A DNA stretch of 50,532 nt from an uncultured archaeon (lineage in GTDB: Archaea > Asgardarchaeota > Lokiarchaeia > Sigyniarchaeales > SOKP01), in NCBI GenBank assembly GCA_964525635.1, contig CAZGJX010000014.1, positions 1 through 50,532 on the forward strand. Reading direction: 5' to 3'. This document shows positions 1 through 50,532 of the stretch, piece after piece (the stretch's first letter is position 1; each line of letters starts with the position of its first letter). The notes beneath the pieces are model-generated. The model was not told the origin of the DNA, ran no database searches, and worked only from the letters and a program-made list of their open reading frames with translations. Made by a program: the position numbers and the translations under genes.

Positions 1-313
1 TCTCAATAAACATTTTACTGACAAATCTCATATAACCAACTAAAATTATCAATTCACATTCACAATCCTTCAAAATTTCAATCATTTTTTGATCAAATTC
101 CTCTCTAGTTCCCTCATATATGTCAGATTCAATCAAGACATAAGGAATCCCGTGATTTTCAGCTCTTTTCATACAATAAGCTCCCGCTTTATTGCAAATC
201 AATACTTTAACTTCTGCTTTCTCTTTTAAAATACCTGATTTTGTTTCTTCTATGATAGCTTCGAAATTACTCCCTGAACCACTAGCTATTGCTCCAATAT
301 TTATTTTACTCAT
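1..313 (-). CDS. purN: Phosphoribosylglycinamide formyltransferase (5' part; runs off the window start)
   Basis: Not in the ORF track. Manual translation from ATG at 313 gives MSKINIGAIASGSGSNFEAII...VLICNKAGAYCMKRAENHGIP...REEFDQKMIEILKDCECELIILVGYMRFVS, containing the PurN ASGxGSN motif and an LxGYMR motif. Confidence 0.93.
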   Translation of the reverse strand, partial: MSKINIGAIASGSGSNFEAIIEETKSGILKEKAEVKVLICNKAGAYCMKRAENHGIPYVLIESDIYEGTREEFDQKMIEILKDCECELIILVGYMRFVSKMFIE

Positions 314-376
314 ATTTTTATTTATATTTTGCATATAAAAAATCTATCTGAATTTGGATTTTTTTTATTCTTTTTC

Positions 377-853
377 TTAATTTGTCATAATATTATAATT
401 AGATCGTTTACCAGTAAAAGAATCAATTATGACTTTAATGATTGAAACTTTTTCAACCATATCATCTGAATATTTCCATGACGCTTTATTCGAATATTTT
501 TTCATAAGAATATTAAGAACCTTTTTTTTTTCTTGAAAATCTTCAATGAAATTTGCAGTTCCCTGTCCAATTACACTATCATATTTCATAGTCCAGTTAC
601 ATGGAATCTCGGATGGATGTAATTCCTGATTAAGATCGATTTCAAAACATACATTATTATTTTTTTTTAAAATTTCGATTTTTTTTCCCTTACTTGAAGA
701 ATGCAGATATATATTATTATTCTTGTAAGCATAATTCATGGGAACTATATATGGGATATTGTTATCTGAAAATGCTATTCTGCAGACAATTGCTTTCTTT
801 ATTAGAGATTCTATTATAGTATGATCTGTTATTTCTTTATCTCTTCTTCTCAT
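377..853 (-). CDS. Pyridoxamine 5'-phosphate oxidase-like / NimA-family flavin-binding protein
   Basis: MRRRDKEI N-terminus, PYIVPMNY, HSSSKGKKIEILKKNNNVCFEID, YDSVIGQG, FTGKRS. Confidence 0.88.
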   Translation of the reverse strand: MRRRDKEITDHTIIESLIKKAIVCRIAFSDNNIPYIVPMNYAYKNNNIYLHSSSKGKKIEILKKNNNVCFEIDLNQELHPSEIPCNWTMKYDSVIGQGTANFIEDFQEKKKVLNILMKKYSNKASWKYSDDMVEKVSIIKVIIDSFTGKRSNYNIMTN

Positions 854-963
854 GATAATATCTTTTATTCTTAATCTATTTTATTAAATTTGTTTAGACA
901 ATAAATATGGTATAAATTATATGTTGAAATAGTATATTTTATTGAATGATAATAATCAAAAGG

Positions 964-973
964 TTTTTATAAT
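964..973 (+). promoter_or_regulatory. Probable TATA box upstream of the long aCPSF1 leader
   Basis: TTTTTATAAT preceded by purine-rich CAAAAGG (BRE-like), about 20-25 nt before a strong hairpin at 990-1030. Confidence 0.4.
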
Positions 974-1288
974 AAAATTCCTTTCTAAATTGTAGAACTT
1001 GGGAAATTTTAAATTATTCCAATCTAACAAAATAATTTTTATATATTTAATATATTGTAGAGCTAATTGATCTCTATTTACTGAGACAATTACCTCAAAT
1101 ATAACTAATAAGATTATTAATCAAAAATATCGTTTTCAATTATTATTTTATTTAATCAAACTAAATAATTAATAAATAATTGAAATAAATAAATCTGGTA
1201 AATATAAAAGAGAAAATCGATTGATTTTAAACAACGATTTAATAGTAAAGAAACTTTAAATTTTTAAATATTAATTAGGCGTGTTTTA

Positions 1289-3211
1289 ATGAGTTTTGAA
1301 CGTGAATTAAAAAAAATAAGAGAAGAAATACGAGAATATCTTCCTGAACATATTCAAATTCAAAAGATAGAATTTGAAGGTCCTGAGGTGGCTGTGTATT
1401 CTGCAGGTAATTCTGGAGATATAGATTCTGATCTAGTCCAACAATCTAATAGTTTAAAAGAACTTGCAAAAAAGATGAGAAAGAGGGTAGTAATTCGATG
1501 GAATGTTGATAAAAGGAAGGATCCCGCTGAAACAGAGGCTTACATTAAAAACTTAGTAGGAGAAGATGCGGAAATATCCAGTATAGAATTTGATCATACC
1601 CGGGGAGAAGTAATAATTGAATCTGGGAAACCAGGTATTGTAATAGGAAAAAAAGGAGTGAATCTAAAGGAAATCAGATCAAATACTTTTTGGCAACCAA
1701 AAACAATAAGAACCCCTCCCCTAGCTTCAAGAACAATTCAATTAATTCGTGGTATGCTGTCAAAAGAAAGACAGACACAGAAAGATATTCTTCTCCGAAT
1801 TGGAAAAAGAATACATCGACCTACTTTATATAAAGAACTTACAATCAGAATGACTTCTCTTGGGGGATTTCGCGAAGTTGGGCGTTCTGCTATTTTAATG
1901 CAGACAAGAGATAGTAATGTTCTTCTAGATTGTGGATTAAATGTTGGAAATCCAAATGATAGATTTCCATTCTTTGATGTCCCTGAGTTTAATATTCGAG
2001 ATCTTGATGCTGTAATTATCTCACATGCTCATCTAGATCATTGTGGAATGGTACCATTTCTCTTCAAATATGGTTATCGAGGACCCGTTTATTGTACACT
2101 TCCAACTCGTAACTTATCAACAATGTTACAACTTGATTTTGTTCAAATCTGTGAAAGAGAAGGTAAAACACCTCCATATTCTAAAAAAGATGTAAAAACT
2201 ACAGTATTACATACAATACCCTTATCATGGGGAAAAGTTACAGATATAGCACCAGATATTAAATTAACCTTACACAATTCTGGACATATTTTAGGTTCTT
2301 CGCAAATACATCTTCATTTTGGAAAAGGAGGTTATAATTTTGTTTACACTGGAGATATGAAATTCCAGAAAACTAGGTTATTAGAAAGAGCTAATGTGAA
2401 ATTTCCAAGAGTTGAAAGTTTATTGATAGAATCAACTTATGGTGGACCACAAGATCGAATTCCCAGTCGGCAAGAATCCGAAAGAGAATTAAGACAGATT
2501 TTAAATAGCACTATTCAAAAAGGAGGCAAAATTTTAATTCCAGTCTTAGCCGTTGGAAGAGCACAAGAACTTATCATTGTCATTGAGGAGTTTATTTCTA
2601 AAGGAATGATTGAACGTGTTCCTATATTTCTGGATGGTTTAATTTCTGAAGCAACTGCTATTCATACTGCTAATCCCGATTTTTTAAGTAGTGATTTACG
2701 TGAAAAAATATTACATCAAGGAAAGAATCCATTTTTAAGTGATTTATTTACTACAATCAATACTCATGAAGAACGATTAGATGTATTAACAGGAGGACCT
2801 TGCATTATATTAGCTACAAGCGGAATGTTGATAGGTGGACCCTCGGTGCAATATCTCAAAGGTTTGGCGGACGATAAGGACAGCGCATTAATATTTGTCT
2901 CATACCAAGTTCAAGGGACACTAGGTAGCAGGATTCAGAAAGGATTTAGGGAATTTCAATACGCAGACAATAAAGGTCGCACACAACTCGTAAGGATAAA
3001 TTTGAATATATTCACTTTAGAAGGATTTAGCGGACACTCATCGCGTAGTCAAATCTCTCAGTTTTTACGTAAAATACAACCCAGACCAAAAGTGATTATA
3101 ACCAATCACGGCGAGGAAAGCAAATGTATTAGCCTCTCAACTATGATCCATAAGAAAATCAAGAAATCGACGAAAAGTCCAAAGAATCAAGAAACCCTTT
3201 TATTGAGATAA
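1289..3211 (+). CDS. fttA: aCPSF1/FttA KH-domain beta-CASP ribonuclease (archaeal transcription termination factor)
   Basis: N-terminal KH domains (IEFEGPE; KPGIVIGKKG), LGGFREVGRS, metallo-beta-lactamase SHAHLDH, GHILGS, YTGD, ESTYG, GFSGHS and NHGE motifs; 640 aa. Confidence 0.97.
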   Translation: MSFERELKKIREEIREYLPEHIQIQKIEFEGPEVAVYSAGNSGDIDSDLVQQSNSLKELAKKMRKRVVIRWNVDKRKDPAETEAYIKNLVGEDAEISSIEFDHTRGEVIIESGKPGIVIGKKGVNLKEIRSNTFWQPKTIRTPPLASRTIQLIRGMLSKERQTQKDILLRIGKRIHRPTLYKELTIRMTSLGGFREVGRSAILMQTRDSNVLLDCGLNVGNPNDRFPFFDVPEFNIRDLDAVIISHAHLDHCGMVPFLFKYGYRGPVYCTLPTRNLSTMLQLDFVQICEREGKTPPYSKKDVKTTVLHTIPLSWGKVTDIAPDIKLTLHNSGHILGSSQIHLHFGKGGYNFVYTGDMKFQKTRLLERANVKFPRVESLLIESTYGGPQDRIPSRQESERELRQILNSTIQKGGKILIPVLAVGRAQELIIVIEEFISKGMIERVPIFLDGLISEATAIHTANPDFLSSDLREKILHQGKNPFLSDLFTTINTHEERLDVLTGGPCIILATSGMLIGGPSVQYLKGLADDKDSALIFVSYQVQGTLGSRIQKGFREFQYADNKGRTQLVRINLNIFTLEGFSGHSSRSQISQFLRKIQPRPKVIITNHGEESKCISLSTMIHKKIKKSTKSPKNQETLLLR

Positions 3212-3466
3212 ATATTAGTGGAAGAAACCCTATTATTTATTTTCTTCTCGAAAAAATTGCTAACTTATTTATAAGATTAGATTAGCTTAATTAAGGTAAT
3301 CAACATAATATTATTATTTTTAGTCTTAATCTTAATAATATACTCATAAACGAGACCTACAAGATTATAAGAAGACATTTGAATTTGCAGTGCAGTGTTT
3401 AAAAGTAGAACTGAAAAATGAAATAAAAAAAAGTATCATAACGAAATTAAAAAGGATTTAATAAGG

Positions 3467-4096
3467 TCATGGAAACGTAGTAATTTCAATTTTATTATTT
3501 TCCAACATCTCTTTTATTTCTTGTCTTTGTGTGTCTGTGAATTTATTTAAATCTTTTTTATCTAAATATAATTTTTTAAGAGATGTTAAGTTTTTCATTG
3601 AGTTTGGGATCTTTTTTAAATTAATATCACCTAAATGAAGTTCCCTAAGTGAAGTTAGATATTTTATTACTTTTGGTAGCTTTATAAAATTATTACTATT
3701 TATAAATAATATTTGAAGTGAAGATAAGTATTTCATTGAGTCTGGGAGTTCTATTAAATTATTATTTCCTAAGTAAAGACCATAAAGTGATTCTAAACTT
3801 CCTATAGTTTCTGGAAGTTTTATTAATTGATTCCAATTCAGACCAAGTTTTTCGAGTGATATTAAATTTCCTATAGTATCTGGAAGCTCTTTTAATCTAT
3901 TTTCTGATAAGTTAAGTCTTTTAAGAGAAGTTAAATTTCCTATAGCTTTAGGAAGCTCCTTTAATTCATTCTCAGATAGATTAAGTTCTTGGAGAGAATT
4001 TAAATATCTTATAGCTTCTGGAAATTCCGTTAGCTCTGATATGGATAAATTAAGTTTATATATCTTAGAACCGATAATGAACAGAAGGATTCGAAC
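3467..4096 (-). pseudogene. Leucine-rich repeat protein, 5'-truncated or non-ATG start (about 7 x 23-aa LRR)
   Basis: The frame stays open from 4096 (after a TAA at 4097-4099) to the stop at 3467. It encodes LTEFPEAIRYLNSLQELNLSENE / LKELPKAIGNLTSLKRLNLSENR / LKELPDTIGNLISLEKLGLNWNQ etc. The first ATG (3736) lies in mid-array. Confidence 0.75.
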
Positions 4097-4257
4097 TTAT
4101 TGTTTTGTAAGTGGGGATATAAAAATGATATAATTCTTTTTATAAAACTTGGATTTTGGAAAACAAAATGATTTAAAAAACAAATCTAATATATTTCTAT
4201 TATAAATTTATATAGAATATTTTTAAAAAATAAAATAAACTGATTAGTAGGGATACA

Positions 4258-5007
4258 ATGATATATTATAACTTTGAACCTTTTGAATTTATTGAGGGTT
4301 TTTTAAGTCTAATTTGGGTAATTTTTGCAACAATTATTGGATTTATGATCATTTTAAAAACTAGAAAAAAACAATATCTTACTGTTGGGATTTTCTGGAT
4401 CTTTATGTGTGGTGGCTGGTGGGCTTCCAGCGTTCAATTTATTACAATCATTGCAATGGATTATCGATTGCCCGATCCTTTATATTTAATGCTAACAATG
4501 TTGGCTATTCCATGGGGAGTCATTTGCTGGTTAATATCTTTTGGGAATTTCGCTTATCCAGATTACAAAAAAAAACTTGTTTATATAAACCTAATTATTA
4601 TCATTATTTATCAGAGTCTATTTTTAATATTTACTTTTACGATTACAGAATGGGTTGGAACAAGAGATCCGCTAACACTTTTTAACACGAAATTTTCTTA
4701 CTTTTCTTTATTTTTCATTATTTATGGAATGGTTTTGATACTAATCACAGGGGCGATTTTCTCTATAAAATCAATGAAGATGGATGATAAAAAAATCCAA
4801 TGGAAGGGACGATTTCTATTAATAGCCTTCATTTTATATTCAATTGGGGCCGTTTTTGATGCAGCTATTAATCCTTCAGACCCAAATATTAGCACATTAG
4901 TTATATTTTTAACTAGAATTGCTTTAGTTATAAGTGGAATTTTGTTTTATTTCGCATTTTTCTTACCAGAACGCGTAGCAAATTGGTTAATAAAATGTAA
5001 CAAATAA
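4258..5007 (+). CDS. Seven-transmembrane membrane protein (Lokiarchaeal 7TM / HisKA_7TM-like, stand-alone)
   Basis: About 7 hydrophobic segments, a KIQWKGRFLLIAF motif and a C-terminal YFAFFLP. Confidence 0.75.
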   Translation: MIYYNFEPFEFIEGFLSLIWVIFATIIGFMIILKTRKKQYLTVGIFWIFMCGGWWASSVQFITIIAMDYRLPDPLYLMLTMLAIPWGVICWLISFGNFAYPDYKKKLVYINLIIIIIYQSLFLIFTFTITEWVGTRDPLTLFNTKFSYFSLFFIIYGMVLILITGAIFSIKSMKMDDKKIQWKGRFLLIAFILYSIGAVFDAAINPSDPNISTLVIFLTRIALVISGILFYFAFFLPERVANWLIKCNK

Positions 5008-5012
5008 ATTCC

Positions 5013-5027
5013 TTTTTTTTTTTTTTT
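5013..5027 (+). terminator. Oligo(T) archaeal terminator
   Basis: Long T run immediately after the stop codon at 5007. Confidence 0.55.
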
Positions 5028-5199
5028 AATCTTTATTCATAACCATTAGTTAAATGGATAATTAATATACTTTTAAGGACTTAAATTAAATCATTGGTAA
5101 AAATAATAATCCTTTTTTTGAAAATAATATTTTAAAATAATACCTTTTTTGAAAAAATAATTTTTTTAAAAAGCTATTATTACAATACTTATAATTTAA

Positions 5200-6168
5200 T
5201 TGGAAATTTGGTATTTTATGGTGCACTTAAGTTTAAAAAATTTTAAAATAAAGGATCACTATATCACGATAATCCGACGTATTGTTCAAATTACAGCATT
5301 TCTCTTAATTAATTATATAATTATCCAACAGATATTTTTAATAAATTTTACTAGTCTTGAGGGATATGCAAGCTTTTTACCTATTCTGCAAACACCAAGA
5401 AGTGGTCTTTCTAACGAAACTGGAATTGTTGAGCTTATTTTTTTTCATATTGTTCAAGGAACTTTTCCTTTCTTATTAATAGGTATTTTTATTCTAATAA
5501 TATTATTTGCAAATCGCTCTTTTTGTGGATGGATTTGCCCTATTGGTACAATACAAGATTTATTAACAGCACTACCTATTAAGACGAAAAGATTTAAAGA
5601 CAAAACACATAAAAGTTTATTAAAACTCAAGTTTTTTATAGTAATCCTAATAATTTTAGTGGTTGTACCACTAGGGATTACGATTGGGAGTAATATTCAA
5701 TTTTACAATAACTATAAAGAGAATATTGTTTATATAGCAGAAGAACCAATTGGTTTCTTTTCATTATCAGAATATTTATTTGTTACCTTTCCTAACATGG
5801 CACAAAGTATTTGGGAATCTGGTGGACTTGATCCTCTTTTTAGTAGTTTTTGGATGGGAATGTCTTTCTTATTTTATTTGATAATAATAATTCTTTCATT
5901 ATGGTATCCTCGATTTTATTGTAGATACTTATGTCCAGTTGGTGCAGTTTGTGGGACAATTAGTGATCATTCTTTCTTAAAGATCTCTAGGAGTCCAGTA
6001 AAATGTGTCGGAAGACAAGAATGTGGAATATGTGAAAAAGTTTGTCCAAAACAAATAAGGATTTTAGATGAACCTTTTGAATTTTTTTCAGGAGAAGGAG
6101 AATGTAATTTATGTCTAAAATGTATGGAAAAATGTCCTTATAAAGCAATTATGTTAAATTTTGGATAA
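5200..6168 (+). CDS. Membrane polyferredoxin (NapH/MauN/4Fe-4S binding family); true start possibly ATG 5218
   Basis: FCGWICPIG and FYCRYLCPVG motifs, TM helices, and two C-terminal 4Fe-4S motifs (C..CGICEKVCP; CNLCLKCMEKCP). Confidence 0.9.
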   Translation: MEIWYFMVHLSLKNFKIKDHYITIIRRIVQITAFLLINYIIIQQIFLINFTSLEGYASFLPILQTPRSGLSNETGIVELIFFHIVQGTFPFLLIGIFILIILFANRSFCGWICPIGTIQDLLTALPIKTKRFKDKTHKSLLKLKFFIVILIILVVVPLGITIGSNIQFYNNYKENIVYIAEEPIGFFSLSEYLFVTFPNMAQSIWESGGLDPLFSSFWMGMSFLFYLIIIILSLWYPRFYCRYLCPVGAVCGTISDHSFLKISRSPVKCVGRQECGICEKVCPKQIRILDEPFEFFSGEGECNLCLKCMEKCPYKAIMLNFG

Positions 6169-6302
6169 TATCCTTAATATATTTTTTTACTCTCTTTATT
6201 TATTTTCTTTCTTAAATAAACTTTTGTTTAAATTCTTTTATTTAAGATTTAGTTTTAAAAAAAAGCTAAAAATAACGTGAAGATATTAATTTTATTAAAA
6301 GT

Positions 6303-6432
6303 TGGTGGATGTAGAGGAGGATAGTAATTATTTTCTTTCAGTTTTGGGGTTTTTTTTTTCAGTCACGGGGTTTTAAAGAATTAATTTTTTACTGAAATGA
6401 ATATCCTCTATTCTTTTTGACAACATCCACCA
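6303..6432. ncRNA. Putative structured non-coding RNA/element (unknown family)
   Basis: Perfect 10-bp terminal inverted repeat TGGTGGATGT/ACATCCACCA, nested AGAGGA/TCCTCT and TTTCAGT/ACTGAAA pairings, and a TATA-like TTTTTAAG on the minus strand at 6462-6455. Confidence 0.45.
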
Positions 6433-6665
6433 TATAAATATATGATTATCTTGTCTTAAAAATGTATCTATCAAAAAAAAAAATATACTAATAGTCCTTT
6501 ATTATTATTTAATTGTTTAGAGAGCTAACCTCTGCTTTTTTTCTTATTGCAATGATTACGTTTATTAAGGAAACTTATTTTTTTTAATATTTGATTAGAT
6601 TGATTTTAGCTAATAATATAATTATATTATTTCTAACAAGTAATTTATTGCTTTAAATTTGTGAT

Positions 6666-7148
6666 TTAGGGTAAATCTCCTAATATCTTCTTTATTTCTT
6701 GATATTCAAATTCAATTTGATTATAAATTTTATTTTTCCTGATTTCATTATTAATTAATTCTTCTAGATTTTTAAACTTTAAATTAACATCCAGATTATT
6801 AGAGTTTATGGAAATAAGTTTTTCAAAATCATAAAAAGGAACTCCTAATCGAGTATACATAAATCTTGCATCATCATAATTCTTTTCAAGAAGAATTGAA
6901 CATATCATTTCTCGAATTTCTGGAGATGTTAATACTTTTATTTTATACGCAATAACTCTTCTTGTTAATTCAATTGCGACTTCATTTGCCTGTTCTGGAT
7001 TTAATCTTGTTTCGTCGATTAAGCTCTCTACAATTCTTAGCGGATTAAACGTTTCTGAAGTATTTTTTGAAGTTTTAACTTTAGGTAATAAATCATACAT
7101 TATTAATTCAATAATTTTATTGTAATAGAATTCAATAATTGTTTTCAC
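6666..7148 (-). CDS. Stand-alone ATP-cone domain protein (resembles the N-terminus of archaeal NrdD); start may be ATG 7100
   Basis: KVKTSKNTSETFNPLRIVESLIDET...LTSPEIREMICSILLE...YTRLGVPFYD matches an ATP-cone followed by an NrdD-like RLG(L/V)PxYD segment; no catalytic domain. Confidence 0.8.
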   Translation of the reverse strand: MKTIIEFYYNKIIELIMYDLLPKVKTSKNTSETFNPLRIVESLIDETRLNPEQANEVAIELTRRVIAYKIKVLTSPEIREMICSILLEKNYDDARFMYTRLGVPFYDFEKLISINSNNLDVNLKFKNLEELINNEIRKNKIYNQIEFEYQEIKKILGDLP

Positions 7149-7462
7149 CTCTAAAATATACTTATTAACTCGAAAATATATATTCTAAAGGATTCTTCTA
7201 ATATTAAGACTGTTTATATCAAAATAATTATAATTTCAATAATAGAAACAATGATATCTAACTAATAAACAAATAGACACGATAAAATTTCTTAAATCTA
7301 CTTACTTTTTATCATTTTTTTTTTTAATAATGATGAAATATTTGAATAAAAAACTCTTTACAAAAAATAAGTTAACCAAGTATATCAAAATTTAATTAGA
7401 TAAAAATCCAAGTAATGTTTTTTAAGAAAAACACATTTAAAATATTAAAACAATTAAAAGAT

Positions 7463-7587
7463 AGCCCAGTAGTGTAGCGGTCAAAACATATTAATTGTGA
7501 CTAAGCATGTGAGGCTCTGAACCTTGCGACGGCGGTTCGAAACTTATAGTTATAATCAACTATATTGCGAATATCCGCCCTGGGCTA
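7463..7587 (+). tRNA. tRNA-Gln(CUG) with two BHB introns (7485-7504 at the D-loop/D-stem junction; 7542-7573 in the T-loop)
   Basis: The spliced product AGCCCAG-TA-GTGT-AGCGGTCAA-GCAT-G-TGAGG-CTCTGAA-CCTTG-CGAC-GGCGG-TTCGAAT-CCGCC-CTGGGCT-A folds as a cloverleaf. Anticodon CTG is at 7517-7519. The A1-U72 pair is typical of archaeal tRNA-Gln; no CCA is encoded. Confidence 0.95.
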
Positions 7588-7683
7588 TTTTATTCATATA
7601 ATATATCTTATTAAAAATCAAAAAAAAAAGAAATCAACCTTAAGAAATTCGATTTTTAGTGATAGAGAGATATTTTTAGTAAT

Positions 7684-8106
7684 TTAGTTGACAATTAAAT
7701 ATCTAAAATTTTTAATTTCATTGATACTATTAATCTCTACGACTAATTTATGAAAATCTTCTAAGTATCCCTCAAATACCATAAATATAGTTAAATTATT
7801 TTTATGAAAATATTGGTTTTTGCTCACTATATGTTCGTTAAATACAGATTCGACTTTATTAATTTTTTTCTGAACATTGAAATCATTTGGTATTACTATA
7901 ATCATATTCCCAACAATTCTTTTTGATATATCTAATTTCTCTGAATCAATATCTAAAGATGTTGTGTCCATGGTAGACATAAGCCTTAATAATGCATCTC
8001 TAATTAATTTAGACTTATTATCATATTGATTTTTTGAAAGCAGTTTATTAATAAATTTCTTAAGGCTCTCATTTATTGACAGGCTTATTATAGGAATAGA
8101 AATCAC
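7684..8106 (-). CDS. CopG/NikR-like ribbon-helix-helix transcriptional regulator
   Basis: N-terminal PIISLSINESLKKFINKL...YDNKSKLIRDAL RHH domain plus an ACT-like C-terminal domain. Confidence 0.8.
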   Translation of the reverse strand: MISIPIISLSINESLKKFINKLLSKNQYDNKSKLIRDALLRLMSTMDTTSLDIDSEKLDISKRIVGNMIIVIPNDFNVQKKINKVESVFNEHIVSKNQYFHKNNLTIFMVFEGYLEDFHKLVVEINSINEIKNFRYLIVN

Positions 8107-8275
8107 CTGAGTGATATAAATTAAATTTTATATTAATCTTATTATTAATTTTTAATATTTAAATATAATTAAAATATTAATTTTTATAAAATTTAAGATT
8201 TTGAAATCTCTAATTCTATTAAGAAATAAAATGAATCAATTGCTTAATATTTATGTCTAAATAATAATATAGAAT

Positions 8276-11200
8276 TTAAATTAAAATAGTTAAATCCTCT
8301 ATATCATTGATAAATTTATCTGTATAGTCATATATTTCTAAAGCATCTTCATTTGATAGAATTCCACAATTTTCCATTTCTTCTATTTCTAATTTAATAA
8401 GATTCAACTGATTTATTATTTGATTAATATTCATTTCTACAGAGTATGTACAATTTTCAGCTAAAACTATAAGTATATAGTCAAGATATCCCGATATTGC
8501 CCATAATTTATAATTTATGGATAATGTAATTATTCTATCGTAGCTATTGAATAATAAATCTCCGAATTGATTTATTTCAGCTTCAATATTTGCAACTTTC
8601 ATTGATAATTCTGTATTAACTATTCTTCCCATAATAAAGGTTATATTATCTCGTATTTTATGAATTTGTATTGATATATATTCACTATCATTTTCGGAAA
8701 TACAACCAACATTGTCCCAAAGATAAGCCATTAGATCAGCAAATTCTAAATTTACTTTCGAAAGACTTTCTAAAATTAATGTTTCTGTTGTATCATCTAA
8801 AGACATAGTAACTAATGCATTATCTAGATAATTTGAAGCTATCCAAAGGTGAATATCAATAGAGATACTAACCATGAATTCTTGATCATTAAAGATCTTA
8901 TCAGCTAATCGATCAATCTGAATTATTATATTTGCTGTGTCTAATGCACATTCCGTACCAATTATAGCTCCCATTGTTATTGTAATATGATCACGTATTT
9001 TATGTAATTCATTTATTATATAATAAGTAATATCTTCTGGGATCGCATTAAAATTATTGAAAATATATATGAAGAAGTCTGTCATATCTAAATTTGCTTT
9101 TGCAAGTTTGTTTAAAACTACTGATTTTGGCACGTCGGCTAAAATAAATGATTCTAAAGCAGATTCAACATTTACTTCTGCTCGAATTAATTGACTTTCA
9201 AGGATGAAATCATAAGGACAAGATACATTATCATCAATAAATAATTTCAATTCATTAATTTCCAAGAGAATATAGGACATCATATTAGCTGGTGACGTTT
9301 CAAAATGGTCGATTATAACTGTAGTTAAAGCATCATTAATAACATCGTTATCATTATCAACAACTTCTATCATTAATTCATGAGTTCCATATTCAATTAA
9401 CCAATTATCGCTTAGTGTAAATGTAAATGATGTTTCATCAGAATCTGGATTATAAGTAATACATAAAATATTGTCTATGTAAATATTAATAACGGATATA
9501 CCCTGATCATCTCCTTCATCTTCATTTAAAATATCAAAATTTACAGTTAGGTCTAATGGGTTATTTATCAAATCAAGATTTGATAAAATTGGGGCGTTCT
9601 GATCATCATCAATAATGGTAATATGAGCATTGAGAATTGAGGAATTATATTCTGAATTAATATAAACGTTAAAATCTTCTGAACCCCAATAAGTTGGTGT
9701 GAGGATCAATGAAAATGAATCCTGTTGTCCAGGATTTAGTGATAACATATCTGAATCCATTAATTCTGATGAAATTGAAATATTGTCATATGAGAAATTA
9801 AAATTCTGAGCCACATTTCCAAGATTTGTTAATTCAAATTCATAATTCCCAATTTCATGATCATAAATTGTGATTTCTGGTTCAGTACATTCAAATTCAA
9901 GATCGTAAAATTTTCCCACTTCGAATGATCCATCAATTACTATTAATTGGCCAAATATAGGATCCAATGCCGTTATATTACATGGATAAGATCCGGGTAG
10001 AGTATTGAAATTTCTTGGTGGTCTAATAATTAAACAAGGAACAGATTGTCCCGGATATATTACATGTTGTTGTACAAAGGGATCAGTATATTCTTCAGGA
10101 TATAAGTCTTCATAAATAAAAGTTGGATCAATTTCAGAGATATTTAAATATACAAGCTCAGGAATATTTCCATAATTTGTAATGTTTAAGATATATACTG
10201 TTTCTCCAGGAATAATTGGATTAGTCAAATTCTCAAGTTCAAATCTAAGATCACTAAATGAATTCATCCTGAAAGGAACCATTTGATTAAAAATAATATC
10301 ATCCTCCAATTTAATTATAAAATCAAAATAATAAACACCCGCAAGAATACTAGTATTTACTCTAGAGATGGTTAAAGGTATTGAAGATGATAGAGTACCT
10401 GTAAATGATAAAGGTGTTATCTCAAATTCGGGGGGAGCAAGAAACTCAAAAACTACATTGGGATCATCAACACCTTCCAACTGATAATTAAAATTGGTTG
10501 AATAAAATCCTGTTTCAGAATCTATATCCTGCATTTGAGTTGTATAAGATAACTCTATATTTGTTCTTAGTGGTAATTCATCTCGATAATTTATAAAATC
10601 AAACACATCATTCATAAAATTATCCCATGATAAAGGAATAATAAGATATCCATCAGATTCATCATAGGCAAGATAATCCCATAATATAGGCGGAAATATA
10701 GGTATTGGAATGGTTATACTAGTTAACGGAATTTCTATATTATAAAAATATATTGGATTTTTTGCTCTCACTCCTCTATTATAAAATCGTTCTACTAATG
10801 ATTGAAATTCTTCTTCTGAATTTGTTTTTAATAAATAATTATCTTCATTTAATTCAAGTCTGCTTTGAATATTTAAATATTCATTTACAGTTATTTTTAA
10901 TTCTTGTTGACGTAAGTTAATAATCTCATTAGCAGTGTCATAAGCATCCTTATATCTAAATTCTTCTTTAGCTTTGTAAAACTCTTCAATTAAATCATTA
11001 ATTTCAATTTTTTCAATTTCTTCAATTTTAATTGTATTATCATAAAAATCAGATATCGAGTTTTCTAGAACAGGTAATCCCAGAGAAATATTTTCATTAT
11101 ATCTATATCCTGTAACTCTTTGCCACCAGGGAACTACAATTATAATTTCAAATTTTTCCCAATCCATATCCATTTTCAAGTTTAAGTTTAATTCTGGAGC

Positions 11201-12481
11201 TGCTTTCGCTATAGTTATTGAATAATCAGCCTCAAAGGATTCTCCGGGATTATACCACCATTGACCAAATTTTCCTTGCCAACCCGCCCATTCACCTCCT
11301 TCTGCTGCGATATTAGCTCTGAACCAAACAGGTCTATCACCTGTATTTTTAGCATATATATGATAATTAATTATATCTCCTACTTCTAAACTACCATGTC
11401 TTCTCATATTTAGTTCCGTGGAAGCAGGAATTATTGGTCCAGTTCCTGTTAAAAACCCTTGTAAATCCTCAGGAATCATGTCTGGAGTATATATTGTCCA
11501 TTTAGGATTATTAAGTAGAGTTGTAAGCCATCCAGTTAAAAGACTTATTCCTGCTATAATTAATCCCGCAACAACCCCCCAAGGACCTGTTTCACTACAT
11601 GTCGCAGCAATTGCTAATCCAATCCCAATATCAAATGCTACTGTTATTGCAATTTTAGCTAGTTCCATCCAAAATGTATAATCACTAAGATCTCCAGATA
11701 TAAATTGAGCTATTAATGTACCAACTTCAAACACACTAATTAAAACTGCGAGTACAGCGATAGCTTTGCCAAGATATTTTGCTGAATTTAATAAACCATC
11801 CGCGATATTTTTTGCAAATGATGCTATAAAAACAATGGTACCAACGGTAATGCCTAACACACCTATTAATGCTGCACATGTAGATCCAGCAAGACGCATA
11901 AAGAATTCAGCTTCTCTACCACTATATTCTCCTGAGGCATAATCAGCGATCAGACGGAAAATTTCTGTTAAACCAAATATAAATGAAATCATTCCAATAG
12001 TAATTGATACTGCTCCAACAGCAATACCTTCTTTGATAGTTATCTGTCTTTCTGAATGAAGGTCACATGGATCAGCTTGAGGATCTATTTCTATACAAAC
12101 TTTTAAATTATCATAGGAATTCTCCAAATCTATTATTGTATCTCCTATATCATCTGTTCTTGCTAAAAAATCCTCCCACTCTATAATTGGATGATCTGGA
12201 TCCAATACTTCTCTGGCAACATAATCCATATATTCGTCAATTTCCCAACATTCATCAATAAGTCCTTTAAATTCATCAAGTTTCATTAATTTTTGAATAG
12301 ATGTAAAATCATCTCCTATACCTAGATCAAATCCAATAATATTTCCAAGATCATCAACTATCGCATAATTATTTTTAATATTTTCTGCTAAATTCCTATA
12401 CGGGTAAAAATCCACTGTTGGGTAATTTACAAGACCTTCTGGACTTAGAAAATAAGAAACTTTTTCATATAAGGAATCCAA
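8276..12481 (-). CDS. Very large putative surface/membrane protein (Gly/Ala-rich hydrophobic helices, tandem Ig-like domains, helical C-terminus); frame open upstream to about 12633
   Basis: 1401 aa, acidic. Five or six hydrophobic helices at aa ~150-325, repeated (I/L)TNxGN beta-sandwich motifs, and an IIDDDQNAPIL motif. Confidence 0.75.
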   Translation of the reverse strand: MDSLYEKVSYFLSPEGLVNYPTVDFYPYRNLAENIKNNYAIVDDLGNIIGFDLGIGDDFTSIQKLMKLDEFKGLIDECWEIDEYMDYVAREVLDPDHPIIEWEDFLARTDDIGDTIIDLENSYDNLKVCIEIDPQADPCDLHSERQITIKEGIAVGAVSITIGMISFIFGLTEIFRLIADYASGEYSGREAEFFMRLAGSTCAALIGVLGITVGTIVFIASFAKNIADGLLNSAKYLGKAIAVLAVLISVFEVGTLIAQFISGDLSDYTFWMELAKIAITVAFDIGIGLAIAATCSETGPWGVVAGLIIAGISLLTGWLTTLLNNPKWTIYTPDMIPEDLQGFLTGTGPIIPASTELNMRRHGSLEVGDIINYHIYAKNTGDRPVWFRANIAAEGGEWAGWQGKFGQWWYNPGESFEADYSITIAKAAPELNLNLKMDMDWEKFEIIIVVPWWQRVTGYRYNENISLGLPVLENSISDFYDNTIKIEEIEKIEINDLIEEFYKAKEEFRYKDAYDTANEIINLRQQELKITVNEYLNIQSRLELNEDNYLLKTNSEEEFQSLVERFYNRGVRAKNPIYFYNIEIPLTSITIPIPIFPPILWDYLAYDESDGYLIIPLSWDNFMNDVFDFINYRDELPLRTNIELSYTTQMQDIDSETGFYSTNFNYQLEGVDDPNVVFEFLAPPEFEITPLSFTGTLSSSIPLTISRVNTSILAGVYYFDFIIKLEDDIIFNQMVPFRMNSFSDLRFELENLTNPIIPGETVYILNITNYGNIPELVYLNISEIDPTFIYEDLYPEEYTDPFVQQHVIYPGQSVPCLIIRPPRNFNTLPGSYPCNITALDPIFGQLIVIDGSFEVGKFYDLEFECTEPEITIYDHEIGNYEFELTNLGNVAQNFNFSYDNISISSELMDSDMLSLNPGQQDSFSLILTPTYWGSEDFNVYINSEYNSSILNAHITIIDDDQNAPILSNLDLINNPLDLTVNFDILNEDEGDDQGISVINIYIDNILCITYNPDSDETSFTFTLSDNWLIEYGTHELMIEVVDNDNDVINDALTTVIIDHFETSPANMMSYILLEINELKLFIDDNVSCPYDFILESQLIRAEVNVESALESFILADVPKSVVLNKLAKANLDMTDFFIYIFNNFNAIPEDITYYIINELHKIRDHITITMGAIIGTECALDTANIIIQIDRLADKIFNDQEFMVSISIDIHLWIASNYLDNALVTMSLDDTTETLILESLSKVNLEFADLMAYLWDNVGCISENDSEYISIQIHKIRDNITFIMGRIVNTELSMKVANIEAEINQFGDLLFNSYDRIITLSINYKLWAISGYLDYILIVLAENCTYSVEMNINQIINQLNLIKLEIEEMENCGILSNEDALEIYDYTDKFINDIEDLTILI

Positions 12482-12558
12482 AGAATCATATACATCATCT
12501 AAGAATTTATTATAATCTATATAAATAGGGATAGAATATTTATTAAAGAATCTTCCCC

Positions 12559-12702
12559 CTAATTCAACATCTCTCCACCTATTATCAAAGATTTCTTTAT
12601 AGATATCATATTCGCATTTAAAATTGAAATACTACTAGAAAAAATAATTAAAATCAATAGACAAATTCCTTTAATTTTTGTTTGAATTCTCTTGAAATTC
12701 AT
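12559..12702 (-). CDS. 47-aa ORF encoding a signal peptide; probable true N-terminus of the 1401-aa protein, out of frame
   Basis: AGGTGA RBS, then MNFKRIQTKIKGICLLILIIFSSSISILNA... It overlaps the open frame of the downstream large ORF. Confidence 0.65.
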   Translation of the reverse strand: MNFKRIQTKIKGICLLILIIFSSSISILNANMISIKKSLIIGGEMLN

Positions 12703-12828
12703 TAATCATTCACCTGATTATAATTTTTAATTTTGGACTAGTATATTTATTATATAAATATTTTGATATTATTATATTAATAATTCACTGAATTTTACAA
12801 TTTTTTAAGAATATTTGAAAATTTAAAT

Positions 12829-14355
12829 ATGCATAAAGATTATGTAATCATTAATAGAGAGTTAATAAAAGTAAAATATAGAAGTCATCAAAAAACTTAC
12901 AGTTATTTAGAACTCAATAATAAAGAAATTAGAGATATCTTTGAAATCAAAGGATTAGAAACTTTAAATTATTTAGAAGAGTTAGATCTCAGCAACAATA
13001 AAATTTCTAAAATTAAAGGTCTTGATAGCTTGACGAATTTGAAGGCCCTTAATTTATCGAGAAATACTATTAAGAAAATAAAAGGTCTTTCTAATTTAAA
13101 TAATTTAAAGTATTTAAATCTTGAAGAAAATAAAATAACGGAAATTGAGAATCTTGAAGATCTTATCAATCTAAAGATGCTAAATTTATCAAATAATCCA
13201 ATAGATTGGATTATTTCAAATAAATTAAATTTACATAAAGGTTTATTATTTACTAATAATGTTGAAAAAATATTGCAATATTGTTTCAAGAAAAAAATTC
13301 AGAAGCAACAAGTTAAAAATCAAGAGTATATTAAATATAAGGATGAAGTTTATTATCCTTTAAAGAATCATTTAAATCTAAGTAATATAGGAATTGATGA
13401 TCTTTCAGAAATTAAAAGATTTGAAAAAATTCCAAAATTAAAATCGTTAAATCTTTCATACAATATAATTTCTATAGTTAGAGATTTAAATAATCTTAAA
13501 AATTTAAGATCTCTAGATTTGAGTCATAATAAGATAGAACAAATAATAGATTTGCAAAGTCTTCAAAATCTTAAACATTTAAATATCTCACATAATAAAA
13601 TTAAAAAAATAGATTTTTTAACTAAATTACCTAATCTAAATTCAGTAAATCTTAGTTTTAACAAATTAAATGAAATTAAAGGTTTAAATATGTTACAAAA
13701 TCTTATACATATAGATATTAGATCTAATAATCTTCAAAATTTGAAAGGAATAGAGGAACTTGTAAATATTGAAGAATTAAATCTTTCTCGGAATAAAATT
13801 GAAAATATCCCTTTACTTTATTTATTAAAAAAATTAAGAAAGCTAAATCTTTCATATAATAAAATTAGAAATATAAATAATTTAAATAATCTAAGAAATT
13901 TAGAATATTTATCATTAAATTCAAATAATATTAGTTCTATTGTAGGTCTTGAAACTTTAGAAAATTTAAAATACTTAAATTTATCATGGAATAAACTTAG
14001 TGATATTACTTCTATTGAAAATCTTGAATGTCTGACTTTTCTAAATTTAAATAAAAACAAAATTGTAAATAGTGATGAGCTTGGGAAAATTATTTCCCTT
14101 GAACATTTATATTTGAATGATAATTATATTTCTAATGTTTCTCCTTTAGGTAATCTAAAAAAATTAAAAAGATTGAGTCTTGACAATAATCAAATAATTA
14201 AATTTAATATTCTTAAAAGTTTGCCTAATTTAAGAGTACTTTCTTTGAAGAATAATCCTTTAATAAATGTAATAGAAATTAAAACCTATAAGAATATAGA
14301 TTTTATATATTTGAATGAAAAGAATAATAATAGTATTGATAATAAAAGGAAATAA
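12829..14355 (+). CDS. Leucine-rich repeat protein (SDS22/internalin-like 22-aa repeats)
   Basis: Numerous LxxLxLxxNxIxxIxxL repeats arranged in two blocks. Confidence 0.93.
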   Translation: MHKDYVIINRELIKVKYRSHQKTYSYLELNNKEIRDIFEIKGLETLNYLEELDLSNNKISKIKGLDSLTNLKALNLSRNTIKKIKGLSNLNNLKYLNLEENKITEIENLEDLINLKMLNLSNNPIDWIISNKLNLHKGLLFTNNVEKILQYCFKKKIQKQQVKNQEYIKYKDEVYYPLKNHLNLSNIGIDDLSEIKRFEKIPKLKSLNLSYNIISIVRDLNNLKNLRSLDLSHNKIEQIIDLQSLQNLKHLNISHNKIKKIDFLTKLPNLNSVNLSFNKLNEIKGLNMLQNLIHIDIRSNNLQNLKGIEELVNIEELNLSRNKIENIPLLYLLKKLRKLNLSYNKIRNINNLNNLRNLEYLSLNSNNISSIVGLETLENLKYLNLSWNKLSDITSIENLECLTFLNLNKNKIVNSDELGKIISLEHLYLNDNYISNVSPLGNLKKLKRLSLDNNQIIKFNILKSLPNLRVLSLKNNPLINVIEIKTYKNIDFIYLNEKNNNSIDNKRK

Positions 14356-14390
14356 TATAATTTTTCCAAAGATTCATAGTAGTAGATAAA

Positions 14391-14573
14391 TTAATGTCTC
14401 ATTTTTTTAAATAGATAATAGGAACTAAATATTAATATTTCACTTATTATAAAAAATATAAAATAGAAGATTAATAGAAAATTTCTTTCAATTATATTAA
14501 AAAATATAATTAAGAATAATATAGATAACAAAATACCTGAAGCCATTAATATATAAACAGTAATAATCCTCAT
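14391..14573 (-). CDS. Small two-TM hypothetical protein
   Basis: 60 aa, two hydrophobic helices and a basic C-terminus; could be a spurious ORF in AT-rich DNA. Confidence 0.4.
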   Translation of the reverse strand: MRIITVYILMASGILLSILFLIIFFNIIERNFLLIFYFIFFIISEILIFSSYYLFKKMRH

Positions 14574-14821
14574 AATATCTGACTGATTTTAGATTAAATA
14601 GGAATATCTTTATTTATTATAATTAGATTTTCATATTTAATATTTATGTATATAAAAATGATATTAATTGTATTTCCAAGATACTTAAATAGTTTCCATA
14701 AAAATATTTTTAAATGAACTTTACAAAAATATTATAATAATAACTTAAAATTCAAAATAAAACAAAAAAAAGGGATAAAAATTTCAAAAAAAAAAAATTA
14801 TCTTTTTTATTTTTATCAATC

Positions 14822-17800
14822 TTGATAATTTCATCATCAAATTGGGGTAATTATATCAATAAATATAATTTGAAAGAGGAAAGTTTTGAATTAAACAATC
14901 TACAAATATCATATGACACTGACTCTATTTTATTCGATGGATTTTACTATAATTGGTATGCTATTATAAATGATAATCCATTAGGATTTGTTAATGGCAT
15001 TGAAAATTATACATATGAGAGTAATAACATTTTTAAATGTAATGAAACAACTATTTTTGGAACAGGTGATCCTTACTATGAGGAAAGAAATGTAAATAAC
15101 AAAACAAGATTATATGATACATCATTAATTTGGGGGAATGGAAAGTATGATTGGGTTTGGATTTTTCGTAATACAACTTTTAACACTAAAAATATTCCAA
15201 TCGCTACTTTTGAAGGTGGAACTCCTGAAGAAGAACACTTATTTAATGTTACAGGAGAATCTTTTATCAATTTATATGACTCTCTTTATGATGTTTGGGT
15301 ATTAGAAGATGATCGGGGGAGCATTGCCTATTATGAAAAGAATACTGGTATTTTAATAAAAGGATTTTTCTATTTTGCAGGTTCAAATACATGGGAAATT
15401 AATATGACTGAAACAAATGTTATTTTTCCATCTAATATAAATACCCCTCAATTAAAAAATCCTAATTTAAATCTAATGATCGGAAACTTAACTACTAATT
15501 TCAGATTTATAGTAAACTATTCTGATGCTGATAATAATATACCGACCTCCATCAATGTAGTAATAAATAATACAGCTTATAGAATGACCAAACAAGATCT
15601 AGGAGATACAAATTATACTAATGGTGTCTTATATGAATATCAAACATTTCTAAAATATGGAACATATAATTACTTCTTTAATGCATCTGATGGAGTATTT
15701 TCTACCTCAACAAGCACTTTTTCTGGTCCTAAAGTGTATTATAATAACTCATATTCACCAATACTGAACCAAGGTACAGTAGATCCACAATTAGGATATA
15801 ATGCAACAACAGAATTTCTATTTCGAGTGAATTATTCAGATACTGATAATAATCCCCCTGAATATATCAATGTTGAGATAAACAATACTGTATATTCGAT
15901 GATAAAAGAGGATGAGTCTGATTTAAATTATATGGATGGTACATTTTTTAGATATCCAATAATATTAAATGATACAGGTTATTATATTTTTAATTTTACG
16001 GCATTTGATGGGATTAATACCGTTTATCTTCCAGGAACGGGATTTTATCATAATCCAAATGTGACGAGACATGATTTAAATGATATAAATATTGGATGGA
16101 TAGTTACTCATGGAGAAGATTCTAATACCTCATATTCTACATTTTTAAATGATGCATTAGGTCTAGGAGCAACATCTAGCCAGTTCCATAAAGATATAAG
16201 CCCTTCTACTTTATATCCATATGAATTACTTATGCTTGAAGAAGGCGGAGATGCTTGGTCAAAACAGGAATTAATAAATCTACATTATTGGATTGAGAAT
16301 GGAGGAGCATTATTAATTATTGGAGATAATCTAGGGAATGCTCAATTAAGTGTAAGTAATTATTTTAATATATCTTATTCATCTTTAAGTGGAACCATAG
16401 GTTCATCTGCTCAAATTTATCATCCCCATTATCTTACAGTAGAAATAAACAATTTATTCTTCGATAATTCAATTGCATCAATTAATATTAGTAATTCTAA
16501 TTCAAATTTGCAGATTATAGCTAACGCATCGAATGGAAGAGCTCAAATATGCCTATTAGAATTAGGGATGGGAAAGATTTTATGGATTGTAGATGAGATT
16601 TTAGATAATACTCAAATCTCAAGTGCAAATAACCGATTATTTGGATTAAATGTTTTAAGATGGATGAGTGAAAATAAAGTGAATAATTTTATTCCTGATC
16701 TTTCTAGTGCCAACGTGGACCCTATTGAAGGTAATACGACAACTTTTTTCAATTTCTCAGTAATATATACAGATCAAGATAATAATGGCCCTATGAATAT
16801 TAGCTTAAATATTAATGGGAATATTTACCAAATGGAAAAACAAGATCCTTTAGATTTTGATTATAAGGACGGTGTTGTGTTTAAAACTATTACTACATTA
16901 CAAAACGGAACTTATTATTATTTTATAAATGCTTCTGATGGTGAAAATAATATAAGTACATCAGTTTTAGTGGGTCCAAATGTGAATTATAATAATATTA
17001 ATCCACCAGAATTAACTTTTGGAATGGTATTACCAATTGAAGGTTATGAACATCAATTTTTTACATTTCAAGTTAATTATTCAGATAAAGATAATAATGC
17101 ACCTAAATATCTGAATATAACTATCGATGGAAATTCATATGAAATGTATAAAATTGATCCATTGGACGACTATTATCTTGATGGAGTGATCTATGAATAT
17201 AAAACATTATTAGATATTGGATCACATCTATATTTTTTTAATACATCTGATGGAGTCTTTGATTCTTCAACTATAATGTTTTTTGGTCCTTTAGTGAATT
17301 CATCACCATTAAAAGATATGAGAATAGGGTGGATTACAGCACATGGAGAAAATTCATACACATTATATCATAATGATCTTATAAATGATGCTATTCATAT
17401 GGGAGCAGAAGTTGCTATAATAAGCTCATCAATAAATAATATTATATTACAAGATCTTGATATAATAGTGGTAAATGACGGAGGAGTTAGCTGGGCAACT
17501 AATGAATTAGATTATTTAGAAGATTGGATAATTAATGGTCATTCTGTTTTAATTTTGGGAGATAATCGTGATAATTCTCAGGTGAGTGTAAGTTCAAGAT
17601 TTAAAGTGTATTATTCAAGTCAATCGGGTTATGGAGGGAATTCAACTCAAATTTATCATCCTCATGATATTACAAATGGAGTATCAGAGGTAAATTTTCC
17701 ATATCCTACATGTTCAATTTCATCCAGTTCAAACATATATTTAACTCCAATTATAAATGATACTTCTGGAAATTACAATTATGTAAGTTATTTACAATAT

Positions 17801-18343
17801 GGTTCAGGAAAATTATTGTGGATTACAGATGATAGCTTTTCAGATCTTTATCTTAACCGAGCAGATAATAATTTATTGGCGAATAATACCTGGAAATGGC
17901 TAGCAAATACTGCTCTGAATCAAAATGCACCTAATATTACTAAGGTTGAAGTTATCCCCTCCACAGGATATTCTAATACTCAATTCCGTTTCTATTTATA
18001 TTATTCAGATTTGGATGGTTCTGCTCCAATAGAAGTTTCAATCGTATTAAATGGAACTTCATATCAAATGAAAAGACAAGATGTATTTAATGAGAATTAT
18101 ATGGATTCTGTAACATATAAATTTTCCATTACATTATCTGCTGGAACATATAATTATTACTTTAACATAACTGATGGAAAATATAATACAAGTCATCCTT
18201 TAGGTGAATTGCAATTGATAGTTAAAGAGAAAACAAATGGAGGAGATAATACTCTAATTATCATTTTAGGAATTACTATTCCTATTGGAATCATAGCTGT
18301 TGCTGTAATTGTAATCCTAATAAAAAGAAGAAACGTAATATAA
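14822..18343 (+). CDS. Membrane-anchored extracellular glycoprotein with five Ig-like repeats and two GATase1-like/GIFT (IFT52/GldG/DUF4350-like) domains
   Basis: Five copies of FxVNYSDxDNNxP...YxMxKxD...DG...YxFNxSDG and two copies of IGWIxxHGE...ELxxLxxWIxNGxxxLIxGDN...GKxLWI...NN. C-terminal TM plus KRR, and many NxS/T sequons. Confidence 0.82.
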   Translation: MIISSSNWGNYINKYNLKEESFELNNLQISYDTDSILFDGFYYNWYAIINDNPLGFVNGIENYTYESNNIFKCNETTIFGTGDPYYEERNVNNKTRLYDTSLIWGNGKYDWVWIFRNTTFNTKNIPIATFEGGTPEEEHLFNVTGESFINLYDSLYDVWVLEDDRGSIAYYEKNTGILIKGFFYFAGSNTWEINMTETNVIFPSNINTPQLKNPNLNLMIGNLTTNFRFIVNYSDADNNIPTSINVVINNTAYRMTKQDLGDTNYTNGVLYEYQTFLKYGTYNYFFNASDGVFSTSTSTFSGPKVYYNNSYSPILNQGTVDPQLGYNATTEFLFRVNYSDTDNNPPEYINVEINNTVYSMIKEDESDLNYMDGTFFRYPIILNDTGYYIFNFTAFDGINTVYLPGTGFYHNPNVTRHDLNDINIGWIVTHGEDSNTSYSTFLNDALGLGATSSQFHKDISPSTLYPYELLMLEEGGDAWSKQELINLHYWIENGGALLIIGDNLGNAQLSVSNYFNISYSSLSGTIGSSAQIYHPHYLTVEINNLFFDNSIASINISNSNSNLQIIANASNGRAQICLLELGMGKILWIVDEILDNTQISSANNRLFGLNVLRWMSENKVNNFIPDLSSANVDPIEGNTTTFFNFSVIYTDQDNNGPMNISLNINGNIYQMEKQDPLDFDYKDGVVFKTITTLQNGTYYYFINASDGENNISTSVLVGPNVNYNNINPPELTFGMVLPIEGYEHQFFTFQVNYSDKDNNAPKYLNITIDGNSYEMYKIDPLDDYYLDGVIYEYKTLLDIGSHLYFFNTSDGVFDSSTIMFFGPLVNSSPLKDMRIGWITAHGENSYTLYHNDLINDAIHMGAEVAIISSSINNIILQDLDIIVVNDGGVSWATNELDYLEDWIINGHSVLILGDNRDNSQVSVSSRFKVYYSSQSGYGGNSTQIYHPHDITNGVSEVNFPYPTCSISSSSNIYLTPIINDTSGNYNYVSYLQYGSGKLLWITDDSFSDLYLNRADNNLLANNTWKWLANTALNQNAPNITKVEVIPSTGYSNTQFRFYLYYSDLDGSAPIEVSIVLNGTSYQMKRQDVFNENYMDSVTYKFSITLSAGTYNYYFNITDGKYNTSHPLGELQLIVKEKTNGGDNTLIIILGITIPIGIIAVAVIVILIKRRNVI

Positions 18344-18556
18344 ATTTATTTTATTAATTTTTATATTTTTTTCTTATATAGGGAGGTTAATTATCAGATA
18401 AAGTATAAAATGATAGATAACTTTCATTTCTTCTCAAAAATAAAACAGTAAAAAATTTATTTTAAAAATGTTAAGATTTAATATTTAAAACTTATTAATA
18501 ATAATAGAAATTTTGCATAAACTAATTAAAGAATATTTTTGAAAAAATAAAAAAAA

Positions 18557-20908
18557 TTATAATTGAATAAAACGGGCCAAGGCATTTTTAAATTTCTCTA
18601 CATCATCTGCTAATTTTTCAGCATCTTTATCGTTTATACTTTCATCTTTTTCATATTTATTTAATAAAGTTAGCCAATATTCAATTCTTCCTAAGATAGG
18701 ATTCTCATCACCCAACAATTTTCTAAGGCGCACAAAGGTATCATGAAGTTTATTTCGAATATTTAATGCTTTCCATCGGAGCATACAATAATCACTTATT
18801 TCTGCTAAATTTTGTGTTACTGCCATTACATCAATAGTCTTCTCACGTTCTTCTGATCTGATTTTTCTGATGATATTAATTTCCTCAAATAGAATTTCTA
18901 TGACCTTTGCTAAAAATCCTGTTAATTGACCTGGATTTGCAGTCCATACGCGTACCTCTAATGATTGACTTTTTTCTGATATAAACACTCGAGTTACTAT
19001 TCGCCCTCCAGTAACTTTTGCTTCAGCGCAAAACCATGCCTCAGCTTTATATCCTTCTTCTTTGATACTATCTTCATGTGAAGTTATCATACTTGTGTCA
19101 AAGTTTTTCAACGCTCTAATAGCGGCTCTATATGCTAGTCTAGGATCTAAATCTGCTATTAAAAAAGCTCGAGCATCATCTGGAAGGCTTTGAATTGCTA
19201 ATTGACAATCTTCAATATTTGATAAGGAAGTACAGACCAATGGACATTTTATTTGTACCTCCTTCTTTTTTATAGGAATTGAACTTTGTTCTCCCTGAGC
19301 ATTTTTATAAATAACAGTACCCCCTATATTTGAGATTCCACATTCTTTTGGCTCAATATAAAAATCAACTCCTCGAGAATTACCTGATTCAATAACAGGA
19401 ATATTTATAATGCCCTCCTTCATTTTATAGCTTGTTGGGGCATCCAAAACTACTTTAACATTATTAATCGCCAAATTACTCTTATTTCGAACAACAACTT
19501 TAAATCGAACCTGACCTCCAACAAAATCATATTCTCTTACTACTTCAATCTTATCCTCATCTTCGTGTTTTCTTATTTTTTGTGGAGCACTATATTGATC
19601 TGCTGTGGATACACTATATGCAACAAACAAGCGTTTAGCCATATCAATATATCCATCAATATCTCCTCTCCCAATTAATAGGGCAAGCATTTCCTCAATA
19701 CTGGATTCTGTGACACTTAATCTATTTGAAAGTTCCTTTAGTGGCATTGTTCTATATGCTTTAGCGAGCTCCTTAATTCTTCCCTGTAATGATTTCTCTG
19801 TTATAAACTCTCTTCTCTGAGTGAATATTCCCTTTATCTTTCCATTTTTGATTAAATCATGCAGACTTCTTCTAGCTAACTCAACAGCTATCTTTAGTTC
19901 ATTAGCTAACTTCATTAATTCAAATTTGCCATTTTTATCAGCATAATTCTTTATTTCTTTGTAAATTTGATTTGAAGTTATAACTTCATTTCCTTTATTT
20001 GCAAAGAAAGCAGAAATTTCCTTAGTTCTCATTAAATTAACACAAAAAGATTTCATTAAATCTTTTGGAATATTATATCTATTAGCCAAGTCTTTTAATG
20101 AAACTCTTCCTTTCTTATTTATTTCTTTTATGGTTGTAGTTATTATATAAGATTGAGTGTAATATATTTTCTTATCAAGTGTGAATGAACCTTTAATTTT
20201 ATAGTGACTTAATAATTTATATATTATTTTTAATACAATTTCAGAACTAATATCTAACATTAAAGCGAGATCCTCAATTTTTACAATTCCCTCATCATGA
20301 AATTTAGCTAATAATTTTTCTTTCAATTCAGGAGGGATATTATAAAACATATTATGATTTCTATCTATAATCCCATAAATCTGTTCCTCTTGAAGATATT
20401 TTGAAACTAATCTTAACATTTGATCTTCAGAAATATTGAATGAACTTGTAATTGTAGAGAAGTTGGTTATAGATGAATGCTTTAATAGATCTAAAAAGCA
20501 TTTAGGGCATACTTGCCTTCCTTCATAATATTTCAGTTTTTTTCCACATGGTTTAAAACCAGACACTAAACCATATCTATTAGCTTCCCTTGCAAGTTTT
20601 TCTTTAGAAGCAAAAAATAAACCCGGTGTTTTTAAATAGGAATTCCAAGAACATTTAGTACATTTTAAATAATACTGCCCCGAAGAAAGCCTATCTAATT
20701 GTAATAATGAGCTACATTCTGGACATTTACTTTCTTCTACAACAGTGCACCTATAATAGGTTTCTGTAGCATTTGCTTTTGAATATTTAATGAAATGTTT
20801 TCTACATTCCCATTGTTCCGTAGTTGCGATATGATTAATACAAAAACTAGAATTACACTTTTCACATGTAAAATCAATATTCTCACTTTCACAAAATAGA
20901 CATTTCAT
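18557..20908 (-). CDS. Zn-finger + tandem winged-helix (PCI/UFL1-like) + Ig-sandwich/platform appendage protein
   Basis: N-terminal CxxC/CxxH clusters, about 5 WH repeats (the last PCI-like: YRTMPLKELSNRL...LIGRGDIDGYID), then a beta-sandwich, an alpha/beta subdomain and a helical tail. Confidence 0.75.
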   Translation of the reverse strand: MKCLFCESENIDFTCEKCNSSFCINHIATTEQWECRKHFIKYSKANATETYYRCTVVEESKCPECSSLLQLDRLSSGQYYLKCTKCSWNSYLKTPGLFFASKEKLAREANRYGLVSGFKPCGKKLKYYEGRQVCPKCFLDLLKHSSITNFSTITSSFNISEDQMLRLVSKYLQEEQIYGIIDRNHNMFYNIPPELKEKLLAKFHDEGIVKIEDLALMLDISSEIVLKIIYKLLSHYKIKGSFTLDKKIYYTQSYIITTTIKEINKKGRVSLKDLANRYNIPKDLMKSFCVNLMRTKEISAFFANKGNEVITSNQIYKEIKNYADKNGKFELMKLANELKIAVELARRSLHDLIKNGKIKGIFTQRREFITEKSLQGRIKELAKAYRTMPLKELSNRLSVTESSIEEMLALLIGRGDIDGYIDMAKRLFVAYSVSTADQYSAPQKIRKHEDEDKIEVVREYDFVGGQVRFKVVVRNKSNLAINNVKVVLDAPTSYKMKEGIINIPVIESGNSRGVDFYIEPKECGISNIGGTVIYKNAQGEQSSIPIKKKEVQIKCPLVCTSLSNIEDCQLAIQSLPDDARAFLIADLDPRLAYRAAIRALKNFDTSMITSHEDSIKEEGYKAEAWFCAEAKVTGGRIVTRVFISEKSQSLEVRVWTANPGQLTGFLAKVIEILFEEINIIRKIRSEEREKTIDVMAVTQNLAEISDYCMLRWKALNIRNKLHDTFVRLRKLLGDENPILGRIEYWLTLLNKYEKDESINDKDAEKLADDVEKFKNALARFIQL

Positions 20909-21111
20909 AGTTAAATCTTATTCCTCTTTATTATTTTCATATCTTTAATTATTTAATTCTTGAATGTTTTAAAGAATTTTTTTTTTTCTAAATCTTTAAC
21001 TCTAAATTCTATAAAATAATTTAGATATAAATCTTTTTATGAGTCCAATTTTAAATATGTGTAAAATTTAGTTATTAGATGAAAAATAAAAACGTATAAT
21101 CAATTAATTCA

Positions 21112-21900
21112 TTAATTAAAAAGTAGTAGAGATAGTAATTCAATGGGTTCATCAGGCGGTCCCACTTTCTCTAATGAAATAAAAGTTATATTCAAAAGGC
21201 TTAAAATAATAATAATTAAATTAAAAAGTATAATCAATCCAGTCATTATATAAGTAATGTTACTTCTATCCCTTTCTTTTCTTTTTATTATTTGAGATCC
21301 TACTAATTTAGACAAAGCAAGTGGAAATAAACCAATAAAAGTTCCCATTGAAAAAAATAATACATATAAAAAACCACCAAGAAAACCTCGACGTAGTGAT
21401 TCTTGTACCGCTTGGGAATAAATAAAAAATTCGAAAATACAAGGAGCAAATCCTGCTAGTATTCCAAAAAATAAAGGTGTTTTTAATTTCATCCAATTAA
21501 ATTTGTTTGGTGATTGACCATTATTACGTTTTGCATGCGGGATATATCTTCCTCGCAAAACTAAAACTAAAAGAATTAAAGCGGCAGTAATTGATGATAA
21601 CGCTCCAAATAAATTAATGGTATTTATATCTGGATAATAATTAAAAAGTACCAATGGAATATTAGCAATTATAATTGATATTGTTGTTATAATAATATTT
21701 GCAATAATTAAACCTAAACCATAAAGAATTAAAATCAATATACTTCTTTTTGCGGTCTTGGATATCCCTAAAGACCAAAATAAAAAAATTGCTTTATCTT
21801 CACAAGGTAATGCTGTATGAAGTATCCCTAATAAGATAGCATATAATAAGACTCCCCAGAATAATGGATCATAAGAAATTTGAAGTATAATTGATATCAT
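21112..21900 (-). CDS. UreH/NiCoT/DsbD-like (LysE superfamily) membrane transporter
   Basis: LLGILHTALPCEDK (compare GxxHxxxPDH), GILAGFAPC, YVLFFSMGT; 6 TM helices. Confidence 0.65.
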   Translation of the reverse strand: MISIILQISYDPLFWGVLLYAILLGILHTALPCEDKAIFLFWSLGISKTAKRSILILILYGLGLIIANIIITTISIIIANIPLVLFNYYPDINTINLFGALSSITAALILLVLVLRGRYIPHAKRNNGQSPNKFNWMKLKTPLFFGILAGFAPCIFEFFIYSQAVQESLRRGFLGGFLYVLFFSMGTFIGLFPLALSKLVGSQIIKRKERDRSNITYIMTGLIILFNLIIIILSLLNITFISLEKVGPPDEPIELLSLLLFN

Positions 21901-21959
21901 ATGAGTTAATTCTAATGTAATTATCGCTTAATTCTATAATAATATTTTATGCTTTATTA

Positions 21960-22682
21960 TTATTTATAGTTAAAGTTTTTGATTATTAAGGTTGAGATTT
22001 TATTTTCATAAAATGCTTTTCCAATAATAACTCCATATACTCCCATTTTTTTTAATTCTTTTAAATCATCTTCGTTTCTGATTCCCCCAGCAACATATAT
22101 AGGAATTGATACAGTTTTTACCATTCTTTTAATATTCTCGAAATCAGGACCAGTAAAAGCACCATCCGATTCAATCGCAGAAAATAAAATATATCTCGCA
22201 CCATATTCCGCAATTAGTTTGCCAAAATCGAATGGATTTTTATTTGTTTGTTGAGTCCATCCATGTGTTGATATTTTTCCATTTTTATAATCCAAAGCAA
22301 TAATAATATGCTCTGAACCAATCTCCGATGCTAATATTTTAATAATTTCTGGATTTTTTATTGCTAATGTCCCTATAATAATCCGATCTGCTCCTAATTG
22401 AATTAATTCTTTAAAAGCTTCTATGCTTCTAATACCTCCCCCTATTTGTACTTTAACTTTTTTTCTGGCGATTTTAATCATATTTTTTAATATTTCTTTA
22501 TTTATATTAGATCCCCATGCCCCATCTAAATCAACAAAATGCAGCCTCTCTGCTCCCTGCTCCATCCAAAATCTTAAAGCATCAATTGGATTTTCATAAT
22601 ATATCTTCTCGGTACCTTTTTTCCCTTTATATAATCGGACACATTTTCCATTACTAATATCAATTGCCGGTATTATATCCAT
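21960..22682 (-). CDS. hisA: ProFAR isomerase (histidine biosynthesis)
   Basis: IIPAIDISNGKCVRL, LHFVDLDGA, QIGGGIRS, DGAFTGPD, AGGIR, IIGKAFYE. Confidence 0.96.
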   Translation of the reverse strand: MDIIPAIDISNGKCVRLYKGKKGTEKIYYENPIDALRFWMEQGAERLHFVDLDGAWGSNINKEILKNMIKIARKKVKVQIGGGIRSIEAFKELIQLGADRIIIGTLAIKNPEIIKILASEIGSEHIIIALDYKNGKISTHGWTQQTNKNPFDFGKLIAEYGARYILFSAIESDGAFTGPDFENIKRMVKTVSIPIYVAGGIRNEDDLKELKKMGVYGVIIGKAFYENKISTLIIKNFNYK

Positions 22683-22683
22683 C

Positions 22684-23982
22684 TTAAACCCTTTCTTTCT
22701 TATTTAAGTCATATAAATTATTATTTCTATTTATTAAAAGATATCTATTAATTCCATAAAAGGAAAGAAATAGAAATATTGTTGGTATGAAATTAAAAGG
22801 AAATAATTCTTCAAATGAAAATAAAAACCACATCCCTATAAATATTAAGTCTACAAAACAAAAAAATAAATAACTTGGAATTAGATATCTATTTTTTATT
22901 TTTACTTCCTTATTAAGATCAAAAATGATAATGATAAGAATTGGTATTAGGATTAATAAATGATGATCCCAAGAGTCAAAATATACAAGCAACATTGTTA
23001 TAATTCCTAAACCATATCCATATATAATCAAATTATTCTTCTTTTTCTGAAATAGATAAGTTATGAAACTTATTCCGAAAATAATTATAAATATGACTGC
23101 TATAATCGTTAATTGATCAAATGGAAGATTCTGGAAATAAAATCCATTTATTATAAGTTTTGTCAAACTAAATGAATGATTTCTATCGACTGGTTCTGTT
23201 CCAGTAAAATTTGTACTAATAAATCCTTTCAATAAATCAGGAAAAACAATAAAGAATATTAAATTCAATAAGACGGGTAAAATAGCACCTAAAATTCTTA
23301 TAAAACTTTTCTTGACGTTAAACTCAATTCTTTTTTGTTTTAAATTGAAATTTAAAATGATTAAGAAAGGAATTATAAATATAGTAATTGGTTTTAAGTT
23401 TATTGTAAAACCAAGGATAATACTAGCAATAAACTGCCATATCATTCGGTCTTCTTTTAATAATATGAAGAGAGAAGCTAAGATTAATAAACAGATATAA
23501 AGGTTAATTTGTCCAAGTAAGTAGTTATATAGTTGAGGAACGGAAATTAAAAAAAAAGAGATAAATAAGATAGTCCTCTCATCATCTGTATTATCCTTCC
23601 CATTTTTTATTATGACAATAATCTTATATATAAATAAGCAGATTAGAATATTCACAATAAAATTTAATAATTGAGAAATTATAAATCCAAGTTCAAATCC
23701 CATTAAATAAAATGGAGCAAATATTGATGCAGATAAAGGAAAATATCTGAATTGCCAAATTAGGTCGGGATTATAGTTATAAAGATTATTGATATCATTT
23801 ATGAATTTTCCACCTGCTTCATAATAAACTATAAAATCATTATTTTCTTTAAAAATAGTTAATGTTAAGGTAATTGAAATAATTAAATAAATTAAATTAG
23901 TAAGAACCGTAATTTTGAAAAAGTTACTACTAAATAAATCTTTAAAATCATTGAAAAACCTACTTTTTTTTTTGTTATTCAT
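22684..23982 (-). CDS. GT-C glycosyltransferase family 87 (DUF2029-like)
   Basis: NDFIVYYEAG, FRYFPLSA, GQIN, NLKP, NHS and WDHH motifs; polytopic membrane protein. Confidence 0.85.
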   Translation of the reverse strand: MNNKKKSRFFNDFKDLFSSNFFKITVLTNLIYLIISITLTLTIFKENNDFIVYYEAGGKFINDINNLYNYNPDLIWQFRYFPLSASIFAPFYLMGFELGFIISQLLNFIVNILICLFIYKIIVIIKNGKDNTDDERTILFISFFLISVPQLYNYLLGQINLYICLLILASLFILLKEDRMIWQFIASIILGFTINLKPITIFIIPFLIILNFNLKQKRIEFNVKKSFIRILGAILPVLLNLIFFIVFPDLLKGFISTNFTGTEPVDRNHSFSLTKLIINGFYFQNLPFDQLTIIAVIFIIIFGISFITYLFQKKKNNLIIYGYGLGIITMLLVYFDSWDHHLLILIPILIIIIFDLNKEVKIKNRYLIPSYLFFCFVDLIFIGMWFLFSFEELFPFNFIPTIFLFLSFYGINRYLLINRNNNLYDLNKKERV

Positions 23983-24174
23983 AATGAGAACAATTTTGGT
24001 ATGCTTAAAATTTTAAATACTCCATTTTTTAAAATCATTCTCATGTCAATTTGGCTTGAAAATGAAATAAACCTTTTTTTAGAGATAATAAATAGAACAA
24101 AAAATAAATAGCTACATGTTTACTCTTTAAGTTTTTATTTTTTTTTTTTGTACTTTTAGTCTAAAAAAAAAGAA

Positions 24175-25644
24175 TTAAGCTGTTATTTTAGTTTTTTTCA
24201 GAGGTTTTCCTATTTTTTTCAAGTTTTTTTGTATTCCTTGCTCGAACTTATAAAAACCGATTGCTAACGTAAATGTAACTGCACAATTTATAAATACTGC
24301 AATCAATCTCATTATACTTATACCAATAGATGCCTCTAGACTTATTTGAGTAGATTGGATGTCCCATTCCGAAGTTATTCCATAGGGCTCTACAATTGGT
24401 AATATAAAAGCCTTGTAGAATGATTCATTTATCGATATACTGACATACTGATATATTGGAATACTTATGAAAAAATACACAATTTGAACTAAAAGTATAT
24501 GGTAAGTAAGTCTGCTATATTTTTCAAAGAATTTCGAGATAGATTTTGATATTGGCTTATCTTTATTAAGCTCAGAAGGTAGGACTTTCATAAATATGAG
24601 AAAAAGAAGAGCGGGCCAGAAATATGTAAATAAATTTGCTTTTTCCCACCATGGAAATGTTCTAAATATTTTTATTGCATATCCTGATGATCCAGCAGCA
24701 GGGTGTTTAAAGATATCTGCTAATATTGGATTATCTAGCAAACTTGGAAAAAAGAAATTACCCCAATAAACTAATATTAATATACATACAGCGGGTATTG
24801 CCATAATTATAACAAAAAAATTCTTTTTTGAAAATAAATCATGATTATTAACAAACCATATACCTAACCCAATTACCGACATGTATCTGAATATACTTCC
24901 ACAGAATAGGAAAGTGTGGTCATCGAAAAATTGTCCAACGGGGAGATCAGGACTCCCTGTAATTAATTGGAAACTTATCTCTATTATATAACAAGAAATT
25001 AATCCCAATATAGGATTCCTTTCAAACAACTTGTATATTAATGGAAATATTAATATGAATTGCATTAAAATAACAATATAGAATTCACCTGGACCAGGAA
25101 AATATGGTGTTCCTATAAGAATATAAATTATATTCACATATGTATATGTAGGCCTATAATTTCCAGTTCCAAAATCAAGATTGGTTTCACCCCAACTTAC
25201 TGGTTGTAATTGTGTACTGCTCCAACCATTTGCATGATATCCTGTAAGTGAGATAACCAGTAAATCTATTATAAAACAGATTAGATTAATCAATAGTAAA
25301 GGAAAAATTAGTCGCCAGAACATTCTCTTGAAGTAACTAAAACTATACATATCACTTAGTTTATGCAAATTCTTTTTTCTAAATGAATTTCCCATATTAA
25401 AGCCCAATATTACAAAAAATAATGGTACTGGTTGAAGTGCTTGCCATAATGCATCATATTTAGTATAAGTTGATAATGTATGAACACCTATGACGCATAT
25501 TATACAAATTGTCTTCATTACATCTATTTGAAAAAACCTTTTTCCAACCGAAGTTTTATTGGATAAGTTTTTATCATTGATTTCAGAAATAAAATATTTT
25601 ACTTCTTTTTCTTCTATTTTTACCTTATTTTCTTCTTCTGACAT
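24175..25644 (-). CDS. Acyltransferase family 3 (OafA-like) membrane O-acyltransferase
   Basis: RFFQIDVMKTICIICVIGVH, PVPLFFVILG, YFKRMFWRLIFP, FYIVILMQFILIFPLI, TYHILLVQ. Confidence 0.88.
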   Translation of the reverse strand: MSEEENKVKIEEKEVKYFISEINDKNLSNKTSVGKRFFQIDVMKTICIICVIGVHTLSTYTKYDALWQALQPVPLFFVILGFNMGNSFRKKNLHKLSDMYSFSYFKRMFWRLIFPLLLINLICFIIDLLVISLTGYHANGWSSTQLQPVSWGETNLDFGTGNYRPTYTYVNIIYILIGTPYFPGPGEFYIVILMQFILIFPLIYKLFERNPILGLISCYIIEISFQLITGSPDLPVGQFFDDHTFLFCGSIFRYMSVIGLGIWFVNNHDLFSKKNFFVIIMAIPAVCILILVYWGNFFFPSLLDNPILADIFKHPAAGSSGYAIKIFRTFPWWEKANLFTYFWPALLFLIFMKVLPSELNKDKPISKSISKFFEKYSRLTYHILLVQIVYFFISIPIYQYVSISINESFYKAFILPIVEPYGITSEWDIQSTQISLEASIGISIMRLIAVFINCAVTFTLAIGFYKFEQGIQKNLKKIGKPLKKTKITA

Positions 25645-25699
25645 TTTAATTTTATTCTAAAATTTATTTTTTTTATTGATATAATTTTAGTTATTTTAT

Positions 25700-27136
25700 T
25701 TAAATCTTCTTGACATTCGGTTTTCTAATATATTTTAGGTTCCTTTGAATACCAATGTCAACATTATAAAAGATTTTTGCTAAAGTAAACGTAACTGCAC
25801 AATTCAAAAAAATAACGAAAATTCTCGTCAATATTATAAGGATAGCAATATTAAAACTTACTACACTAAAATCTTCCCATGGTGCAGTTATACCATAAGG
25901 GTCTACAAAAGGTTGAATGAATACATCAAATAAGGAGCCATTTATCCCAATACTTACTCCATAAATAATTGGTATATTTATGAAAAAGTAAACTATTTGT
26001 ACTAACAAAATATGATATGTAAGTTTACTATATTTTTTGAAGAATCTTGAAATTGATTGGTGTCGTGGTTTATCTTTATTTAGCTCAGAGGGTAAAATCA
26101 TCATACACAAAAGGAAAATAAAAGCATCAAATGGATAGTTAATTAAATTTGCAATACCCCACCAAGGTTTTCTATAAAAATATTTTATATAAAAGAGACC
26201 TCCTTCAGATTCAAATAATAAATTAGGATACATCCAATCAGGAAGGATAGAATTTCCCCAGAAAATACCACAACCCATTAGAGAATATAGAGAAATAAAT
26301 AACAAAGGCCAAATAAACAAATTCTTTTTTGAAAATAAATTGCTATTATTGATAAAATATAATCCAAAACCAATAATAGAAAAATATCTAAATATATTAG
26401 CAGAATATAAATATGTATAATCATCAAATAACTCTCGAACTATGGGAACTTGACGTGTAAATAATTGAAAACTTAACTCAATTAAATAACAACAAATAAA
26501 TCCAAAAATAGGATTTATTTCAAAGAGCTTATATATTAATGGAAATAGTAAAATAAATTGTATTAAAATAACAACGTAATATGATCCTGGACCTGGAAAA
26601 TATGGATTTCCAAGGAGAAAATATATAACATTCATTGGTTCATAATCAACATTTGTTGCTCCCCAACTTACCTCAGTTTGTTGTTAGGTAGCCCAACAAT
26701 GTATATGATATCCTGTAAATGAGACAGAGATTAAATCAATAATAAAAGAAATAAGATTGATTAAAAGTAGTGGAAATATTAATCTCCAAAACATTCTTTT
26801 AAAATAAAGAAAAGAATACATATCACTTAATTTATACAAATTCCTTTTCTTAAACGAATTTCCATAATTAAATCCCATAATAATGAAGAATAAATTCACT
26901 GGATTAATTACTTGCCATATGAATTCAATTGGGAAAAATCGACCAAATGTATGAGTTTGTACTACTAATATAATACATACTGTCTTCAAAACATCTATCT
27001 GGAAAAATAGTTTCCCAACAGAAGATTTATCAGAAAAATTTGAGTTATTGATTTTTGGTGCAATATGATTAATCTCTTCTTCTTCTTCTTCTATTTCAAT
27101 TTCTTCAAAAGACATGTTATTTCTAATATATTTCAC
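25700..27136 (-). pseudogene. Second acyltransferase-3 paralogue, interrupted by one in-frame TAA (26684-26686)
   Basis: ORFs 26684-27136 and 25700-26635 are in the same frame. The 16 intervening codons read QQTEVSWGATNVDYEP, matching QLQPVSWGETNLDF in the intact paralogue. Confidence 0.88.
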
Positions 27137-27177
27137 TTTATAAATAGTTCTGGTAAAAAAAAGAAATCATAATGTAT

Positions 27178-27366
27178 TTAAAAATTTTTATTTTCCAACA
27201 TTATGTTAGGTACAACGCAAATAATACATATTGTTTTCATTACATCTACTTGAAAATAGTATTGTTTAGAACGATTTTCTTTTGAATTTTGGCTTTCATT
27301 TATTTCAGGAACAATTTGATCTATTGCTTTTTTCTCAGCATTTAGTTCATATTCTTCTAAAGACAT
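27178..27366 (-). pseudogene. Third acyltransferase-3 paralogue, N-terminal remnant
   Basis: EINE...YFQVDVMKTICIICVV is nearly identical to the intact copy, then homology stops abruptly. Confidence 0.82.
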
Positions 27367-27623
27367 AATAAACTCAATTATTTTTTATTATTTAAATAAG
27401 TCTTGTAACATATTGAAATGAAAATCTTTATTTAAACCTAATAATTTCAAAATAAATAAAAAGAGATAATTGTAATATTTTATTTTAAAGAATCTATTTA
27501 ATGATCTCTAAGTCAAAAAATTTAAAATTTTAGCTAGTTTATAAATAATATAGCAAAATAATTAAGTCGATGAATTTTATACAAAAACAAATTCATAATT
27601 TTAATAAAAAGTGTAATTGAAAG

Positions 27624-29618
27624 ATGAGTGAATCAGAAAAGAAAGCAACTAAAAAAGAAAGAATTATCGGTATAGATTTAGGAACATCTAATAGTGCTTG
27701 TGCGGTATTGAATGCTGTTGGAAAACCAGAGATCGTTCCTGCCGCTGAAGGAAGAACATTAGGTGGAAAGGCATTTCCTTCATATGTTGCGTTTGATGAA
27801 AATGGTCGTAAAGTGGTAGGAGAACCTGCACGAAGACAAGCACTCTCTAATCCAGAGGGCACCATAACAGCTATTAAACGTAAAATGGGTACTTCCTATA
27901 AAGCTAATGTTAAAGTTGGAAGTGAAAGAAAAGATTTTTCTCCAGAAGAAATATCTGCAATGATCTTAAAAAAGATAAAGAATGATGCTTCGAAATATCT
28001 TGGAGAGGAGGTTAAAAAAGCTGTTATAACGGTTCCTGCTTATTTCAATGATGCTCAAAGAACTTCGACGAAAAATGCAGGTGAAATTGCAGGATTAGAA
28101 GTTGTTCGTATGATAAATGAACCTACCGCAGCTTGCTTGGCATATGGATTAGACAGAGTTTCAAAAAAATTGTTAAAAATATGTGTTCTTGATTTAGGTG
28201 GAGGTACATTCGATGTTACAATTATGGAATATGGAGAGGGTGTTGTTGAAGTTTTATCTACGGCTGGTGATACGCAATTAGGTGGTACAGATATGGATAA
28301 TTTACTTATCAATTGGATTGCAGAAGAATTTCAGAAGAAAGAAGGTATCGATCTTAGAAATGATGAAAAATCTAAAGTTAGAATAAAAGATGCAGTAGAG
28401 AAAGCTAAAATTGAACTTTCAACTACATTATCTACAGAAATAAATTTACCTTATATTACTCAAAAAGATGGAAATCCTGTTCATTTAGAAATGCAGCTCA
28501 CAAGGGCTAAATTAGAATCTCTTATTGATCCCATATTAAGACGATTAGATCCGATTATGAGGCGTGCTGTAGAAGATAGCAAATTAAAAATCAATCAAGT
28601 TCATAAAATAATCTTAGTGGGGGGTCCAACTAGAATGCCATGTGTTCAAGATAGATTTAAAAATTTTTTTAATAAAGAACCTGAGCATTCTGTAGATCCT
28701 ATGGAATGTGTTGCTATTGGAGCAGCAATACAAGGTGGTGTTATTGCTGGAGATGTAGAAGATCTTCTTTTATTGGATGTCACACCTCTTTCTTTAGGTG
28801 TAGAGACGTTGGGGGGTGTTTTTACCAAATTAATTGAAAGAAATACAACAATACCGACGGAGAAGAAAGAAACATTCAGTACAGCAAGTGATAATCAACC
28901 AGCAGTAACTATTAATGTACTTCAAGGCGAGAGAGCTATGGCAAAAGATAATATTTCACTTGGTCAATTTCATTTAACTGGTATACCTCCTGCTCCAAGA
29001 GGAATGCCACAGATAGAGGTCAAATTTTCCATCGATGCAGATGGTATTGTGCATGTCACAGCAAAGGATTTGGGAACTGGGAAGGAAACAGGAATAACTG
29101 TAACCGGTACAAAAGGTTTATCTGAGGATGAAATACAACAAAAAATTAGAGATGCTGAGAAATTTGAGCAGGAAGACGTGAAAGTAAGAGAATTAGTTCA
29201 AGAGAGAAATAATGCTGAATCTATGATTTACCAAATCAAGAAATTAATGGATGATAATAAAGATAAAATACAAGATGATGAAAAGCAACAAATTGAAGCA
29301 GCGATAAAATCTTTAGAAGAAGATATTAAAGGTGAAGATGTCCAAAGAATGAAACTAGGGATAGAAAATCTTCAAAAAGCGATGCATGGATTCTCACAAA
29401 GAATTTATGGTCAACAAGCACAATCTCAAGCTTATCAACAAGCTGCTGAGCAGGCTCAGAGGGCCGCTCAGGGAACGGGTGATATACCGCCGGGAGGTAT
29501 GGGGGGAACTCCTGAAACGGGAGATAAAGGTGTTGGTGGAGCCTCTTATAAATCTAAGGAAGAAAAAGATGACGATAAGACGGTAGTAGATGTAGATTGG
29601 GATGATGAATCAGATTAA
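27624..29618 (+). CDS. dnaK: Hsp70 chaperone DnaK
   Basis: [47 protein letters not shown]. Lacks the ~23-aa N-terminal insert, as in the archaeal/Gram-positive type. Confidence 0.99.
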
Positions 29619-29818
29619 TTCTTTCCTCTAATTAATATAACCTCAAATTTGGAAAAATAATAGAGAGATCAGTCTATTATTTTTTATTAAATTGTATTTA
29701 TTTTTTCTTTTTTCTTTTTTTTGTAATTGAGAAATCAGCCAATCTAAAAAAATAAATTTAATTAATAATTTCTATAATCAGAAAGATAGATAATAACTAA
29801 TTAGTTGGGTTAAATAGC

Positions 29819-30931
29819 ATGAGTTCAGGCAATAAAAGAGACTACTATGAAGTTTTAGGAGTAAATAAGGAATCATCTACGGAGGATGTCAAACTTGCAT
29901 ATAGAAGATTGGCTCGTAAGTATCATCCGGATGTTAATAAAGAAGATCCTCATGCAAAGGATAAATTTATTGAAGTTCAAGAAGCTTATGAAGTTTTAAG
30001 TGATCCTGAAAAACGAAAGAACTATGATAACTTCGGATTTAGAGGTGTAGATATTGATATGAGTGATTTCTTTAGAGGCGGGATTCCTGGTATCGATGAT
30101 ATTTTTGAATCATTTTTTGGAGGTTTTGGGGGATTTGGAGGCTTTGGTAATAGCTCAAGAGCAAGACAAAGGAGTCCAAGAAGACAAGTTGGACAAGATA
30201 TTGAAGAATCACTTAATATCACCTTTAAAGAAGCGATGTTTGGAGTAAAGAAGGATATTAAGATAAAAAGATACATTCCTTGTTCAGAATGTGATGGTAG
30301 TGGAGCAGAAAATAGCTCTTCCATTCAAACTTGTTCAGAGTGTCAAGGTTCTGGTAGATATAGAAAAATGACTCGTTCTGGATTTGGTACAATTATAAGA
30401 GAGACTGAATGTCCTTATTGCCATGGAGAAGGAAATATAATTACGAAAAAATGTAAAACTTGTGAAGGAAATAAAGTAATACAAGAAGAAAAGGAAATTA
30501 CTGGAATAAAAATACCTGGTGGTATAGAAGATGGAGTTCATTTGAAAGTACAAGGGACTGGACATATTCCATCTCGTGAAGCAATTCCAGGAGATCTATA
30601 TTTGAGAATCACTATAGAACCTAATGAAAATTTTATCAGAAGAGGAAATGATCTCTATACTAAGGCTGATATTGATATAGTGACTGCTATTATTGGTGGT
30701 GAAATCAAAGTACCCACTTTAGATTATAAGAATGAAGAAATATCAGAAAAAGAATTAACAATCCCACCTGGGACCGAATATGCAACTGAGTTTAGGATAA
30801 AGAATCGTGGAGCATCGTATATTCATGGTAAGGGAAGGGGTGATCAATATGTCATCGCTAATATTATTCTCCCAAAAAAAATAACCAAAGAACAAGAAGA
30901 ATTATTGTTAAAATTTAGAAAATTATCTTAA
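29819..30931 (+). CDS. dnaJ: Hsp40 chaperone DnaJ
   Basis: J-domain with HPD, a G/F-rich region and four CxxCxGxG-type repeats. Confidence 0.98.
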
Positions 30932-31083
30932 AATATTTTTTTTAATTGAGTATATTTTAGAAATCCAAAATAAAATATATTTTATTATAAAATCCTAATA
31001 TAATTATATTACAATCGATTTATTATATAATCGTAAATTATTATTTCAATTTTTTTCATTAGGATTGAAAAAACCTGAAATTT

Positions 31084-31641
31084 ATGAATCCTAAAATATT
31101 AATTACTGGACCTCCTCGATGTGGAAAATCTACTTTGATTTATAAATTAATTAACGAATTACAAGTAGATTTTAAAATTCATGGTTTTTTATCACCAGAA
31201 AAGAGAAAGGGAGGAAAGCGAATAGGATTCGATTTAAAGGATATTAATACTGGATTAATAGTTCCATTGGCAAAAATTGGAGATTTTAATACAGGATTTA
31301 AACTTGGGAGATATAATATTTTTATTGATGAGTTTAATACATTTTTAAATGAGACGCTATTGTCTGATTTTAATAATGTAAATACTAAAGATAATCTAAA
31401 TACTATTTTTTTTATAGATGAGATTGGAAAAATGGAACTGTATTCTCTAATCTTTCAAGATATAATCAAAAAGATCTATAAATCAAGATTTTCTGTCATT
31501 GCAACAATAGGAGAGAGATTAAATCATCCTGTAAAAAATAATATTTTAAAAATTCCAAGTATTAAACTACTTAATCTTACGTTTGGAAACCAACAAGTAA
31601 TAATTAAAAAAATTATGAAAGAATTAAGATTTAATTTATAA
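31084..31641 (+). CDS. Nucleoside triphosphatase (THEP1/NTPase_1 family)
   Basis: ITGPPRCGKST Walker A, GGKRIGF, IDEIGKMEL. Confidence 0.92.
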   Translation: MNPKILITGPPRCGKSTLIYKLINELQVDFKIHGFLSPEKRKGGKRIGFDLKDINTGLIVPLAKIGDFNTGFKLGRYNIFIDEFNTFLNETLLSDFNNVNTKDNLNTIFFIDEIGKMELYSLIFQDIIKKIYKSRFSVIATIGERLNHPVKNNILKIPSIKLLNLTFGNQQVIIKKIMKELRFNL

Positions 31642-31660
31642 TTTAAATTATAAAATTTAT

Positions 31661-32230
31661 TTATTTATTTTTATAATTCTTACCAATATTCCAAGCTTTA
31701 CCAATTATATCTCCAATATTTAAATAGTTTTGAGTTACTGTTGAATAAAGAATTGGTTTCATCTTTATAATATCAGGTAAACCTTCTGTTAGACAATTCT
31801 CTAAAATATAAGCTTTTTTAATTTTTCCAATGAATAAATCATGATTTGTCCCTAAATCGATAGTATTTACTACTTCACATTCAAGATTTATAGGGGCTAC
31901 TTTTATCATTGGTGCAGTTTTTAATTCACCATAAAAAACATCAAATAAATCTGATTTATCTATCTCCTTTCCTGATTTTATTCCGATATAATCAGTGAGT
32001 TCTATCATATTCTCAGAAGGAATATTCACACTAAAAGTGTTATTTTCTTTAATTCCTTTATTTGTATAATGATTCTTAGCTGCTGAAATAGAGATCATTG
32101 GGGGTTTATTTTCAACAATTCCACACCAAGCAATTGTCATGAAATTAACTTTACCTTCTATCATTGAACCTACAATCACAACCGGCATTGGATATAAATA
32201 TGTTTTAGGACTAATCTCAATTTTAGACAT
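31661..32230 (-). CDS. Flavin reductase-like / flavoredoxin
   Basis: YPMPVVIVG, NFMTIAW, FSVNIPS, GIKSG, APINLEC, HDLFIG. Confidence 0.9.
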   Translation of the reverse strand: MSKIEISPKTYLYPMPVVIVGSMIEGKVNFMTIAWCGIVENKPPMISISAAKNHYTNKGIKENNTFSVNIPSENMIELTDYIGIKSGKEIDKSDLFDVFYGELKTAPMIKVAPINLECEVVNTIDLGTNHDLFIGKIKKAYILENCLTEGLPDIIKMKPILYSTVTQNYLNIGDIIGKAWNIGKNYKNK

Positions 32231-32465
32231 GAAAATTATAAAGAGTTTTTAAAAATTAAATTTTATTGTAATCATTTTTATATCAAGTGAATTTAAGATA
32301 TTTTTATGATAAACAGAATTGAATAAAATTCATATAACTAATAAAAATATTTTTTAATTTGTTACACTATAACATATTCAATCTTTTCTCATATACCTTT
32401 TTATATGAAGATTTTATATATATCAATAAAAATTGATAAAAAACCTAATCATTATCATAAAAGAT

Positions 32466-32666
32466 ATGTTTTGTAAAAATTGCGGTAATGAAATAAAAAA
32501 TCCAGATCAAACATTTTGTACATTATGTGGCAGGGATATTCAGCCCAATTCTATATCTCAGTCAAAAATAGAAGGATATCATACTATTAAATTAGTAAGA
32601 ACTGCTTCGATGCTAAAAGATCTTAGAACTCTAGATTATATTCAAAAGAAAAAGGAAGAAGTTTAA
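32466..32666 (+). CDS. Small zinc-ribbon protein (start taken as ATG 32466)
   Basis: MFCKNCGNEIKNPDQTFCTLCG. Confidence 0.65.
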   Translation: MFCKNCGNEIKNPDQTFCTLCGRDIQPNSISQSKIEGYHTIKLVRTASMLKDLRTLDYIQKKKEEV

Positions 32667-33151
32667 ATAACAAGAAACTGGACTAAATAACAACTAGTTT
32701 TATATATATATATATTTTATTTTAACTATAAGTTCAATTAATTTTGCAGGGACAAATCTTATACATCTTCTAAAATATATCTTAACAGTTTTTCAGAAAA
32801 ATTATATTACTTCTTATATTCATACCAGAACGATAAATGCAATATTTTATACTTTTGGTGAATCAATTAGTTTTTTATTAAAGGTTTTTTTATAAAAACA
32901 AAACATAAAGATGATATAAATCCTTTTGAAAGAATTGGCAGCATATTATGAATTAATAGTATTTTTATTTTTCCTACATTTATTTCTTTGACCAATTGCT
33001 CGAATTAATAAAAATTATAATAGAGAAAATTCTCTTAGTAGTATTTTATTTTTTAATAAGCATTTCAATATAGGAAAGTTTTTTAACAAGTTTTTATCTT
33101 AATAATATTAGTCTTTAATTTAACTCATATTTATAAAGGGATTTTTAAAAC

Positions 33152-33262
33152 ATGCCTCAATGGAAATGTGATAAGTGTGGAGCAGAATTTAATTTTGAAG
33201 ATTTTCCAGACGAATGTCCTGAATGTAAGGCGAAAGATGGTACATTTTCTTTAATAGGATAA
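33152..33262 (+). CDS. 36-aa rubredoxin-like / zinc-ribbon micro-protein
   Basis: Not in the ORF track. MPQWKCDKCGAEFNFEDFPDECPECKAKDGTFSLIG*, with WxCxxCG...PxxCPxC; TATA-like TTTATAAA about 15-20 nt upstream. Confidence 0.8.
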   Translation: MPQWKCDKCGAEFNFEDFPDECPECKAKDGTFSLIG

Positions 33263-33418
33263 AATTCTTTTTTTAATATTCATGATTTTATTGGATGACC
33301 TGAAAAAAGAAAGTTATAGGTCATAATTTTTAATATTGTGTTAATTATGTAATTATGAAAAATTTAGCTATTTGTTAGAAAAATAATTTAATAAATCAAT
33401 GGAAAAGATAATTAAAAT

Positions 33419-33619
33419 ATGAGTTGTAACCAAGAAAAACTGAAAGAAAGTTTTCCTTGCACTTTTAATTGTTTCCGAAGGGGTAAATGTTATGAATGTA
33501 TTGACTATCATCTATCATCGAATGAATTACCTGGATGTATATTTGGTAAAATCTCGAAGCAAGCTGAAAAAACAGGTAATAGGACTTTTGAAAATTTTGC
33601 TAAATTGGTGTTAAAGTAA
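33419..33619 (+). CDS. Small Cys-rich protein (DUF6485-like)
   Basis: CTFNCFRRGKCYECIDYHLSSNELPGCIF. Confidence 0.75.
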   Translation: MSCNQEKLKESFPCTFNCFRRGKCYECIDYHLSSNELPGCIFGKISKQAEKTGNRTFENFAKLVLK

Positions 33620-33671
33620 GTAATAATTATATTTTATTTATTTATAAGAATACAATAAATATTATGTGAAA

Positions 33672-34259
33672 TTATTTTTTTCCTCTAATTTGAGCGCCAC
33701 AATTCTCACATATTGTCTGATCAAAATCTTTTACAATGGAATTACATTTTTGGCACGTTAATTTAATATTAAGCTTTTTAAATAAGTCTTCTAAATTATT
33801 GATATCAATATTTTGAGATTTTAATAATTCTTCAATATTCTTAATTACTTCTTGCAACCAAATTAAAAATATATATTTCTCTGTTTTTTCAATTGTTTTA
33901 AAATGTTTATAATCTGTTTTTATTGTATTAGGTATATCTATAAATTTTTGATCGCCAATTTCAATAAAATTGTTATAAAATAAAATACCTTTATAAATTA
34001 ATTTTTTAATAGCATGGTTTTTTTCAATCTCATATGCCAAATCAAAACCAGTACCACCTTCCTCAATTATTTTCAGTAGTTTTTTGAAAAAATGTAAATC
34101 TCTTAGAATATCTATAATATTATGTTCTGTTTTCTTTTCATGTTCTCTTTTAATATTTAATTTTATTTCTTCAGAAGGAAAAATGAAGGTATTATCATCT
34201 TTGTTCCTTTCTTTCTTCATTTTTTCATGTAATTTTTTATATTGGGTTGACAATCTCAT
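33672..34259 (-). CDS. Hypothetical protein with C-terminal zinc ribbon (paralogue of 34274-34717)
   Basis: LLKIIEEGGTGFDLAYEIEK...LIYKGILFYNNFIEIGD domain; CQKC...CENCG. Confidence 0.75.
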   Translation of the reverse strand: MRLSTQYKKLHEKMKKERNKDDNTFIFPSEEIKLNIKREHEKKTEHNIIDILRDLHFFKKLLKIIEEGGTGFDLAYEIEKNHAIKKLIYKGILFYNNFIEIGDQKFIDIPNTIKTDYKHFKTIEKTEKYIFLIWLQEVIKNIEELLKSQNIDINNLEDLFKKLNIKLTCQKCNSIVKDFDQTICENCGAQIRGKK

Positions 34260-34273
34260 TTTTATTCATATTT

Positions 34274-34717
34274 TTATTTTTTCACGGGTGTACCACATTC
34301 TTCACATACCTTTTGATGTTTATCTTTTATTCTTATTCCACATTTTTCACAATAAAGATCCTCAGTATACCATTTATCTCTAGATTTTTTATATCTTTTA
34401 TATATTTCTTCTTTTAATTTTTGTTTTTTATAGTTCTCTATAAGTTCCGTTGCCCACTTTAGAAAAACTTGTTTATGACTATCTTCAACAATTTTAAAAT
34501 GTCCATAATCTTTTTTTTCTTCATCTGGAGTATCATTAACAATGTTATCACCAATTTCTAAGAAAGTGTCATAAAACACAATTCCATCATATATTAATTC
34601 TCGGGTCATTTTTTTTTTTTCAATTTCACGGGCTAGATCATTTCCAGTTGCACCTTGTTCAATCATTAATAGTAATTCTTTTAGGAAATCAATTAGTATA
34701 TCTTTATTATAACTCAT
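34274..34717 (-). CDS. Hypothetical protein with C-terminal zinc ribbon
   Basis: LLLMIEQGATGNDLAREIEK...LIYDGIVFYDTFLEIGD; CEKCG...CEECG. Confidence 0.75.
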   Translation of the reverse strand: MSYNKDILIDFLKELLLMIEQGATGNDLAREIEKKKMTRELIYDGIVFYDTFLEIGDNIVNDTPDEEKKDYGHFKIVEDSHKQVFLKWATELIENYKKQKLKEEIYKRYKKSRDKWYTEDLYCEKCGIRIKDKHQKVCEECGTPVKK

Positions 34718-34927
34718 CTATCTCATCAACTGAATTTCTTTATGTAAGTAATTCCTTAATTATTATCTGATCTTTTATACATTTATATTTTTATAATTAT
34801 AAGGTTGACATTTAGTTAAACATATGAAAGATGATGTTTTTACTAATAGGAACATAAAAATAAACCTCATTGAACGATCTTAATCAAAAGTATTTTATAA
34901 TGATTTAAAATTTAATTTTCTTTTTTA

Positions 34928-35287
34928 TTAAGGAAAGTTAGGATAAAATCTGAATTTTTCCTCATTTAGAATTACATCTTCTAAATCTCTCAAAAATTCA
35001 TCAGAGTCTAAACAACCTTCCATTTTTACGCCACATAGTGGTTTATCTTCAATGCTTTCCTTTTTACCATTTTTAATATTGAATGATTTAATTTCATAGA
35101 ATTCTGGCTTAACTGAAATTACAATCTCTATTTTTCTTTGATTTTCTTTTTGATTTTTGTCTTCTTCTATCATTACGAACCCAAATAAATGTTCATTATT
35201 GAATTTTAAATAATTAATTGCGTATAAATCTTTATATATATTAATTACTTGAAAAAGGCTTTCAATTTCTTTTGGTAAATTAATCAA
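34928..35287 (-). CDS. Hypothetical protein
   Basis: 119-aa ORF directly downstream of a 7TM gene, with a GAGGT RBS-like element upstream. Confidence 0.6.
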   Translation of the reverse strand: MINLPKEIESLFQVINIYKDLYAINYLKFNNEHLFGFVMIEEDKNQKENQRKIEIVISVKPEFYEIKSFNIKNGKKESIEDKPLCGVKMEGCLDSDEFLRDLEDVILNEEKFRFYPNFP

Positions 35288-35302
35288 CCAATCAATAACC
35301 TC

Positions 35303-36022
35303 TTATTTTAAATTTACAGAACTTAAATTTTTACCGACTCCATAATAAATAAGAAGGGCAGACGCGATTAGTAAGAAAGAAGTAATTCCACTCCATATTG
35401 ATCTATACAATTGGAAATGCCACGTATTGTACAATATAGCTCCATATAAATCAAAATATTTTACAATCAATCCAATAGCAAATAATTTAAATTTCTTTTT
35501 CAAGGAATGGTGGTGGATTTTTTGTAACACCTTTATTGTTAAAATTAATGAAGGGATAACAATCGCTAAGAAAATGAATATATATAAAGAAATTAAAAGT
35601 TCTATGCTATATTGGACTAAAAAGTCCTCTGATAGTGTAATCCCCTCTGGTTGAACTAGAATAATAATCGATGAAATCCCCGATAAACTTAAAATAAGCA
35701 TTGTAATCTTAAGGTTAAATATTGTATTTACAAAGTATAGGTTAATTATAAAAAGAACTAAAAAGAAAAATCCAAATAAAATTAAATAAGTTACAATGAA
35801 ATAAAGCAGTGTTATTAGGGTATTCAGCTGAGAATCAGAATATATTAAATAAAGAGCTATTAAATTAATACTAAACGCAAAAACAAGCGCTAAATAAAAT
35901 GAGCTTAATAGAACTGAGGATCTATCTTTTCTTCTCATTAAAATTTTATATGCAATAAATCCAAATGATATTATAGTTATTGATTGAGGGATTAGAACGA
36001 TAAATAATCTAGTCCAATCCAT
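35303..36022 (-). CDS. Seven-transmembrane membrane protein (Lokiarchaeal 7TM family)
   Basis: Seven hydrophobic segments, LKKKFKLFAIG and a C-terminal LIYYGVG. Confidence 0.75.
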   Translation of the reverse strand: MDWTRLFIVLIPQSITIISFGFIAYKILMRRKDRSSVLLSSFYLALVFAFSINLIALYLIYSDSQLNTLITLLYFIVTYLILFGFFFLVLFIINLYFVNTIFNLKITMLILSLSGISSIIILVQPEGITLSEDFLVQYSIELLISLYIFIFLAIVIPSLILTIKVLQKIHHHSLKKKFKLFAIGLIVKYFDLYGAILYNTWHFQLYRSIWSGITSFLLIASALLIYYGVGKNLSSVNLK

Positions 36023-36167
36023 AATAATTCTCTTTTTTTTATTTATAACTTAATAATTTTATATCTACAATTTAAAGTTTTGTTAGATAATATTATTCAT
36101 AAAACATAAAGATTTAAAAAGTAATTTATCCAATTGACTATAATAAATTAATTTTAAATAAGAAAGA

Positions 36168-37412
36168 ATGAATCAAGTTCCCAGCAAAATTCAAAGAAAT
36201 TTTATCACAATAGATGATTTCTTAAATAAATATCATATCATTTCCTTTCCAAATATTAAGAATGGGATGATTATCGATTTTAATTTTGGACTTGGGGATC
36301 GTTCCCATAAGATACTCCCAATTTTGCAGATAGCCCTCCCTGATCATGCGAAAACTATTTGTAATATATTCAAAAGCGCATATGATAAGACCTATCCTTA
36401 TAAGAAATTAGAAGATAAAAAAGAAATAAAATATATGATTAAAAGTCAGCAATATATGTGGTTTATATTTAAAACATTGGATAATGAAATCGTTGGGTGT
36501 GTAGGAGCAAAATTAGAACTAGATAAAAAGAAAGGATATATCTTTGGATTTGCGATAAAAAAGGAGTATCAAGGCAAAATTGATAATCTAAAAACTTGGT
36601 TGTGTTTTATATATTATCTCTGGAATTTTTATAAAAACAAGATTCTAATTTGGACAAGCGAAGTAAGAACATATAGTAAGACACCTCAATATGCAGAATC
36701 ACTCGTAGGGCTAAAACCAGTTGGATTTCTACCTAATAAAGATATTTTTTACAATCAAGTAGAATCAGAATTTTTCACAATCATTCATGATAAAGACGTG
36801 TTTGATAAATATAGGTCTCAAAAAGTAAATAAGATAATAAGACAGGTCTTAGTATGTTATATTTATTCCAATAAAAGATATAATTTGGGAAATATCATAA
36901 TTAAAAATCCTAATTTAAATTTAAATAAAGAAAAAATCCTTGACTTTAAAAATAACATTATTACTAAGGCATTATTTGACAAATATGATAATAGTCTTAC
37001 AACAATGCGAATTAAAAATACTAGTTCTTATTTTCAATATCAATTTAATTTATATAGCAATAATATAGAGAATATAGAATATTTTATTGATGATTTGGAA
37101 GAATTGGTAGTCTATTTAAGAAAATTAATACTATTCATTAAAAATCATAACATACGATATGCTGAATGTTATGTATCTGCTCGCTGTCCAAAACATCAAA
37201 AGTTATTTTATCAAGCAGGATTTATACCAAGAGGGTATCTTCCATGTCTTCAATTTAATAAAGAGACAAATTCGTTTTATGATGTTATATTATTCAATTA
37301 TTATAAACAGCAAATTAATCCTAATTTAGAGTCTAATCTTATTCTCGAGACTAAAGAATTATTTAGGATCTCTCAAGGTGAAAATAGATTGGAAAATTCA
37401 TTTATAGAATAG
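36168..37412 (+). CDS. Tandem GNAT-fold protein
   Basis: FAIKKEYQGK motif A; GLKPVGFLP and AGFIPRGYLP repeated at the ends of two domains. Confidence 0.72.
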   Translation: MNQVPSKIQRNFITIDDFLNKYHIISFPNIKNGMIIDFNFGLGDRSHKILPILQIALPDHAKTICNIFKSAYDKTYPYKKLEDKKEIKYMIKSQQYMWFIFKTLDNEIVGCVGAKLELDKKKGYIFGFAIKKEYQGKIDNLKTWLCFIYYLWNFYKNKILIWTSEVRTYSKTPQYAESLVGLKPVGFLPNKDIFYNQVESEFFTIIHDKDVFDKYRSQKVNKIIRQVLVCYIYSNKRYNLGNIIIKNPNLNLNKEKILDFKNNIITKALFDKYDNSLTTMRIKNTSSYFQYQFNLYSNNIENIEYFIDDLEELVVYLRKLILFIKNHNIRYAECYVSARCPKHQKLFYQAGFIPRGYLPCLQFNKETNSFYDVILFNYYKQQINPNLESNLILETKELFRISQGENRLENSFIE

Positions 37413-37604
37413 TAATATAATAAAAAAATTGCCATCTTCATCTAAAAGATAAGGACAAAAAAGGAGAGAACACTATTTATTTATAGAGCCCCCATTTTCC
37501 ATTTAATAGATAATAAAATTGTCTCAATATAAGATTTATTAAGCCATAATGGTTATAAATATATAAATTATATATCTTTATTGTGTTGTTTTTAGGGAAG
37601 AAGT

Positions 37605-38621
37605 ATGAATAGAGCAATTATTGAAGAGTCTATTGAAAATATATTACCAATATTACAATTAGGAACAAGTATTCCTATTTTACCCCAATTTAAGGATTTA
37701 ATTCACTTTTCCCTTAAGAACTATAAAGTAAAAGCAATACTCATTAAGGAAAATAAACGTAAGGATTCATTATTTAAAAAAAGTAGTATAATAGGCATAG
37801 CTATAATTTATAATGAAGCAACTACGCTTTATTTTGGATTCTTTAAAGCATTAAATCATAACAAAAATATAATTCAGAAACTAATAGATGAAATTATAAC
37901 CTACGCTAAAGATCATAATTTCTCATATATCCGTGGTCCGATTAATGTACCAACAATTTTATTCGGATATGGTTTTATGTTTAGTGGGAGTAATACTCGA
38001 ACTTTTATTGGGCGTTCAGTAGATCCCCCTATATATTTAAAACAATTCAAGGAAAATGGATTTTATGAACAATTTACCCTTGATACCTATACATTAGAAA
38101 TAAAAAAACTATATTTTGAAAGTATTAATCAATATGAGAATGAATTTGACTTTATAATGATTGGTATTGATGATATTTTAAATTATAAGGATCACTTTAT
38201 TAAACTTCAAAGTGAAAATATGCCAGAACATTCTCAAATAACACCAAATGTAGAGATAAACTCACAAACTATATTACAGTATATATCAAATAAACATATT
38301 CTGGATAAATTAGGTTGGATTACATTACATCTTCCTTCAAATACTATAGTTGCATGTGGATATATTATCCCTAATCCATATGATTCTCATGTCATTAGTC
38401 TTGAACATGTAGTAATTAATAAACAGTATCAAGGAAAAGGATTGATTAAATTTATGTGGGCTCGATTTATGCAATATCTAACTGGTCTGAAAAAAGATAA
38501 AAGACCTCTTTATGGTACTGGTTTTTTTAATATTAATAATGAAAAAATGATTAGTTTTATACAAAAATACAATTCTGCATGGAGAGAGAGAAGACATATT
38601 GTATTAGAGTATAAATTATGA
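37605..38621 (+). CDS. GNAT-family N-acetyltransferase (YghO-like, two-domain)
   Basis: YFGFF, YIRGPIN, PPIYLKQFKENGF, VVINKQYQGKGL. Confidence 0.78.
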   Translation: MNRAIIEESIENILPILQLGTSIPILPQFKDLIHFSLKNYKVKAILIKENKRKDSLFKKSSIIGIAIIYNEATTLYFGFFKALNHNKNIIQKLIDEIITYAKDHNFSYIRGPINVPTILFGYGFMFSGSNTRTFIGRSVDPPIYLKQFKENGFYEQFTLDTYTLEIKKLYFESINQYENEFDFIMIGIDDILNYKDHFIKLQSENMPEHSQITPNVEINSQTILQYISNKHILDKLGWITLHLPSNTIVACGYIIPNPYDSHVISLEHVVINKQYQGKGLIKFMWARFMQYLTGLKKDKRPLYGTGFFNINNEKMISFIQKYNSAWRERRHIVLEYKL

Positions 38622-38739
38622 AAGATATTTCATGTTTTTTCTACCTTAACTTCTATAATGAAGAATTGATTTCAATAAAAATATGAGTTCATAAAATCAA
38701 ACTGAGGATTTAATCATTATATTTTAAAAGAAAGAAAGG

Positions 38740-39072
38740 TGACAACTGAGATCCATACCCGCCTTTCTGTACTTTATACTTGTCACCAAGATATAGTTGA
38801 GGCATCTAACTATGCGGCCTACCTAAAGCTCGCTCCAAGTCCTCATCGCTTTCATTTGGCCTTGCACCAAGGGTTTAGCTCGTTTCAACCATTCCCTTAA
38901 GCTATTTCTTTGGCTTATCTCCAAATCATTAATATAAGCGAAAGGGCGGTGCCGTTTCTATTACTTAAACTACAGTTTTCACTGTAATGGGATTCTCCCA
39001 CACCTTGCTTGGAGTGTGAGGCGAGGTTCCTCAGCTGGTAAACCAACCGTCAGCCTCGAATCTCATTTGTCA
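38740..39072 (-). ncRNA. rnpB: Ribonuclease P RNA (archaeal)
   Basis: GC-rich island. On the minus strand: GAGGAACCUCGCCU (CR-I) pairing with ACAGAAAGGCGGGUAU (CR-V) to form P4 with a bulged U; AGAAACG; UUGAAACG; GUGCAAG; terminal P1 UGACAA-UGAGAU/AUCUCA-UUGUCA. Confidence 0.92.
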
Positions 39073-39141
39073 AGTTAAAAATAGTGTTTTTGCCTTTTTA
39101 TTTTTTTCCTTTTATTTAATTTAATCAAAAATAAGTGTTCT

Positions 39142-39606
39142 TTAATGTTGAGGAAGTTCCACTTTCATTCGTGTCTTATAATCAATTAACATTTTTTCAT
39201 ATTCTGTTGATAATAACGGAGATGATATTAGAAAGTCAGCAGTTGCTCTATTACATGCCACTGGAATATTATATACTACACCTATCCTAAGTAATGCTCT
39301 TACGTCAACATCATGGGGTTGTGCTTCTAAAGGATCCCAAAAAAAAATCATACAATCTATTTCTCCCATTGAAATCATTGCCCCTATTTGTAGATCTCCC
39401 CCTAATGGTCCCGATTGCATCCTTATAATGTCTAATCCAAGATATTCCTTCAAGATTTTACCTGTTGTTCCAGTTGCATATAATTCATGTCTTTGTAATG
39501 TTCCTTTGTTATATCTAGCCCAATCTAGCAGATCTCCTTTTCGATTGTCATGAGCTATCAAAACAATTCTTTTTCTTTTTCCCATTTTATCAAATTTTTC
39601 AGGCAT
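39142..39606 (-). CDS. mgsA: Methylglyoxal synthase
   Basis: LIAHDNRK, ATGTTG, SGPLGGDLQIG, FFWDPLEAQPHDVDVRALLR, ACNRATAD. Confidence 0.97.
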   Translation of the reverse strand: MPEKFDKMGKRKRIVLIAHDNRKGDLLDWARYNKGTLQRHELYATGTTGKILKEYLGLDIIRMQSGPLGGDLQIGAMISMGEIDCMIFFWDPLEAQPHDVDVRALLRIGVVYNIPVACNRATADFLISSPLLSTEYEKMLIDYKTRMKVELPQH

Positions 39607-39800
39607 AATAATCGTATTATATTAAAAGATCCTTCTTAAATCAAATTTACTATTTTAAAAATATAAGCAAAGAATAAAAGAGTATTATTAATAAATTACA
39701 TAAGAAAATTTAGAATATGGCACTCTCTTTATCTAATATATTAACTTAAATTTCTAAAATAAGAAAAATAAAAAAAAAGATATGTTATAACATTTTAATT

Positions 39801-41912
39801 TTATAAGTAAAATCCTATTATTCCAGCTCCATAGTGGAATATTTCTAATAAGAATAATCCTACGAAAAGGGTTGCTGTAAGAGACATTACGACTAACAAT
39901 GTATTAATACTTGGACCAGATGTATCTTTAAAAGGATCTCCAACAGTATCTCCTGTTATTGCGGCCTTATGAGTTTCTGTTCCTTTTCCACCTAAATTGC
40001 CGTCTTCAATCCATTTCTTAGCATTATCCCACGCTCCGCCACTATTACTCATAAATATTGCAAATACAAAACCAGAAAGAATAGCTCCTCCTAAGAAAGC
40101 TCCTAAAGAAGCAACACCAAAGAGTATTCCAATAGCAATAGGAAATAATATAGATATTATACTAGGAAAAATTAGTTCTTTAATTGAACCTTTAGTTGCG
40201 ATATCAATACATTTGTTAAAATCAGCAGCTTCTTCCCCTGTGAGTATTTTTGGATTCTCTTCAAATTGTCTTCGGATTTCATTTACCATTTTACCAGCAT
40301 TTCTCTGTACAGCTAAAACTAAGATAGCTGAGAATAAAGCAGGTGCAACAACACCAAGAAATGCTCCAATTAATACACTTGGATTTAAAAGATTTATTCC
40401 CTGAGGTAATCCTCCTGCTTCCTGTGCAAATGAGAAAAGTAATGCGAGTACAGTTAAATTAGCAGCACCTATAGCAAATCCTTTAGTAATTGCTTTCGCA
40501 GTGTTTCCTGCAGAATCTAATTTATCTGCTGTTCTTATTACCTCATCCCCAAGGGCTCCTTGTTCTGCAATACCTCTAGCATTATCACAAATAGGACCAT
40601 AAGCGTCGTTGGAAACGATAGTCGCAACTATTGATAACATACCTACAGCTGCTATTGCAATCCCATATACCCCTGCTCCTGCATGTGCAAAATCAGCGAT
40701 CCAATAGGCACCAGCCATCGCAGCAACAAGTCCTAAAGCAGGTGGAAAAACACTTAGAAGACCATAACTAAAACCACTTAAAATAGTAACAGCATGACCT
40801 TCTTGTGCAGCTAAAGCTATATTTCTAGTTGGTGTTTTATCCTCTCTTGTAAAGTAATCACTTGTCCATCCAATAACTACACCAGATAAAATACCTACTG
40901 TAGCGCAAACCCATAGTGCCCAAGCAAATCTAATATCTTCAGAATCCGTTAAGAATAATGTAACCAATCCAATACATACTGCTGCTAATCCTATAAAAAT
41001 AGCTGTTGCAAGATAAGTTCCACCATTTAGTAATTTACTTGGTATATCTGTTTTCCACATCTTAATTATATATATTCCAATTATTGAAGCGAATAATCCA
41101 AAAGAACATATTAAAATTGGTAAAATGGCAAAAATCTCCCCAGCTATTACACCTAAAGTTCCAGTTAAAAGCATTGCAGCTACAATAGAAGCAACATAAC
41201 TATCAAATAAGTCACTTCCCATACCAGCAATATCTCCTACATTATCACCTACATTATCAGCAATAGAAGCAGGATTTCTTGGATCATCTTCAGGAAGATT
41301 ATATTCTGCTTTTCCTACTAAATCAGCTCCGACATCAGCAGTTTTTGTAAAAATACCACCACCGCATTTTGCAAATAAAGCAACACTACTTGCTCCAAAA
41401 CTAAAACCCAGAATAATAGTAGCAGGATCTGATACAATTTCAGTTGCACCAGCAATCCAATATATAGAAGAAACTCCAATCAAAGCAACACCGACAACAG
41501 CTAAACCCATAACACAACCACCAAAAAATGATACTTCAAATCCTTTTTTGATTCCTACTGTACAGGCTTGAGCCGCTCTTGTATTTGCTTTTACTCCAAC
41601 TATCATTCCTAGCCAACCTGCCCACATAGAACCTCCAGCTCCAATAAGATATGTTATCATGTGTGCCCAACTATATTCACCAGGTTTTATGGCAAATAAT
41701 AAAATGATTGATATTCCTGCAACAAAGAGAATTAAGATTTTGTATTGAACTTCAATAAATGTTTTAGCACCACTTGCAATATACCCTGATATTTCTTGCA
41801 TTTTTTCATTTCCAGGATCTTCTTTCATGACATTTCTAGCAAATAATAATGCTAAAAGTATAGCTAAAATACCAGAAATTAATGCAATTATTATTAATAA
41901 AGGTACTTCCAT
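39801..41912 (-). CDS. hppA: Membrane-bound ion-translocating pyrophosphatase, K+-independent signature
   Basis: GGGIFTKTADVGADLVGK, PEDDPRN, DNVGDNVGD, GGAWDNAKK, GDTVGDPFKDTSGP; GNTAKA. Confidence 0.97.
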   Translation of the reverse strand: MEVPLLIIIALISGILAILLALLFARNVMKEDPGNEKMQEISGYIASGAKTFIEVQYKILILFVAGISIILLFAIKPGEYSWAHMITYLIGAGGSMWAGWLGMIVGVKANTRAAQACTVGIKKGFEVSFFGGCVMGLAVVGVALIGVSSIYWIAGATEIVSDPATIILGFSFGASSVALFAKCGGGIFTKTADVGADLVGKAEYNLPEDDPRNPASIADNVGDNVGDIAGMGSDLFDSYVASIVAAMLLTGTLGVIAGEIFAILPILICSFGLFASIIGIYIIKMWKTDIPSKLLNGGTYLATAIFIGLAAVCIGLVTLFLTDSEDIRFAWALWVCATVGILSGVVIGWTSDYFTREDKTPTRNIALAAQEGHAVTILSGFSYGLLSVFPPALGLVAAMAGAYWIADFAHAGAGVYGIAIAAVGMLSIVATIVSNDAYGPICDNARGIAEQGALGDEVIRTADKLDSAGNTAKAITKGFAIGAANLTVLALLFSFAQEAGGLPQGINLLNPSVLIGAFLGVVAPALFSAILVLAVQRNAGKMVNEIRRQFEENPKILTGEEAADFNKCIDIATKGSIKELIFPSIISILFPIAIGILFGVASLGAFLGGAILSGFVFAIFMSNSGGAWDNAKKWIEDGNLGGKGTETHKAAITGDTVGDPFKDTSGPSINTLLVVMSLTATLFVGLFLLEIFHYGAGIIGFYL

Positions 41913-41947
41913 TTTTTTTTTTCACTTTATAGTTTTTTTGTCTGTAT

Positions 41948-41973
41948 ATACTGAAATTTAAAGATTTCAGTAT
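41948..41973. promoter_or_regulatory. Perfect 10-bp inverted repeat upstream of hppA
   Basis: ATACTGAAAT-ttaaag-ATTTCAGTAT, about 35 nt upstream of the hppA ATG. Confidence 0.5.
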
Positions 41974-42158
41974 CTTTTAAATAATTTTTGAAATTAAATA
42001 GAAATTATATGAAGATTAATTGCCCAAACCTTATAAAGTGAATGAAGAATAATAAGATGTTAAAAAATAGACTGCTTATAATGAAATATTAATGTTTTAT
42101 TCATAAATTAATTTTACTATTATTAAAAATCTCGTTTTAAATTAGTAATATTCATATT

Positions 42159-43214
42159 TTACTTGAAAAGATTGATATTTAATTTATACCATTTTAAAGT
42201 TTTTTCGATTCCTTCTTTTGGATTGATTATTGGACTCCATTTTAGAATTTCTTGAGCTTTAGAGATATCTGAAATGTAAGCTAATTGATCAGCTGCTCTC
42301 CAATCAGCTAATTTATAGGTAATCTTCTTATTAAGTAAATCCTCTAAAATAATTATTAATTCTAATATTGATATTGAATTTCTCTTTCCACCCCCCAAAC
42401 AGAAAACTTCATTTTTTATGTTGTTTTCTATAAGATTGTTAAATGCATTTATTAGATCAGAGATATAAAGAATATCTCTTACTTGTTTTCCATTTCCATA
42501 AATAGTGATTTTTTGATTCTTTAAAGCACTAATGATGAAATGTACTAACCACCCTTGAGCTTCTACTCCAAATTGTCTTGGACCATAGACACAAGATATA
42601 CGAAATATATTAGTATCCAATCCATATGAATATCCATATTCTTGAAAATATAGATCAGAACAGAGTTTAGATGTACCATAAGGGCTATGATGACATAAAT
42701 CTATTTTAAAATCTTCTGGAACACCATCTATGTATCGATCGTTAATCTCATATTTTAATTCCTTTTCAATTAGATTGATATTATTCACATTATCTCCATA
42801 GACCTTATTTGTGGAACATAATATTAATTTGGATTTTGAATTAGAAATTCTAACGGCTTCTAATAGATTTATAGAGGCAATAACATTATTTTCAAAATCT
42901 AAATATGGAAATTTTAAAGAATTCACAACCGCAGTTTGTCCAGCAGTATGAAAAATAATATCAAAATTCTTATTTTTAATTAATTCTTTTAAAAAAACGA
43001 AATCTCGTAGATCCTTCTTATAAAAAGTGATATTGGTATATTTTTTTAAATATTGCCAATTATATGTAAATTTTTTGGAAGTATCTGGATTCAATAATTT
43101 AGCTCTTGAAAGGTTATCTATAACATGGATTTTATAGGAATGATCTTTCTGAGCAAGGAACTCAGCAATATGAGAACCGATGAAACCTCCTCCACCAGTG
43201 ATTAAGATTCTCAT
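42159..43214 (-). CDS. NAD-dependent epimerase/dehydratase (CDP-paratose 2-epimerase RfbE-like)
   Basis: ITGGGGFIGS, HTAGQTAV, STNKVYG, SPYGTSK, GPRQFGVEAQGW, GKQVRDIL. Confidence 0.9.
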   Translation of the reverse strand: MRILITGGGGFIGSHIAEFLAQKDHSYKIHVIDNLSRAKLLNPDTSKKFTYNWQYLKKYTNITFYKKDLRDFVFLKELIKNKNFDIIFHTAGQTAVVNSLKFPYLDFENNVIASINLLEAVRISNSKSKLILCSTNKVYGDNVNNINLIEKELKYEINDRYIDGVPEDFKIDLCHHSPYGTSKLCSDLYFQEYGYSYGLDTNIFRISCVYGPRQFGVEAQGWLVHFIISALKNQKITIYGNGKQVRDILYISDLINAFNNLIENNIKNEVFCLGGGKRNSISILELIIILEDLLNKKITYKLADWRAADQLAYISDISKAQEILKWSPIINPKEGIEKTLKWYKLNINLFK

Positions 43215-43466
43215 TAATATAGTAAATTACTTCTATCATAAAGTATTTTATGAAAAATTTTCAGTTTACTATTGAATTATAACTATATATCAGTTTTAAG
43301 GGATTAGTGCTGATTTTAAAGAAAAGTTCGTGAAAGAGAAGTTATGCGATATTTCCTATATATCCTGAGAATATAATATTAGTTTCAGAATAGTGATTAT
43401 CAGTTTATTATATATTATATGTGAGTTTTAATCAATAAATGATAAATTTCTTAATTTTCAATCGAA

Positions 43467-44066
43467 TTGATAACAATGTTTCATAATATTCCAAAACTCA
43501 TAAAAGAAAGAATTAAATATTTAGAGGAAATAGATTCTAGAGATAGAATTAATGGCACTCCTAGATTAGAAAGACTCCGTCAAATACCTCCTGAAACAGG
43601 AAAATTTCTTGCATTAATGGCAGCTAGTGCTCCAAATGGAGAAATTTTGGAGATAGGCACTAGTGCAGGTTATTCTACTCTTTGGATCGCATTAGCATGT
43701 AAGAATAACAATAAAAAAATTACGACTTTTGAAATTCTAAAAGAAAAAATAAAAATGGCTAAAGAAACATTTAAAACAACCAAGTTAGAAAATAAAATTG
43801 ATTTAATTGAAGGTAATGTTCTTCAATATTTACATAATTATAAAAATATTTCTTTCTGTTTTTTAGATGCTGAGAAAGCAATTTATCAAAAGTGTTATGA
43901 TTTAATCATTCCAAATATGATTAAAGGAGGTATTTTTATAGCCGATAATGCTATTAGTCACTATGATAGATTAAAACTAATGCTGGAAAATGTTTTAAAT
44001 GATTATCGTGTTGATGGGATCATTGTACCATTAGGAAAGGGTTTATTACTATGTAAAAAAATTTAA
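43467..44066 (+). CDS. Class I SAM-dependent O-methyltransferase (COMT/YrrM-like)
   Basis: LEIGTSAGYST, FLDAEK, IADN. Confidence 0.9.
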   Translation: MITMFHNIPKLIKERIKYLEEIDSRDRINGTPRLERLRQIPPETGKFLALMAASAPNGEILEIGTSAGYSTLWIALACKNNNKKITTFEILKEKIKMAKETFKTTKLENKIDLIEGNVLQYLHNYKNISFCFLDAEKAIYQKCYDLIIPNMIKGGIFIADNAISHYDRLKLMLENVLNDYRVDGIIVPLGKGLLLCKKI

Positions 44067-44144
44067 GAAAGAATAACTTTTTTCAAAGACTAAATTATTA
44101 TTTACTCGGTTTATATACCTATTGTAAAGATCTCATATTTTCAT

Positions 44145-45467
44145 TTATTCTTCTTTAAAATCTAAAAAACCAATATTTGAGTTTTTTGGAATCTTAAATG
44201 AAAATTCTTTATCTGGTTCATCTTTTAATTCCTCATAAAGTTCAAGAAAATCAGAATTAGTATTCATAGGAGATTTTACTAAATCTTCTAAAACAATCTC
44301 ATATTCTTCGGTATCTTGAATAATGTTTTTTATTTTATTATCAATAATATTTAATGGCTTCCTCAATTTATTTGGTAAATAAATTGGACTCTTCTTACTT
44401 TTTATGAACCGTGATGAGGAATTAGGAAAATGTTTTTTTATCAATACATAAGCTGATTTATATTCATTCATATCTATACATGTTTTTTTTAAAAGTCTCT
44501 CATATTTATTCTCGAATTCATCAGTAAAATCAATTAATGATTCTCTTAAGGATTTAGAAGATCTAGAAGTAACTATTCCTACTGTGATATATTTCGAATC
44601 ATTTAAATGAAGAATCCCCTCCTCTAATTTTATATCTAAAACCCCCCCGATATTCATAATTTCCTCACTTATCATTTGGATAGCATTAAGAAATTCTGTA
44701 AAAATTATTTCACTGATATCATAATCTGACCAATTATAATCATAAATTGGTTGTCCGTCTCGATTTTTAACAATAATTCTAAAAATTTGAAATGGTAAAA
44801 TATGTAGAATTTTAGGCTCTCGAGCAATTATAAAAGATATTATACTGAATCCTATTAGTATAGATATATTTACTGCTATTATTAAAAGAGGATTAATGAG
44901 AACTAAAAACATAAATAATATTACCCCCATGGATAAAATGATAAGTCCTATGAAAAAGATCAATGTATCCTTTTTTAAAGTAAATGGAGAATTTCTCCAA
45001 GTTCTATATCCCCAGTATAACAAATATAAAGGAATTATAAAATAAAATAGATTTACAAGAATCCTAAATGAACCATACCATCCATATATTTGAATATCTT
45101 TATCCATTTGAATAGCTTCTGGCTGAAGTCCTAGATAAACTAGAATACCTCCTAAGGTAATAATTAGGATAAGAACCTTAGAAAAATAGGATTCTTTCTT
45201 AGTATAATTGATACCAATAATTATGAAAAGTACAGTTGGAAATATTACTATACCCGCTATTCGTGAAAAATCAGCATTTATTAGAACAATGGATAGAGCA
45301 TTTGCAATATTAAAAATCGCAAAACATATTAAACCTAAGTCAATATAAAATAATGTAATATTCCTTTTTTCATTGATTGAAGTGACTTCTATTATTAATA
45401 TTGTAATTATACATATAATTGCTACAAATATCTCACTAATAGATTCCAATAAAAGATATAATTCCAT
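44145..45467 (-). CDS. 7TM membrane protein fused to a cytoplasmic longin-like domain
   Basis: Seven TM helices (aa ~1-215), then RIIVKNRDGQPIY...FLNAIQMISEEIM...LDIKLEEGILHL...SLIDFTDEFENKY...IKKHF, a longin-fold pattern. Confidence 0.72.
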   Translation of the reverse strand: MELYLLLESISEIFVAIICIITILIIEVTSINEKRNITLFYIDLGLICFAIFNIANALSIVLINADFSRIAGIVIFPTVLFIIIGINYTKKESYFSKVLILIITLGGILVYLGLQPEAIQMDKDIQIYGWYGSFRILVNLFYFIIPLYLLYWGYRTWRNSPFTLKKDTLIFFIGLIILSMGVILFMFLVLINPLLIIAVNISILIGFSIISFIIAREPKILHILPFQIFRIIVKNRDGQPIYDYNWSDYDISEIIFTEFLNAIQMISEEIMNIGGVLDIKLEEGILHLNDSKYITVGIVTSRSSKSLRESLIDFTDEFENKYERLLKKTCIDMNEYKSAYVLIKKHFPNSSSRFIKSKKSPIYLPNKLRKPLNIIDNKIKNIIQDTEEYEIVLEDLVKSPMNTNSDFLELYEELKDEPDKEFSFKIPKNSNIGFLDFKEE

Positions 45468-45494
45468 ATATTTTTCACTTGACTTATTTAATTT

Positions 45495-46259
45495 TTATTT
45501 TTTTTTTTTTAAATTAAAATTATATTCTCCAAATTCAAAATTATTTTTGTATAATTTTATAATTTTATAATTTAAAGATAATTCTTTTTTAGAACTATCT
45601 AAAAATCTAATAATTTCATTTTCTAATAATATATTCAATCTATAATACACATTATGCCGGTTTTCACCAATAATTTTATATATTTCTGATCTCTTGATTT
45701 TATTGGCTGATATAATAAGAGAAATTATTTTCTTGGTTATTTTATCTTTACAAAAAAAAGAAAGTTTAGCTAATTCTTCATTCATTCCTATGGGAATAAA
45801 AAATGATGAATTACCTATTTTTATTTTATTTATTAACTTAAATTTCAGAAGCATACCAATATGCCAGATAAAATGTCCAGTACTTCCTTTTTTTTTACTA
45901 AATATTTTATTTTTTAGTGATGAAAAACTGATACCTTTACTAGCTATAATACAATAGTAAATTTTTCGTCTTAACCGATTATTAAGAACTGTTTTTTTCG
46001 TATATTTAGATCCTTCAATCAATAATTTTTTATTAAGTAGAAATTCAATTTTTTCTATTATATCCTTTCTATGTAATCCTAACTCTTTTCGAACAGCTTT
46101 TTCAAGTAATTTAATGTTTAAATATGAATTTTTATTAATCATTTCTTCAGCAATACTCAGAATTCTTTGAATGTCTGGACTTTGAATTTCCAAAAAACCG
46201 CTGTTATACCTTTCAATCATCTCTTTTTGCTGGTTTGATGGAAAAGGTTCCAAATTCAT
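45495..46259 (-). CDS. Multi-winged-helix transcriptional regulator (ArsR/HVO_0163-like)
   Basis: VLNNRLRRKIYYCI...GISFSSL...WHIGMLLKFKLI; second HTH SEIYKII...NVYYRLNILLENEII. Confidence 0.8.
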   Translation of the reverse strand: MNLEPFPSNQQKEMIERYNSGFLEIQSPDIQRILSIAEEMINKNSYLNIKLLEKAVRKELGLHRKDIIEKIEFLLNKKLLIEGSKYTKKTVLNNRLRRKIYYCIIASKGISFSSLKNKIFSKKKGSTGHFIWHIGMLLKFKLINKIKIGNSSFFIPIGMNEELAKLSFFCKDKITKKIISLIISANKIKRSEIYKIIGENRHNVYYRLNILLENEIIRFLDSSKKELSLNYKIIKLYKNNFEFGEYNFNLKKKK

Positions 46260-46600
46260 AATAGTTTCACATTAATTTGAAAGATTCTCTTTTGTTCAAT
46301 TGTTTTTATATTATGAAAGAAATATTAAAATTCTTTATAGATATTCATGTAATACGCATTTTTCAACAGAGAATAAAATAGTGATCAAATTCTCAATCTT
46401 AAATAAATACTTTTAAATAATTTTTATTTTCTTTATCAAAATAATTTATTTTTCAAGTTCTACCTAAAAAGATAAAAATTTTTTTTTATCTATATTCACT
46501 CATAATAATATATTTATTTAAAGAATTTTTAAAACTAAATTAGAACAATAACTTATATTTTCATTATTAATTTTACATCAAATAATAAATTGATTGAACA

Positions 46601-47704
46601 ATGAGAAAAATAGATTTAATTAGAAAAAAGAAAGGTAGGTTAATTTTAATATCATTAATTTTAGGATCTTTTTCAATTTTTAGTTCCTTTTTAATTTATT
46701 TTAATATCAACAATGTTGATAATTCATTTGCATATAATGAGGATCTATGGACAGCTGGTATTTTCAATCTTGATACACATGAATTTGATAATTCTGAGGA
46801 TCAACAAAAAGTATTATTTAGTTATCCTGAAGATAACATTGGAGTATACAGAATGAGAGAAGCTCCAGGTGACGGGACATATGTAGAAATGGTTGGATTT
46901 TGGAATAATATAACACTTAAAACATCAGATAAATTAAATATAACATTTAATTTTCGGATCACCCATACCGCTCCAATAATACCTTATATGTATATTGTTA
47001 TTATATATCCTAATGGTTCTTATTATAATCCCCCACTAATTCACTATACTACTTCAAATTATAAATGGCAAGAAGTGAATTATGAAACCCCTATATTGGA
47101 AAATGATATAGAATATAAGATATTTCTCTGTTATGTGGATGGAGCTGAACATAATTGGCAAACAAATCTTGAATATAAGAATATTGAAATTACTCCATAT
47201 ACATTAAATTCTTCTGAATTTTTATATGATAAAAATTTATGGATTAATGATATTATGTATCGCGACCTTCCCGATCACCCATCAGTCTATACTGAAGATC
47301 AACAAAAAGTATTATTTAGCTATCCTGAAGAAAACATTGGAGTTTATAAAGCTAGTGAGGCACCAGGTGGTGGAACTTTTAATGAAATGGCGGGATTCTG
47401 GAATAATATAATGCTTAAGAAGTCACATAAACTTAACATTACATTTCAATTTCGTATAACTACTGAACCTATAACAACACCTTCTATTTATATCGCTATT
47501 ATAAATCCTTATGGAAATTTTTATACTAATCCCACACAATTTCAATACACTACTTCAAATTATAAATGGCAAAAAATGAATTATGAAACCCCCATATTAG
47601 AGAAAGATATAGAATATAAAATATTTCTCTGTTATAAAGATGAATATAGTGATAATAAGCAAGAAAATCTTGAATGTAAAGAGATTAATATTGTTCAAAT
47701 TTAA
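46601..47704 (+). CDS. Secreted/membrane-anchored protein with two tandem ~160-aa beta-sandwich repeats
   Basis: N-terminal basic region plus TM helix; repeated EDQQKVLFSYPExNIGVY...EAPGxGT...GFWNNI...YTTSNYKWQ...NYETPILExDIEYKIFLCY. Confidence 0.8.
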   Translation: MRKIDLIRKKKGRLILISLILGSFSIFSSFLIYFNINNVDNSFAYNEDLWTAGIFNLDTHEFDNSEDQQKVLFSYPEDNIGVYRMREAPGDGTYVEMVGFWNNITLKTSDKLNITFNFRITHTAPIIPYMYIVIIYPNGSYYNPPLIHYTTSNYKWQEVNYETPILENDIEYKIFLCYVDGAEHNWQTNLEYKNIEITPYTLNSSEFLYDKNLWINDIMYRDLPDHPSVYTEDQQKVLFSYPEENIGVYKASEAPGGGTFNEMAGFWNNIMLKKSHKLNITFQFRITTEPITTPSIYIAIINPYGNFYTNPTQFQYTTSNYKWQKMNYETPILEKDIEYKIFLCYKDEYSDNKQENLECKEINIVQI

Positions 47705-48257
47705 GTAAATATTTTTTTTAATTAATTAAGGATACTAGATTAATCATATAATTCTTAAAACAATGCATATTTGTCTAAATTTAATCCTATTCCTATATAT
47801 TTCAAATTGAATTCTTATAATAAATTTTAATAAGAAGAAATAGATAGAAATATTTAAAATAAGATTTCTTGAGATATACAAAAATTTATAATTATAAAGG
47901 AATAATCTTTAAGAATAGACTTTATGTTAATCAATTTTAATTATGATTTTTCTAGTATAATTTAAATAATTAATTCTATTCTTTTTTAAAATCTAAGTAA
48001 TCAGGATTATATTTTTTATTATTTTTATATATTATTTCTTCTGTTTCATCTTTCAATTCATTATAAAGCTCAAAAAATCATTTATAAAGTTAATTTAAAA
48101 AACAAAGTCTTTTATTTTAATTAGGTTTTCAGCTTTTTCTACATTTTAAATATATTTATTCTTCGGAATAGATATAATTCAATCTTAAATTGTGTTTTTT
48201 TTTTAAAAATCTATCACAAAATTAAAAGAAGAATATTTCTTTTTATTACATATAGTT

Positions 48258-49196
48258 ATGTTAGATATAATGAAAGAATATACATGTGATATATGTATTA
48301 TTGGCGCAGGTCCAGCAGGATTAAATGCTGCAATTTATAGCAGTAGAGCTAATAGAGATACAATTGTTCTTGAAGGAAAACAAATAAGTGCTTTAGGAAA
48401 AACAAAACGAATAGAGAATTGGCTTGGAGAAAAAAGTATTGAAGGCGATAAATTACTAAGTAAATTCAAGGATCATGTTCTAAGTCTAAATAAAGTCAGA
48501 ATAATTAAAGGAGATATCATAGCATTGATGCTAGGTATGGGAAAGAATATGATCTCAACAAGATCCGCAAATATTACTGCTGATGCAATCATTATCGCAA
48601 CTGGAATAGGGGAAAGAAAAGAAGTTATTAAAGGAGAATCTGATTTATTAGGATATGGAGTGTCTTATTGTGCACTTTGTGATGGACCTTTATATAGAGA
48701 GAAAATCGTATTTTTATATGGTGAAGATGAGGAATTAATTGAAGATACTCTAATTCTTCATCAAATGGGGTGTTATGTAAATATAATCACATCGAAAAGT
48801 ATTGAGGAATTACCAGAAAATATAGAAAAAATAAAGAAAAAGAAAATCAAAATAATTGAGAATATGGAAATTATTGAATTAATCTCTAATCCAGAGGGAT
48901 TATTGGAAAAGATTAAATGCTTATCAACTAAATCAGATGAAATAAAAGAATTTAGTTTAGATGCACTTTTTATTTTTACTTATGTTCCATCTAATTCAAT
49001 TTTCAAGAAAGCTGGGATAGAATTGGATAATAAAGGAAATATAATTGTAAATGAAAATCAGGAAACTAATCTAAAAGGAGTTTATGCAGCAGGAGATATA
49101 ACTGGAGGTGTGTTCCAAGCAATATTTGCAGCAGCTGAAGGTGCTCGCGCAGGTATTAATGCTGCTAAATATGTTAGACAATTAGAAAAATTGTAA
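48258..49196 (+). CDS. trxB: Thioredoxin reductase-like flavoprotein with degenerate NADPH site
   Basis: IIGAGPAG, GVSYCALCDG, GVYAAGD. The second Rossmann GGG motif is replaced by YGEDEE. Confidence 0.82.
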   Translation: MLDIMKEYTCDICIIGAGPAGLNAAIYSSRANRDTIVLEGKQISALGKTKRIENWLGEKSIEGDKLLSKFKDHVLSLNKVRIIKGDIIALMLGMGKNMISTRSANITADAIIIATGIGERKEVIKGESDLLGYGVSYCALCDGPLYREKIVFLYGEDEELIEDTLILHQMGCYVNIITSKSIEELPENIEKIKKKKIKIIENMEIIELISNPEGLLEKIKCLSTKSDEIKEFSLDALFIFTYVPSNSIFKKAGIELDNKGNIIVNENQETNLKGVYAAGDITGGVFQAIFAAAEGARAGINAAKYVRQLEKL

Positions 49197-49376
49197 TATT
49201 TATTTTATTCAAAGATGCTAAATATCCTTAATTAAATAGCTTTAGGAATTAAAAATTGAAAATAACTTCTTTCAACATAATTACATTGAATTCTATTTTT
49301 TTCTTTTATATATTCATTAGTTCAGATCTTAATACTAAAATATAGTTTTAACTTTTACATATTTAAAATATTATCC

Positions 49377-49428
49377 ACATAATACAATATATTATGTAAT
49401 ATCTCCGTAATATTATCATTATTATGGA
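49377..49428. promoter_or_regulatory. Two tandem dif-like/Xer-type inverted repeats overlapping the xerA start
   Basis: ACATAATA-caata-TATTATGT (49377-49397) and TCCGTAATA-ttatcat-TATTATGGA (49404-49428). Confidence 0.5.
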
Positions 49429-50347
49429 AGATTATAAAATTTCTGATTTTATTGAGGATTTTTTAATCGCAAAAGAAGTTGAAGAAGGATGTAGTACATC
49501 AACTATTAAAGCATATAGATATGATTTAGAGAAATTAATAGAAATAATAGGTGATGTTGAAATCGAGCATAAGCTAATACGTCAGAAAATAAGATTATTT
49601 CTAAAAATCCTAAAAGATAAAGGATATACAAAAAAAGCAATTGGTCGTAAAATTGCATGTTTAAGATCATATTTTAAATTTTTAACACTTAATGAGTTCA
49701 TTTCAAATAATCCAATGCTTACTATTAAAACACCAAAAATCAGGATAGAAGAGAGTCTTCCTAAATTCTTAGATATAAACGATGTAAAAATAATACTTAA
49801 TAACCTAAAGAATAGAAAAATATTTAATTCTAGGAAAAGTGAAAGATATTACTTAATGATTCGATTATTTTACTCCACAATGGCAAGAGTAAGTGAATTA
49901 TGCAGTATTAGAATAAATGATGTAAATTTTGAAAAAGGATATATTAGATTAAGAGGAAAAGGAAATAAAGAAAGAATAGTTCCAGTAGATCGAGGAACAA
50001 TCCTATATATCTATAAATTCTTAGATGATAGAATAAAATATAATTCAGACGATTATTTATTAGTAAACACAAGAAATGAACAATTAAAACCTAGGGTTGT
50101 CCAAAATGATATAAAATATATTAAAGAGAAATGTGGATTTCCAGAATCAAAAAAGATCACACCTCATGTTTTCCGTCATACAGGTGCAACACATCTAAGA
50201 AGGTCAGGAATGGATATTAGCGAACTTCAAGATATTTTAGGCCATAGTAGTCCAAATACAACACGTATTTATGCAAAAAACGATATTTCCAAATTGAAAC
50301 AATCTTACACATCTATGCATCCTCTAAATAATTCGAGAGATCTTTAA
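49424..50347 (+). CDS. xerA: XerA/XerC-D family tyrosine recombinase
   Basis: STIKAYRYDL, ARVSEL (R), GKGNKER (K), TPHVFRHTGATH (HxxR), LGHSSPNTTRIY (H, Y). Confidence 0.92.
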   Translation: MEDYKISDFIEDFLIAKEVEEGCSTSTIKAYRYDLEKLIEIIGDVEIEHKLIRQKIRLFLKILKDKGYTKKAIGRKIACLRSYFKFLTLNEFISNNPMLTIKTPKIRIEESLPKFLDINDVKIILNNLKNRKIFNSRKSERYYLMIRLFYSTMARVSELCSIRINDVNFEKGYIRLRGKGNKERIVPVDRGTILYIYKFLDDRIKYNSDDYLLVNTRNEQLKPRVVQNDIKYIKEKCGFPESKKITPHVFRHTGATHLRRSGMDISELQDILGHSSPNTTRIYAKNDISKLKQSYTSMHPLNNSRDL

Positions 50348-50532
50348 ATCGGGTTTAATTCTTATTTGGTATATTTTGATTTTAAAAAGAAATTTATTCA
50401 CAAATAATTTCTATTTTTCACTTAGAATAATATTTACAAAAAAATTATTTGTTGGGGTTTAGAAAAAGTAAAAATTATTAATTGAGGGTATTTTAGAATT
50501 TAGGTAGTGAATCTAAAATTAAAAATCATTCA

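What the first reader, a model, noticed from the sequence alone, without database searches (positions are those of the whole stretch)
18557..20908. Best candidate new system: Zn fingers + UFL1/PCI-like winged-helix array + coat-adaptor-like appendage in one Asgard protein
Seen: a Cys/His-rich N-terminus (AN1/B-box-like CLFC..CEKC...FCINH plus further CxxC pairs) and about 5 tandem WH repeats, e.g. SFTLDKKIYYTQ...INKKGRVSLKDLA and NKGNEVITSNQIYKEI...GKFELMKLA, the last being PCI-like. Then an Ig sandwich (VRFKVVVRNKS...SRGVDFYIEP...GGTVIYKN), an alpha/beta platform (AWFCAEAKVTGGRIVTRV...LEVRVW...LTGFL) and a helical tail. Known (from memory): the UFM1 E3 scaffold UFL1 has tandem WH repeats with a similar TLDGKEYIT...GGRV pattern, and sandwich+platform appendages characterise adaptins, COPI beta/gamma and BBS2/7/9. 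Inference: a single polypeptide linking Ub/Ubl-type or proteasome-lid-type scaffolding with membrane-coat appendage function, that is a eukaryotic-signature fusion.
Basis: partly seen in the sequence, partly recalled or inferred. Interest (0 to 1): 0.8.

Follow-up and report, generated by a model that had tools for sequence, protein, structure and literature searches.

The report
Known Asgard UFL1-appendage-Vps28 scaffold protein
This Lokiarchaeal gene encodes a real, highly conserved 783-residue scaffold (zinc fingers, five UFL1/DDRGK1-type winged helices, an adaptin-like appendage and a Vps28 tail); the architecture is already published, but it carries in one chain the winged-helix platform that eukaryotes split between DDRGK1 and UFL1.

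Summary
Window 18557-20908 (-) is one 783-aa ORF. It has 16 conserved Cys/His ligands, exactly five winged helices (WH), an Ig sandwich, an alpha/beta platform and a four-helix tail. Both half-models are confident (pLDDT 89-90).

- The WH array is specifically UFL1/DDRGK1-like (PDB 8b9x: Foldseek E 6.5e-14; VIA Z 14.8).
- The C-half is adaptin/COPI-appendage-like.

It is not a new system. Liu et al. 2020/21 and Makarova et al. 2024 describe this architecture as asCOG cog.003822. This scan had also met it on other genomes.

The genome shows no UFM1 or UFC1 with these queries, and UFL1's E2-binding helix is absent, so a UFM1 ligase role is unlikely. The genome does encode Vps4, Vps25, Vps22, Vps28 and a ubiquitin-like/E1/E2 cluster.

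My best reading (about 0.45) is an adaptor that docks on ESCRT-II through its Vps28-C tail.

One point I did not find in print: human DDRGK1 (207-297) and UFL1 (27-245) align collinearly and abut inside WH2. This suggests the eukaryotic pair arose by fission of such an array.

The parts
18557..20908 (-). Whole gene: 783-aa protein P0001 plus stop codon
   Evidence: Single copy in the genome.
20795..20902 (-). Zinc finger 1, residues 3-38. Eight-ligand cross-brace pattern C-x2-C-x8-C-x2-C-x4-C-x2-H-x8-C-x2-H (AN1/B-box/HIT-like).
   Evidence: Ligands invariant or nearly so in 22 relatives. Matches are sub-threshold: ANCHR B-box 0.0044, zf-AN1 0.037 (6e-4 in a paralog), Cuz1 AN1 structure 0.09.
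20639..20749 (-). Zinc ribbon, residues 54-90 (C62-x2-C65 ... C83-x2-C86), plus conserved C54
   Evidence: RPC10/RPB9-type ribbon at E 0.029 in the PDB and 0.034 in Pfam.
20498..20548 (-). Residues 121-137: C121 and C134-x2-C137. Probable fourth zinc site, perhaps with C54; it leads into helix 1 of WH1.
   Evidence: Invariant Cys. Metal binding is inferred, not shown.
20339..20506 (-). WH1, residues 135-190. Counterpart of the full winged helix of DDRGK1 (WH1').
   Evidence: Model. The family profile aligns human DDRGK1 207-297 to profile 126-218. The Pfam DDRGK profile falls here in 22 of 28 orthologs.
20156..20332 (-). WH2, residues 193-251. One contiguous winged helix equivalent to the eukaryotic composite WH (DDRGK1 pWH' plus UFL1 pWH). 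The DDRGK1 match ends at about residue 217 and the UFL1 match starts at about 220, between helices H2 and H3.
19976..20155 (-). WH3, residues 252-311. Counterpart of UFL1 WH1.
19799..19975 (-). WH4, residues 312-370. Counterpart of UFL1 WH2; also resembles the eS25 winged helix.
19619..19798 (-). WH5, residues 371-430. Counterpart of UFL1 WH3 and the most PCI-like repeat.
   Evidence: Pfam PCI best stretch 378-429. CSN4 and Rpn WH at Z about 12, rmsd about 1 A. UFL1 aligns up to residue 245.
19550..19618 (-). Linker, residues 431-453. Low-confidence and probably flexible.
   Evidence: pLDDT below 50 in both models
19250..19549 (-). Ig-like beta sandwich, residues 454-553 (first subdomain of the appendage)
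   Evidence: Model. Generic Ig matches at Z 12-13. Together with the next domain it matches adaptin, COPI and BBS9 appendages.
18944..19237 (-). Alpha/beta platform, residues 558-655 (second subdomain of the appendage)
   Evidence: AP-4 beta appendage 2mj7: Z 13.7, rmsd 2.7 A, 118 of 141 residues aligned, spanning residues 556-683, so the match also runs into the first half of the long helix that follows the platform.
18563..18934 (-). Long helix plus four-helix bundle, residues 659-782. Vps28 C-terminal domain; the structural match covers 683-782.
   Evidence: 2j9w_A: Z 15.1, rmsd 2.2 A, 98 of 101 residues. Family profile against Vps28 CTD 2.2e-4. Pfam VPS28 22.2 bits against a cut-off of 24.5.

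Best explanation
The gene encodes a soluble multidomain scaffold. It belongs to the published Asgard family asCOG cog.003822.

Shown here, from N- to C-terminus:
- a roughly 130-residue module with 16 conserved Cys/His ligands;
- a rod of five PCI-type winged helices, homologous to and collinear with the DDRGK1-UFL1 platform of the eukaryotic UFM1 ligase;
- a flexible linker;
- a two-part appendage (Ig sandwich plus platform) of the adaptin/COPI type;
- a Vps28 C-terminal four-helix bundle.

Inferred mechanism: the protein is an adaptor, not a UFM1 ligase. The Vps28-C bundle docks on ESCRT-II (Vps22/Vps25, both encoded in this genome), as Vps28 does in eukaryotes. The appendage acts as a hub for short-motif partners. 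The zinc fingers and the WH rod recognise the target, possibly a ubiquitin-like-modified protein. The protein would thus bring ESCRT-II/III-Vps4 membrane remodelling to its targets without ESCRT-I. Makarova et al. 2024 propose this 'ESCRT-0 analogue' role for this class of proteins.

The identity and architecture are near certain. The confidence given below is for the mechanism.
For: - Architecture.
- Published description of the same domain combination.
- Vps28-C: Z 15.1 over 98 of 101 residues, family profile E 2.2e-4 covering the whole domain, and Pfam just under its cut-off.
- ESCRT machinery in the same genome: Vps4, a Vps25-like and an EAP30/Vps22-like gene on C56, and canonical Vps28 on C50.
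- A ubiquitin-like/E1/E2 cluster on C26.
- Not a UFM1 E3: no Ufm1 or UFC1 match in a genome estimated 100% complete. UFL1 profile positions 1-20, the UFC1-binding helix needed for ligase activity (Banerjee 2023), are unmatched in nearly all orthologs.
- Strong purifying selection: single copy, found in 62 of 68 genomes of its own family at 58% identity or more where the match is full-length (mostly 64-88%), and in 7 of 7 genomes of the sister family (43-46% in those with a full-length match). The C-half is more conserved than the WH array (47-57% against 34-36% identity to the sister-family orthologs).
Against: - No binding step has been shown.
- There is no operon link to ESCRT, ubiquitin or coat genes. 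The local gene order GT87-HisA-DsbD-like is conserved only within the family and is uninformative.
- Which Asgard ESCRT-II surface, if any, binds a Vps28-C domain has not been established experimentally (Hatano 2022).
- The gene was not found in 6 of 68 genomes of its family, three of them about 99% complete, although three of those six (two of them about 99% complete) were among the genomes searched for Vps22 and have it. It is therefore not an obligate ESCRT-II partner.
- The sandwich subdomain alone is a generic Ig fold, and no adaptin Pfam family reaches threshold.
Confidence: 0.45

Rival explanations
1. Ribosome-associated factor. The DDRGK1/UFL1-like WH rod docks on the large ribosomal subunit, as the eukaryotic complex does on 60S, in an ancestral UFM1-independent role. 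The C-terminal modules couple the ribosome to other machinery.
For: - After the chimera, the best structural matches of the array are UFL1 chains solved on the 60S subunit (8qfc_B 3.7e-12, 8ohd_A 2.4e-11).
- Picchianti 2023 suggest a UFM1-independent ancestral function for Asgard UFL1/DDRGK1 homologs.
- WH4 resembles eS25.
- The NCBIfam model for an Asgard protein encoded next to SepSecS matches residues 587-782 across the full profile (E 1e-8).
Against: - The eukaryotic ribosome contacts depend largely on parts that are missing here. Per Peter 2022, UFL1 WH3-WH4 and part of WH2 are needed for ribosome UFMylation, and the DDRGK1 N-terminal region contributes to substrate recognition. From my own knowledge, not checked here, the UFL1 C-terminal region and CDK5RAP3 also contribute.
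- The link to the Sec-associated protein is weak by profile-profile comparison (E 0.029, probability 1.7%).
- eS25-type similarity is generic to winged helices.
Confidence: 0.2
2. Scaffold-type E3, or E2-docking platform, for the archaeon's own ubiquitin-like system. It would use WH1-WH3, the equivalent of the minimal UFL1/UFBP1 ligase domain.
For: - Peter 2022 define the minimal ligase as WH1' plus the composite WH plus WH1. These are exactly the repeats conserved here as WH1-WH3.
- The genome encodes ubiquitin-like, E1 and E2 genes.
- AN1-like fingers occur in ubiquitin-proteasome factors (my own knowledge, not tested).
Against: - The UFL1 N-terminal helix, which is essential for E2 binding and activity, has no counterpart.
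- The natural protein resembles the inactive deltaN fusion.
- There is no genomic linkage to the Ub/E1/E2 cluster.
Confidence: 0.12
3. Zinc-finger/winged-helix DNA-binding transcription regulator, as some automatic annotations say (DtxR, Lrp or ArsR family).
For: Weak Pfam matches to HTH_DeoR, Rrf2, IclR and FeoC. JGI names for orthologs.
Against: - These matches are far weaker than those to PCI, UFL1 and DDRGK.
- The array superposes as a rigid unit on a protein scaffold (Z 14.8, 240 residues).
- The C-terminal half is made of protein-interaction modules from trafficking systems.
Confidence: 0.04

Closest known systems
asCOG cog.003822 (Liu et al. 2020/2021; Makarova et al. [quoted passage not shown]
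   Same: All four named components are present here in the same order. The lineage (Lokiarchaeota) is the same.
   Different: Nothing substantive differs; this gene is an ortholog. The papers give no residue-level anatomy. They do not mention DDRGK1, and they do not note that the array is collinear with the DDRGK1-UFL1 pair.
Human DDRGK1(UFBP1)-UFL1 winged-helix platform, as in the engineered fusion DDRGK1:207-305-UFL1:27-200 (PDB 8b9x; Banerjee et al. 2023)
   Same: WH1-WH4 superpose on the whole chimera (Z 14.8, rmsd 3.6 A, 240 of 256 residues; TM 0.68). The family profile aligns it at E 2.5e-17, collinearly through the junction.
   Different: - It is one natural chain, with a complete second winged helix.
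- There is no UFC1-binding N-terminal helix, no transmembrane anchor or DDRGK1 N-terminal region, and no UFL1 WH4-5 or C-terminal region.
- No UFM1 or UFC1 was found in the genome.
- Zinc fingers sit upstream, and an appendage plus Vps28-C sit downstream.
Appendage ('ear') domains of AP2 alpha/beta2, AP-4 beta, COPI beta/gamma and BBS9
   Same: The order of subdomains is the same: sandwich, then platform. Foldseek E is 1e-10 to 1e-7 over about 240 columns. The platform scores Z 13.7 against AP-4 beta.
   Different: - The angle between the subdomains differs (rmsd 12-14 A when both are aligned; TM 0.33-0.40).
- No adaptin trunk is present.
- No adaptin Pfam family reaches its threshold.
- Motif-binding residues were not examined.
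Vps28 C-terminal domain (ESCRT-I), e.g. 2j9w, 2j9u
   Same: The four-helix bundle matches over the whole domain (Z 15.1, rmsd 2.2 A; profile E 2.2e-4).
   Different: It lacks the Vps28 N-terminal core (steadiness box) that builds ESCRT-I. The genome has a separate canonical Vps28.
Small single-chain four-WH proteins (about 253 aa) of another Asgard family (f7; earlier scan notes call the lineage 'Heimdall-group')
   Same: They are collinear with WH1-WH4 of this family (hhalign probability 92%, E 7e-7). The order of Pfam matches is the same, DDRGK then UFL1.
   Different: They are standalone proteins, with no zinc fingers, appendage or Vps28-C. Their similarity to the eukaryotic proteins is much weaker (8b9x E 0.14 against 1.2e-5 for this protein).

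Membership tests
asCOG cog.003822 (Asgard UFL1 / Zn / Adaptin-C / Vps28-C fusion) | E3_UFM1_ligase-type WH domain | tested here: met
   PF09743 at 57.6 bits against a cut-off of 23.2.
asCOG cog.003822 (Asgard UFL1 / Zn / Adaptin-C / Vps28-C fusion) | Zinc-binding domains | tested here: met
   16 conserved Cys/His in finger and ribbon patterns. Metal binding itself was not measured.
asCOG cog.003822 (Asgard UFL1 / Zn / Adaptin-C / Vps28-C fusion) | Adaptin-C (appendage) region followed by a Vps28 C-terminal region | tested here: met
asCOG cog.003822 (Asgard UFL1 / Zn / Adaptin-C / Vps28-C fusion) | Direct sequence match to a listed member of the asCOG | not testable with these tools
   The supplement lists only identifiers, and its one example is a 106-aa contig-end fragment of Lokiarchaeum GC14_75. 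No sequence was available.
UFL1 (E3 UFM1-protein ligase 1) | Pfam E3_UFM1_ligase match above the curated cut-off | tested here: met
   Human UFL1 27-245 aligns to profile 221-431 at E 2.8e-7.
UFL1 (E3 UFM1-protein ligase 1) | N-terminal helix (residues 1-25) that binds UFC1 and is required for ligase activity | tested here: not met
   PF09743 positions 1-20 are unmatched here and in nearly all orthologs. That position is occupied by H1-b1-H2 of WH2.
UFL1 (E3 UFM1-protein ligase 1) | Partial first WH that needs DDRGK1 to be completed | tested here: not met
   WH2 is a complete winged helix in one chain.
UFL1 (E3 UFM1-protein ligase 1) | UFM1 and UFC1 encoded in the same genome | tested here: not met
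   PF03671 and PF08694 gave no match in a genome estimated 100% complete. The UFC1 control rang in no genome, so this means 'not found with this query'.
DDRGK1 (UFBP1) | Pfam DDRGK match above the curated cut-off | tested here: met
   45.5 bits against 27.8. Human DDRGK1 207-297 aligns to profile 126-218 at E 5e-7.
DDRGK1 (UFBP1) | N-terminal transmembrane anchor and long helical region | tested here: not met
   The N-terminus consists of zinc fingers. Only profile positions from about 100 onward match.
PCI-domain proteins (proteasome lid, CSN, eIF3) | PCI-type winged-helix subdomain | tested here: met
   PF01399 at 68.7 bits in four stretches. WH5 against CSN4 and Rpn: Z about 12, rmsd about 1 A.
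PCI-domain proteins (proteasome lid, CSN, eIF3) | Helical-repeat (TPR-like) portion preceding the WH | tested here: not met
   No helical solenoid appears in the model. The repeats are back-to-back winged helices.
Adaptin/COPI appendage | Ig sandwich followed by an alpha/beta platform | tested here: met
   The top Foldseek hits are COPI, AP2 alpha and AP2 beta2, each over about 240 columns. The platform scores Z 13.7 against AP-4 beta.
Adaptin/COPI appendage | Sequence-family membership (Alpha_adaptinC2, B2-adapt-app_C and similar) | tested here: not met
   Only GAE_BBS1 appears, at E 0.024. A relative (P0139) gives Alpha_adaptinC2 at 0.0047.
Adaptin/COPI appendage | Conserved motif-binding pockets (FxDxF, DPF/W sites) | not tested
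   No residue-level structural alignment was available.
Vps28 (ESCRT-I) | C-terminal four-helix bundle | tested here: met
   Pfam scores 22.2 bits against a cut-off of 24.5 here. Many orthologs carry PF03997 among their precomputed Pfam domains.
Vps28 (ESCRT-I) | N-terminal core/steadiness box that assembles ESCRT-I | tested here: not met
   Only profile positions 88-186 match.
AN1-type zinc finger | C-x2-C-x(9-12)-C-x(1-2)-C-x4-C-x2-H-x5-H-x-C signature and a Pfam match | tested here: inconclusive
   The first six ligands fit apart from a slightly short first spacer (x8 against x9-12). The last pair is C-x2-H after x8. zf-AN1 scores 14.6 bits against 27.9 here and reaches at best 6e-4 in a paralog.

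The most novel reading that the evidence does not exclude
This family, together with the small four-WH proteins of another Asgard lineage, preserves the unsplit form of the platform of the eukaryotic UFM1 E3 ligase.

On this reading, DDRGK1 and UFL1 arose by fission of one contiguous winged-helix array, with the break between helices H2 and H3 of the second winged helix (about residues 217/220 here). UFL1 then gained the UFC1-binding N-terminal helix and DDRGK1 gained a membrane anchor. The ancestral array had a UFM1-independent scaffold role, here wired to ESCRT/coat-type modules.

I found no statement of this in the searchable literature. Picchianti 2023 treat the Asgard homologs of UFL1 and DDRGK1 as separate proteins, and the ESCRT papers do not mention DDRGK1.
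Probability: 0.5. Interest if true: 0.6.

Novelty: already known. Interest (0 to 1): 0.4.

Why it matters
As an object this is a published but functionally untested Asgard 'eukaryotic signature' fusion, so the window adds one more ortholog.

Three points here have value:

1. There is now a residue-level anatomy with confident models. This turns a database label into testable domains.

2. Evidence from the same genome argues against a UFM1 ligase. No UFM1 or UFC1 was found, and the E2-binding helix is absent.

3. Human DDRGK1 and UFL1 map onto one chain and abut inside one winged helix. If that reflects history, it explains an odd feature of the UFM1 E3: a winged helix shared between two polypeptides, neither of which folds alone. 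It would also date the scaffold to before UFM1 itself. The question of what the scaffold did originally becomes approachable in cultured Lokiarchaeia.

Tried and rejected
- **Complex prediction.** The Vps28-C tail (alignment A5) was folded with the genome's Vps22-like ESCRT-II subunit (A4). The result was 'no answer' (score 0.00). This is no evidence either way.

- **Expression.** One sediment metatranscriptome holds a small share of the gene's words. Nothing can be said about transcription.

- **Single-repeat Pfam scans**. Each winged helix alone gives only sub-threshold hits. WH2 and WH3 do not pick a unique UFL1 or DDRGK position, so one-to-one repeat orthology is not shown at that level.

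- **Register.** In this window's own protein, the single-sequence searches place the DDRGK match one repeat later, at residues 196-279. The collinear register is a family-level result.

- **Sel_Asgard link.** BLASTP is not significant. hhalign gives E 0.029 and probability 1.7%. This stands against a full-length NCBIfam HMM hit at 1e-8. The link is left as a side note.

- **Operon context.** Nothing informative was found.

- **UFM1 and UFC1 profiles.** No match in the genome.

- **Adaptin Pfam families.** None reaches threshold.

- **Eukaryotic sequences.** None could be obtained beyond the human PDB chains and the Pfam profiles, so no phylogeny of repeats was made. The best 150 of the exhaustive search included no recognisably eukaryotic protein among those I checked.

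Full report
**What is there.** Window 18557-20908 (minus strand) is a single 783-aa ORF. The window has about 27% G+C. The gene's closest relatives are labelled Lokiarchaeota or Promethearchaeota MAGs, and near-identical DNA occurs in salt-marsh metagenomes.

Pfam gives PCI (5e-19, four stretches), E3_UFM1_ligase (2e-15; residues 220-430 on profile 21-234 of 272) and DDRGK (9e-12). All three are above their curated cut-offs. VPS28 falls just below its cut-off (residues 684-779, 22.2 bits against 24.5), and there is a faint GAE_BBS1 hit.

More than 100 full-length relatives at 65-91% identity exist. They are annotated only as 'PCI domain-containing' or 'DUF2042'.

**Anatomy from models.** I folded the two halves with alignments of orthologs.

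The N-half model (pLDDT 88.6) shows small beta-hairpin zinc modules. These are followed by exactly five regular winged helices at residues 135-190, 193-251, 252-311, 312-370 and 371-430.

The C-half model (pLDDT 89.9) shows three parts:
- a beta sandwich (454-553);
- an alpha/beta platform (558-655);
- a long helix running into a four-helix bundle (659-782).

A linker of about 20 residues joins the two halves and has low confidence in both models.

The zinc region has 16 conserved Cys/His. These form an eight-ligand cross-brace finger (C-x2-C-x8-C-x2-C-x4-C-x2-H-x8-C-x2-H), a C4 ribbon, and C54/C121/C134/C137. Its matches to AN1, B-box and HIT fingers and to RPB9-type ribbons are consistent across divergent relatives. 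They all remain sub-threshold.

**What the parts resemble.**

*The WH array is specifically UFL1/DDRGK1-like.* The engineered DDRGK1-UFL1 chimera 8b9x is the best PDB match by four measures:

| Method | Result |
|---|---|
| Single sequence (phmmer) | E 1.2e-5 |
| Family profile | E 2.5e-17 |
| Foldseek | E 6.5e-14, TM 0.68 |
| VIA | Z 14.8, rmsd 3.6 A, 240 of 256 residues, model 129-373 |

Ribosome-bound UFL1 follows at about 1e-11. The next fold classes are much weaker: SelB at 6e-6, RPC62 at about 1e-4, ESCRT-II at 3e-3 and CSN at 7e-3. WH5 on its own looks most like the PCI winged helix of CSN4 and lid subunits.

*The C-half.* Its top Foldseek matches are COPI, AP2 alpha, AP2 beta2, gamma-COP and BBS9 (1e-10 to 1e-7, about 240 columns). 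With VIA:
- the platform matches the AP-4 beta appendage (Z 13.7, rmsd 2.7 A, 118 of 141 residues);
- the sandwich is a generic Ig fold;
- alignments across both subdomains have a large rmsd, so the hinge angle differs;
- the tail is a Vps28 C-terminal domain (Z 15.1, rmsd 2.2 A, 98 of 101 residues).

The family profile supports the Vps28 assignment (E 2.2e-4 over the whole domain).

**Already published.** Table S2 of Makarova et al. [quoted passage not shown] Their text treats such Vps28-C/appendage/HTH-PCI proteins as possible ESCRT-0 analogues.

Liu et al. (2020 preprint of the 2021 Nature paper) describe the same fusion. They say its function cannot be inferred.

Picchianti et al. [quoted passage not shown]

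An earlier follow-up in this scan reached the same verdict on another genome, and I verified its citation. The 'new system' claim therefore fails, although the domain calls are right.

**Genome context.** The genome (4.45 Mb, estimated 100% complete) contains the following:

| Query | Result |
|---|---|
| Ufm1, UFC1 | no match |
| UFL1-like locus | only this gene |
| Canonical Vps28 | present on C50 |
| Vps4, Vps25-like, EAP30/Vps22-like | clustered on C56 |
| Ubiquitin-like, E1, E2 | clustered on C26 |

Neighbouring genes (DsbD-like, HisA, GT87) are syntenic only within the family. They differ in the sister-family ortholog.

*Phyletic pattern among 301 sampled genomes of the phylum.* The full-length gene is single-copy. 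It is present in 62 of 68 genomes of its own family and in 7 of 7 genomes of the sister family (43-46% identity in those with a full-length match). Only divergent versions occur elsewhere in the class. Outside the class only the appendage module recurs, in many other architectures.

The eukaryotic UFL1 profile scores best in precisely this family (1e-13 to 1e-20).

**The collinear DDRGK1-UFL1 reading.** With the family profile, human DDRGK1 207-297 aligns to positions 126-218 (E 5e-7). Human UFL1 27-245 aligns to positions 221-431 (E 2.8e-7). The two chains therefore abut inside WH2, between H2 and H3.

The chimera aligns through the junction in one path. Its score (64 bits) is about the sum of its two parts. 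The structural superposition and the end of the DDRGK1-only match (model residue about 220) agree with this.

Across 28 orthologs, the best DDRGK Pfam placement is in this register in 22. It is one repeat later in 5, including this window's own protein, and elsewhere in 1. In the collinear cases the UFL1 match starts within -6 to +14 residues of the DDRGK end.

In eukaryotes this winged helix is composite (DDRGK1 pWH' plus UFL1 pWH), and neither protein folds alone. A domain split of that kind is more simply explained by fission of a contiguous array than by fusion of two half-domains.

Small four-WH proteins of about 253 aa in another Asgard family are collinear with WH1-WH4 (probability 92%, E 7e-7). 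Earlier scan notes had flagged such proteins.

*Caveats.* The repeats resemble each other. Single-repeat scans are ambiguous for WH2 and WH3. Only human chains and Pfam profiles stood in for eukaryotes. No phylogeny was made.

I found no paper in the searchable library that states this reading.

**Mechanism.** Shown: the architecture, the absence of the UFC1-binding helix, no UFM1 or UFC1 found with these queries, the presence of ESCRT-I/II/III-Vps4 and a ubiquitin-like cascade, and strong conservation. The C-half is more conserved than the array.

Inferred: the protein is an adaptor whose Vps28-C tail docks on ESCRT-II. Its appendage collects short-motif partners. Its zinc/WH part recognises the target. 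I give this about 0.45.

Rivals:
- a ribosome-associated role inherited with the UFL1/DDRGK1 platform (0.2);
- a scaffold-type E3 for the archaeal ubiquitin-like system (0.12);
- a transcription factor (0.04).

The one complex prediction gave no verdict and is not counted either way.

**Verdict.** This is a real, striking and well-conserved protein. The architecture is already in the literature and the function is still untested. The added value here is the residue-level anatomy, the case against a UFM1-ligase role, and the fission hypothesis for the origin of the DDRGK1-UFL1 pair.

Noticed in passing
own genome, contig C50:11664-12341 (+) (locus L004), outside the window: The true member of NCBIfam NF045535 ('Sel_Asgard', 224 bits) lies directly downstream of SepSecS. 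It sits about 8 kb from the canonical Vps28 gene. The same HMM matches residues 587-782 of the studied protein across its full length (E 1e-8). The Sec-associated Asgard hypothetical protein noted by the selenoproteome paper (PMC11227280) may therefore share the platform-end plus Vps28-C-like module. BLASTP and hhalign do not confirm this (E 0.17; E 0.029).
   Followed up: partly
window 8276-18343: About 10 kb holding three large genes lies between the studied gene and its usual downstream neighbours. The three genes are a 1401-aa ORF with no Pfam match (8276-12481, -), a 508-aa LRR protein (12829-14355, +) and a 1173-aa repetitive protein with a C-terminal hydrophobic stretch and a weak ABC_transp_aux/GIFT-like hit (14822-18343, +). 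In orthologous loci L017 and L019 the gene is followed directly by a roughly 140-aa ORF, a parvulin gene and then HD, Fer4 and FttA genes. In the window the Fer4 and FttA genes (and, judging by size only, the roughly 140-aa ORF) reappear at 1289-8106. This looks like an insertion of surface-protein genes.
   Followed up: partly
protein P0141 (1258 aa) compared with window 14822-18343: A distant relative fuses an ABC_transp_aux/IFT52-GIFT-like domain to a UFL1/DDRGK-type WH array and an Ig (DUF11) domain. The convergent neighbour of the studied gene also has an ABC_transp_aux-like stretch. This may be coincidence.
   Followed up: no
residues about 445-690 of the protein (window about 18839-19576): The sandwich-plus-platform module recurs in well over 100 other representative proteins of 300-2300 aa. 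It carries conserved motifs (invariant C523-G524 and P556; nearly invariant K554-C555). It therefore looks like a mobile Asgard appendage module with two conserved cysteines whose role is unknown.
   Followed up: partly
loci L061-L064 (genomes G286, G026, G003, G133): Standalone four-WH proteins of about 253-266 aa from another Asgard family are collinear with WH1-WH4 of the studied protein. Their Pfam matches run in the same order, DDRGK then UFL1.
   Followed up: partly
proteins P0135 and P0137 (723-724 aa, labelled Helarchaeota): These paralogs share the zinc module and the WH array. They continue with further UFL1/PCI-type winged helices up to the C-terminus, in place of the appendage and Vps28-C. 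The head and rod are thus combined with different tails in different lineages.
   Followed up: no
window 27624-30931: An Hsp70 (DnaK) gene and a DnaJ gene lie side by side. The rest of the window holds ordinary housekeeping genes: FttA/aCPSF1 at 1289-3211 and H+-pyrophosphatase at 39801-41912.
   Followed up: no
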